Shown here: positions 1 through 64,000 of the stretch, in pieces
Position numbering within the stretch: position 1 is the stretch's first letter
Layout: each line of letters begins with the position of its first letter
Origin: Mobula hypostoma
Lineage: Eukaryota
Assembly: GCF_963921235.1 (NCBI RefSeq)
Contig: NC_086097.1
Span: 158,598,001 to 158,662,000, forward strand
DNA length: 64,000 nt
Reading direction: 5' to 3'
Made by a program: the position numbers and the translations under genes
The notes under the pieces: model-generated
What the model saw: only the letters and a program-made list of their open reading frames with translations
What the model was told of the DNA's origin: nothing
Database searches by the model: none

Positions 1-810
1 ATGATGACAGTGAATGGCGGTGCCGGCTTGAAGGGCCAAATGGCCTACTCCTGCATCTATCGTCTATTGTCTATTGGAAGTTCGAACTGGAAGGCAGAAT
101 ACAGGGTATATGGCAGGATGCTTAGCAGTGTGGAGGATCAGAGAGATGTTGCTGTCCACGTTAATAGGTCTCTCAAAATTGCAGGCGGTTAAGAAGATAT
201 ATAGTGTGTTGGCTTCATTAGTCAGAGGATTGATTCTAAAAGCCATGAGGGAATGTTGTAGATCTATCTCAATCTAGTTAGACCACAATTGGAATATAGT
301 GTTCACTTCTGGTTGCCCCATTATAGAAACAATATGGAAGACTTAGAGAGGGTTCACAGGAGATTTACCCGGATAGGGAACATGTCTTGTGAACAAAGGT
401 TCAACAAGCTGGGGCTTTTCACTTTGAAGTGAAGAGGTGAGAAGTGATTTGATGAAGGAGTACAAGATGATAAGAGGAATATATGGAATGTACAGCCAGT
501 GGATTTTTTGTTTCCCCAGGGCAGCAGTGACTAAAACAAGCGGTCTTACTTTAAAGGTGTTTGGAGGAAAGTTTGGGGAGATTATCAGACATAGGTCTTT
601 AACGTGGAGTGGTAGATGCATGGAATGCACTGCCAGAGGTGGTGATTGAGGCAGATACATTAGGGATAGTTAAGAGGCTGTTAGTGAGGTACATATGTGA
701 AAGAAAAGTAGAGGGTTATGGGGTTGGGAATAGTGTGATTGATCTTGGAGTAAGTTAAAAGGTCAAAGGGCTTGTGCTCGGCTGTACTGTTTTGCATGTG
801 TTCTGCACTA
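1..810 (+). mobile_element. Two adjacent CR1 LINE 3' fragments (3' tail at 1-75, RT C-terminal remnant and 3'UTR at 76-810)
   Basis: 'gggccaaatggcctactcctg' plus ctattgt-type tail; 'ctagttagaccacaattggaatatagtgttcacttctgg' encodes LVRPQLEYSVHFW, typical of the CR1 ORF2 C-terminus. Confidence 0.8.
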
Positions 811-1247
811 CTAAAACTGAATGTGTAATGCCATACAAGAGCCATACAAATTCATTTTCATTCATAGTGTATCTAAAAAAACAAGAAGGGTTATAGGAAG
901 GTCATTATTTTAAATTATTTTTTCAGATAATGGGGCAAGTTTGAAGATTGATGGACAAGTATTTTGACTTTGAGTTTGTAATTGAAACATTTGCTTGTCT
1001 ATTGGACTCTGCACTGATCATAGCCATTTTTTTTCCAATAAAGATGTTTCTAGTCAATCTTTACCATTTGAGAGTTAATTACTTTTATATCTTCAAACAC
1101 ATTTCTCCCAGGAGCAGCAAAGATCTATTGCTAGGAGTCAAAGCAGTTAATGAATTTTCTTCTTAAAAAAAATCTCCAGTGGCAAACAGACTGCTTGTGT
1201 CAGTAGTAGATTCATTGTAAGCAGAACTATAGGTAGCTAACATTGAA

Positions 1248-1615
1248 AATGTACACAAGGAACTCTGCAGATGCTGGAAATCCAAAGCAATGCACACAAA
1301 ATGCTTGAGGAACTCAGAGATCAGGTAGCATCCATGGAAATGATCAGTCAACATTTTGAGCCAAGACCCTTCTACAGGACTCGAAAGGGAGGTTGTAGAT
1401 GCCAGAATAAAAAGGTGGGAGGAGGGGAAGGAGGATAGCTAGAAGGTGATAGGTGAAGCCATGGAGGTGGGAAGCGCTGAAGAGGAAGCAATCTGTTAAG
1501 GAGAGTCGAGTGGACCATAGGAAAAAGGGAAGGAGGAGGGGCACCAGGAGAGGTGATAGGCAGCTGTAAAGAGGTAAGAGGCCAGAATGGGGAATAGAAG
1601 AGGAAGGGAGGGGAC
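1248..1615 (-). mobile_element. Penelope-like element 3' terminal fragment with degenerate hammerhead (1346-1381)
   Basis: Similar to the 3' end of the PLE at 18170-18600 (ctgcagatgctggaaat...gacccttc...ggact followed by purine-rich tract). Confidence 0.75.
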
Positions 1616-2985
1616 ACACTGTCTTAGTCTGCCTGAAATATTGCATATCAGGATGGGGCAGGAGTTGAAATTTTGAATAGTTCATTCTCTAATACATATT
1701 TATTTGCATTTCAACTCATTCCAGTTGTGCTGCAGCTGGAGGAATTTCCTACTGTTGTATAGCACCTGAAAACTGAAGAGGCATTTAATATATACCAGTT
1801 GGGTCCTGACTGACTGATCTTTACATGAGCTAGGATTTCTGAATGACAACTATTCAAACCATAGTACATGGGGGTTCCTACAATACATATCTAAAATTTG
1901 CAAGGTCAAGTCTAATTTCAGTGGGGTTCCTTTAAGCTTTAGGCTGCAGGTCATTTGTCTATTAGTAAGTAGCTGTTTGTGGGTTCTTATTCTGCATAAA
2001 TTGCATGCAGTATTTCATTCACCGTCAAATGTTTTAGAAACTGTTGAACTCATTAGTGAATATGATTTTTCTCTCTTTGTTTCACATCACAGAATGTCAT
2101 TCTTCCACTTCTGGTTTATTTCAATCTTTTCACCTTTTCTTTGAGTTTCCATTAGCGTGTATTGTCCTAATTTATGAAATACTGAAAGTATTTTGTTGAT
2201 CAGAAACAGAATCTTAACATAGGACTTGCTCTTTCAAAGGCTATAGCAAATGTCCATGTATCCTAGAGTTTAAGATGGAGGGAGATTAATACCACCCTCT
2301 TGGTTTGGTTTTTAAAGTCCTTTGAAAAGTGCTAGTTTAATTTGAAGGAGGTAATGATTCCAACACATTCACAAATCTGTTCTCTTGATGAGATCAATGG
2401 ATCAATGTAGTTGATGAGTTGTTGCTGTAGTTGCTGACCTCCTTCAGTTTTATTTTGGTGTGTGAATAAGTTTGGTGTGAGCAAGTGACTTTGGACCTGC
2501 TGTTCCCAATACACTTTATTAATGGAGCATTTCCTGGGATCATGTCTGAGACTGTTGTAAACTAATCAGTAAACTGTCATCATTTGTCAACAACTCCATC
2601 TCCATTGTATTGTGTGTGAACCATTGGAACAGGCATCTGTCATTAAGCTACCCAAATCTGCTCTGTTATTCAAGGCGATCCTGCTTAGACCATAAATCCA
2701 CCTTTGCCCTTTTTTATTTAATGACTTTGCCTAATGAAAGATAGTCATCGAATTATACAGCCCCCATTATACACTGAACAGGCCCTGTGGCCAACTCACC
2801 TACACTGACCATGCTGTCTTCAAGACCTAATGCTATCTGCTCGTGTTTGATCCATATCCCTCTAAACATTTCCTTCCTATATACCTGTTCAAATATTATT
2901 TGTACCTACCCCTGCCTCTTCTTCTGGCAGCTTGTTCAAAGTTCAAATTAAAGTTATAATCAAAGTACATAAATGTTACCATATA

Positions 2986-3594
2986 CCAGGGGTGATTGAT
3001 AAGTTCTTGGCCTAAGGTAGAAGGAGTCAATTTTAGAAAATCTAGCCCATTTATTTTTCCTACATGTACACACTTAGTCCAGCGGTCGTGGAGCATACGG
3101 ATCCCTTCTTTGTAGAAGTGGTCCACAGCAGCTTGTGATTGATAAGTTTGTGGCCTAAGGTAGAAGGGGATGAGTTATTAACTTCAAACTTTCTGCATAA
3201 TCACTCAAAGAGTTGAACTGCACGTGCATGTAATGACAGCGTCTTGGACCTCCATGTAGTCCACAGCATTGGTGATTGATAAGTTTGTGGCCTAAGGGAG
3301 AAGGAGATGAGTTATACAGCTTTTGTTACATGCATGTGCAGTTCAATTCTTTGAGTGAAAATGCAGAAAGTTTGAAGTTAATAACTCATCTCCTTCTACC
3401 TTAGGCCACAAACTTATCAATCACCCTGATGTGGACCACTTCTGGAGGTCCAAGATGCTGACTTCTACAAAGAAGGGATCTGTATGCTCCACAACCGCTG
3501 GACTAAATGTGTAAATGTAGGAAAAATAAATGTGTTAGGTTTTCTAAAATTGACTCCTTCTACCTTAGGCCACAAACTTATCAATCACCCCTCG
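2986..3594. mobile_element. Non-autonomous fold-back mariner (Tc1/mariner) element
   Basis: TA on both flanks; long TIRs C(C/G)AGGGGTGATTGATAAGTT(C/T)(T/G)TGGCCTAAGGTAGAAGGAGTCAATTTTAGAAA; both arms encode the mariner transposase C-terminus FYKEGI(R/C)MLH(D/N)RWTKCV. Confidence 0.9.
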
Positions 3595-4670
3595 TATCAT
3601 TATCTTCACAGATTTTTTTCCACTTACCCTGCATCCTCTGCATGAAACACCTGACACTCAGGTCCCCTTTAAATCTTTCCCTTTTCACCTTAAACCTATG
3701 TCCTCTAGTGTTATGTAATGTAATATGTATTTAAAATCCATTGACCTCATCTGCTTTTGCAGAGGAGAGTTTTATCATTCAACCATTCATAGCATATGAA
3801 AATATTTCTTTCTTACACTCCCAAAGTGTTTGGTCTTACATTTTAGGTTTTGTATTTCCATGTTAGGCTCTGTCAGCTGGAGAAATAAATTATTTGTTTT
3901 AACCCTCTCACTCCGTGAACATCTGCGATAATAGTGAACACCTTTGTGGATTGATGGAAAAGTAGGTATTTGGGTGTAGCAGCAAGCAACAGACAGAGAT
4001 GTGGCAGAGATCAGCAGTAAAAGCCCTGGGCCAATGCAGAGGCTGGGGTGCAAAGAGTGACCTTGATCAGGAGCTCAGCATGAAAAGAATTCCTGGATGA
4101 GTTTGCAGGTCAGAGGCTTGATTAGGTCAAAGGAAGCAGGTTGATCCCTTTACAACCCCACTTCCAGGAGAAATGGTGAGGTCACACTGGTTATTTTGTG
4201 AGCAATTGAAAGTTATCCATTTTCAGCCCAGCAAGGATGAGTGTCACACTGGAGATGAATTTTGGGACTGGAGTGCTAAGATACCCAGAAGAGGTATGGG
4301 TTAAACTGACTTTGAACTGCACTACACGTTCTTATTCCAACAATGTGCAAAGGTCAAAAAGGAATTGACCATTCAGCCCACCATGTCCATGCTGACAATC
4401 AATTATCCATTTATACAAATCTCATTCACCAGCATTTGAGTTATTGCTTTCACATTTCACGTGCTTGTGTAGGTGTTTTTTAAATGTTGTGAGCGTACCT
4501 GTCTTCACCAGATGATCGGAGGGCACAGACTGAAAATAGAATGATGTGCCCTTAGAAGAGGAATGAGGGGGAATGTCTCTAGCTTGAGAGTGATAAATCT
4601 GCCACAGAATACTGTGGAGGCCAAGTCATTGGGTTCATCGAAAGCGGAGGTTGATAGGTTCTTGATTAGT

Positions 4671-6778
4671 CCAAGGATTTACGGTGTATTAGAAAGATAG
4701 GTTAGTAGGCAGAGGGGGTGGTGTGGCCCAGTATATAAGAAATAATATTAAATTGTTGGAAAGTGATGACATAGGATAGGAAGGTGTAGAGTCTCAATGG
4801 GTTGAGTTAAGAAATGGCAAGGGTAAAAGGACCCTAATGGCAGTTGTACACAGGCCTCCAAACAGCACCGGGATGTGGATTACAAATTGCAGCAGGAAAT
4901 AGAAAAGGCATGTCAGAAGGGCAATGTCATGATAATCGTTGGAGATGAAAGTGGATTGGGAAAACCAGATCAGTACTGGACCTCAAAGGAGAGAGTTTGT
5001 GGAGTGTCGAAAGGATGGCTTTTTTGAACAGCTTGTTGAGCCACTCAGGGACTGGCTGTGCTGGAATGCATGCTGTGCAATGATCCTGAGGTGATAAGAG
5101 ACCTTAAGGTTAAGGAACCCTTAGGGAACAGTGATCACAATATGATCAAGTTCACTTTGAAATTTGAACAGAAACTAAATTCCAATGTGTCAGTATTTCT
5201 GTGGAATACAGAAAATTACAATGGCATGAGAGGGGAACTGGCCAAAGTTGACTGGAAGGAGACACTAGCAGGAAGGACAGCAGAGCAGCAATGGCTGGAG
5301 TTTCTGCTAAAAATGAGGGAAGTGCAAGAGAGATATATTCCAAATAAGAGGAAACTTTTGAATGGAAGAAAGATACTACAGTGGCTGACAAGTGAAGTGA
5401 GAGGCAAAGTGAAAGCAAAAGAGAGGGCATACAAGGAAGCCAGAGCTAGAGGGAAGTTAGAGGATTGGGAAGCTTTTAAAAACTTACAGAAGGAGACTAA
5501 GAAGGTCATTCGGAAGGAAAAGATAAATTATGAAAGGAAGCTGCAACTAATATCAAAGAAGATACTTAAAGCTTTTTTAAGTATATAAAGGGTAAAAGAG
5601 AGTTGAGGGTAGGTATAGAACCAATAGAAAATGACGCTGGAGATATTGTAATGAGAGACACAGAGATAGCAGAGGAACTGAATGTGTATTTTGCATTAGT
5701 CTTCACAGTGCAAGACATCTGCAGTATACTGGACATACAAGAGTGTCAGGGAAGTGAAGTATCTGCAGTGAAAAATACAACTGAGAAGGTGCTCAAAAAG
5801 CTTAATGATTTGAGGGTGGATAAATCTCCTGGACCTGATGGAATGCACCCTCAGGTTCTGAAAGAATTAGCTGGAGAGATTGCAGAGGCATTAACAATGT
5901 TCTTTCAAGATTCGATAGATTCTGACATTGTACCAAATGACTGGAGAATTGCAAATGTTACTCTGCTATTTAAGAAGGGTGGGAGGCAGCAGAAAGGAAA
6001 TTATGGACCTGTTAGCTTGACATCAGTGGTTGGGAAGTTGTTGGAATTGATAGTTAGGGATGAGATTATGGAGTACTTCGAGGCACATGACAAGATAGGC
6101 CAAAGCCAGCATGGTTTCCTGAAAGGAAAATCCTGCCTGACTAACCTACTGCAGTTTTTTGAGGAAATTACAAGCAGGATAGCCAAAGTAGATGCAGTGG
6201 ATGTTGGTGTACTTGGATTTTCAGAAGGCCTTTGACAAGGTGCCACACATGAGGCTGCATAGCAAGATAAGAGCCCATGGAATTACAGGGAAGTTACTAG
6301 TATGAGTGGAGCATTGGCTGATTGGCAGAAAACAGAGAGTGGAAATAAAGGGATCCTATTGTAATCCCATACAATGTTGGAAAGTGTAGGGTCATACACT
6401 TTGGTGGAAGAAATAAATAAAAGGCCTGAACAGATTAGATATGGCAAGTTATGTCCCATGGTAGGGGAGTCGAGGACAAGAGGGGATGACTTCAGGATTG
6501 AAGGCTGTCCATTTACAACAGAGATATAGAAAAATTACTTTAATCAGAGGGTGGTAAATCTGTGGAATTTGTTGCCACGAGCGGCTGTGGAGGCCAAGTC
6601 ATTGGGTATATTTAAGGCAGAGATAAATAGGTTCTTGATTAGCCGGGGCATCAAAGGGTATGTGGAGAAGGCAGGGGACTGGGGATGACTGGAAGAATTG
6701 GATCAGCCCGTGATTGAATGGGGGAGCAGACTCAATGGGCTGAATGGCCTACCTCTGCTCCAATGACTGATGGCCTTA
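4671..6778 (+). mobile_element. CR1 LINE, 5'-truncated, frameshifted and internally deleted ORF2 (endonuclease end + RT), nested in an older CR1 3' fragment (4510-4670 / 6779-6912)
   Basis: ORFs 5058-5588 (LGNSDHN) and 5603-6235 (KSPGPDGMHP, WRIANVT, YGPVSLTS, QHGFLKGKSCLTNL); CR1 3' end at 6700-6778; host CR1 sequence resumes after duplicated 'tagt'. Confidence 0.9.
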
Positions 6779-7090
6779 TAGTAAGGGTGCCAAAAGTTAG
6801 GGAAAAGGCAGGAGAATGGAGGTCAGAGGCTTAACAAATCAGCTATGATGGAATGGCAGGACAGGCTTGATGGGGCCAAATGGGCTAATTCTGCTCCTAT
6901 GTATTATGGTCTATTTCATATTTTCTCTACTCTCTTGATTAAGAAAAAATAACTCCTCCTGAGATATCCTGGGAACTACATACATTTAAGCTTTATTTCA
7001 GTTGCAGAGAACTTATTGGAGAAAATCTTGAGAGAAAGGCAGGGCTGGTCAGGGATAGCCAAAATGGCGTTTTGCAGGACAAATCCTGCC

Positions 7091-7626
7091 CAGACACCCC
7101 ACCTATCCCGGAAGTTCCCGGAGTCTCCCGCATATTAATAGTGGCTCGCAAATTATATACAATATCACGGAAACAAATTTTTTTTGAGAGCAAGCGAGAG
7201 AAAAGCAAGAGGGAGCGCGAAAGCGACCACGAGAGAGAGTGCACGCGCGAGAGCAAGAGAGAAAGCAAGCGAGAGCGCGCCATGGCAGAGTGTTCCAAAA
7301 AAAATAAAACGTACGTCACCCCAGACTACACTAAAGTGTACCCCTGACTAATAGGCGTCAAAATAATGACGGTGTTGCTCGCTGCGCTGTTTGCATCAGT
7401 GACGTTTCTATTGCCCATGGTGGGTTAAAGTGTAAAAGGCATGTTGAGGTGAGTTTAACAGGTGTCATTCATTCATTAGCATAGTTAACGTTATTTAAAC
7501 TAGCTGGCTAGCTGCTCAGGAGCTACTCTATTGCAGACATCCCACCTCTCCTGGAAGTTCCGGGAGTTTCCCGGAAATTGATGGTGCTACCTCCCTGAAA
7601 TGAGTTTTTGCAGGCTGGGATGTTTG
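7091..7626. mobile_element. Non-autonomous TIR DNA transposon with 6-bp TSD (superfamily uncertain)
   Basis: Left end CAGACACCCCACC, right end reverse complement CAAACATCCCAGC; CCTGCC at 7085-7090 and 7627-7632; CpG-rich interior with GA-rich repeat. Confidence 0.75.
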
Positions 7627-7654
7627 CCTGCCTCACTTCTTTAATAGAGCACAT

Positions 7655-8055
7655 TGAGCAGGCGACAAGAAGATTGATGAAGGTAGGGCAATTGACAGAT
7701 ATTGACAGGTCCCTCATGGGAGGCTGGTACGTGAATTCAAGCTAAGCAGCCTAATTGATGTTAAATTAGTTTAATGAAAAGGTTGATATGGCAAAGGTGG
7801 AGCAATGCTTTTCCGATTGGAAGTCTGTGATCACTAATGCACAGCTGAGATCAGTGCTGAGACCCTTGTTCTCCGTGAAATGCATCAACAACTTGAATAC
7901 GAATTTAGGAAACATATTGAGTAAGTTTGGAAATGACAAAAATTGATGGTTTTGTGGATAGCAAAGAACGTTGTCTAAAGTTGCCACACAGATCTGCAGG
8001 AAAGCTTGGCAGATGAAATTTAATTTGACACGTGTGAAGTGATATATTTTGGGAA
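7655..8055 (+). mobile_element. Degraded CR1 RT fragment (continues at about 9170-9310 after the Rex1/Babar insertion)
   Basis: 'aagtttggaaatgacaaa' (KFADD-like) and 'tggcagatgaaatttaat' (WQMKFN) motifs. Confidence 0.65.
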
Positions 8056-9170
8056 GAATCAGAATCAGGTTTATTATCATGTGACGTGAAATTTGTTAAC
8101 TTAGCAGCAGCAGTTCAATGCAATACATAATCTAGCAGAGAGAGAGAAAAAAAACAGAATAAATAAACAAGTAAATCAATTATATATATTGAATAGATTA
8201 ATAAAAATGTGCAAAAACAGAAATACTGTATACTAAAAAAGTGAGGTAGTGTCCAAAGTTTCAAAGTCCATTTAGGAATCAGATGGCAGAGGGGAAGAAA
8301 CTGTTCCTGAATCACTGAGTGTGTGCCTTCAGGCTTCTGTATCTCCTACCTGATGGTAACAGTGAGGAAAGTGCATGCTCTGGGTGCTGGAAGTCTTTAA
8401 CAATGGACGCTGCCTTTCTGAGACACCGCTCCCTAAAGATGTCCTGGGTACTTTGTAGGCTAGTGCCCAAGATGGAGCTGACTAGATTTACAACCTTCTG
8501 CAGCTTCTTTTGGTCCTGTGTAATAGCCCCTCCTTAGCAGAGAGTGATGCAGCCTGTCAGAATGCTCTCCACAGTACAACTATAGAAGTTTTTGAGCATA
8601 TTTGTTGACATGCCAAATCGCTTCAAACTCCTAATGAAGTATAGCTGCTGTCTTGCCTTCTTTGTGACTACATCAATATGTTGGGACCAGGTTAGATCCT
8701 CAGAGATCTTGACACCCAGGAACTTGAAGCTGCTCACTCTCTCCACTTCTGATCCCTCGATGAGGATTGGTATGTGTTCCTTCATCTTACCCTTCCTGAA
8801 GTCCACAATCAGCCCTTTCGTCTTACTGACGTTGAGTGGCAGGTTGTTGCTTCGGCACCATCCCACTAGGTGGCATATCTCGCTCCTGTATGCCCTCTTA
8901 TCACCATCTGAGATTCTACCAACAATTGTTGTATCGTCAGCAAACTTGTAGATGGTGTTTGAGCTGTGCCTAGCCACACAGTCATGTGTATACAGAGAGT
9001 AGAGCAGTGGGCTAAGCACACATCCTTGAGGTGCACCAGTGTTGCTTGTCAGTGAAGAGGATATGTTATCACCAATCCGCACAGACTATGGTCTTCCGGT
9101 TAGGAAGTCGACAATCCAATTGCAGAGGGAGGTACAGAGGCCCAGGTTCTGCAACTTCTCAATTAGGATT
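8056..9170 (-). mobile_element. Rex1/Babar-type LINE, 5'-truncated
   Basis: ORF 8534-9082 with [33 protein letters not shown]; 3' tail (ATTCTG)n read as agaatcagaatcagg at 8057. Confidence 0.88.
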
Positions 9171-10649
9171 GTCAGATAGGGTTAGGACATATACAGCAAA
9201 TGGTTGGCAAAGAATGTCATCCAACTAGGGGAGCAATTGGATACCCTGAAGCAAAGGAGGCTGAGTGATGACCTGATAGAGATACATAATATTAGAAGAG
9301 GCATAGTTTGGCTGTATTCATGGATTTTCCTGTATAGTTGAATAACAATTAAACATGAATTGAATTTAATATGGTAGGTAGTCAGCATCTTTTTCCCAAA
9401 TTCCTTTGAACTTCAACCAATTTGGTGTTTCTCCCCTATTTGATCCAGAAATTCTGATGGCTGTGAGAGAGAGAAAAAAAAGATCTACTGCAATAACTGC
9501 AACAGAAATCAGACACCAATTTTTTCTGTTGTTCCCACAAGAGTGAAACAAAATTTACACTGTACATTGAAGTGAAACAATAGATTTTTACACTATTTCA
9601 CAATTCATTTAAATATTTCTGTTAAACTGCTGCCTGTGTTCATCTATAAAGATCACCATATTTTTTTGGAGTTGAGCCTGGAGTGAAAACCATCCCACTG
9701 TTAACAATAACTGAATAACAATAACAGAATAACTTCAAAGCAAAACTGCTGTCAGCTTAAAGTTGGTTCTGAACAAAATCCTTTTCTATATCAGGAAAGC
9801 CTTTGAACTAAAACTGTAGCTGATGCAACCTTAAGATACTGCTTTTGAAGCAGGAAAAAACAAAAGAAAATCCAAGTATTGACTGGAACAGTGATTCTTA
9901 GACATTCCTTTAGTTGTGTGGGTGACTGTGCTAAAGGTGATTGAATTAATTTCATAATGCACAGGTTTCTAGATTCCCTTGACCTTTGGACTTTAGGAAG
10001 TCTACTGTAAGACTCCTTTTCTAACAGTATTGAAGTTATAGTGTTTGAAATAAGGAACTTTTGTTTTCATAACACTTGATGAAGGGATGAAGATAAAAAA
10101 CACTGATCATGTTCTAGTGAAGGCTAACATCCAAATATTAACTCTTATCTGGAATTAGAGTTAAATAAATGTACCTGGTGCATATTTAAATTGTTTGCTT
10201 TTTACAAAGCCTTAAAATTAGGCTTGGCAGACCTTATCTTTTGTTTCACTAATCTTGGCAAGTACAATTGATGTTCAGTTACAGAGATTCATTTTGAATT
10301 TTACTGATTTCAATTTTCATGATTACACAAAATCACCAGTGTGGAACCAGACAATGTATTAATGGTAGTGACATTAAAAGATTAATAAAATAAGCTATCA
10401 AAAATTAAGTAAAATATGTTTAAGTAAATAAAAAAAACCCTCACTTTTAGTGACCGTGTTGGATCAGGCTAGACCCTGCCTGCCACCTAGACTTGAATGA
10501 TGAAAGGACATTTTCTTTCTACTGATGGACCTCAGGATATCCCTATCTGAGAAATGCCCTGCAGGTTTTGAAAAAAAAACCTGTCAAAGCTGTCATGGAA
10601 TTTTGGAAGTTTTTACTTAGTTCTGTCAGTCTTGGAGCTAAAGAGCCAA

Positions 10650-10770
10650 ACAGTACAGAAACAAGAAAATGCTGGGAATACTCAACAGGTCAGGCTGTAT
10701 ATGGAATGGGAAATGGTGTTAATATTTCAGATTGGAGACCCTTTTGTGCAGAGAATTGAAAAGGAGACTA
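10650..10770 (-). mobile_element. Old Penelope-like 3' terminal remnant
   Basis: 'aaaatgctgggaatactcaacaggtcagg...ggagacccttt' resembles the other PLE ends. Confidence 0.5.
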
Positions 10771-12017
10771 AGGAAGCTTGTAAGGCTCAGGGAGGGTGGG
10801 GAAGGAAATGTCTCTCAGCACAGGAAGAGGCTTTTAGCTTACTGGAATCCATTCTGAAATACAAGCACCATTTACACTAATATCATTTTAATCTCTTCAT
10901 ATTCATCTGAATTCCTTCCGGTGTCCACCATTCCCAATATCCAGTGACAATTTGCTTATTTACTTTGTGGTCACTTAATCAATCAGTCCATATGTCTTTG
11001 GCATTTGGGAAGAAACAAAAGTACTCTGAGAAAGCCTGTTTCATACTGACAGCATTGAATATCAGATTTAAATTATGCTGGGGCCAAGCAGTATCTGTGG
11101 AAGGATAGCACAATTGACCTTCCGGGTAGAGAACCTTCTTCTGAATTGGAATTATTTGACTTTAGAGGTCAATGTCTCAATCATTCCTTGCTTACTTGCT
11201 TCAGGACAAATCCAGGCTACTGATCTCTGCCACATCCCACATTCTTCCTCACGGCTGTATTGGGGGAACTCTCTGTTTAAGTAGAGGAAACTTATTCAAA
11301 CCAGAGGAGCAGGCAGAATGGGCATGCTATTACCCTGCATTGCAGAATAAATTAAAATGTAGATATTCATAGACTGTATCCTGCCAAGAGCACCTGAAAC
11401 GTCTCCATGTCCATAATGCACAAAGTGCATACCTCGTGTGGATTCCAATCTTCACCAGCCTATCTGTGTCTCAGTCAAAACCTTGGACTACCTACACCCC
11501 CAATGCCCATCCATTTTGCAGCACCCCATCATTCAGTAGCATTCTCCCCAAACTAATAGGGAGTGGAGTTGACTAGGGAGATGACATATGTTAGACTGAA
11601 TGCCAGCAGATACAAGAATTTGCAAGAGATGTAAGTACTGCATTGAAATTCACAAAGCATGAAGAAACACGGGCAAATACAACTGTGCTCTTTTGTGAAT
11701 CTCACAGCTGAAGATCTCAATTTTTATGTAATATCTACAATGTCAAGGTGACCCACAAAACTCTTTTAATTTTATCATCAAGATGAAGCAAAACACTTTT
11801 CAGTTGTATTTTTTATCATGGTACAAGACATCAGATAAAAATGTCCTTTTGTTTTATTGGTCTCTGGGTATGAATTGAAATGAACATTTATTGATGCAGC
11901 ACACAAAACCTATTCAGATATGCAAAACCTACTCAGATATGTAAAAGCAGAATGTCCTGTTGTTGAAAACTCTGGATAAATAATTTCAATGAAAAATCAG
12001 AGTACTATGTACAATTA

Positions 12018-12570
12018 TTTAGATTAGATTAGATTCAACTTAATTGTCATTGGCTTTGTATCTGTACTCAGCACAATGAAATGCAGTTAGTATCTGACCA
12101 GAAATGCAAAGAATAAAGTAACTGTGAATAAAAAGTAAGTGCTACAGCACACAAATATAAAAGTACAAAATGGGTGCAATACTGCTTAGCGCTGTGATGT
12201 GAGGTTCAGCAGGGTCACAGCCTCAGGGAAGAAGCTCTTCCTGAGCCTGCTGGTGTGGGAGCAGAGGCTCCTGTAGTGCCTACTGGATGGGAGGAGAGTA
12301 ATAAGTCCATGGTTAGGGTGAGATGCATCCTTGATAATGCTTTTCGCCCTGCCCAGGCAGCGTTTATGGCAGACGTTCTCAATGGTGGGCAATTGGGTGC
12401 AGATAATCCGCTGGGCAGTTTTCACCACATGCTGGAGTACTTTGCAGTCCAATACAGGACAATTGCCATACCACACTGAGATGCAGTTGGTGAGTATGCT
12501 CTCAGTGGTACAGCGGTAAAAGTCCGTCAGTATCCTGGGACAGAGGTGAGCTTTCTTGATGCTCTGCAGG
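12018..12570 (-). mobile_element. Rex1/Babar-type LINE 3' fragment
   Basis: ORF 12186-12605: FYRCTTESILTNCISVWYGNC...HPNHGLITLLPS...KSFFPEAV; (TCTAA)n tail at 12018-12035. Confidence 0.85.
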
Positions 12571-12749
12571 AAATCAGGATCAGGATGGAGGAGTTCAGGG
12601 ATCATACTGCAGCGATATCATTTATGATTGAGGGTAATTTCTTACCCCAAATAAAATATGGAGTAGGAAGCAGCCAGGAGCAAAAAATTTTGTGCTGAAA
12701 TAAAGCAGAAAATGCAGTAAACACTTAGCAGGATGGTCAGTATCTATAG

Positions 12750-12820
12750 CAGAGGTTCCCAAGGTGGGGTCCATGGATGCCTCAGTTAATGGTAGAGGTC
12801 CATGGCATAATAAAGTGAAT
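12750..12820. mobile_element. Short hAT-type MITE remnant inside a PLE remnant
   Basis: Starts CAGAGGTTCCCAAGGTGGGGTCCATGG after ATCTATAG; similar to the element at 14315. Confidence 0.5.
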
Positions 12821-14314
12821 CTCTTTTGGGAGAGAAACTGAATTAACACTTTAGAACAATGACCTTTCAGCAGACTTTGTGGCCGGTTGCCTTTCCCATG
12901 TTGATAATTCCTCCTCTGATTTTACACAGTATTCTTCATATTCCTTGTTTCTAATTACAGCAGGTGGACATTCTAAACATGTGAATTACTTTTCAACAAA
13001 GTAAAAGGGTATATTAATTTTCATATGAAATGAGGGTATCATAGGAATTTTTTCTTACTACTGCATATTTTGATGATGACCATTTCCAAGAGGCTTTTTT
13101 GAGTCACAGATATTGAGACCAAGGCTATCTGCTGTGCGCACATTTGTGAATTCTGTTCCAATGGCCCATTTACCTAAGGTGCAGGTTCATGGGTTATTGA
13201 AAAAATGTCATTCCATTAATAAAATTATGGTGAAGGACTCTGCCAGTGACCAGTTGTACAACATTCATGGCTTTCGAACAACCAATATGGTTCTGGCAGA
13301 CTTAATTTATTCAAATCCTTCTGATTAGCTGGTTGATTCCCCATGGAAAACAATGGATTCTTCTGGTTGAATGCTAACAAGGTTATTGATCAACAAAAGA
13401 GTCATCAAGGTTATCAGAAGGTCCATTTCCAGAGATGCTTCTGATAAATATATTATCTTGAAATTTACAAATGTCTTGTCCTATTAAACCATCTGAAAGC
13501 AAACAGGAACAGTGAACTCCTTTTGAAGGACAGGCAGCATCTGTGAAGGGAGAAGCTCCGTTATCCTTTCATGTCAGCACTGACTGGTCATCTACCTGAA
13601 ACAATAATGTTATTTCATTCATTTTTTCAGCATTCTCTAATTTTATTTCAAATTAGCAGAGTCTTTTTTTTTGCCTTTAAAATTCCTTTTGTAACTTTTC
13701 TCAGGCATCAGCATTAATGTGAAAATAGCAGTAAAGGTTTTCTTTTCCATCCAGTGTTGACCAAGGTAATGGTAGATGGCTCTTTGTCTACACCTGTTGC
13801 ATACACTTGACTATCAGCAGTTTGTAAGCAGCTGATTTTTCAATTCCACCTAACGGTCAAAAAGATTAAAAGTTTCATGCAAGGAGCAAAAAAACAGTTC
13901 ATAATTCCATGGGGAAAACATTTGATCATTTTACCCTAGTTATTTCAGTCCTCATGTTCATGTGTAGACCAGGCTATGATAATCACACCTCCTGAATGAT
14001 TTCCTGTACATTGTGATGCGCAAAGGATTGCCCAGTGCCTACTTTGGTTATCCCTCTTCCGAGTGTGCATTGTTGTCTGTTGATCCCACTTCCCGCAAAT
14101 TTCTTCTCTTAATCCCAGTCAAAACAATATTACTTCTTCTGGTTTCAAAACAATTGTTATGGAAGGACGAACACAGGCAAACTTCATTCACTAGCTTTGT
14201 GCACAAAAGCATGCTGGGCTGAAGCATAAAGGAAGTCTATCTTGATGAGGTGTTGAAGGGCTGTGACAACTTTTGGACTGTAGCCTTGTTTTTATTGGTG
14301 ACCTTCTTCTAGAG

Positions 14315-14358
14315 CAGGAGTTAAATAAGGTCTATAGACCCCAGGTTGCGAACCCCTG
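14315..14358. mobile_element. 44-bp internally deleted hAT (Charlie-like) MITE
   Basis: Ends CAGGAGTT...AACCCCTG; 8-bp TSD TTCTAGAG/TTCCAGAG (14307-14314, 14359-14366). Confidence 0.65.
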
Positions 14359-15329
14359 TTCCAGAGAAACACGCTCAGTTTATTCAATCTTTCCTGACAG
14401 GAGGGGGGAAATATGAATTTTGGAGTCTTAGAATTTTAAATCATATCAGCAAGCCAATTCAACCTATTGTTATTTTACTAAGTTCCTTTAAGAATTGCCA
14501 GTATGTTCCTTTCTGTCCAGTAGAATTACATAATTTCCTCTTTTTAAGGAGAAACCCAATTTCCCTCTGAAAGTTATGTGAATATCTTTTCTTCTGCTGG
14601 ATATCATTAATACAGACAGACTTAAGTTTTCCAATTTTATATTTAGTTTAACTTTCTTGCTGACCTTAGCATTGAGGAAAATGAGCCCTTCTCTAAATCT
14701 TGTTGTCTTTGACCATTATTTTCTGCTTTGCTGATTTTCTTGCTTAGCTGGGTTTGCAAAAGAAGGGAGTGTGTAGATTTTTAATCTGTAGTATCCCATC
14801 AATTATACTGTGTCAGCTGTAGTGACAGGTCTGGGCAGGATAATTACCGCGAACACCAGGCAATGCAATCTGTCAGTTTAATTCAATTCTTTTTGTCTAT
14901 GACAGCTCCTCTGCCAAAATCGAACAAATATGCATGCTGTGCTTCTTTATATTTTTGGCTTAAAGTTATTTTGCATGTAATTCCCACTGCATTTGACTCT
15001 ATTACTTTACATATCTACGCTGCAAAACTGTCTTGACAAGGTAGATTGATTGTGCATTCCTCATCCCTCTATTCCACTCCTTTTGAAGTATTTCAACTGC
15101 AAAACAGAGGAACAAAGATTAAGAGACATTTCTGCGGGCCGCTTCTTCTCCCCTTTTCTTTCTCTCTACGGGTTGGGAGAATAATACCACAAATTTCAGG
15201 TCATGGTGAGCATAAATGCTGTAGAATAGATTGGAATAAGTGCAAACAAATTTCTGCTTTACATGTTCCAATTGGGTTATTTTATTTGATGTTCACATGA
15301 TTACCTACCTGCATTAGAGAAACTGAATG

Positions 15330-15875
15330 CATATCAGATGACGGCTTTGCAGAACACCTGAATTCAGCCACCAGGGTTGATGCTTCAGGTTTAGTGCTAC
15401 CCTACTTCACTATCCTGTTTACACTTTGACCTTTCTGTGTTCCTTCCTGCACAGTGAGGCACAATGTAGGTTACCTCATCTTCTGTCTGCATGCATTGCA
15501 ACCTTTCAGGATACAATACTGAATTTAGGTAACTCATTCTTTCTGTCTATATGAGAACTCGCATTTTTGCCTGTCATTATTTTGGCTCAGTTTTTCTTTC
15601 TGTATTAGCACAAGTTGGTTTAGTACCAACGTCTTGCTATTAGGAAAAAAAATTACACAAAGAAATACAATCTGATACTCTTCACTGCAGTATTAACTCC
15701 CCTATTGAAGATTTTCCCTTTGTTCTTCCCATCCCTCATCTACATTTTCTGCCTCTGAAGACTCTGCTGATTTCTCTCTTTGCTAGTTTTGAAGAAGGTT
15801 CTCAGTCCTGAAAGAATAATTCCATAAATTCTTCCTGACCTGCTGAGTGTTTCCAGCATTTTCTGTTTTTGTTTT
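15330..15875 (+). mobile_element. Old Penelope-like GIY-YIG and 3' end remnant
   Basis: 'tttgcagaacacctg', 'ctcatcttctgtctg' (LIF) and terminal 'cctgacctgctgagtgtttccagcattttctg'. Confidence 0.55.
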
Positions 15876-16699
15876 AGATTATTCAATTCTTCCTATTGGG
15901 TATAACATCGACTGATAATAATCTGCTAAATCTTTATTGTCCTTCCTCCAGCCTCTCTGTACTCCTTGTAAAATACGGGAACTAAAATAGTTAATGCAAC
16001 GTAATGTCTCTGCTGTTGAATTCTCTCCATCTGATAAATTCTACTGGAGCTTTGTTTCTTATTAAGGTTTATAATTATAATTTTATTTAAACTTATGGCT
16101 TGAAAGCCCTCTTCAGTCCTGTACCCTTTGAAGTTATTTCTCATGTAATTCTTTAAAGTTATCCTTGTGTAAATTCTTCTGCAATTGGGTCCATTATCTA
16201 TGCCACAAAACATAGAGTAGGTTTATTGTGTTGATCTCCTTACTCTTCCCTGACCAGCAGCATGTCATTTAGCTGCTCAAGCCCGTTCTCCATGAAAGGG
16301 TAGCCTGGCTGACTTGTATCTTAATTCTATCTTCTTGCTATGTCTTCATATCCCGAATATTCTTGTCTGGCATACAGCAGATGTGAAGTTGTTAGCTGAG
16401 CCAGATCCACGATCCCGGCTGACATTACAAACGCTTGTCTCCACATGGTTTGGAGAGTTATTTGCAGACAGATGTTAGCCGACCTCTGTTGTTTCCAGCA
16501 GGGTTATGCTAATATGCCGATCTATACAAATCCCATTTGTCTGCATTTATTCCACAACTCTTAAATGATATTACTGTTCCTGCCTCCATCATCTCCCCTG
16601 GCAGCTCACTGTACGAAAAATGGCTCTTTACTGCTGTGTGAAAAATTAATGCCTCAGATTTCCTCTAAATCTCATCCTTCTCACCTTAAAACAAAGTTG

Positions 16700-17235
16700 A
16701 TATTTATACCATCAGGTTGGAGGCTTTCCAGATGAAAAATGAAGTCGAGTAGAGGAGGCCATGGACTGATTTATGGGAAAGGGAAGTAGTATTGAAATGG
16801 GTGGCCATTAGGAAATCCTACCTTTTGTGTTAGACAGAGCAGAGGTGTTTGACAAAGTGGTCCCCTAATCTATGGCGGGTCTCACTAATGTAGAGAAGAG
16901 AGCAATGGATGCAGCAGATGACCCTGACAGATTCACAGGTGAAATGTTGCCTCACTCGGAAAGAGTGTTTGTGGCCTTGAATGGCGGTAAGGGAGGAGGT
17001 AAAGGGGCAGCTTTAGCACTTGTTTCATTTGTAGGGATAAGTGCCAGGACGGAAATCAGTGGGGAGGGACAAGTGGCAAGGGAGGCAAGTAAATTGCTAT
17101 CTCTATGAAAAGCGTATTTACTGCTCCCATGGTGTGGGGAGAGAAAGATGTGCTTAGTTATAGGATGCCGTTGTAAGTTTGCAGAAGTAATGGAGAATAA
17201 CATGCTGGATACAGAGACGTGCAGGGTGGTAGGTA
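16700..17235 (-). mobile_element. Penelope-like element fragment (linker and GIY-YIG region)
   Basis: Aligns by eye to 18605-19190 of the younger PLE; ORF 16952-17203 shares LQRHPITKHIF. Confidence 0.8.
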
Positions 17236-18169
17236 AATTTAATTGTGTGCTCAGTATAATATGCTGTACTTAAATAGCAGAAAATGCAATAACATACTGT
17301 CAAGTCAAATTTATCGTAATTTAACTATATACATATATATAATGTGTATAACCATATAATGTATATATAAACGAGACAACATTTCTCTGAACAAGGGTGT
17401 AAAGCACAGTAGAACACATAACACATGATAACTTATGAAGATAAGGATAAATATATGCTGGGTTTTGCTCACTATCTCACTTGGAATTGTTGAAAATTAC
17501 CCTCATAAGCATTGGTAAGTTACAGAACCTGGGCCTCTACCTTCCTCTGCAATTGGATCCTCGACTTCCTAACTGGAAGACCACAACCTGTGCAGGCTGG
17601 TGATAGCATCTCCTCATCGCTGACAATCAACACTGGTACACCTCAGAGGTGTGTGCTTAACCCACTGCTCTACTCTCTCTATACTCATGATTATGTGGCT
17701 AGGCATAGCTCAAATACCGTCTATAAATTTGCTGATGATACAACCATTGTTGGTAGAATCTCAGATGGTGACGAGAGGGCATACAGGCGTGAGATATGCC
17801 AACTAGTGGACTGGTGTTGCAGCAACAACCTAGCACTCAATGTCAATGAGATGAAAGAGCTGATTGTGGACTTCAGGAAGGGTAAGAAGAAGGAACACAT
17901 ACCAATCCTCATAGAGGGATCAGAAGTGGAGAGAGTGAACGGTTTCAAGTTCCTGGGTGTCAAGATCTCTGAGGATCTAACCTGGTCCCAATATATCGAT
18001 GCAGTTATGAAGAAGGCAAGACAGCGACTATACTTCATTAGGAGTTTGAAGAGATTTGGTATGTCAACAAATACACTCAAAAACTTCTATAGTTGTACTG
18101 TGGAGAGTATTCTAACAGGCTGCATCACTGTCTGATATGGGGAGGGGAGAGCTACTGCAGAGGGTTGTA

Positions 18170-19587
18170 GCACACACAAAATGCTGGTGGAACGCAGCAG
18201 GCCAGGCAGCATCTATAGGAAGAAGTACAGTCGACGTTTCGGGTCGAGACCCTTCGTCAGGACTAACGGAAAAAAGAGATAGAAAGAGATCTGAAAGTGG
18301 GAGGGGGAGGGGGAGGGGGAGACCCAAAATGATAGGAGAAGACAGGAGGGGGAGGGATGAAGCCAAGAGCTGGGAAGTTGATTGGCAAAAGGGATACAAG
18401 GCTGGAGAAGGGGGAGTATCATAGGATGGAAGGCCTTGGAAGAAAGAAAGTGGGAGGGGAGCACCAGAGGAAGATGGAGAACAGGCAAGGCGTTATTGTG
18501 AGAAAGAAAGAGAGAATAAACAAACAAATAAATAAATAAATAAATAAATAAGGGATGGGGTAAGAAGGGGAGGAGGGGCATTAACGGAAGTTAGAGAAAT
18601 CACCGTTCATGCCATCAGGTAGGAGGCTAACCAGACGGAATATAAGGTGTTGTTCCTCCAACCTGAGTGTGGCTTCATTTCGACAGTAGAGGAGGCCATG
18701 GATAGACATATCAGAATGGGAATGGGATGTGGAATTAAAATGTGTGGCCACTGGGAGATCCTGCTTTCTCTGGCGGACAGAGCGCAGGTGTTCAGTGAAG
18801 TGGTTTACCAATCTGCGTCAGGTCTCATTAATATATAGAAGGCTGCATCTGGAGCATCGGACACAGTATATCACACCAGCAGGCTCACAGATGAAGTGTC
18901 ACCTCACCTGGAAGGACTGTCTGGGGCCCTGAATGGTGGTGAGGGAGGAAGTGTAAGGGCAGGTGGAGCACTTGTTCCGCTTACAAGGATAAGTGCCAGG
19001 AGGGAGATCGATGGGAAGGGATGGGGGGACGAATGGACAAGGGAGTCACGTAGGGAGCGATCCCTGCGAAAAGCAGGAAGTGGGGGGAAGGAAAGATGTG
19101 CTTGGTGGTGGGATTCCATTGGAGATGGCAGAAGTTAGGGAGAATTATATGTTGGATATGGAGGCTGGTGGGATGGTAGGTGCAGACAAGAGGAACCCTA
19201 TCCCTAGTTGGGTGGTGGGAGGATTGGGTAAGAACAGATGTGCATGAAATGGGAGAGATACATTTGAGGGCGGAGTTGATGGTGTAGGAAGGGAAGCCTT
19301 CTTTCAAAAAAGGAAGACATCTCCTTCGTCCTGGAATGAAAAGCCTCATTCTGAGAGCAAATGTGGCAGAGACGGAGGAATTGAGAGAAGGGAATGGCAT
19401 TTTTACAGGTAACAGGGTGGGAAGAGGAATAATCCAGGTAGCTGCGAGAGTCTGTGAGCTTATAGTAGACATCAGTAGATAAGCTGTCTCCAGAGATAGA
19501 GACAGAGAGATTATGGAAGGGGAGAGAGGTGTCGGAAATGGACCAGATAAATTTGAGGGCAGGATGGAAGTTGGAGGCAAAGTTGAT
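18170..19587 (-). mobile_element. Penelope-like retroelement, 5'-truncated (RT C-terminus + GIY-YIG endonuclease + 3' terminal repeat)
   Basis: ORF 19204-19614 (NFHPALKF, TDVYYK, YLDYSSSHP, IPFSQFLR); ORF 18581-18811 (FTEHLRSV, PVATHFN, LEEQHLIFRL, PDGMN); 10-bp TSD GAGGGTTGTA at 18160-18169 and 19588-19597. Confidence 0.92.
18229..18264 (-). ncRNA. Minimal type I hammerhead ribozyme motif (PLE-associated)
   Basis: Minus strand AGUC-CUGACGA-A-GGGUC-UC-GACCC-GAAAC-GUC-GACU: core CUGANGA and GAAA, stem II, GUC cleavage triplet, stem I AGUC/GACU. Confidence 0.85.
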
Positions 19588-21254
19588 GAGGGTTGTAAGT
19601 TTAGTTGGCTCCATCTAGGGTACTAGTCTACAAATTACCCAGGACATCTTCAAGGAACGGTGTCTCAGAAAGGCAGTATCTATTATTAAGGACCTCCAGG
19701 ACCCAGGGCATGCCCTTTTCTCACTGTTACCATCAGGTAGGAAGTACAGAAGCCTGAAGGCACACACTCAGCGATTCAGGAACAACTTCTTTTTCTCTAC
19801 CATCCGATTCCTAAATGGACATTAAACCTTTGAACACTACCTCACTTTTTAATATATATATTCTGTTTTTTGCACTGTTAATCTATTCAAAATATGTATA
19901 CTGTAATTGATTACTTAGTTATTATTATTATTATTTTCTATATTTTCTGCTGCTGCTAAGTTAATGAATTTCATGACACATGCCGGTGATACTAAACCTG
20001 ATTCTGATTCTGATTCTGATGTCTCTTGAGTAAGTGTCAAAGTTTTCCCCTTTCCCAGCTATGATAACATTTTTGTTTCGATTATTTTAGTCGAAACTTC
20101 ATTTTTTATTTTAAATTCTTCAAATTATTACGGTGTTTACTTTGACTATATTGAAAGTACTGTCTTAAGAAGGATAAAGTACACGAAAAAACTTTGACGG
20201 ACTGGAGAGGTGAGGCATAGTTTCTTGCTAGCTATTTCAGCAGGTGGGGGGGTGGAGAGGACTTTATTTTTCTGGGCAATCCACATATTTCTGTCAGTGT
20301 AAGCAAATAACTTTACACCTGGCCCCAGAATGGTTTTGGCCAGCAAGATGTGTACAAGTTTTGTAAATGTGCAGTAATAAAATTATTTACTGTTGAAAAA
20401 ATTAGTGTCCAAAGTAATTCTTCACTGCATCTTTATTTAGTGAACAATTTCATGAAAACAAAGTACCTCTATTTGAATTTGGCTTTAATATGTTGTGAAG
20501 TTATAACATGGACTCTTTATCTCAAATGAAATTTCAGTTTCCTTATTTATTTCATAGACACTGCCAAAGTAATATGTAGTTATCTGTTGTCATACACGAA
20601 CAATACTCTCCATGATGTTATGCGCACTGTTGTTGCTTCCCTTTGGCTTGACTTTAAGAAAAAAATAATTAATGCTGTTGCATTCTTTTCTTAAATGTTG
20701 AAATCAAAAATAAGCAATTTAATTGCCTTATCATTATGCACCCTCAGATTTCTTGTTATCCAAAATTGATGTTCCATTACTTACTTAATTACGTAACATA
20801 GCTTCATCGTAATTTATGTTGTCAGGGAATGGTTAGCACATGAGAGCTCAGGTCATTGAGGCAAATGGTAGACTCTTGTTTAAGGGGAAGCTCAACAAGT
20901 CCATAAGGCAGAAAGCAAAAGAAGGATATGTCCATAAAGGGAGATGAAATAAGGTGGGATAGGACTCAGGAGGTGCCTGAATGTCGGCAGAGGGGAGATA
21001 AATCGAATGGCGTATTTCTTGCTCTTGTAAACCTTGGTCTGTGTGATGTACTGAAATAAATACAAGAAAAAACTGGCAAAATTCAGTCAGTTTATACCAT
21101 GGGATTATATTAAGCTTTTTTAGGAGAAGGTCATTTTTAATTTTATGTTTCAAAGGGCTTAGAAATGAGCTGAACAGTCATTCCTGAAGGATTTTGTGGG
21201 AATGTTATTACTTCTGCAGGAAGTAACTATTGCATTTTAGTGATTGGAAGCTAA

Positions 21255-22990
21255 CGAGTATTGATGTTCAAAAGTATCTGAATGTTCCTGCACATGAAGC
21301 ACCAAAAGCTTATGCACAGGTACAGGAAATAATTATGAAAACAGGTAGAATATTAGCCTCTATTGCAATGGCAGCAGTTGGACTACAAGAATAAAGTATC
21401 TTCCTGCAAGTATGTAGGGCTTTGGTGAGGCCACACTTGACCTGTTGAGCACAATTTTACTCCCCCTAGATAGAAAGAGGCAATGCAACATATTGTGGGT
21501 CTATTTGAGTGACTGCTAGAATAAGGGTATAAGGTTCCTTTTTAGAAGGAAGATTCATGAAGGGCCTATGCTTGGTAGAATTAAGCAATGAAATGAAAGA
21601 GCAGACCCAATCTTATCAGCTCTCCATTCTGCTTTGGAGCACTTAGACTTCAGGAAAACATTCTTCAGACTAATTATCAGTTACAGCTCAGCGTCCAGTA
21701 TTAGTCACCTACTTGGCCTCTGTAATTCCCCTCTGCAAATGGATCCTCGACTCCCTCATTGGAAGAACACAGTGCAGATCGGTAATAAGCTCTTTTTCTC
21801 GCTGACAATCAATACAGATGCTCCTCAGGATGCAGGCATAACCCACTGCTCTACTCTCTCTACTCTATGGGATGTGTGGCTAAACATAGTTCAAGCGGCA
21901 TCTGTACATTCACAGCTGACACCATGGTCATTGGTAAAATTGTAGAAGCCTACAAGGAGGCATACAGGAGTGAGATAGATCAGCTGCGACAACAACCTTA
22001 TACTCAACCCCTTCGTAAACTAAGAGATTGATTGCAGACCAGGAAAGGGAAGTCAGGAGAACATATAGCACTCCTCATTTTAGGGCCGGCCGTAGATAGG
22101 GTGAGCAGATTAATGTATCTGCGTGTCAACAGCACAGAGGATCTCTCCTGGGCCTAACATGTTGATACAGTCATGAGAAAAGGATGGCAGTAGCCCTACT
22201 TCGTTAAGAGTTTGTGGAGATTTTGTTTCTCACCAAAGAATTTTTGTAGATGTATGGTGAAGAGGCTCCAATGTACACAATCAGAAGAGGCTGTGTAGTG
22301 TTATAGACTCACAGGCCGACCTCTCCAACCATTGAGGACATCTTCTAGAAGTTGCTATCCATCATTAAAGACCTTACCATCTAGGGCATGCCTTCTCATT
22401 ACCTCCATCAGAGAGGAGGTAAAGGAGCCTTTTACACATTGGTTGAAGACCCACACTCAATAATTCAGGAACAGCTTCATCCCCTCCATCATTGCATTTT
22501 TAAATGCTCTTCAAACCCATGGACACTACACATCATTCTATTTTTATGTCCTCTTTATTTATTTTGTAATTTATGGTATCTTTATGTCTCAAAACACTCT
22601 CCTGTTGCAGCAAAGCAAAAAGATTCCTGTCATATAAAACAGTGATAATACATCTCATTCTGGTCATTTTGAAGAATTAATGGTGATTGCATTGTAACAT
22701 TAGAAATTGAAAGGGGGTTTTGACAGGTTGTCTTCCCTGGCTGGAGAGTGACAAAGCTAGTTAAAACAGCTATGGGACATGGAATTATCCATTTAAGATG
22801 CTTTTAGAGATAGTGAAAGTAATAGAGTGATACAGCTGAGACAGATTTGCTCACTCAATGTGATGAGAATTCTTTGAATTTTCTACTGCGGATAGCTGTG
22901 AATTCATTCAGTCTATCCAGGAAAGGAGAAAACAGATTTTAGACAGAAGGGAGGCCAGGTATATGGGGATTTAGTAGAAAATGCATTTGA
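21255..22990 (+). mobile_element. Degraded CR1 fragments (21255-21590, 22700-22990) flanking a degraded Rex1/Babar copy (21600-22660)
   Basis: 'tttggtgaggccacac' (LVRPH); 'acccactgctctactctctc'; tail 'ataatacatctcattctg'. Confidence 0.65.
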
Positions 22991-24562
22991 GCTCAAACAT
23001 TGATAAATATCCAGAACTAAGTTGGTTTTCTGCTATATCTTAAATTTTCAAGTGTATGAAAAATATCCTCAAAACAAGTGGGCAATTCCCTAGCCAGCAA
23101 TCCCAGCCTTCTCACTGCCATAATCCTGCAGTTTAAGCAGAACATTTTGCATATGGGTGTCTATGATGAGCTTTTGAACACAGTGACTCAATCAGATGAA
23201 TGTGAATTTGAAGACAGAAAGGTATGCCATTTTTTCCAAGTCACCTGTGGCCTGCCTGTAAAGAAAAAAACAGAAACACTGAAACTTCATTTCTATTCTT
23301 ATGCTATTTCTTGGAATACTAAAAGGCTATAGTTTATAATTCTAGTTCCTTCCCTCTTGCTTCTTGGAGCTAATTTGGTGAATTTTTTAACCAAATCAAC
23401 AATGATTGAATGGTGGAGCAAACACAATGGGTCAAATGGCCTATTTGTTCCTATATTCTTTGCATTTCTGGTCAGATACTAACTGCATTTTCATTGGCTT
23501 TGTAACTGTACTCGGCACAATGACAATAAAGTTGAATCTAATTTAATATCTTTTGATCTTAAAATAATAGTGAAGATCAAAATCTTCAAGCAACTTCAAA
23601 CAATATAGAATTAGAATGACTACAACTAACCTTTGCTTTGAGTTTGTTGAAAAGGCCAGGCTAATGCGGACTTGGCATGTGACTCAGTAAACTATTCCTT
23701 GCAGAAGTTTCTAACCATAATCAAAAGCTCATATCTTAGGAAGAAATGGGTATATCCAGATCATGAGGAGGGAGAAGAGAAGCATTTTTATTCAGTGACT
23801 CTTCTGGTTTGCTTGTGGAAGTGAACACGTTTGCAAGTTTATTGAAAATAAGATGTGTATTGATGTACCATTCTTCATCCTTGACAGTTTTGAGTTGAAA
23901 GTTAAATCTTGGAGTCATGTTTGATACCTTGGTGATGGGAAATAGCAGGTTTAATCTCCTATCCACATTTATTCCCTTATATTCTGGACATTTACCAAGG
24001 TCAGTGGCAGAGCCAAAGCTTGCTACTGTTACCGGTTAAAGGGCAGCAATCCAGCATCGGAGTGTTTAAAAATCCCAGTGCCTAGGCATCTGGCTTCGTC
24101 TTTAATTTGGAGTATAAGCAAGTGAGCAAGGCTTCTAAATTGTCATCAAGAGGGGCAACCAGAACTGTGGGTGCATTTAGGGTGAGGACATAGGTAGATC
24201 CAGATTACTTTCTTTTTAAATCTTTTTATTGAGTAAGTATACAAAAAAGGTAATCCATATAAACATTAATACAATGTTAAAGTATAATAAAATTCCAAAA
24301 GATAACAATACCAAAAAGAAAATACTACAAACAATGTAATTTAAGCATAAGAAACCAAGATAACATAATAGTATACTAGATTTTATATATATCAATGGAA
24401 AAAAAGAAAAAAAAACCCCCCCCAAAAAAAACCACCGTGCAACTAACTAAAAGCAAAGCAAAGCAATGGGCTAACTTGAAACCAAACAGAGTTAAACTTA
24501 AAATCACGTCCTCAATCCCGACCTCCATTAAAACAGTGAAAAAAGAACAAGAAGGGTAAATA

Positions 24563-27500
24563 TTACATTAAATGAAAATATTGAATAAAAGGTCCCCAAA
24601 TCTGTTCAAATTTAAATGAAGAATCATAAAGGTTACTTCTAATTTTCTCCAGATTCAAACATAAAATCGTCTGAGAAAACCAAAAAAAGGTAGTTGGAGC
24701 ATTAAGCTCTTTCCAATGTTGTAAAATACATCTTTTCGCCATCAAAGTAAGAAATGCAATCATTCTACGGGCTGAAGGGGAAAGATTACTAGAAATTTTA
24801 GGTAGTCCAAAGATAGCAGTAATAGGGTGAGGAGAGATATCTATATTTAATACCTTAGAAATAATATTGAAAATATCTCTCCAAAAAGTTTCCAAAGTAG
24901 GGCAAGACCAAAACATATGAGTTAAAGAGGCTATCTGCCCCGAACATCTATCACAGAAAGGATTAATATGCGTGTAAAAACGCGCTAACTTATCTTTGGA
25001 CATATGTGCTCTATGAACCACTTTAAATTGAATTAGGGAATGTTTAGCACAAATAGAGGAAGTATTAACTAATTGTAAAATCTGCCCCCAATCATCCACA
25101 GAGATGGTAAGCCCCAATTCCTGTTCCCAATCTACCCTAATCTTATCAAATGGAGCTTTCCTAAGTTTCATAATAATATTATAAATCATAGCCGATGCAC
25201 CTTTCTGACATGGATTAAGGTTAATTATCGAATCTAAAATATATATAGGAGGAAGCATTGGAAAGGAAGAAAGTATAGTACTTAAGAAATTTCTAACTTG
25301 TAAATATCTAAAAAAATGTATTCTTGATAAGTTATATTTATTAGATAATTGTTCAAAAGACATAAGGGAACCATCTAAAAATAAATCCAAAAACCGTAAA
25401 ATACCCTTAGTCTTCCAAGTTTGAAAAGCGCGATCCGTAAAAGAGGGAGGAAAAAATATGTTACCTAAAATAGGAATTGCTAACCCGAATTGATTAAGAT
25501 CAAAAAATTTTCTGAATTGAAACCAAATACGCAAAGCATATTTAACGATCGGGTTAGAGACCTGCTTAAGGCGTTTCGAATCAAAGGGAAGAGATGAACC
25601 TAAAATAGAACCAAGTGTATAACCCTGAACAGATTGTAATTCCAATGCTACCCATTTAGGAATAGATAGTATGTCCCGGTCAAGTAACCAAAATTTCATA
25701 TGTCGAATATTAATAGCCCAATAATAAAATCTAAAGTTAGGTAATGCTAAACCTCCATCTCTCTTAGCTTTCTGTAAATGTATTTTACCCAGTCTCGGAT
25801 TCTTATTCTGCCAAATAAATGAAGAAATTTTAGAGTCGACTTTATCAAAAAAAGATTTAGGAACGAAAATTGGTAATGCCTGAAACACATATAAAAATTT
25901 TGGCAAAAAAAACATCTTAACTGCATTAATACGACCAATCAAAGTTAAATATAAGGGAAACCATTTAGATGAAAGTTGAGTAATATGGTCTATTAATGGT
26001 AAAAAGTTAGTCTTAAATAAATCTTTATGTTTACAAGTAATTTTAATCCCAAGATATGAAAGGTAATTATTAATCAATTTAAATGGAAATTTATAATATA
26101 AGGGAAGATGTTTATTAATCGGAAAAAGTTCACTCTTACTAAGATTTAATTTATAACCTGAGAAAAGACCAAATTGTGCTAATAACTCTAAAACAGCAGG
26201 AATAGATCTCTCAGGATTAGAAATATATAAAAGTAAATCATCAGCATAGAGTGATAATTTATGGAACTTTAATCCCCGAGTTATCCCAGTAATATTTGAA
26301 GATTCTCGAATAGCAATTGCAAGAGGTTCTAATGCAATATCAAATAATAGGGGACTAAGAGGACAGCCTTGTCGAGTACCACGAAAGAGAGGAAAAAAAG
26401 GTGAGTTTAAAGAGTTAGTACGAACCGAGGCTACAGGGGAGTGATATAACAGTTTAATCCAGGATATAAATTTCAAGCTAAAATTAAACATTTCAAGCAC
26501 CTTAAATAAATAAGGCCATTCTACTCTATCAAAAGCTTTCTCGGCATCTAAAGAAATAACACACTCAGGAACATTTTGTGAGGGAGTATAAACGATATTT
26601 AACAATGTACGAATATTATAAAAAGAGTAACGACCTTTAATAAAACCCGTTTGGTCTTCCGAAATAATAGAAGGAAGTACTTTTTCTAGTCTATTTGCTA
26701 ATAACTTAGAAAAAACTTTAGAATCAACATTTAATAAAGATATTGGTCTATAAGATGCACATTGAGCAGGGTCTTTATCCTTCTTTAGTATTAAAGAAAT
26801 TGATGCTCTATTAAAAGATTCCGGAAGTTTACCAAGTTTCAAAGAAGCCTCAAAAACCTTATAGAGCCAAGGAATCAATAAAGAAGCAAAACATTTATAA
26901 AATTCAACGGTAAACCCATCAGGGCCAGGAGCTTTCCCCAGATTCATAGAAAAAATAACATTCTTAATCTCATCCATTGTAATGGAAGTATCTAATAAAG
27001 AAGACATATCCTGTGAAATCTGAGGGAAGTCTAACTTATCTAAAAAATCATTCGTATATTTAGAATCTCGAGGAGACTCTGATTGATATAAAGAAGAATA
27101 AAAATCACAAAAGGTTTGATTAATCCCCACATGATCCAATATCAATCGATCATTTTGGTTATAAATCTGATTGATTTGAGATTTAACATAATTAGATTTC
27201 AATTGATTAGCCAGCAGCTTGCCAATTTTATCACTATGAACATAAAAATCACTTCTTGTTTTCTTTAATTGGTTTACAATCGAGGACGAGAGTAGTAAAC
27301 TGTGTTCCATTTGAAGTTCAGTTCTTTGTTTGTATAGCTCCTCAGAAGGAGCCATAACATATTTCTTATCAATTTCTTTAATCTTGTCCACAATTGCCAT
27401 CTCCTCCTGCTTCTGTTTCTTCCTCAAAGCAACGGAATACGAAATAATCTGACCCCGAATATAGGCTTTAAAAGTGTCCCAAAGAGTGTTAACCGAAATA

Positions 27501-28339
27501 TCTTCTGTATGGTTAATTGTAAAAAAAAGCTCAATCTGTTCATTCATAAAATTAACAAAGTCCGAGTCCTGAAGCAACAGCGAATTAAAACGCCATTGTC
27601 TATTGTTTGGTATATTGGCCATAATTTTAATAGAAAGCTTAAGTGGAGCATGATCCGAAATGGTTATAGAATCATAATCACATTTAATCACTGAAGGAAT
27701 GAGACGAGAGTCAATAAAAAAATAATCAATTCTTGAATAGGAATGATGAACATGTGAAAAAAAGGAAAAATCTTTTTCCTGAGGATGCAGAAAACGCCAA
27801 ATGTCCGTCGACCCAGAATCAGAAAGAAAAAAATTAATCAAATTTGCAGATTTATTAGGTAAAGTCCGTAAAGGAGCCGAACGGTCCAAAGCTGGAGATA
27901 AACAGGTATTAAGATCTCCGCCCCAAATCAATGAAAACTCGTTCAAATTCGGAAACTGATCAAACAATGATTTATAAAATTCCGGACAATCCATATTAGG
28001 AGCATAAACATTAACCAAAACTACTTTTTTATTAAATAGTAAACCACTAACCAATAAAAATCTACCATTCGGATCAGAGATAATATCCTGTTGTATAAAA
28101 GTAACTGAGGAATCTATAAAAATAGAGACGCCTCGAATCTTAGCATTGGAGTTCGAATGAAATTGTTGTCCCTTCCAGAATTTGAAAAAACGTAGTCTGT
28201 CCCCCCTCCGTACATGGGTCTCTTGTAAAAATAAAATTTGTGCTTTAAGTCTCCGGAACACTTTAAAAACTTTTTTTCTTTTAATAGGATGATTAAGACC
28301 ATTAGTATTCCAGGAGACAAAATTAATAATAGACTCCAT
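24563..28339 (-). CDS. L1 ORF2p (APE endonuclease, reverse transcriptase, C-terminal CCHC), 1258 aa from the first ATG
   Basis: SWNTNGL, FLQETH, GGDLN, SRIDY, SDH; YRPISLLN, DAEKAFDRV, QGCPLSP, YADD; CDRC...HMFWSC. The 28393 start in the ORF track is a TTG; the ATG is at 28339. Confidence 0.95.
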   Translation of the reverse strand: MESIINFVSWNTNGLNHPIKRKKVFKVFRRLKAQILFLQETHVRRGDRLRFFKFWKGQQFHSNSNAKIRGVSIFIDSSVTFIQQDIISDPNGRFLLVSGLLFNKKVVLVNVYAPNMDCPEFYKSLFDQFPNLNEFSLIWGGDLNTCLSPALDRSAPLRTLPNKSANLINFFLSDSGSTDIWRFLHPQEKDFSFFSHVHHSYSRIDYFFIDSRLIPSVIKCDYDSITISDHAPLKLSIKIMANIPNNRQWRFNSLLLQDSDFVNFMNEQIELFFTINHTEDISVNTLWDTFKAYIRGQIISYSVALRKKQKQEEMAIVDKIKEIDKKYVMAPSEELYKQRTELQMEHSLLLSSSIVNQLKKTRSDFYVHSDKIGKLLANQLKSNYVKSQINQIYNQNDRLILDHVGINQTFCDFYSSLYQSESPRDSKYTNDFLDKLDFPQISQDMSSLLDTSITMDEIKNVIFSMNLGKAPGPDGFTVEFYKCFASLLIPWLYKVFEASLKLGKLPESFNRASISLILKKDKDPAQCASYRPISLLNVDSKVFSKLLANRLEKVLPSIISEDQTGFIKGRYSFYNIRTLLNIVYTPSQNVPECVISLDAEKAFDRVEWPYLFKVLEMFNFSLKFISWIKLLYHSPVASVRTNSLNSPFFPLFRGTRQGCPLSPLLFDIALEPLAIAIRESSNITGITRGLKFHKLSLYADDLLLYISNPERSIPAVLELLAQFGLFSGYKLNLSKSELFPINKHLPLYYKFPFKLINNYLSYLGIKITCKHKDLFKTNFLPLIDHITQLSSKWFPLYLTLIGRINAVKMFFLPKFLYVFQALPIFVPKSFFDKVDSKISSFIWQNKNPRLGKIHLQKAKRDGGLALPNFRFYYWAINIRHMKFWLLDRDILSIPKWVALELQSVQGYTLGSILGSSLPFDSKRLKQVSNPIVKYALRIWFQFRKFFDLNQFGLAIPILGNIFFPPSFTDRAFQTWKTKGILRFLDLFLDGSLMSFEQLSNKYNLSRIHFFRYLQVRNFLSTILSSFPMLPPIYILDSIINLNPCQKGASAMIYNIIMKLRKAPFDKIRVDWEQELGLTISVDDWGQILQLVNTSSICAKHSLIQFKVVHRAHMSKDKLARFYTHINPFCDRCSGQIASLTHMFWSCPTLETFWRDIFNIISKVLNIDISPHPITAIFGLPKISSNLSPSARRMIAFLTLMAKRCILQHWKELNAPTTFFWFSQTILCLNLEKIRSNLYDSSFKFEQIWGPFIQYFHLM

Positions 28340-29063
28340 AAATCCTAAAGTCAACCCACAACAAGGAGGATTGACAATAGGCGTGACCCACAAACCCGGA
28401 GAGGAAACAGAACATACAAAAGATACCGGGGAAAAGGACGCAACCAGTACTTCAATAATGTATATAACCCAAAGAAAAACAAACTAAAACGTGAAGCCCC
28501 TCCCACCACCCCCCACCCCAAGACCCCAAGGCAAAATCTAAAGCAGACCCGCCAGAAAGAAGCAAGCGCTAAAACTACCCCCATGACTTCCGGTATACGC
28601 TCCCTAAAAAAAAGGTATAAATATGAAAAGGATCAGCTGATTGTAAAACAGTAAAAAAATAAGTAAAAAAAAAGTTAGCTCAATTAGAATACACACAGAA
28701 CAGAACAAAAGCCGGAAAATATATATTAAAAAAAACCACAATAAACCTCAAACTCATGAATAGACACAGCAACAAAAAAAAATAGGATTATTAACATAAA
28801 GTGATTATAAAAAGCAAAACAGAATAAAATTTTTAAAAAAACTACAAAATTTAAGGCTGCACAGGAAATACGTAAGATGACAAAAGGGAAGTAACCACCC
28901 AGAATCCCCTGGGAAAAGAAAGAAATGACGCAGTTAAAAAGAAAGTTTAGCAGCCATATTAAGAAATCAAAAGTAAACCTTTCTGCCCAAATAGGGCACA
29001 GAAAAGTTAAAACCAACCAATTCACAGCCTCCGATCAACGGAGAAAATTAAAAAAAAAGGCAA

Positions 29064-29963
29064 TTAAGATGTTGAAGATGAACGTTGATCCAGATAACTC
29101 TGGGCATCCGATGGAGAATCAAAAAAACGAAGGGCTCCATCTAACATGCGAATCCTTAGACGTGCAGGGTACAGCAGCGCTGGTCTTAAATCCATCTTAT
29201 AGAATTCCGACATCACGGATCTGTAACGGACCCGTTGGTCCCAGATTGGTTTACTGAAATCTTCCACGAATCGGAACTTAAGATCCGAAAAATCAATGAA
29301 ACCTTTAGATCGAGCGAATCGAAACAGTCTCTCCTTGTCTTGAAAGTAATGAAAACGTAAAATAACATGCCTAGGTCTATCTGACCTAGACGAGTATGAT
29401 GGGATTCTGTGAACACGATCCAGTAGCGGTGGTTGGTCAGGAAATACAGTAGGGAATGCATCTTTTAAAAGTTGAGAGAAATATTTCATGGGGTTGTTAG
29501 CTTCAACGGCTTCTCTCACGCCGATCATTCTTAAATTCTGCCGTCGCATTCTAGATTCCAAGTCAGAGTTTTTAAAAGTCAAAAAGTCAAGTTTCTTCTT
29601 CATTACATTAATTGTTTCTTCGATTTTCCCCATCTTAAGCTCACTTTGTTGCGCGAATTTTTGAAGATCAGATATAGCCGACTGATGTTCCGCAATACAT
29701 GTTTGCATCTTATCAATTAAATCGGCAATTTTCTGGAAATTAGTTGAGATTTCCGCATGAATCAGATCTTTAACAAAGCCTGCAATTTCCGTACGAATCA
29801 TCTCCCTAACAGAGGTTGAAATTTCCCTCTGAATTAACTCCGATATCGCTTTCAAAGTCACCGGTGATTCAGTCGGAGGGAGATCCGTAGCTTTCGGTTT
29901 AGCCGAAGGTTTACCATCCTTGCCGTTTTTCCCGTTCTTAGACATAGCAGATCTAAGTATCAT
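29064..29963 (-). CDS. L1 ORF1p (coiled coil, RRM, CTD), 299 aa
   Basis: Heptad region followed by RRQNLRMIGVRE, DRVHR, RPRHVILRF, LLYPARLRI motifs of L1 ORF1p. Confidence 0.93.
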   Translation of the reverse strand: MILRSAMSKNGKNGKDGKPSAKPKATDLPPTESPVTLKAISELIQREISTSVREMIRTEIAGFVKDLIHAEISTNFQKIADLIDKMQTCIAEHQSAISDLQKFAQQSELKMGKIEETINVMKKKLDFLTFKNSDLESRMRRQNLRMIGVREAVEANNPMKYFSQLLKDAFPTVFPDQPPLLDRVHRIPSYSSRSDRPRHVILRFHYFQDKERLFRFARSKGFIDFSDLKFRFVEDFSKPIWDQRVRYRSVMSEFYKMDLRPALLYPARLRIRMLDGALRFFDSPSDAQSYLDQRSSSTS

Positions 29964-30177
29964 CCAATTGTCAGAGAATTCAGTTTAATTCAAAGTATTA
30001 TAAAAATTGATGCCTTAATGGTTAATTAAAGTATAGCTGACCATAGAGTAAAAAAACTCAGAGGTAATGGAGCGAGTCAAGAACGCGACTTCACTCCATG
30101 AGCGCTACCGGAAGTCCCCGGTAGATCCAGATTACTGGCACATTTCCCACTCTCTTTAAAGTTTGGATTCACTGAAA

Positions 30178-31085
30178 GGCATGCTTCCAAGCGGGCCATA
30201 CCTTGTTGTATAGTTTGGAGGCTTGTGTGGCTCAGTGACCCAGAGAGCTACATTGGCTGCAGTCAGGGCCTTGTGCTTTTACTCTTAGTAGGGTCACCCA
30301 TGCCAAACAGGTCAAAGGGTAGAGGCCAGACTAATAATGATCCACTGTTCCTCCAGATGCAGGGGTTCAGCTCTGGGGTAATGACCTTGACTGGTCAAAA
30401 ATAAAATTGTTACAGATGCACCGATGAAGAATCCTTTATCTGTGTGTGATATATTTGTACTCCTGAGCCTGCACCCAGGATTTGCGTGACTGGCAGTAGT
30501 AAAAACTGAGAGGAAGTTACTAGCATGATGAAGGAAGCCCTGAACACTGCCAAGATCAAGACCAAAATTGTTTTTTGAAATGTAAGTACCATGTACAACA
30601 TTGGCAAGCTAGCACAAATAACTGCAGAAATGCATCATTACAACCTATGTCTGACCACATTATTGTACTGGTCAGAATGCTGGCGCATGACAGAGAACAA
30701 CCTTGCCAAGTTCTCATCATTCCACACTATGAGCCTCCAGAAGATTCTCCATATTTTCTGGCCAAGAAAGATCTTCGACTACACCCTGCTCCTTCAGTGT
30801 CACCAAGAGGACGTGGCCACAATCATCATGAGGAAAGGTTGGAGATGGATTGGGCACTTGGTGAGAAGAGAGGCCAACTCCATCAGCAAAACGGCACTTC
30901 ATTGGACCCCCGAAGAATGGAGGAAATGCATGAGACCAAAGACAACTTGGCGCCGTATGGTTGAAGCAGAAATGAAGAGACTGAACCACAGATGTCACAT
31001 AATAGAGAAGATGGCCAAGTACAGACAGAGAGGAAGGACCTTAATTGCTGCCCTAAATGCCAAATGCATAACAGGCAGAAACTAG
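30178..31085 (+). mobile_element. Internally deleted RTE-clade LINE (5'UTR and endonuclease start fused to ORF C-terminus)
   Basis: ORF 30591-31085: NVSTMYNIGKLAQITAEMHHYNL joined to TLLYWSECW...KILHIFWP...WRWIGHLVR...RPKTTWRR. Confidence 0.85.
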
Positions 31086-34000
31086 CAATAGCATGTGAAA
31101 ATAATACTGGAAATCACATGTGTTTGGATATTAATGGAAATCAAATTCACTGGTTTAGAAAATCTCCTCGTACTGCACCATCAGTGTATCAACATGCTCG
31201 ATTTTCAGAATTCCACTTTATATGCTGAAATGTTGTCAGTCATCCCGTTGCACCATTACCATCTTTGCCAACAGATTTCACACAGACGGATTGTGTGCGA
31301 AGTGGATGAAGCACATTGAATGGCAGAATATTTCTGTGTTCCTATTTCTTCAGTTCTCCACAACACTTCTGTAATAATGTGTGGGAGAACAGGTGTTCAT
31401 ATGACTTTCAGTTACTGCATAACATTCTGTCTGGCCCTGAAAAATTAACTTTTCAAATGTGGTCTCAAAACCTCACAAAGCTGTTCCACCAATTTCCCAG
31501 AAAGATCTGGGACCACAATATCATCCTATAAAATGGGAGCTGATTTCTGCTAGAAATATTTTGCTCACTTGCCAGAATTTCAGAGGTGGAGCTGAAGAAA
31601 ATCCAGGAAAATGGTGCTTCTTGGAACATCTCTCCTTCCGTTAGGAGAGATGTCTTTTGACTGCATCCAGCCATTTGAAACGACTGGAAAACGTTCATGT
31701 GGTAGGGAGACCAGCATTATTTTGTACATTTTTCAGCAATTGTAAAATTGATGATTACAAAGCATTGTGGTGATGTTTGGGGATGAACAAACATTTGAAT
31801 GATTCTGTGATCAATGGAGAGAAAAAGGCTATGTTACAACAGGATGTGTAAAAAGTAGGGGGAAAATATTGTGATAGATATGCATTGGCACAAACAGATA
31901 TTCAAGCTGCTAACCTGCAAGCAATCTGTTAATGAAAAATATATCCTGGAGGCATTAAAATTGAACTCGGCCACATTGCTACTCAATCTTAACTTTGAGT
32001 TACTAGAAATGCCAGGTGTTCCCTTGCCTCTGTGCTTTATCTGTACAAAGAAGCATTGTCTTTCAGTTAGTCCTGCCTGGAAGTTATTCATCATATCTTT
32101 ATGAAATGTTTGGTAGATGTGATAATAAGCTATATAAATGCAACAGTAAGTCAAGGATGAGAAAAAGCTCATCAAATCTTAATCTGTTAGGACATTATCT
32201 CTCTCAACCTGGCATATAATTGTAATGTCAATTGCCAACTGTTTTCTCTTTTTATTGATAATAACTTGTATTATTCTGCTGCCAGTTGGCTTCTTAGCAT
32301 CACCCATCCTGATGGAGTATTTTATACTTTCCCGCCCATAAGTGTGTGGATCATTGTCTTCAACGCTGAGAAGACATTGTCCATCTACTCAGCTGTATTT
32401 CCCCTAACTCCACCCATGTATCCAAACTACCTTCTCATCATACCTCAGAATCACAAAATGGTTACAGCACAAAAAAACATAAAAATAATCCATGTCAGCT
32501 CTTTTTATGGGCAATCATCTGGTCTTACTCCTCTTTCTTCTCTCCAGTGCCTTGCAAGTTGTTTGCCCAATTCCCTTTTACACAATATATTGTAGCTGCT
32601 TCCACTAGCAGTGAATCTAGACTCTAAACCCTCACTGTCTCAAAAATAACTTTATTCCACATGTCATTCTTGTTTTTCTTCGTCAGCCACATCCATTCTT
32701 TCTCTCTTTCATCCTGAATTCTTCTGTTGCTGAGAATCCATTTTATTTACCTTTCATAATTTTAAATATTGCCATTACAACCTCCTCTGTTCCAAGGAGA
32801 ACAACAGCTTCATAAGTGCATTCACATTACTAAACTTGGTGTGAATCTGATCATTTGGAAAAATGGTAACCACCATTCCCCATTATAACCGATAGAAATA
32901 GCTGGGACTTGGAATGGATTAATTATAAATATTTTAAAGAGATACATCATTATGGAACTTTGTTCTTAAATTTGTTACAGATAACGATTAATTGCACTGT
33001 GTCTTATTTGGAAAATGCAGAGCAAGGTTTCCATCTAAGTTTTGATTTTTGTGCCCTATGTTCTCTCCTTGTGGCCCTTTTCCCCTCAGGAATATTAAAT
33101 TGTGACTTGCTTGATGGTACATTATGTCCACTATTACATCAACCAAGTGACTATTGTTCATGCATGTTTTAGACAGGTACTAGTTTAGGCAATGGAGACA
33201 GACGTATATTCTGCTCTAAGCCAAGTGTGATGCTACCTTCACCAATAACTGACACCATTATTCATGTATACCACACCTTGCAGAGTCACTTTACAAGAAC
33301 ATTATAAAACAAAGCTAGGTTGGCAAAGGTTATGGCAGTGAAAATCAGCATGGATTACTGATATTTCAGATAATTTAGAAAATAATAGAAGCAGAAATTG
33401 GCCATTCAGCCCCTTATAAAACCCTCATCAATTTACTTCAGCGTCATAGTATTCTGGTTTGCATTGCCCATCTTGTTCTGTAAGATTAAGAATGTCTGCT
33501 TAATTCAATTAGTTTGTGACTGATCTCGTACCTCAACGTCATTTCCTTGTCCAAAACCCGTGCACTTTGATTCCCCTTGAGGAGGGATTTGGAAGCCCAT
33601 AGTGATATTTAAAGAGGATTTTAAAGTTGAGATGGGAACTATTAGAGCTCGCTGAGTATAAGCTTAATCAGTGATTAGGGATCTCTGCAAGTCAGAGAGC
33701 AGTTATTTGGATATGCTTAAGCTTTCTGAGCAAGAAGGGCAGGTGGCCAACCATAACTCTGGAATAACTGATGCTGAAGGTCATAGCTGAATTGTTGAGA
33801 AATCCAGCAGTAGATGAGTTGAAACAGCCAAAGACAAGTGATGTTGTAGAAGTAGAATTAGGCAGTCTTGTTAGAGAGAATGTAGAATTGGGCACACTTG
33901 CACGCAGCAACACACATCATGAAGTTGATTGAATAGTGAGCTGTGATGCAAGCTGTGCTTTGTTTCTTATTGTGCATTGACTTTACCTTTTCTGTTTACT

Positions 34001-34639
34001 GTTCTTTCCAGTGTTGCTTTCCAGCCCAGTGAACAGATGGTCAATCTGTCAGTGTTTTGTTGTGTGGAAATAGTTTGATTTAAAATAAAACAAAAGAAAG
34101 CGATTAGCTAATTTGCTGTTCTCATGGCAAAATTGTGAGGACGCAATGGACTTATTTCCTCTTGGCTGCATCAGTTGTCGCTCTAGGCTTTGTAAGGTGG
34201 CAAGCTTTCTTTTGATGCAGTTGCTTTCTGACTCGTCCATGATCTCATCGGTGGATAAGCAACCAACAGACAATGTTTGCAGTGTTGTGAAGATCATGCT
34301 GTTACATTAAACAAAGCTTCACTGGTGCATCATAACACAGCAACACAGTTTAACTGCATTTAGTCACTGCCGTTATCTCATATGCATAATAATAGTTTAA
34401 GTATGTTATTTTTATGTTTATGTAGCAAGTGTTGAATGTGACTGTCTGAGAATTTGAATTTGATAATTGGCTTTAGCAGGATATCTGTCTTTATTATTTT
34501 TCACAAGTAATGAAACTACAATTCAGCAATGACATATATAGTTATTCATAAAAAAGATAGTGATATTAAGTAACTTCAGTCAATGTTTAATTAACAGTTT
34601 AATTGACTGTTGATTCAGGTTACACAGCACTTAACCATA

Positions 34640-35580
34640 GCAGCTTTTTATTTACTTACTCATTTTTTGGGATCTGGGCATCATTGGCAAAACCAGCATT
34701 TGTTGCTTGTCTTACAGAAGATGGAGTTACGTTTGTCTTGATCTTTCAAATGGTGGGTCTACCTCCTTCTCCTTTATGGTAATAGAGTTCATGCATTTGG
34801 GAGGTGCCATCTGAGTAGCCCATGAGTAACTGCAATGCATTTTGTAGCTGGTACACACTGCAGGTCCTAGAGGGAATGATTGATGGAATACCAGTCAGGC
34901 AGGCTGCTTTTTCATAGATTGTATTGAGCTTCATGAGAGTTGTTGGATCTGCACTCATCCAGGCAAGTGGAAAGTATTCTGCTCTGATCCTGACTTGTAG
35001 ATGGTGGAAAATCTTGAGATACTAAGAAGTGAGTCACTTATCACAGGATGCCTGGATACTTAGATACCTAGCCTCTGACTTATACCTGGGGTTATATTCT
35101 CTGTATGACAAGCCAGTTGAGGTAGTTAGATAAATTCTGCCTTGTTGCAGGTGATCAATGCCCAGGACTTTCCTTGCCATTATATCCTTAAATGAGTGTT
35201 ATCTTGGTCCTGCTGCTTGCAAGTATAAACTGGTTTAGTTATTGAGGAATTGTAAATAGAATTGAACATTATACCATCATCAACATAAATTCACTATATG
35301 ATGGAAAGAAGGTCATTCATGAAGCAGAATCCAGATAGTTGGGCCTAGGATTCTACCCCAGGGAAAGCTACCTCGCCAATTTTTATTTCTTGAAAGAACC
35401 CCTTGGATTCTGTTCCTTTTGATACCCATTGACATCAGTTTTACCATGGATACTACTACTACTACGACTACGTCAACTCAGGCCTTCAGTTTTACCATGA
35501 ATACTTGTTGCCATACTTGTTCAAATACTGTATTGATGTGAAGCACACTTTGCTGAGGATCAACACTAAGCTGGATGGCA
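34640..35580 (-). mobile_element. Old LINE (CR1-like) remnant
   Basis: 'ttgggcctaggattctaccccaggga' (reverse PQGxxLGP-like RT motif) and 'gcactcatccaggcaagtgg'. Confidence 0.5.
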
Positions 35581-35620
35581 GTTATTCAGAATAAACTTTT
35601 CTTGTCTTTTGTATACGCTA

Positions 35621-37219
35621 CAGGTTTCCCCCACCATCCGAAGGCAGAGCGTTCCTATGAAACGGTTCGTAAGCCAAAATGTCGTAAAGCGAAGAAGCAA
35701 TTACCATTTATTTATATGGGGAAATTTTGTGAACGTTCGCAGACCCAAAAATAACCTACCAAATCATGCCAAATAACACATAAAACCTAAAATAACAGTA
35801 ACATATAGTAAAAGCAGGAATGATATGATAAATACACAGCCTATATAAAGTAGAAATACTTTTCCACAATCATAACTGAACTGTTCTCTGTCGCGAAAAT
35901 CTCACGCAAGCGCCGTCGGCAGAAAATCTCAAACAAGCGCTTTTGGCAAAAACACTCTCTCCAGTAACCTTTAAGCTATGATGCTGCCAAATCATACCAA
36001 ATAACACGTAGAAATACACAGCCTATATAAAGTAGAAATAATGTATGTACAGTGTAGTATCACTCACGGGAATCAGGAAGACAGCGCAGAGCACACTGAT
36101 GCTGGTGTGTTAGACTGAGTCGTCGCAGGCTGGGGTGGTGCAGTGGCCTCCACCCTCCAGGCCGCCGAGCGATACATTGCCGCGAAGCATGCAGGAATGC
36201 AGTGGTAGCCGGGAGGCACACAGCACATCTTTAAAACAAAAGCCGAAACAAACATGCTAATTAATTAGGTGCCGCCCGACACGTAATTGTTGGCCCAGAT
36301 CAGTGCCGATTTCTGATTGCGTCGCCTCTGATCTGGGCCGACAATTACGTGTCGGTGGCATCTAATTAATTAGCATATTTATTTCGGCTTTTATCTTAAA
36401 GATGTGCTGTGTGCCTCCCGGCTACTGTTGCATTCTCCGCGAATCGGTACAGTATCTGTCCACGGCCTGGCTGTTGGGGTGGTGGGACACTGGGGTGTCA
36501 TCTCGTCGTCTGTTTCCATTAGAGCAGGCAGCTCATCTTCTCCTATGACTGCCTGCCTCGATGTCGAAGGTCGAGGTTCCTCATCTGCTGTGGTTGATGT
36601 GGAAGGCTTGCTTGACTGCTGAGCTTTGCGCATTTTTCTATCACACAGTTCTTTAATAAGGACTCAACCCATCCTGCAAATATCTCCTAAACTGACATAA
36701 CCTTTCAAAATAAAAGTCGTACTTTATCATTACTCATTTGATTTTGATTGTTATCCTTTTTTCTTCCAATTGCATCAGCTCTTCATCTGTCAGTTCTTGG
36801 TCATGGGATGCCAAAATCTCTTCAACATCATGTTCGTAAGCTTCCACAAGCCAAACTCACGTTGTCCTTACTTTGTTCACCATGATCGAAACGCTTAATT
36901 ATGTCTAATTTTACACTAAGTGTAACACTCTTATGAGCTCTTTCAGGCGTTTCGGATACCTTAGAACTCATCTTGCAAACGTCTGCTCAATGCAACGTGT
37001 TAAAGCAACGTTGGCGAGAATCCGGGGGAGAGCTGCTGCTCGGGGTGCGTGCTGTCTTTTATCGCTCGCTGATTTTTTTGCGCACTGCTTTTTTATCGCG
37101 CGCTGCTTTTTTTCGTAACAGTGAAAACACCTTCTGAAAGCGAAAACAGAGTACTAATGTAGGTCTTCCGTAACAATGAGGTTTCATAAAGCGAACGTTC
37201 AAAAAGCGGGGGACACCTG
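35621..37219 (-). mobile_element. Tigger/pogo-like DNA transposon, internally deleted
   Basis: TIRs CAGGT(T/G)TCCCCC, TA flanks at 35619-35620 and 37220-37221; minus-strand transposase C-terminal remnant near 36750-36860 (DVEEILASHDQELTDEELMQLE). Confidence 0.88.
36195..36435. repeat. Long inverted repeat (about 109-bp arms, about 24-nt loop) inside the Tigger element
   Basis: gaatgcagtggtagccgggaggcacacagcacatcttt...ggcccagatcag is mirrored by ctgatctgggcc...aaagatgtgctgtgtgcctcccggctactgttgcattc. Confidence 0.92.
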
Positions 37220-37844
37220 TACATACTTAGGCAATATTCCACATTGTCGGGTAGAATCTAATTGTAACTTTATTGAGGCAGCTTGGTCAGAGGCTCGGGG
37301 TGCAGGTCAGCATTTTGATTTGATTGCTTTTGCTGTATCCATTGCTCTCAGTGGTTTGTTGACACTGAATTTACAAGATTCTATGTGGTAGTGATTGCAG
37401 GAAGAAGCCAAAGTGCATTATCTGGTTAGCACATTTGGCTGAATATGGTCATGAATGCTCCACCCTTTTCCTTAGCACATATGTGCTCAGCTCTGCCATC
37501 AATGAGGATAAGAGTGATCTTAGAGCTCCTATTCCATTCGCTGTATAACCATTCAACATCAAACATAGTATGTGTGGTTAATATCTATTGGTCTGGAGTT
37601 TCAAATGCATGGCTTCAATATGCACACTAAAAAATTTGTTCCAAAGGTTTTTTGCCTGCATTACAACAGTGATTGAACTCTTGATTTTTATTTTAATCAT
37701 TGGGGTGTCACACATCTCCAAGATTTTCTATGCAGTTTTGGAAAATAAAGTGCTTCAGTTGATTAAAGAAATACTATAAGATCATTAAACATTAGAACAT
37801 ATTTAGGCCATTCAACCCATCAAGTCTGCTGATTTATTTCAAAC

Positions 37845-37970
37845 ACGAGAAAGTGTGCAGATGTTGTAAATTGAAAGCAACATACTGGAGGAATTCAGCA
37901 GGTCAGTAAGAATCTATGGAAAAGAGTAAATAGTTGATGCTTTGGGCTGAGAACCTTCATCAGGATTCCT
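37845..37970 (-). mobile_element. Penelope-like 3' end remnant with degenerate hammerhead
   Basis: Reverse complement CCTGATGAAGGTTCTCAGCCCAAAGCATCAAC. Confidence 0.7.
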
Positions 37971-39079
37971 CCTATTCTGACGTTGGCTCCTACTCTTGGG
38001 TCCCAGACTCTTTTACTATTTGGAAACATTTTCTGCATATCTACTCCATCTAGGACTTTCAATATTCGGTAGATTTCAATGAGATGCTTCCTCATTCTTC
38101 TAAACTCCAGGGAGGACAGGCCCAGGACTTTCAAGCACACTTCATATGTTAATCCTTTCATACCTGGCATCATTTTCATAAACCTCCTCTGCACCTTCTC
38201 AGTTGCTAGCACATCCTTTTGTAGATATGGGACTCAACACATTGCTCCAAATATAGTTAGACAGTGCCTTATAAAGCCTCAACATTATACTGTATCCTTG
38301 TTTTTATATTCTAGTCCTCTGCAAATGAATACTAACATTGCATTTGCCTTCCTTGCTACTAAATCAACCTGCAAGTTGATCTTTAAGAAATCCTCGTCTA
38401 GTCCTCCCAAGTCCTCTTGCAGCTTCACTTTCTGAATTTTCTCCCCATTTGAAAAATAGTTTACACCTTTATTCATTTTACCAATATGCATGGTCATATA
38501 CTTCCGCAAACTGTATTCTATCTGCTGCTTCTTTGACCATTCTCCTAATCTGCTTAAGTCCTTCTGCAGACGCCCTGCCTTCTCAACAGTACCTGGCCCT
38601 CCACCTATCTTTGTATTGTTTGCAAACTGGCCAGAAATTTTGTCATCCAAATCATTGACATATAAGCTGAAAAGAAGCGATTCTAAAACCAACCAGAGGA
38701 GGCCATTCCCATTATTTGCCTTCTGCCAGTCAGCCAATCTTCTTTTCATGCCAGTATCTTTCCTGTAATACCATGGACTCCTATCTTGTTTAGCAGCCTC
38801 ACATGCAGCATCTTGTCAAAGGCCTTTTGAAAATCCAAGTAAACAGCATCCATTGACTACTCTGATTGCCTGTTATTTCCTCAAAAAATTTCAACAGATT
38901 TGTCAGGAAAGACTTTTCCCTTAATGAAATTATGCCAACTTAGGCCTATTTTATCATGTCCCTCCAAGCACCCCAAATTGCATTATCAGTAATAGGCTCT
39001 AACATCTTCTCTTCCACTGATGTCCGGTTGACTGTCGTATAATTTCCTGTCTTATGCATCCCACCCTTAAAAAGTCAAG

Positions 39080-39194
39080 CAACACACATCAAAGCTGCTG
39101 GTGAATGCAGCAGGCCAGGCAGCATCTCTAGGCAGAGGTACAGTCGACGTTGCTTGAATTTCCAGCATCTGCAGAATTCCTGTTGTTTGCGTTT
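39080..39194. mobile_element. 115-bp 5'-inverted Penelope terminal insertion
   Basis: 14-bp TSD CTTAAAAAGTCAAG at 39066-39079 and 39195-39208; left part is minus-strand PLE end, right part is plus-strand PLE end. Confidence 0.88.
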
Positions 39195-40697
39195 CTTAAA
39201 AAGTCAAGTTATGTCATTGTTGATTAACTGGACTCTGAAAACTTGCATTTGTTCCTCATCACACTTTAGTTACTTGTGCACAAAGAGAACAGCCTGCCAC
39301 CTGTTACCAAAGTATTCTAAAGTTTGAGTAAAGAAATTGCATTTTTAATAAGAAATTGACTAATTAGATATAGATATTGAACAATTGGTAACCTTGTGGA
39401 TATTCAAATTGCTTATTTTCATAATCAATTATCAATCTCTCTACAGTAATATAGGTGTTAATAACCAATGGAGTCTGCATGTTAAAGGCCAATGATACTT
39501 CAAATTGATAAAATAACTGACCTATAGTTTACAGTATGTCATCATTTGCATCCGTATCTTGTTTCAGTGTGCCAAATAATCCTGATCCCATGCTGGCTAA
39601 AGGGGAGCTATGCTCCAAAGGACTGTTCCATGTCAATTGTCTGTGCACTCCCTGTAAGCTATCCTTGCCTGGACGTTTTCTTAATCGTTGTCTAGACACA
39701 GATTCTATAGTAACATTGGTGATTTTCCAGTCCTGTAGAATCATTCGAAAATATAATGATCACTACTAATGCTTCCACAATCTCTTCAGCTACCTCTTTC
39801 AGAATCCTGGGTGTAACCCATCTGATCCAGGTGACTTATAGACCTTCAAACCTTTCAGCCTCCAAGGCACCTTTTCCTTAGTAACAGCGACTACACTCAC
39901 TTCTGTCCCCTGACATTCTTAAATTTCTGACATGCTGCTTGTGTCTTCCACAGTGAAGACTGCTACAAAATACTTATTAATCTATCATCTCTTTGGTCCC
40001 CATTACTGTCTTTTCAGCATCATTTTTCAATGGCCTGGTGTCCACTCTTGCTTCCCTTTTACTCTTCATATACCTGCAAAATCTATTGGTATCCTCTTTT
40101 AGATTGTTGTCTGGCTTTCAGTTTTCGTCTTTTCCCTCCATGTTGCTTTTTAGTTGCATCCTGTTAGTTTTTAAAATCTTCCCTGTCGTTTAGCTTCCTA
40201 CTAAGTTTTTCAATATTGTATGCTCTCTTTTGCTTTTATGCTGCCTTGGAGTTCCCTTGTTAGCCACAGTTGCCTCATACTCCCTTTGGCATGCTCCCTC
40301 TTTGGGCTGAACTGATCATGCATCATCCAATTTACTCCCAGAAACTCCAGACATCCCTTCCAATCATCTTTGGCCAGCTCCTCTCTCATGCCTTTGTGGT
40401 TACTTTTATTCCACTGTAACATTAATACATCTGATTTTAGCTTTTCCCTCTTAAATTAGAAGGTTAATTCTAGCATATTATGATCACCTCCTCCTAAGGG
40501 TTCCCTTACCCTTAAGCCCATAAATCAAATCTGTTAATTACACGATACTCATTCCAGAATTGTCTTTTCCCTTGTAGGCTTGACAGCAAGCTGCTCTAAA
40601 AGCCATCCCAAAAGTATTCTACAAATTCCTTCAACCAACACACATCAAAGTTGCTGGTAAACGCAGCAGGCCAGGCAGCATCTATTGGAAGAGTTTC

Positions 40698-40733
40698 AGT
40701 TGACGTTTCAGGCCAAGACCCTTCGTCAGGACT
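40698..40733 (-). ncRNA. Minimal hammerhead ribozyme motif (PLE)
   Basis: Reverse complement AGUCCUGACGAAGGGUCUUGGCCUGAAACGUCAACU. Confidence 0.75.
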
Positions 40734-41130
40734 AACTGAAGGAAGAGTTAGTAAGAGATTTGAAAGTGAGAGGGGGAGGGGGAGATCCAAAATGATAGGA
40801 GAAGACAGGAGGGGGAGGGATGGAGCCAAGAGCTGGACAGATTGGCAAAGGGGATATGAGAGGATCATGGGACAGGAGGCCCAGGGAGAAAGACGGATCT
40901 CTCACTCTCCTTTTTCTCCCTCTGTCCCTCTGACTATACCTCTCGCCCATCCTCAGTTCCCCCCCCCCCGTCTTTCTCCCCGGATCTCCTGTCCCATGAT
41001 CCTCTCATATCCCCTTTGCCAATCACCTGTCCAACTCTTGGCTCCATCCCTCCCCCTCCTGTCTTCTATCATTTTGGATCTCCCCCTCCCCCTCCAACTT
41101 TCAAATCCCTTACTCACTCTTCCTTCAGTT

Positions 41131-41166
41131 AGTCCTGACGAAGGGTCTTGGCCTGAAACGTCGACT
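41131..41166 (+). ncRNA. Minimal hammerhead ribozyme motif (PLE)
   Basis: AGUC-CUGACGA-AGGGUCUUGGCCU-GAAAC-GUC-GACU. Confidence 0.82.
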
Positions 41167-41707
41167 GAAACTCTTCCAATAGATGCTGCCTGGCCTGCTG
41201 CATTTACCAGCAACTTTGATGTGTGTTGCTTGAATTTCCAGCATCTGCAGAATTCCTGTTGTTGCTACAAATTCCTTCTCTTGGTATCCAGCACAACCTT
41301 ATTTTCCCAATTTACCTGCGTATTGAAATCCCCTAAGACCATTATACAGTATATCTCCCATTTTCATTTTTATCCCACAACTTGGCTATTGTTTGGATGC
41401 CTATTGATATCAATAATATTGTTAATATTATTTAGTATTAAGTTTAGGACTCTGACATAAATTGTATTATTAAACTGCATCCTTTTAATATGTACAGAAT
41501 ACTGGATGAAAGTACTGTGGGTGCTCTAGTTTCTTCATCTATTCCAAAGCCATGCAGTTTGATGTTAATAGATCACAGTGTGACCTATTCCCCCTAGTGT
41601 GTGCATGAGTGTTAGAACTTGAGAGTAGTTGATGCGAACGTGGGGAGAATAAGTAAATATGTTCAGTGTAGGATTTGTATAAATATGGGTGTTGATGGGC
41701 TACAGTA

Positions 41708-42271
41708 CAGGCAGTCTCCGGGTTACGAGCGAATTCCGTTCCTGAGTCCGTCTTTAAGTCGAATTTTAACGTAAGTCGGTATGGGTACATCCGGTATTAT
41801 TTAGCGTCCGTTAGTCAAACGTTTGTCTTAGTATATAGTATATATTTTACCTTTCTATGCATATAAAACACTTAAGAAACATATGTATTTCAATAATTAA
41901 ATTGGTGCGTTGTTTAGTAATAATTGTAGCTTTCATCGGGGCAGGGCCTTCACATACTCCATTATTCTCACTTTATCATTTATCCTTTAAAATTGTTCCG
42001 ATCGTTGACCGACTGTAGCTTAGCGCTTTTCCAATAACCGATGGCTTTTCAGCTCTTTCCGATTGCTTTATTATTTCCACTTTATTTTCAATCATGATCG
42101 TTTTCCGTCAACGGAACAGAAACGCTGCAGATTCAGCAGCAGCTGCGGGCGGCGGGTCCTGACCTGAGCTCCCCGGGTCAATGACTTAAAATGGCGGACG
42201 GCGTTCTCCTTCCTCCGTTTGTAAGTACAAGTTGTTTGTAAGTCGGACGTTTGTAACTTGGGAACTGCCTG
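41708..42271. mobile_element. Tigger-like MITE
   Basis: TIR CAGGCAGTCTCCGGGTTAC versus right-end reverse complement CAGGCAGTTCCCAAGTTAC; TA left flank, CA right flank; subterminal GTAAGTCGG repeats. Confidence 0.78.
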
Positions 42272-42685
42272 CATGTGGATCAAATAGATAAAAGGGCTTG
42301 TTTACATGCTGTACAGCTTTATGATTTGGATGCTGTGAGCCCTGTACTCTCACTCACCCCCTTCCCTCATAGGCCTCCCTCTACTCCAGGTCTCTGATAA
42401 TCACTCAGCCCCCATAGGGCGCCAAACAGTTGACTTCTCGTGCCACACTCGGTGTTGCCCCACTGTTACTGGCTGCATGTGAATCTCAGGCTTCAACATG
42501 GTTCCAGCCTCTGAACAGCCAGGAGGCAGATGCTCTGTTGACAACTGCTCAGCGTGGATCACAAGTTCAAATAAGATATGCAATCATTCATGCAGTCATG
42601 ACGAGTTTCCTTGTGATGTAATTCTTGCAGAATAGAGAGAGGCATTTGAGATTTTGTGAGAGGGTAGATTTAGAAAACATATTAC

Positions 42686-42908
42686 TATGGCGACCCATTT
42701 TCTAGCACACACGAACCGGCTCACAAAACAGCGCGCGCAGGCAGAGGGCCGGCCCCAAAAAGGGCGCCAGGCCATCTTCACCACCAGGGAGGGCGGAAAC
42801 GGGAAGGCTTTAAAGCAGGCTGTGAAGTTCGAATAAATCTCTTTATCGCTACTCCAACTCACCAACTCTGTGTGGTTATTCTAGTGCTGTGTGTAGCACA
42901 CTGCTACA
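42686..42908 (+). repeat. 5' LTR (223 bp)
   Basis: TATGGCGACCC...GCTACA, matches the 3' LTR; contains TTTAAA and AATAAA. Confidence 0.92.
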
Positions 42909-42910
42909 TT

Positions 42911-42924
42911 TGGTGACCCCGACG
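42911..42924 (+). promoter_or_regulatory. Primer binding site complementary to the tRNA-Trp 3' end
   Basis: TGGTGACCCCGACG 2 nt after the LTR; complement of vertebrate tRNA-Trp ...CGUCGGGGUCACCA. Confidence 0.88.
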
Positions 42925-42948
42925 GCCCAAACGATATTTGGGCCAGAG

Positions 42949-45900
42949 ATGACCGATGCCGCATCTGTTCACGCAGTTTTGTTAGAACTGCCAAGCTTTT
43001 TGGCCACTGAGACCCCGTCTGTGGTTGGAACAGGCAGAAGCACAATTCCACATTCGGCAGATAACCTCGGAGTCCACTCGCTACTACTACGTGCTGAGCT
43101 CTCTCGACCAAGAGACTGCTGCACAAATTGAGGAGTTTGTACAGTTGCCCCCGGAGAACGGCAAATACACAGCATTCAAAGCCCTGATCATAACGACTTT
43201 CGGACTCTCACGGCGCGAACGAGCACGCTGCTTAATACACCTGGATGGTATGGGAGACAGGCCGCCATCAGCATTAATGAACGAGATGCTGGCCCTGGCT
43301 GAAGGACACAAACCCTGCCTCATGTTTGAGCAGGCGTTCCTAGAGCAACTGCCCAAGGACATACGCCTGCTGCTGTCCGACACAGATTTCAGCGACCTCC
43401 GGGAGGTGGCGGCCCGAGCAGATGTGTTGTGAAATGCCAAGAAGGAGAGAGGGGCATCCGTCGCACAGATCACCAAGCCGCGTACCCAACAACAGACCAG
43501 ACCAGGCCCGGCAGCAGAGCCCAACGAACAATGGTGCTTCTATCACCAGCGGTGGGGCACAGAGGCCCGCTGCTGTAGACTACCCTGCAAATTCCTGGGA
43601 AACGCCAAGGCCCAGCCGTCGCTGATTGCTAAGGCGGCTGGCCATCAGGACAGCCTCCTGTACGTCTGGGACAAGCAGTCGGGACGCCGATTTTTGGTTG
43701 ACACTGGAGCAGAGATCAGCGCCTTACCTCCAACGAGTTACGACACCCGCAACAGAGAACCCGGACCCACCCTGAGGGCCGCAAATGGCAGCACAATACG
43801 AACCTATGGCACCCGTACGGTGCGGCTACAGTTCAGCTCCAGCTGGTTCACGTGGGACTTCACACTGGCCGCCGTGGCCCAACCACTCCTGGGGGCGGAT
43901 TATCTGCGAGCCCACAGCCTGCTGGTCGACCTGCAAGGGAAGCAACTAGTCCACGCCAAGACTTTTCAAACGTTCTCCCTGGGTGAAGCTAAGTTGCCAG
44001 CCCCACATCTGGACTCCATCACGCTGTCCAACGATGAATTCACCAGGGTCCTGGCGGATCTCCCATCTGACACCGCAATTCACGGCAGCCATGCCCAGAC
44101 ACGGAGTACAGCAACACATCCCGACCCAGGGACCATCCCTCCACGCCCGTGCTCGAAGGCTTCCCCCGTACAAGCTCCGACTGGCGAAGGAGGGGTTCAA
44201 GAAGATGGAGGAATTGGGGATCATACGACGGTCCGACAGCCCATGGGCCTCCCCACTGCACATGGTACCCAAGGCAACGGGGGGCTGGAGAACATGCGGT
44301 GACTACCACAGACTGAACGAGGCTACAACGTCAGACCGCTACCCTGTGCCGCACATTCAGGACTTTGCAGCAAACCTACACGGCGCAAGGATCTTTTCCA
44401 AGGTAGACCTCGTCCAGGGTACCATCAAATCCCGGTACATCCGGACGACATCCCCAAAACAGCACTCATCACCCCGTTTGGACTTTTCGAATTTCTCCGA
44501 ATGCCGTTTGGTCTAAAGAATGCCGCACAGATGTTCCAGCGGCTAATGGACGCGGTGGGATGAGACCTGGACTTCACATTCATCTGTTTGGACGACATCC
44601 TCATAGCCAGCAGTAGTCGTCAAGAGCATCTGTCCCACCTCCGCCAGCTCTACTCCCGCCTGAGCGAATTCGGCCTTACAATCAACCCAGCCAAATGCCA
44701 GTTCGGACTTGATACCATCGACTTCCTGGACCACAGGATTACTGAAGACGGGGCAACCCCACTGCCCGCCAAGGTAGACGCGGTTCGCAACTTCCCCCGA
44801 CCCAACACAATCAAAGGCCTGCAGGAATTCGTGGGTATGGTGAATTTCTACCACTGTTTCCTCCCCTTAGCAGCCCACACCATGCGCCCCCTGTTCACTC
44901 TGATGTCGGGTAAGGGCAAGGACATTACCTGGGACGAAGAGGCTGCAGCCGCCTTCGTTAAAACCAAAGAAGCCTTGGCAAACGCCGCGATGCTAGTGCA
45001 CCCCAGAACGGACGTTCCTACTGCCCTCACGGGGGACGCATCCAGCACAGCGGTCGGTGGAGTGCTGGAACAACTCATCAAGGGTCGCTGGCAACCCCTG
45101 GCATTCTTCAGCAAACACCCACGACCACCTGAACTCAAATACAGTGCTTTCAACCGGGAGCTATTGGCACTATACCTGGCAATCCGGCATTTCAGGTACT
45201 TCTTAGAAGGTAGGCCCTTCACCGCGTTCACAGACCACAAACCGCTTACCTTTGCGTTCATGAAGGTGTCCAACCCCTGGTCGTCCTGCCAGCAGTGACA
45301 TCTGTCCTACATCTCCGAGTACACAACGGACATCCGGCATGTCTCTGGAAAGGACAACGTCGTGGCGGACGCACTATCCAGACCTACCATACAGGCCCTG
45401 TCCCAGGGGGTGGACTATGCAGCGCTGGCAGAGGCACAGCAGGCAGACGCTGAGATCCCCAGTTACAGGACTGCAGTCTCCGGTTTGCAGCTCCAAGACC
45501 TCCCCGTAGGCCCAGGTGAGAGGACCCGACTGTGTGACGTAGCTACCGGCCTACCCCGCCCTGTCGTCCCAGCAGCCTGGTGCCGGCGGGTGTTCGAATC
45601 CATTCACAACTTAGCGCACCCCTCCATCAGGACAACCGTCCGGCTGGTCGCCAACAGGTTTGTGTGGCATGGTCTTCGTAAGCAGGTCAGTGAATGGGCC
45701 AAAACGTGCATGCAGTGCCAAATGGCCAAGGTTCAGCGGCACACCAAGGCTCCGCCGCAGCGGTTCGAACCCACCCGCTGGAGGTTCGACCACATTCATG
45801 TGGATATCGTGGGGCCCCTGCCAGTGTCACGAGGAGCGCGGTATCTCCTAACTATGATAGATCGGTTCATGAGATGGCCGGAGGCAGTCCCGCTCACCGA

Positions 45901-46708
45901 CACCACCTCCGAATCGTGTGCCCGAGCACCGATCGCAACCTGGATAGCCCGCTTCGGGGTACCGGCCCACATTACCTCCGACAGGGGCGCCCAGTTCACC
46001 TCCAGCCTGTGGTCGGCTATGGCCAACCTTTTAGGATCGCAGCTACACCACACAACTGCCTACCACCCACAGCTGAACGGACTAGTGGAGCGTTTCCACC
46101 GTCACCTGAAATCGGCTCTCATGGCCCGCCTGGAGGGGCCTAACTGGGTGGACGAGCTTCCCTGGGTTCTGCTTGGAATCCGCACGGCGCCCAAGGAAGA
46201 TCTGCACACCTCGCCGGCCGAGTTGGTGTACGGCGCACCCCTGGTCGTCCCAGGAGAGTTCATACCAGCCCCAAGGGGGCAAGAGAAAGAACCCGCAGCA
46301 GTCCTGGACAGACTATGTGAGAGGCTCGGTAACCTGGCCCCCATACCCACTTCACAACACGGACAGAGCCCGACCTGCGTACCCAAAGACCTGCAGAACT
46401 GTAAGTTTCTTTTTGTACGACGGGGCGGACACTGGGCACTGCTACAGCGGCCCTACGAGGGGCCGTTTAAGGTGATCAGGAACAACGGGTCCACATTTGT
46501 GCTGGACATTGGGGGGAGAGAGGAGGTTTTCACGGTGGACCGACTGAAACCGGCCCATGTGGACTTGGCGCAGCCGGTCCAGGCTGAGGCACCGCGGCAC
46601 AGGGGCAGACCTCCCAAACAGAGGCCGATCCAGACTGTGGACATTGGGGGAGGTATCGCCGGTTCCGGGGGGGTGGGGGGGGTGTTTATGTGGCGACCCA
46701 CTTTCTAG
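42949..46708 (+). pseudogene. Gypsy gag-pol polyprotein, disrupted by stops and frameshifts; integrase segment 45362-46708 is open
   Basis: Gag (EQAEAQF, WCFYHQRWG...CC...PC), protease LVDTGA, RT (SPWASPLH, DRYPVP, CLDD in place of YxDD), RNase H (DAS, YSAFNRELLA, TDHKPL), integrase HHCC and D-D-E; TGA stops at 43430, 44561, 45296; frameshifts near 43000, 44065, 44420. Confidence 0.92.
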
Positions 46709-46974
46709 CACACACGAACCGGCTCACAAAACAGCGCGCGCAGGCAGAGGGCCGACCCCAAAAAGGGTGCCAGGCCATCTTCACCAGCAGGGGGAAAATC
46801 CCGCGCGCGGAAAGGGTCTGGGAATAGGCATTCCCCACAGTAGTCCCACCCGGGGAGCGCGGGAACAGGAAGGCTTTAAAGCAGGCCGCGAAGTCTGAAT
46901 AAATCTCTTTATCGCAACTCCAACTCACCGACTCCGTGTGGTTATTCTAGCACTGTGTGTAGCACACCGCTACA
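46689..46974 (+). repeat. 3' LTR (286 bp)
   Basis: TGTGGCGACCC...CGCTACA with canonical TG..CA ends. Confidence 0.93.
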
Positions 46975-47649
46975 TTTCCACTTGTGAGGAACTGCAGAAT
47001 TGATTGTAACTGCAAAATATCAATAAGCTCAACGAAGATGTTTGGAGGAGTCTCTTGAAATGAAACGTTATCTTATCCTCTACCATATAAAATTGTTGAG
47101 GTAAATAAACGTATTAAAGCAGGAAGTGAGGTAGGTACTGGATTCACATGACTGATCCTGCGAGGGATGATGATGTCTGATGTAGAGAGTGAGCAAATAA
47201 ATTAGATCTTTATTCACACGAATCAAGGAAATGAACCCATCAGTCTCTGCCTTTAAGTATATCCATTAAATTTCATGACACGTGCTGTTGATAATAAATA
47301 TGATTCTGATAACTTGACCTCCACAGCCCTCTGAAATCAGAAAATGTAATCACTCGTACCACATGTTTCATAAGTATGTATCATAAGGAGAAATTTAACC
47401 CATCAAGGTTAGCAATCCCTTTGCTGCTCTGCATCTTTCTCTTTCACATGCCCATTTTGATTTGTTTTCACTTACTCCACCGTAGGGTAATATGCAGCAG
47501 CCTGTTAACCTACCAGCATATTTTTGGGATGTAGGAAGTAACTGGAGCACACAGGAAAGGTTATATAATCACAGAGAATTCTTGTAAACTTCACACACTT
47601 AGCACTAGATGTCAGGATCAAACAAATACTCTAGAGAAGCAGCACTACC

Positions 47650-48260
47650 TGATGTATAGTATGCCATCTGTTGAACACAATTGTTTACTTGCTACAGCAT
47701 AGTCCACTACAGATGTTCTAGGTCCTCTATGCATGTGGCATTACAACTGGACACCCCAGTGACCTTGCATGTTATGTACAGCAAGTATTGACACCATTTG
47801 GTGGAATGATGTGGGACATTCATGCAAAAACTGGATACAAGGTAGGTCTTGCACACTTTTGTTGACTTAAGAGAATCAACTTGACCTAGTCTATGGCTTT
47901 ATATCCCAGAATAAGACTTCCACCTTTTATTTAGCTCTTGGTTCCAAATCCCCCATCTCGTGCTACAGTTGTCCTGCATGATGTCTTGATACAAAGGGGC
48001 AACAGAATCTTGCTGCAGCAGTTAATTAAACAAAACTTTCATTGCCTTCCACCCCCTGACTCCAACATGTGATTTTTTGAAGAATAGAGAACTGTCAGAT
48101 GCAGCTTGCTGACGAAGATCATCAGATGCACACAGACATCTTGTGTAAGGAATCAATGCACCACCTCTCAAAATCCCGTCCTGGCAGAAAACAATTATTC
48201 CAAATGTGGAAGAGTCTACACTTCCCACATTGGCCTTGTTAGCCACCTTAGAGCTCTTAA
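47650..48260 (+). mobile_element. Old RTE (BovB-like) LINE 3' remnant
   Basis: 48202-48255 translates KCGRVYTSHIGLVSHLRA, the C-terminal zinc-finger-like end of BovB-type RTE ORFs. Confidence 0.6.
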
Positions 48261-48949
48261 TATAGTAAAAACAAGCCATCTGTGATCCTGAGGAGGAAGA
48301 AGAATTCAACTCTATGATATATTTACCATTGACCAATAATTATCCTTGCAGTAATGCTGGACAAAGTAGAATTAAATAAAACCTATAGAAGCTGGTCATT
48401 TACAACACATTCAGAAAATGTAGGAAGCAATGAACAGATACTGATCAGGTTTTGTGAAGATGAAACAGATTGTCCTTTGAGGTCTCAACTCTTTTTCTGA
48501 ACAAAAGAAAAAAGATTAATAGACATTTTAAGGTAATCCCAAAAAGGGAGAGTGTATAAAGAAAGAAGTAATGGTTGAATTATCTCTTGCTGTTTAAATG
48601 AAAATTAGGAGCTGCTAGCTGTCAGGTGTGACCTTTCAATCAGACAGTGAAAGAAAACATTAAAGTGAATCCAAAGCAAAAGTGAATGAATCAGAAGCAG
48701 TGAATAGTCAAGGAATAAGTTGTAGATGAGAGATATAAATGAAAGGCGTTAGAAGCCTGAAATGAAAGCAGAAAAAGGCAAAAATACATATCAGGTCAGA
48801 TAGCAAATAACAGAGGTAATCTCACAGCTCAAACTGGGGTAGAATGGAAATGCTGAAAAAAAAAGAAACATGGTTACCTTTGTGTTTTCAACCATGTTTT
48901 GAACAACAGGATCTTTCATTATCACAAAAAAGACAGGTAATTTAGAGAA

Positions 48950-49046
48950 GCACACATAAATTGCTGGAGAAACTCAGCAGGTCAGGCAGCATCTATGGAA
49001 ATTAATGAACGTTCACTATTTTGGGCCAAGACCTTTCATCAGGACC
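48950..49046 (-). mobile_element. Penelope-like 3' end remnant with degenerate hammerhead
   Basis: cacacataaattgctggagaaactcagcaggtcaggcagcatctatgg...gacctttcatcaggac. Confidence 0.7.
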
Positions 49047-49514
49047 TCCATTCAAAGAAGAAAAAGTCTGTAACCTTGGTTCTGCAAGCTTTGTTTGCTT
49101 TTTGGCATTAAGATCACGCCTTACTGACGTTTTGTCTTTAAGATCATAAGACATAGGAGCAGAATCGGGCCATTCGGCTTATCAATTCTACTCTACCATT
49201 CCATCCTGACTGATTTATTACCTCTCCAAACCCCATTCTTCTGTCTTCCCTCCATAACCTTTGATGGTAAGAATAGCATGGTGGGGTGACTGTATTGGAG
49301 ATATACTGGTGGTTTCAGGAGAGAGTTGGCTGGTTATCTTGGCCAGTATTTATCTCTCAGAAAACACCAAAAATGGATCATTTACTTGTTCTTTTATTAC
49401 TATTCATGAGACATTGCTGTCTGTAAATTGGCTGATTTATTGCCATTATTTTGAAGTTATGAAAGGTATGGTGTGAATCTAAGCTATAATATTTTCTCTT
49501 CTGAATACTCTTAT

Positions 49515-50585
49515 CAAAATTCTACAGGCGCTCTGTCAAAAGTATTCTGACTGATTGCATTGTGGTCTGGTGCAGCAACTTGAATGCATCGGAGCATAAT
49601 CTGCAGAGAGTAGTGACTCTGCCCTGTATTTCCTGGGCACATCCCTCTTTCCTCTGCACTACTAGTAGTATCACCAGGAGGTGCTGCCATCAAAATCCCA
49701 ACCATCTGAGCCATTCTTTTTTTTTTTGCAGCTGCCATTGGGCAGGAGGTGCAGAAATCTGAAGTCCCTCACCACCAGGTTCAAGACGAACTAATTTCAT
49801 TTAACCATTTGTTTCTTAATCCAACCAGCAAAACCTTGATCTCTGCAGTTTAGCAACACTGATCACTTTGCACTAAAAGGGACCTTTTGATGTTCTAGCT
49901 GTGTTCTTTCTTGCAAAAATTGTGTATAATCTATATTCAATTTGTTTTTCTTGTGAATGTTGCCTATATGATGCTATATAAGTTTTTCTTTGCACCTATG
50001 CATGCTTGTACTTGTGCATTGGACAATAAACGACTTGCGTTTTGCCTCATGTAGTAATGTTTAAAAGAAAGATTTTCATTCACTTCACACCCTAACCAAC
50101 ACTACTATTTAGTAATTAGGTGCTTTTGTGCCTGTGGTCTGAATTAAGGGATGACTGAGTAATTTCAATAATTGGGCAACCTTACAAAGTCAATGTCAAA
50201 GTCGTGTTTATTGTCATTAGCACAAGGTCATGCATGCATGAGTACAGTGAAAAATTTGTTTGCAGCAGGATCACAGGCACATAGCATGTAAGTATTAATA
50301 AGGAAAAAATCAAAAATCATACACAACTTTTGCAAGGAAGCCCCATTAGAACAAAAAAAGACAAAGGCCATTTTGTGCAAAATGATAAAAGTTGTCACAG
50401 TGTTTCGAAACTATGATGATTAGGGTTGTGTCTGTTGGTTCAAGAACTGAATGGTTGAAGGGAGTTAGATGTTCTTGAACCTAGTGGTGTGAGACTTCAG
50501 GTTACTGTACTTCCTTCGTGATGGTGGTTGCATGAAGATGATGGGGACCTTTGATGAATGTTTCCTTCTTGAAGCAGCACCTCAT
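49515..50585. mobile_element. Two Rex1/Babar 3' fragments (49515-50035 plus, 50190-50585 minus)
   Basis: 'ttctacaggcgctctgtcaaaagtattctgact' (FYRxxxESILT-like) and 'gttcttgaacctagtggtgtgagacttcagg'. Confidence 0.65.
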
Positions 50586-52134
50586 GCACTTGCAATGTTA
50601 GCAGTGCCACTGTGGCAATGTCCCAGTGCTGCTCTCAACTTTAGTCAAAGTCATTTATTATATAGGCTGAAGTGATCCCTGAATTAACTTTATAGGCATG
50701 ATAGTTAAGGGTTACAGTATTGAAGCATGTTGATTGTTAAAGATATTAATCAGCCGTGATGCAGCTGAATAACACAATAGGCACAAGGGAGAGAATATTC
50801 TGCCCCCTTGTTACTCATTGTAATATCACTGATGTAATACCCAGCCAAAAATTGGTACAACTTCCAGAAATAACAGACGATGCTGCATGTTCATGTATTT
50901 AAGAGTCACCAAGGGAGGCAAATGTTCCTCAATGCATTGAGAAATTGCTCCACACTTGGAAACTGCATTGCCAGTCTGTTTTTTTTTTGTCATTAATCTA
51001 TTTGCCCTTTGGATACTAATTTATGTACAAATCCAACTAAGTATAATTTATAATGTTTCTTGAGCGTAATAAGTTAATATTAAGTTATATTAACTCTGCA
51101 AAGCACAGTTTAAGAAACTATTTCTTTGCCTTGGATTAGCAAATGGGTAACGGGGTTGGACATCACATTCTGCTGGCAACTGATTGGGCATCAGACCGCT
51201 AATCACTTGACAACCTGAAAAAGTGGAAAGAGATAAATCTAGAGGTCTTTTGGGAAGTTATATCATCACTCTTGCCTTCTGCAGAAAAAGCAGATTTTTT
51301 CTTGTTCTCCCATAGGCCTAGCCTTATAATAGAACATAGAATAGTAGGGGCCATTTGGTACACAATGTTGTGCCAATCTGTATAAACATACTCCATCATC
51401 AGTCTTGCTCTTTTCTCCTACACAGTCCATAAACCTCCATTTTTCCTTACTGCATCCACGTGCCGTGATTTTATTTCTATGCATGGCATATTCTACCAGA
51501 TCATACAATCAAATAGGACTCTACATAAAAACTCAAGATATGCTGGCCTACAAAAAACTTCGTACATCAAGTCACACCTATCCATTACATAATTTTCTTT
51601 AGAGTTTTTCAACTTGTATATATAATTTTAACTTAACCTAGGATGTTTCCTGGCAGAAGAATAGGATGATTTGTAGGTCCTGTTCTGTATGCCATATTTT
51701 GCAATTGAATGTACATTGGGATTGGCTTTCATTTTAATGAATTAAAAGCACCAGAATTTGAAGTTTTGGAATAAAAGATATACTTGTGGATCTTTGTAAT
51801 TAGAGTTAAGACAAATGCTTCTTGACAGTAGTCAGCTTTTGCTGACTTTCAGAGATACATAATGTGGACAAAAGACTATACTTGGCTTTTCATGTCACCT
51901 TAGATAATGGATGGACTGTGTAGATTTGAGGTGAATGCATCTTGTGGGAATATATCAAAGGATGAAGAAAATAGTAATAATCCATGCAATTCTTAATCTT
52001 CCTCTGCCTCTGAAAGATTACCTGGATAGGGCTAACACACTATTTCAATGTTGACTTTGGGACCAATTACTGGTCAGTTTGGAGCATTCAGTTAATTGAG
52101 CTGCTGAAATGCTTAGAATGTAAGAAATCCTCAT

Positions 52135-52757
52135 TGAGAGGTCAGTACAAAAAAGGGTGAGCTGCTTCAAGTTCCTAGGTGTTAGCATCTGAGAGTTCTG
52201 TTCTGGGCCCAATGCATTGATGCAGTCACAAAGAAAGCACAGTGGGTATAATTAATTAGGAGTTTGAGCGGAATTGGTATGTCAGCAAAGACTCAGGCAA
52301 ATTTCAATAGATATACGTTGCAGAGCTTTCTGACTGGTTGCATCACCACCTGATATGGAAGCTCCAATGCACGGGATCTAAAGTAGCTACCGACTCAGTT
52401 AGCTCCATCACGGGCACAGTCCTCACACTGCAGACATCTTCAAAAGGCACCGCCTCAAGAAGGTGGCATCCATCATGAAGGACCCTCACCATCTGGGATA
52501 TGCCTTGTTTTCATGCCATGAGGGAGGTCGTACAGGAGCCTGAAGACCCACACAAAATGTTTTATAAACAGCTTCTACCTCTCTGCCGTCAGATTTCTGA
52601 ACAGTCCATAAGCCATAACACGACCTTCCTCTTCTTCTTTATGCTATTTATTTATCTACTTTTGTGATTTAGAGTAATTTAATGTCCTGCACTGTGCTCT
52701 TCCCACAAAACAACAAATTTCATGACATATGTCAGTCATAATAAACTGATTCTGATT
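52135..52757 (+). mobile_element. Rex1/Babar 3' fragment
   Basis: 'ttcaagttcctaggtgt' (FKFLG), 'aaggaccctcaccatc', tail 'ataaactgattctgatt'. Confidence 0.75.
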
Positions 52758-52889
52758 TTGTAGTAGTACGCTATTCAGCCCCTCATGCCTACTCTGCCAT
52801 TCCCGAAGATCATAGCTGGTATTCTTATATTGGTTCTACTTTACCAGAACTAACCCTGTCCTCTTTCCCCCCAACCCCTTCCATCAGAT

Positions 52890-55070
52890 ACAAAGTTCAA
52901 AGTAAATTGTACTATCAATATAGAGTACATATGTGTCACTCTATCCAGCCCTGAGTTTCATTTTCTTGTGGCCGTACTCAACAAATCTATAGAATAATAA
53001 CTATAACAAAATCAATGCAAGACTGCCCAACTGGGGTGTTCCACGGGAGTGCAGAAGACAGCAAACTGCAAATACAAAAAGAAGAAACAATAATAATAAT
53101 AAATAAATAAGCAATAAACATTGAGACATGAGATGAAGAGTCCTTGAAAGTGATTCCATTGGTTGTGGGAACAGTTCAATGATGAGGCAAGTTATCCCCT
53201 TTGATTCAAGTGCCTGATGTTTGAGGGGTAATAACTGTTCCTGAACCTGATGGTGCAAGTCCAGAGGCTCCTGTACCCTCTTTCTGATGGCAGCAGCAAG
53301 AAGAGAGCATGGCCTGGGTGGTGGGGGTCCCTGATAATGGATACTGCTTTCCTGCGACAAGGTAGATGTACATGTGCTCAGTGGTGGGGAGGGATTTACC
53401 CGTGATGGACTGGGCTGTATCCACTACATTTTGTAAGATTTTCTGTTCAAGTGCATTGGTATTTCTATACTCGGCTGTGATTCAACCTGTAAATATACAT
53501 TCCACGACACATCTATAGAACTTTATCCAAAGTTTTAGATGTTTTAGAGCAAAGATGTCACTGGGTCTGGAGGACCTATGTTATAAGGAAAGATTGAATA
53601 GGTTAGGACTTATTCCTTAGAACGTAGAAGATTGAGAGGAGGTTTAATAGAGGTATACAAAATTATAAGGGGTATGGATAGGTGAAATGCAAGCAGACTT
53701 TTTCCACTGAGGTTGGGTGGGACTACAACCAGAGGTCATGGGTTAGGGGTGAAATGTGAAAAGTTTAAGGGGATCATGAGGGGATCAGAGGGTCATGAGA
53801 GTGTGGAATGAGCTGCCAACACAAGTGACGCATGTGAACTGGATTTCAACACCTAAGAAAAGTTTGGATAGGTACATGAATGGTAGCGGAATAGAGGACT
53901 ATGGTTCCGGTGCAAGTCAATGGGAGTAGGCACTTTAAATGCTTCTGGCATGGACTCAATGGACCGCAGGGACTGTTTCTGTGCTGTATCTCTCTATGTG
54001 ATGCCGAATATCCGTAAACTCCTAAGGAAGTCCAGGCGCTGCCTTGCTTTATCATAATTGCACGTACGTGCTGGGCCCGGTACAGGTCCTCAGAAAGAAT
54101 ATCACCACCTAGGAATTTAAAGATCCTGACCCTCTCCACCTCTGATGCTTCGTTGAGGACTGGCTCGTGGACCTCTGTTTTCTTTGTCCTGATGTCTAAT
54201 ATCAGCTCCTCGGTCTTGGTGACATTGACTGAGAGGTTGTTGTTATAACACCACTTGGCTAGATTTTCAGTCTTCCTCATAAGCTGATTCATCACCACCT
54301 TTGATTCTGCCTAATGCAGTGGTGTCATCACTACAAACTTCGTCACACAGTTGTAAATGTAAAGCAAGTAGAGCAGGGAACTTAGCACACAAGCCTAGTT
54401 CATCCAGGGCTTCCTATTGGGAAGACTCTATACGATTTTGTGCAGACACACTTGTATACTGTTTTAATAAAGTTTAACATACTGTTTTAATAAAGTCAGT
54501 TACAACCGTGGTGTATCATTCAGATCCCTAGATGAGTCTTTGAATACATCCCAGTCCAGTGACTCAAAGCAATTCTGGAGCTGATCCTCTGCCTTCTGTG
54601 ACCACCTCTTTGTTGTCCTAATCCCTGGAGCCTTGCTCTTTAGCCTCTGCCTGTATGTAGGTAGGAGAAGGGCAGTCCGGTGATCAGATTTCCCGAAAGG
54701 CAGTCTGGGCATGGAACGGTAGGCGCTCCTTATCTTGGTATAGCAGTGGTCTTGTGTGTTGTAACTTCTGATGCTACAGGTTATATGCTGATGGTAATTG
54801 AGCAGGGTTTTCTTCAAACAAGCCTTATTGAAGTCTTCGACTATGATCTGAAATACTTTGGGATGGACTGTTTCATGTTTGGAGACGGCATCATACAGTA
54901 TCACGAGCACTTGATTATAGTCGGCTGCTCATGGTTTGTAATCTGCGGTCAGGATCACAGATGAGTGCTCCCTGGGTAAATAGAACAGAAGGCATTTGAC
55001 CGTTAAGTGTTCTAAGTTGGGGGAATGCCACTGAGAATTTATCATTAAGCACACTTCCTCCTTTTACCTT
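52890..55070 (-). mobile_element. Degraded Rex1/Babar LINE (endonuclease to 3' end) with a nested plus-strand CR1 3' fragment (about 53545-54000)
   Basis: ORF 54500-54910 (DHCYT, FGKSDH, LQNCFESLDW), ORF 53846-54298 (WCYNNNLSVNVTKT, FKFLG); CR1 'agaagattgagagga...' in between. Confidence 0.8.
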
Positions 55071-55299
55071 TCCGAATCATCAGTTCAGCCCATCTGTAAA
55101 TCAAGAAGCTTTTGGGTCTGATTGCTGTGTCTAGGATGCCCAGAGAAAAAAGGCTCTCGTTTCTCGCTGATACTTTAGTCTTGCCCTCTGGTCCTCAGCT
55201 TTGTCCTCCAGCAACTACATATTTGTCAACATGATGCTGGGTGGAGGTGGCCTCATCACTGTGCATGGCAGCCTGGTGTGAGGTCCCCTTCATTCATAC

Positions 55300-55635
55300 C
55301 AATGTTTCCATTGGTAGATGAGACTAGAACTAGGGGACATTGCCTCAAGATTCAGGGGAGAAGATTTAGGATGGAAATGAGGAGAAATTGTTTTTCCCAG
55401 AGAGTGGTGAATCTGTGGAATTCTTTGCCCGGGGAAGCAGTTGGGGCTTCTTCACTAAATATATTTAAGAAACAGTTAGATATGTTTTTACATAGTAAGG
55501 GAATTAAGGGTTGTGGGGAAAAGGCAGGTAGATGTGAGTTTACGGACAGATCAGCCATAATCTTATTGAATGGCGGGGCAGGCTCGATGGGCCAGATGGC
55601 CTACTCCTGCTCCTACTTCTTATGTTCTTGTGTTC
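55300..55635 (+). mobile_element. CR1 3' end
   Basis: TRTRGHCLKI...RRNCFSQRVVNLWNSLP; tail ttcttatgttcttgtgttctt. Confidence 0.85.
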
Positions 55636-56475
55636 TTTTAAAGGTCATACTTGTCTGGTATGCTAAGTCCTTCAGATGATCATGAATTCTGAAGATTATT
55701 ATTGCTTAGAGGGAAGTTACATGCTGCAGATCGCCATGGGAGTAATTCAAGAAAGGTATATTTGGAACAGTTGTCTGCAGCCCACAGAACATCACCAATG
55801 ATCACTGGTATCATCTTGACTCTTCTCCCCGCCCCCCGGCCCCTTACATCAGGTACAAGATACAAAAACTAAAAACATGCAACACCAAACTTAAAAGCAT
55901 CTCCTATTCCACTGTTAAAAGACCTTTGAATGGACCTCTCGGAAAGATGAACTCTTGACCGCACGATCTACTTCTTCATGGCCTTTGCACCTTATTGTCT
56001 ACCAACAATGCACTTTCTCTTTTGACTGTAACCACAACACCATATTCTGCATTCTGTTATTGCATCGTGGTTTGTATTTGTGTTTTGAAATTATCTGTAT
56101 GGATGATTTGCAAAACTACATTTTCTGAATATCTTGGTATATGTGGCAATTATAAATCAATTCCAATACCCCATGATTCTCTTAATATCCACAACTGGGT
56201 AAGTAGTTCTTTTATTGATCTGTTTACTGTTACTGAGCCAATAAGTTTTGTTTTGACAGGAGCTATAAAATTGTAATATTTTCATCTTTTTTGGGGATGA
56301 AATCTTTGAAATAATTTGCTTTGGAAATTTATATTTCTGGGCAGTCCAGTATACTCTCTGGCAAAGTGAAATCTGAAGCAGCTACCAGATGTGTGTGAAA
56401 CTAAGTGTGGTTCATTTAATTTTATACTTTAGCTAATATTCTGAAGTTTCCTGATGAATGTGAATCCAAAAGAAC

Positions 56476-56657
56476 ACATACAAAATGCTGGAGGAGCTCA
56501 ACAGGCCAGGCAACATCTATGGAAAAAAGTACACTCGACATGTTGGGCCGAAACATCGAGTGTACTTTTTTCCATAGATGCTGCCTGGCCTGCTGAGCTC
56601 CTCCAGCATTTTGTGTGTGTTGCTCAGATTTCCAGCTTCTGCAGATTTTTTCTTGTC
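56476..56657. mobile_element. Hairpin-shaped Penelope terminal insertion
   Basis: Approximate 17-bp TSD TGTGAAT(C/T)CAAA(A/G)GAAC at 56459-56475 and 56658-56674; arms about 56473-56538 and 56554-56621 are reverse complements. Confidence 0.82.
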
Positions 56658-57174
56658 TGTGAATTCAAAGGAACCCCCTCGCACTCTCCATGTGCATGCT
56701 CAGGAAATAAACACTGTTTACTTATTAATTGATCTGACGTTCTGGAAGTACTCAGCATGCCAACCAACATCTGTGAAGAGAGGAAAAGGGTTAACATTGC
56801 TGACCTTTCATCAGATTAGGGATCTTTTTAAGACTGAAGAGGTTTAAGTAGGTTATCAACAGATGCATTTTCTTCAATTTGGATAGGGGTTAGTTGTGTT
56901 TGTAATATGTGGGGCTGGAATTTTGACTGCACAAAATTGGTGTAATTCTTCCTATAGGTTCCCTATCCAGAAGTCAGTCTAATTAAGAGTGTAGAACCAC
57001 AAGAGGCTGCAGCGGCAGAAATCTGTTAAGTAAAGAAGGTGATAAGTAGAACCAGAAAAGGAAGAGATGATGGACACTTGGGGGAGGTGGACAATGCTGG
57101 GTGGCAGGGGCTCGGGTTGGGGGTGGTTGGGAGAACCTGCGTTGTGTAGAAGGAGAGATGAAAGAAGGAAGAGG

Positions 57175-57350
57175 ACATGGGGAGCAGACTGGCTGAATTT
57201 GGAAGATTTGGTGTTTATACCATTGGGTTGTAAACTACCCAAGCGGAGTATGAGGTGCTATTTTAGTTTATGGTTCACCTTCACCCTTGCAGTGTGGTCA
57301 GATAAGTCAGTGTGAAAATGGGAAAGTGAGTTGAAATGGCATGCAAATGG
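57175..57350 (-). mobile_element. Penelope GIY-YIG C-terminal remnant
   Basis: Minus strand HLILRLGSLQPNGINTKSSKF. Confidence 0.7.
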
Positions 57351-58069
57351 GAGTTTTAGAAGGCCCAGTTGTTCTGTTCTGGTGGATACAATGCTGGAGC
57401 TGAATTGAATTTTCTCCATGTTCACTGTGTAGGTTTACAAACTTTCAGCAAAGATCACAGGGCATAAGAACAGAAGACATGCTTTACATTAGTTTTCCCT
57501 TCTAATCTCACTATCGAGGTCAGTTATAGTGCCCTTTAATCTAAGCAAGATCAACTACCTCAGAGATAAAGCTTTGAATTTTCTTGGTATGTATGGCTCA
57601 GTAAATTAACTTAGTTCGTTTCCTAAAGGCAGGTTTAACAAATAACACAATCTATCACGCTGATGCTTCGTTTCTCGGTAAAATTACAGTTAAGATGGAA
57701 TGTCAACATTATGATGGGTATTTAAATATCATCAGAGCCAGTTGTGTGAGGCAATTAATCATTATGGTTGTCCAGAGACCTCTATTTCAAGTCCTGAGTA
57801 CAAGGCAAATCTTACAACATGTCTAAATGAATATTTCCGATCATGCTTAGAAATGTTAGGAGCAATTCAGCCCCTCATATCTGGCCTGCTTCTTATTTAA
57901 AAGATGGCTGATCAATACTTTAACCCTGCTTAACTGTCTTTTTGTCAGATCCTTGGATACAATTTACTGAACGTGGTCCTTATTACAAGCGCCCTACAAG
58001 CTCCAGCAATGCTGTCATAGCTTTCATTGGTCTTTTGTTGTCTCTGACACTCAGAAGCATTCAGCACTA

Positions 58070-58500
58070 ATTTAATTACCAAAGTACATAAACTGTATGT
58101 CACCACATATAGCCCTGAGAGTCATTTTCCTGTGGGCACACTCAGCAAATCTATAGAATAGTAACTATAACATGATAATTGAAAGAACAATTGGAGTGCA
58201 GAAGACAAGAAACTGTGCAAATGCAACAAAAATAAATAAAAATAAATAACGAGAGCATTAAATAACAAGATAAAGAGTTCTTAAAGTGATATCATTGGTT
58301 GTGGGAACACCTCAATGGATGGGCAAGTTAGTGTAGTTATCCCCTTTTGTTTGGGAGACTGATGGTCATGGGTTAGTAACAGTTCTTGAACGTGGTGGTG
58401 CAAATCCTGAGGCTCTTGTGCCTTCTACATGATGGCAGCAGTGAGAAAAGAGCATGGCCTGGGTGGTGAGGATCTCTGATAATGGATGCTGCCTTCCTAT
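58070..58500 (-). mobile_element. Rex1/Babar 3' fragment
   Basis: Similar to 52890-53360 (ctcagcaaatctatagaatagtaactataaca...gcatggcctgggtggtg). Confidence 0.75.
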
Positions 58501-61500
58501 GGGCTGTGTTGCTGCCTGCTATCAAATAGTGTTAGAATCAGTTCACAAAGTTGTTATGCAGTTTAACAGTGAGTGATTATCTTGGACATTTTCTTTTTAT
58601 GTTCATAAGACCCTGTTGGACATTGGTAACATTGAATACTGAAAGTCCGGTTCACTGTTCTGTTAGCAAGACTGGTGGCAGGGGAGCTGCATGGGCTTGG
58701 CGGTAGCATGGTCTAGGCCTTGTGCCACGGGGTCACCTGCTGCAGCCACCCGGGAGAGGAGATGCTGGAGGTGGTATGGTACAGCATCCATCCTGGGTTG
58801 GGTGCTTACCCCCTCCCTTTGGTGCTGCCATCTAGTGTTCGCTTGGTGGAAGACAAACTGGATTGTGTTCATCTGCAGACTGCCGCGGGCTTGTTCTTGC
58901 CAACAACATCCATGCACCATCCATCTACAGGATATGACACTCAGAGACTTATGGTATATTATATTTTGTGTGTGACAGTATGTTTACTGTATTGTGTATG
59001 TGCTGTATGTGCCTTGTGCTGTGTATGACACTTGGTTCTGTGTTTTACTCCTTGGAACGCAGTTTCGTTTGGCTGTATTCTTGGGTATTCATGTACGGTT
59101 GAATAGCAATTAAGCGTGAACTTGTCTTTTTACATCTCTGCCTATTATGAAAAAGCTGTTTCAGTTTCACAGTGTGTGTGGCAAGTCAGTTTGAGCATTG
59201 AATGTCAGTGACTGAATTTACAAAACATTCACAATAGCCCACTGATTGGGGCATTCGGTTCAGTTTGAAAGCTCAAATTGCCGCAGCAGCAACACTTCAC
59301 TGGAGAGTCAGGGTGAGGAGCAAGTTATTTCAAGATTTCCTCTGCTCATTGCTTTAAATAAAGTGTATCTAAAATGGACTGGCTTTAATTTTAAGGTATA
59401 TTCTTATTCTTGATTCGCCCACCAGACCAAATACTCTCTATATTGGCATTTTACAAAACTCTGATCAGATTGCCTTTCTTCAATCTTCACTCAAGGGGAC
59501 ATAAAAGCATTTCAAGGTTGATATCAGTGCAAAAGGTTCTTGCTGTAGTATAGCAACATCAGTATTCACAACTTGCTCCATGTGGCTGTTTTAAGGATAA
59601 GCAGTCTATGATAACAATCTGCACATTAACGTCTCCTTTGAACTTTTCACTGAGTTGTTACAGTGAAGTAAAGATAGAACAATGATGTTAAGTTCTCATG
59701 GACATTTGCTTGTTAATTAAGTTTCATACTGCCTGAGGAAATTTTAATAGTAACCGAAAATTTGTTTTATTAGTAAAATGCGTATAATTGCGAAATAATG
59801 TGATATTCTCAAAACTTCACATTTTAATGAACTTTATGATTTAATTCATTGATATAAAATTGCCCTATGCTTTTTGAACTTAATTAGCAACTTGAATTGC
59901 ATTTTACATTTGGTAGCATAGTGCACATTTCAAATCAAGCTGAATATCTACAGTTTTCTTGTACTCTGTCTCTATTTCTTCAATTTTGTACTCTTCTTCT
60001 TAGCTAGAGCAAATATTTCATGATCTAACTTCCTAAAGCCTGAAGCTGTGGAAGGAGCCAAGCATTCTGATTGTTGTAAAAAGACAAGTTAATGTCTTGA
60101 TAGATTGAGGTTGATAATATACAATGTGGAAAGACTGTGTATAATAGACTAAATGGCTTTCCTTGTTTCAAGCTGTCATATAATCTCCATTTAATTTATC
60201 ATTGCACAACCTTGGCAATCATTTCTTCCATTGCTCTTGATCTTTTACTTACGCTTTGAAGCATTTCAGAGATATCGGATAAGTTATGTACAACCTGGAG
60301 TCTTTGTTTTGCTTCAGTGACAGTGCTGGCAAACCTACAAGCGGATAAGATCTCATCACAATGTGACCTTTATTCAACTTGTGTCTTCTTTCTCTAAAAC
60401 TGAATTAAGTTGTAGTAGTTGACGTTAACCCATGTTGCACTGCTCCAGAACTGTCAGAATAGGTGTTCAGTGGGAGTCACTGCAATACAGTGACCTCACG
60501 TTCACAGTACACCAATCTTTTATTCATCCCGACCAACTCAAAGATCACTGCAGAAGAAATTCAAGACTTTTGGGGTATTATTTATTGTTCAGAATACTCA
60601 AGGGGAAGAGTAAAACCAAAAACAGAGTACAGCATCTGAGCGTGTGATTTTTCTGTGCGTGATCTCCTGACGTCTTTCAAGGAACAGTGAACTTCTGCTT
60701 GCTTAGCCTGTGACAAAATACGTAATATTACTTCATAGTGGTTGTCTTACTCATGAACTGCTGTCTCACTTTATGACTTGGTTCTGCTGAGCTATGGGCC
60801 TGACAAGGTGGACTCTCTAAAGACTGTTCAGATAATCTTGTTGAACCGGACTAAGGGCTACCACCTAGTTGGGTTTTCACCTGCACAGTTCCTTTAAAAA
60901 TGACACCAAGTCAAACTTCAATAGTAGTATTTTTTAAGGATTTGCAAAGGAAATTGATGCGTCTTGCATTAAAGCTCAACAATTGATTCAGCATAGTAAG
61001 TTCAAATGTTATCAAGCTAAAAATGTATGCAATAACTGCCAAAAGACATAGTGAAAAGGATGTAAAAGTGCTACCTAAATGCAAATGCAAGAACTTAATA
61101 AATTTGAAGTTATGCTTGTGGGAAGTATCAGGAGGATATAACTGGATCAATAATACAGAGGTCTGGATGAAATGTCTTGAAGAAGTGAGTTTTGATTCCC
61201 CCTTGACTTATTTTGAGAATTGAATTTTTGTGTCACCTTCACAGAATAAAAACATTATGGGGATAAATCTGAACTAATTGACACTCAAGGAACAAGAAAT
61301 CGCATAATTGGATAGATGGAAGATTCCTGTGCCTCATGGTTTATCAACTGCTCCAAAAAGAGCCTTGGTGCATCCCAAGGAACCTAATGGCCATCAAGTT
61401 CATTAACTTACTTTTCTCAGCAGGTTAGCTGATTCTTATGTCAGATCTAGAATCAATGATCATATCACTGAGTTGTAATTTTCATTTTAGAATATAATGG

Positions 61501-64000
61501 TATCCTGACATTTATTAATGGACAGCATTTTGTAACTTGCACCCTATTAAATGCAAAGTCCAAATAGAGCTGATTTACTGAACATTATATTTTGGTAAGA
61601 ATTGAGATCATGAGTGACTCAGTGCTCATAATTGAATAGCACAAATATCTAAGTTGCTCTCAAAATTGTGTATTTGAAAGATCTTGTACAGTTAACAGAA
61701 GAATTTTGAAAATGAGCCCAACGTTATGATAGGGTTTCATCATCAGAAAATAAATCCATTTCAAGACAATGGGAAGTAAAATTTTGAGAGTTGGTGAAAT
61801 ATGAATCGTTGGATGATGGGAGTTACTGGTACTTCTCCCCTTCTCTCAGGAATCTGACATTCTGTTCGACAGCAATTCTGCACAAATTGCTGGAATTTTG
61901 AATGGTGGGATTAAGAGGAGCATGAGTGATGTGGACAAAGATATAGATTAAGGTATTTCTTTATAACCCTGGATCAATGTCAGATTTAATTTGAACAATA
62001 AGGTTGTGAATTCTGTCCCTTTCTATCTGATTAGAAAAATGTTGTTGTCCCACCGTCTGTATGATTTTATTGCTCCAAACTGGTTGTTTTCAGTCTCTCA
62101 GTTGAAGCTCTTCCAGCTGCCAGCATAAGACCTCCATCACCTTCCCTATATCTGCTTCCTTGCAATAGTCCCTCCAGTCCTTTTTACAGCAAGCCCCACC
62201 ATCTATCTGTCTGCAACCATAAAATATTGATCATGCCCTTCTCTTGAATTATTTTTCCCGACTCCCCAACTTCTAAGGTTTTTTGAACAATGCCCTGCAA
62301 TAACTTTTTACCTGTTGTGACCATTGCTTGCAGTGAAAGCAATATTTTGTGTGATTGGCAGGATAAATTGATAGTTTATTTAATTTTTCTTCCATAGAGT
62401 ATTAGCCAGGACACTAACTCCTTAGATAGTGTCCAGGCTTAATAATCTCCATCTAAAGAAACAGATTATATTTCAGTTTAGCCTTGTATTGGGAAGGTAA
62501 AGAATGATTACTAATTCAAACTGATGAACCTTTTTTTTTGTGGCAACTCTATTTACTGTATTGATCATTTGCATTGTATTCTTGTGTTTTAAAAAATACA
62601 GCAGTTCTTTTTTTTTTCACTTGCATCACAATCCTGCAGCTTAAAATACAGTGGAACATGCAACTTTTATCAGAAAACCCACCCACCTTTTGGCATATTA
62701 TCATTTTCATTGCAAGGATGTATTCATAAATACAGAGGTTAAGTGTAATTGTATCATGCCTGGGTGATAAAATCTGTTTCTAAAATTAATAGTTGTGAAA
62801 GGAAGCATTTCATCTGCAATCAAATTGTTAGAATCAATAATAAAGAAGATATTATACAGTAATATCTTACCAACAGAATATATTACCAAATATATTCAGA
62901 CAGTAGTATTTGAAGATATTACTGTACTTCCCATTACTGGGGGAACGTACAGTAATATTAGCATTAAGTTGCTAATCCATCACCAGTGTCAACTGAAGCA
63001 GAAGCTTCACTTTCTCATCTACTTTTTCCAGCTGTAATCATTTATTTCTTCTATTGTAACCCTTTCAAAGTAGCCATCTTTCTGTTGCTATAGTTCATGA
63101 TGGTACTCCATCCATTTCTCCACACCTCCCACCAACTGTCTCCACCCCAACTTCACCTTGCCTTCTCTGCCCCACTCTCATCTTTAATCTGAGAATCATG
63201 GTTCTTAACTATTCCCTTCTCTCTGCTCATGTTATATGGTTATATGGCTATTATATCTCCTTCTTGCTTTCCTTCATTATCACCAATGCTCTTTCCTTTT
63301 CTTGGATCCCCTTTGTATTCATGAACACCTTCTAATGTATTACGGATTTATGAGACTAGTGGGATGGATTTGCCACTGCTGTAGGGATTCTGTCATGTGG
63401 GAACTTGGTTCACAGGAATATCTAAGTGGTTGAGTTAAATGTCCTGATGTAACTATATGTCACCCTTTGTTTTTTTTATTTGAATATATTGCAAGTCCCT
63501 GCATTTTCACCTTGCAAACTGTTTGACAGATCTCAGGAACTGAATCTTGATATAACTTGGGAATGATTTGCTTCACTCTTTATTCATTATGATCTTTTTA
63601 GCTTTCACTGTCTTCCACCTTCTTTAGATGCATTATTGCTGACAGCTTTCACTTCCAGCTGTAATCTGCACTGTCTCTTAATTCTGTACGTCCTCCACTG
63701 CATTACCATCCATTGCTCATCTCCACCATTTATGTTCCTCCATCCTTTCTCTCTCATTTTATTTGTTCTGCATGTCTGCTGTGGCCATTTCCATGCTATT
63801 TTACCCACTGTCCTCACAAACCATTATTCCCATTGCAAGTCACTTCAAATTCCTCCCCATTTCGGTTAATTTCCTCGAGGAGAAGATGGCGACGTGACAT
63901 CTGTTATCTGTCAAGTAGGGTGCCATGCACAATCCTGATTTGATGGAGACAGACATGAGAGCACAGAGGAACATCTAGTGAAACTTCTGAAATGCCTGCT

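Follow-up and report, generated by a model that had tools for sequence, protein, structure and literature searches.

The hammerhead motif and the element that carries it

The window, by which we mean the whole 64-kb stretch of Mobula hypostoma DNA analysed, contains at 18170..19587 on the minus strand a 1.4-kb Penelope-like element (PLE) that is truncated at its 5' end, sits in a LINE fragment and is bounded by a 10-bp target-site duplication (18160..18169 and 19588..19597), a target sequence that is single in an uninterrupted LINE paralogue near 8489-8498 in the same window. Its upstream part, 18581..19587 (minus strand), is the remnant of a broken ORF in which the C-terminal part of a reverse transcriptase (RT) is followed by a C-x4-C-x2-C linker and a GIY-YIG endonuclease (EN), interrupted by frameshifts and two in-frame stops. 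The remainder, 18170..18580 (minus strand), is a 3' non-coding end (in tandem copies, the pseudo-LTR) without the optional tail. Within it, about 60 nt from the end of the element and separated from the stop codon by 319 nt of untranslated sequence (81% pyrimidine), lies a 36-base minimal type-I hammerhead motif at 18229..18264 (minus strand), recognized by sequence, fold and descriptor.

The motif comprises, on the minus strand, helix I (18264-18261 with 18232-18229), the first core box (18260-18254), one extra, unpaired A after A9 (18253), helix II (18252-18249 with 18244-18241), the second core box (from 18240), an ACGU palindrome (18237-18234) and C17 (18233), and the predicted cleavage site falls between 18233 and 18232. 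The GUC triplet is present, the 11 fixed core positions checked are all unchanged, and four of four pairs can form in each of helices I and II. The full core, both stems and the GUC triplet that an earlier note had read on this strand are all there as written; the 5-bp helix II with a 2-nt loop that it had drawn is ruled out by fold prediction, which gives 4 bp and a 4-nt loop. Positions 15.1-16.1 read ACGU without a loop, so that helix III is unable to close inside a single molecule, a point on which we agree with that note.

Is the motif a chance look-alike within a repeat? The published descriptor of minimal hammerheads (helix I of 3-7 bp, first core box with an optional extra base, helix II of 3-7 bp, second box followed by NNUH; PMC4209133 supplement Fig. 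S7) finds two sites in the 64-kb window, 18229 (minus strand) and 41131 (plus strand), which are two of the six listed copies; among 500 dinucleotide shuffles, four contained one site and none contained two, a rate of 0.008 per window. A descriptor built for this analysis also gave two sites in the window, and one site in 8 of 300 shuffles. Coincidence would fit with the Rfam covariance models, which returned no hammerhead among nine matches at E<=1 in the window (the miRNA-type matches fall on inverted insertions and other hairpins), and with helix covariation among the six window copies, which is not significant (86.7% of cells paired, with two double-sided changes; 135 of 500 shuffles equally high). 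Yet besides the low shuffle rate, the position at a PLE 3' end, the extra base at 9/10.1, the G10.1-C11.1 pair, the palindromic 15.2/16.2, the lack of loop 3 and the U-rich upstream flank agree with the published consensus, and several of these traits fall outside the descriptor; we give coincidence next to no weight.

Judged by its sequence, the motif is a complete minimal hammerhead of the PLE type in a known arrangement. It belongs as an ordinary member to a class known since 2014, whose description already covered solo copies in truncated elements (Cervera and De la Pena, PMC4209133). It shares with the motifs of metazoan PLE pseudo-LTRs described there the core boxes, the extra unpaired base after the first core box (typical of PLE hammerheads), the G10.1-C11.1 pair, a loop-less palindromic helix III, a short helix I and a U-rich upstream flank, as well as the occurrence mostly of solo copies in truncated elements and of opposite-strand pairs 100-700 bp apart; it differs in that its helix II, at 4 bp, is at the short end of the range, and in being known here from sequence. 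Cartilaginous fish are absent from the 56 motifs of Fig. S3 and from the table of PMC4209133 (one supplementary file lay outside the search), and the present case adds an example from them to the class, which matters little as it stands. Non-LTR retrozymes have been reported in one chondrichthyan genome (bioRxiv 10.64898/2026.07.22.740005), and the supplements of that report may already list the ray family.

The proteins closest to the carrier ORF, 10 matches among 129 candidates, all come from rays (eight from Hypanus sabinus, two from Mobula hypostoma), the six longest at 70-84% identity. GIY-YIG appears below the curated cut-off in four of the five ray relatives scanned (72-84% identity), and the Atlas neighbour clusters of the ORF have RVT_1 and GIY-YIG; through these relatives and neighbours the carrier shows the EN+ PLE order, RT then C-terminal GIY-YIG in one ORF. 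Pfam matched none of the window's own four PLE pieces, and PDB, NCBIfam and phage searches with the ray relatives gave no matches. Further EN+ PLE traits found in the window are 5' truncation, an inverted partner and an optional 30-40-bp tail at one end. The three linker cysteines are invariant in all six aligned proteins. A Zn-finger-like CX2-5CxxC linker between RT and EN marks the Neptune/Nematis clades and not Penelope/Poseidon (PMC8557442), and the carrier linker appears to be of the former type, a clade reading taken from the linker rather than from a tree; the presence of this Cys linker speaks against Penelope/Poseidon as the clade of the carrier. The element resembles Neptune/Nematis EN+ PLEs (PMC8557442) in its C-terminal GIY-YIG behind such a linker, its 5' truncation, inverted partner and tail, and differs in keeping only the C-terminal part of the ORF. 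The Poseidon PLE of Anolis carolinensis (PMC11167929) likewise has a hammerhead near the element end and a tail on some ends only, but it is a Penelope/Poseidon member whose ORF starts at helix II, whereas the ray element has the Cys-rich RT-EN linker.

The earlier description of these sequences as Penelope terminal repeats can therefore be kept in part: the element is a PLE and the motif has the terminal (pseudo-LTR) location, though in a solo end, while the linker speaks against a Penelope layout and the carrier is a solo 3' end without a second, paired repeat. An older linker and endonuclease fragment of the same PLE, 68% identical and without the 3' end, lies at 16748-17234 (minus strand). 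A metagenome scan with a 3'-flank pattern gave 17 loci that show no similarity beyond the pattern and were discarded as chance matches.

Further copies and inverted insertions

The five further copies that the earlier note had placed in the window were all recovered at the same coordinates and strands. Two of them, at 40698..40733 (minus strand) and 41131..41166 (plus strand), belong to one inverted insertion at 40633..41264, flanked by a 14-bp duplication (40619-40632 and 41265-41278) and made of a short minus-strand arm without a tail (40633-40897) and a longer plus-strand arm with a tail (40898-41264). The arms, each about 265 bp, are identical at 250 of 262 bases (95%), and the single insertion with its duplication rules out two independent insertions. 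Both copies had been called near-intact. This is right for the one at 41131, intact by descriptor and core check; the one at 40698 has an unchanged core and a G1.1>A change that breaks the first pair of helix I, adjoining the cut, and fails both descriptors.

Since the two copies sit in opposite arms of a single inverted insertion, transcription of either strand gives one sense ribozyme together with its antisense twin, and the inverted orientation leaves no cis dimer. Pairing to the antisense arm is predicted with probability >0.9 for 36 of 36 bases at 41131 (plus strand) and for 35 of 36 at 40698 (minus strand), and the two copies, being inverted and predicted to pair arm to arm, were ruled out as dimer partners. 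If transcribed, 40633-41264 is more likely, on this modelling, to form long double-stranded RNA than a ribozyme pair. Such RNA could be a substrate for editing or small-RNA production.

The other three copies are decayed, as had been noted before, and each has G12>A and one more core change: A6 is lost at 1346..1381, A15.1 at 37932..37967 and U16.1 at 49011..49046 (all minus strand), so that three of the six window copies are without G12. At 37932 and 49011 the similarity starts at the helix I edge. Upstream of that edge, at 37967 (minus strand) and at 49046 (minus strand), the sequence is unrelated, and no target-site duplication of at least 7 bp was found for either copy.

Partial motif remnants occur in addition near 39080-39151 (minus strand), at 56475-56619 (both strands) and at about 15790-15870 (plus strand). 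The first belongs to a mini-insertion at 39080..39194 (minus strand), flanked by a 14-bp duplication (39066-39079 and 39195-39208), in which an inverted tail is joined to a copy starting a few bases before the cut site; the second belongs to a small inverted insertion of a PLE 3' end at 56466..56657, with approximate ends and a flanking repeat of only 7 bp, in which both arms are truncated inside the motif and one arm has a tail. Both have the same layout as 40633-41264. This inverted structure with a tail on one end has been described for PLEs (PMC8557442) and, in the anole element, has been attributed to RT starting at two internal sites (PMC11167929). Non-LTR retrozymes (bioRxiv 10.64898/2026.07.22.740005) are likewise derived from PLE ends, but they are tandem hammerhead repeats, whereas the window copies are solo or inverted and form no head-to-tail tandem unit; a retrozyme, with at least two consecutive tandem units and whole hammerheads, was therefore rejected, there being no same-strand neighbouring copies in the window.

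Predicted folding and the fate of dispersed copies

What could a solo copy of this motif do? In fold prediction the monomer becomes a rod at -13.2 kcal/mol, its core bases 5-8 taken up in pairs with the bases of the cut site, and the open core scores -8.4 kcal/mol; the double hammerhead comes out at -15.7 kcal/mol, about 11 worse than the -26.4 kcal/mol of two monomer rods. These energies ignore non-canonical core contacts and come without a positive control. At 18236-18229 (minus strand), a six-base palindrome is made up of the cut triplet together with the three bases that follow it, and the same triplet recurs in helix I. Given this palindrome and the repeated triplet, the predicted pairing of two copies is not a double hammerhead but an extended, inactive duplex (-36.5 kcal/mol). 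Experiments have been made on related motifs: in Schistosoma, the monomer was inactive and the dimer or trimer weak (PMC4209133); of nine Xenopus retrozyme dimers, one showed cleavage (bioRxiv 10.64898/2026.07.22.740005); and in the anole PLE, the one full-length system studied in purified form, the hammerhead cut only with the element's protein present (PMC11167929). A review holds that, in tandem elements, PLE hammerheads likely act in dimeric form and at rates that are very low (PMC6765202). The general statement that PLE hammerheads cleave as dimers needs a qualifier: cleavage by dimers is reported as low (PMC4209133), and the anole hammerhead required protein (PMC11167929).

Variation within the family was read from public sequencing contigs, the form in which all 24 runs are listed (shares of 0.07-0.21), which can show variants but not RNA ends. 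A stretch of 136 bases (18165-18300), compared at an alignment threshold of at least 80% with the contigs of four of 24 listed public runs, aligned with 3,989, 4,779, 2,657 and 25,796 contigs per run, which bears out the abundance that had been claimed for the family. Nearly all listed variants within the motif are transitions at CpG. G12, the general base of the hammerhead (PMC6155905), is changed to A in 3.6, 25.8, 9.8 and 10.2% of contig depth in the four runs, and the G of a loop CpG is changed in 5.6, 22.3, 9.0 and 8.8% in the same runs, depth being a rough weight with one figure per contig and the runs coming from other or unidentified organisms. That G12 changes as freely as the loop CpG gives no sign of selection on individual copies. 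G8>A is absent at >=3% in all four runs, though the change at its CpG partner is listed; G8 may be under selection, or the alignments may have been clipped close to their end. At position 11.4, the family has G at 93-99% and the flagged copy has A, so that the U-A pair of this copy is a private change. Many contig alignments stop where helix I begins on its 5' side, and the 15 bases following the motif vary strongly from run to run; by sequence, the motif looks like a conserved island amid subfamily-variable flanks.

The motif and its fit to the descriptor, a PLE protein remnant with stops and frameshifts, the target-site duplications and the one-arm tails all point to a dead passenger. We consider it probable (about 0.85) that the flagged motif is a complete hammerhead carried inertly at this site, decaying neutrally in the broken 3' end of a 5'-truncated PLE. 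By analogy with other PLEs, live tandem source elements would have the motif in both pseudo-LTRs of one transcript, where the ACGU palindromes of two copies could pair to give a common helix III and allow cutting after GUC, probably aided by the element's own RT-endonuclease protein. In such live elements the motif would process the element's own RNA. A solo copy would leave helix III open, and its RNA is predicted to fold as an inactive rod. Retrotransposition, as we picture it, would copy from the 3' end, usually halt early and often add an inverted second copy, which would leave dead 3' ends scattered over both strands. The 64-kb window holds no intact tandem element, and the source-element step is drawn by analogy.

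The earlier note had gone further and suggested that dispersed copies could cut host transcripts crossing them if two copies pair; a wider version allows pairing in cis or trans, or help from PLE protein. For such cutting, the region would have to be transcribed and a same-strand partner would have to exist. Some observations are congenial to it: the 18229 copy is intact and lies outside any inverted repeat, the family is present in great abundance (2,657 to 25,796 contigs per run), the translated motif region occurs in two ray gene models and can hence lie in annotated transcripts, and introns hold fewer Xenopus retrozymes than expected (bioRxiv 10.64898/2026.07.22.740005). Other findings speak against it. 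The 18229 copy is the sole unsequestered intact one in 64 kb; the next copy on this strand to keep a whole core lies about 22 kb away, with one helix I pair broken and a double-stranded state predicted for it, as for the one intact copy on the plus strand. A dimer would share only the 4 bp of helix III and is the form predicted to lie about 11 kcal/mol above two rods. Nor was a host exon detected in the window: of 283 non-repeat frames of at least 48 aa, one matched Pfam, to a family also found on the LINE fragment, in a scan for which 37% of the window was masked and shorter frames fell outside, so that the region may be an intron. With the near pair inverted and double-stranded, one free intact copy and no exon found, the suggestion finds no support at this locus, and we regard it as highly improbable.

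A possible signal role and a candidate splice site at helix I

Alternatively, the motif may chiefly be a folded recognition or processing signal (for protein binding, splicing or translation start), with self-cleavage secondary or absent. This is compatible with the dead-copy explanation and differs from it only on the motif's job in live elements. In the anole PLE, catalytic mutants insert normally, cleavage being dispensable, and no RNA-seq ends map to the cut site (PMC11167929); Naiad PLEs proliferate without canonical hammerheads (PMC8557442); and helix I here opens with AG after a pyrimidine tract. Against this, both core boxes are kept in about 40 animal species while the helices vary (PMC4209133 supplement Fig. 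S3), and the C3G/G8C rescue shows real hammerhead chemistry in a PLE (PMC11167929). We think a primary signal role unlikely, and continue to favour an inert copy of a hammerhead at this site.

We also put forward, tentatively and with more doubt than confidence, that the terminal repeat of the ray PLE keeps a spliceosomal intron whose 3' splice site is the AG opening helix I, as in the fly Penelope. Four of the six copies have AG at the start of helix I after a stretch of 30 bases with 73-83% pyrimidine; the other two (37932 and 49011) begin at the helix I edge. The tract and AG, which border helix I on its 5' side and form a candidate 3' splice site, lie at 18263-18295 (minus strand), 40732-40760 (minus strand) and 41105-41132 (plus strand), with a heptamer at 40747-40753 (minus strand) that we take to be branch-point-like. 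In three of the four runs, loose contig ends show other pyrimidine tracts finishing at the same AG, and most of the family (83-99% of depth) has another AG, placed four bases upstream of the first. Two matches among 42 candidates, both gene predictions, are host proteins in which the element appears exonised; the start of one fits an acceptor lying 4 bases upstream of helix I, whereas that of the other is located further upstream. Two facts count against splicing: the whole carrier UTR is 81% pyrimidine, and the AG also belongs to helix I. One ray gene model (P0004) leaves the element sequence exactly at the last codon of the ORF, where a donor is possible.

In Drosophila virilis, the 3' end of the Penelope pseudo-LTR intron coincides with helix I's 5' end (PMC4209133; intron: PMC2377424), the same edge at which the ray copies have AG after a pyrimidine tract, but splicing has been shown in the fly and is only suggested by sequence in the ray, and helices II and III of the fly motif are atypical. 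Were the splice reading true, splicing would rebuild helix I and act as a hammerhead switch, a discrete RNA boundary would explain the copies that start at the helix I edge, and dispersed ends could be splice acceptors that draw the ribozyme into host mRNAs. A real splice site at helix I would join retained introns and hammerheads in one mechanism, in flies and vertebrates. A very abundant family with many near-identical copies makes good material for testing, through RNA ends and intron orientation, what PLE hammerheads do in cells.

The window holds several other mobile elements. An L1-type LINE at 24563-29984 (minus strand), with an open ORF1 (a 306-aa frame with an L1 RBD-like domain) and an open ORF2 (a 1306-aa frame with endonuclease, RT and zinc finger), looks intact and young. 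At about 42700-46970 (plus strand) lies a GC-rich element resembling an LTR retrotransposon; its RT, RNase H and integrase pieces are interrupted by stops and changes of frame, and it has a match resembling a primer-binding site at 42891-42924. A GC-rich palindromic element at about 36150-36480, which has an 81-nt hairpin at its centre (36276-36356), resembles a miniature inverted-repeat DNA transposon.
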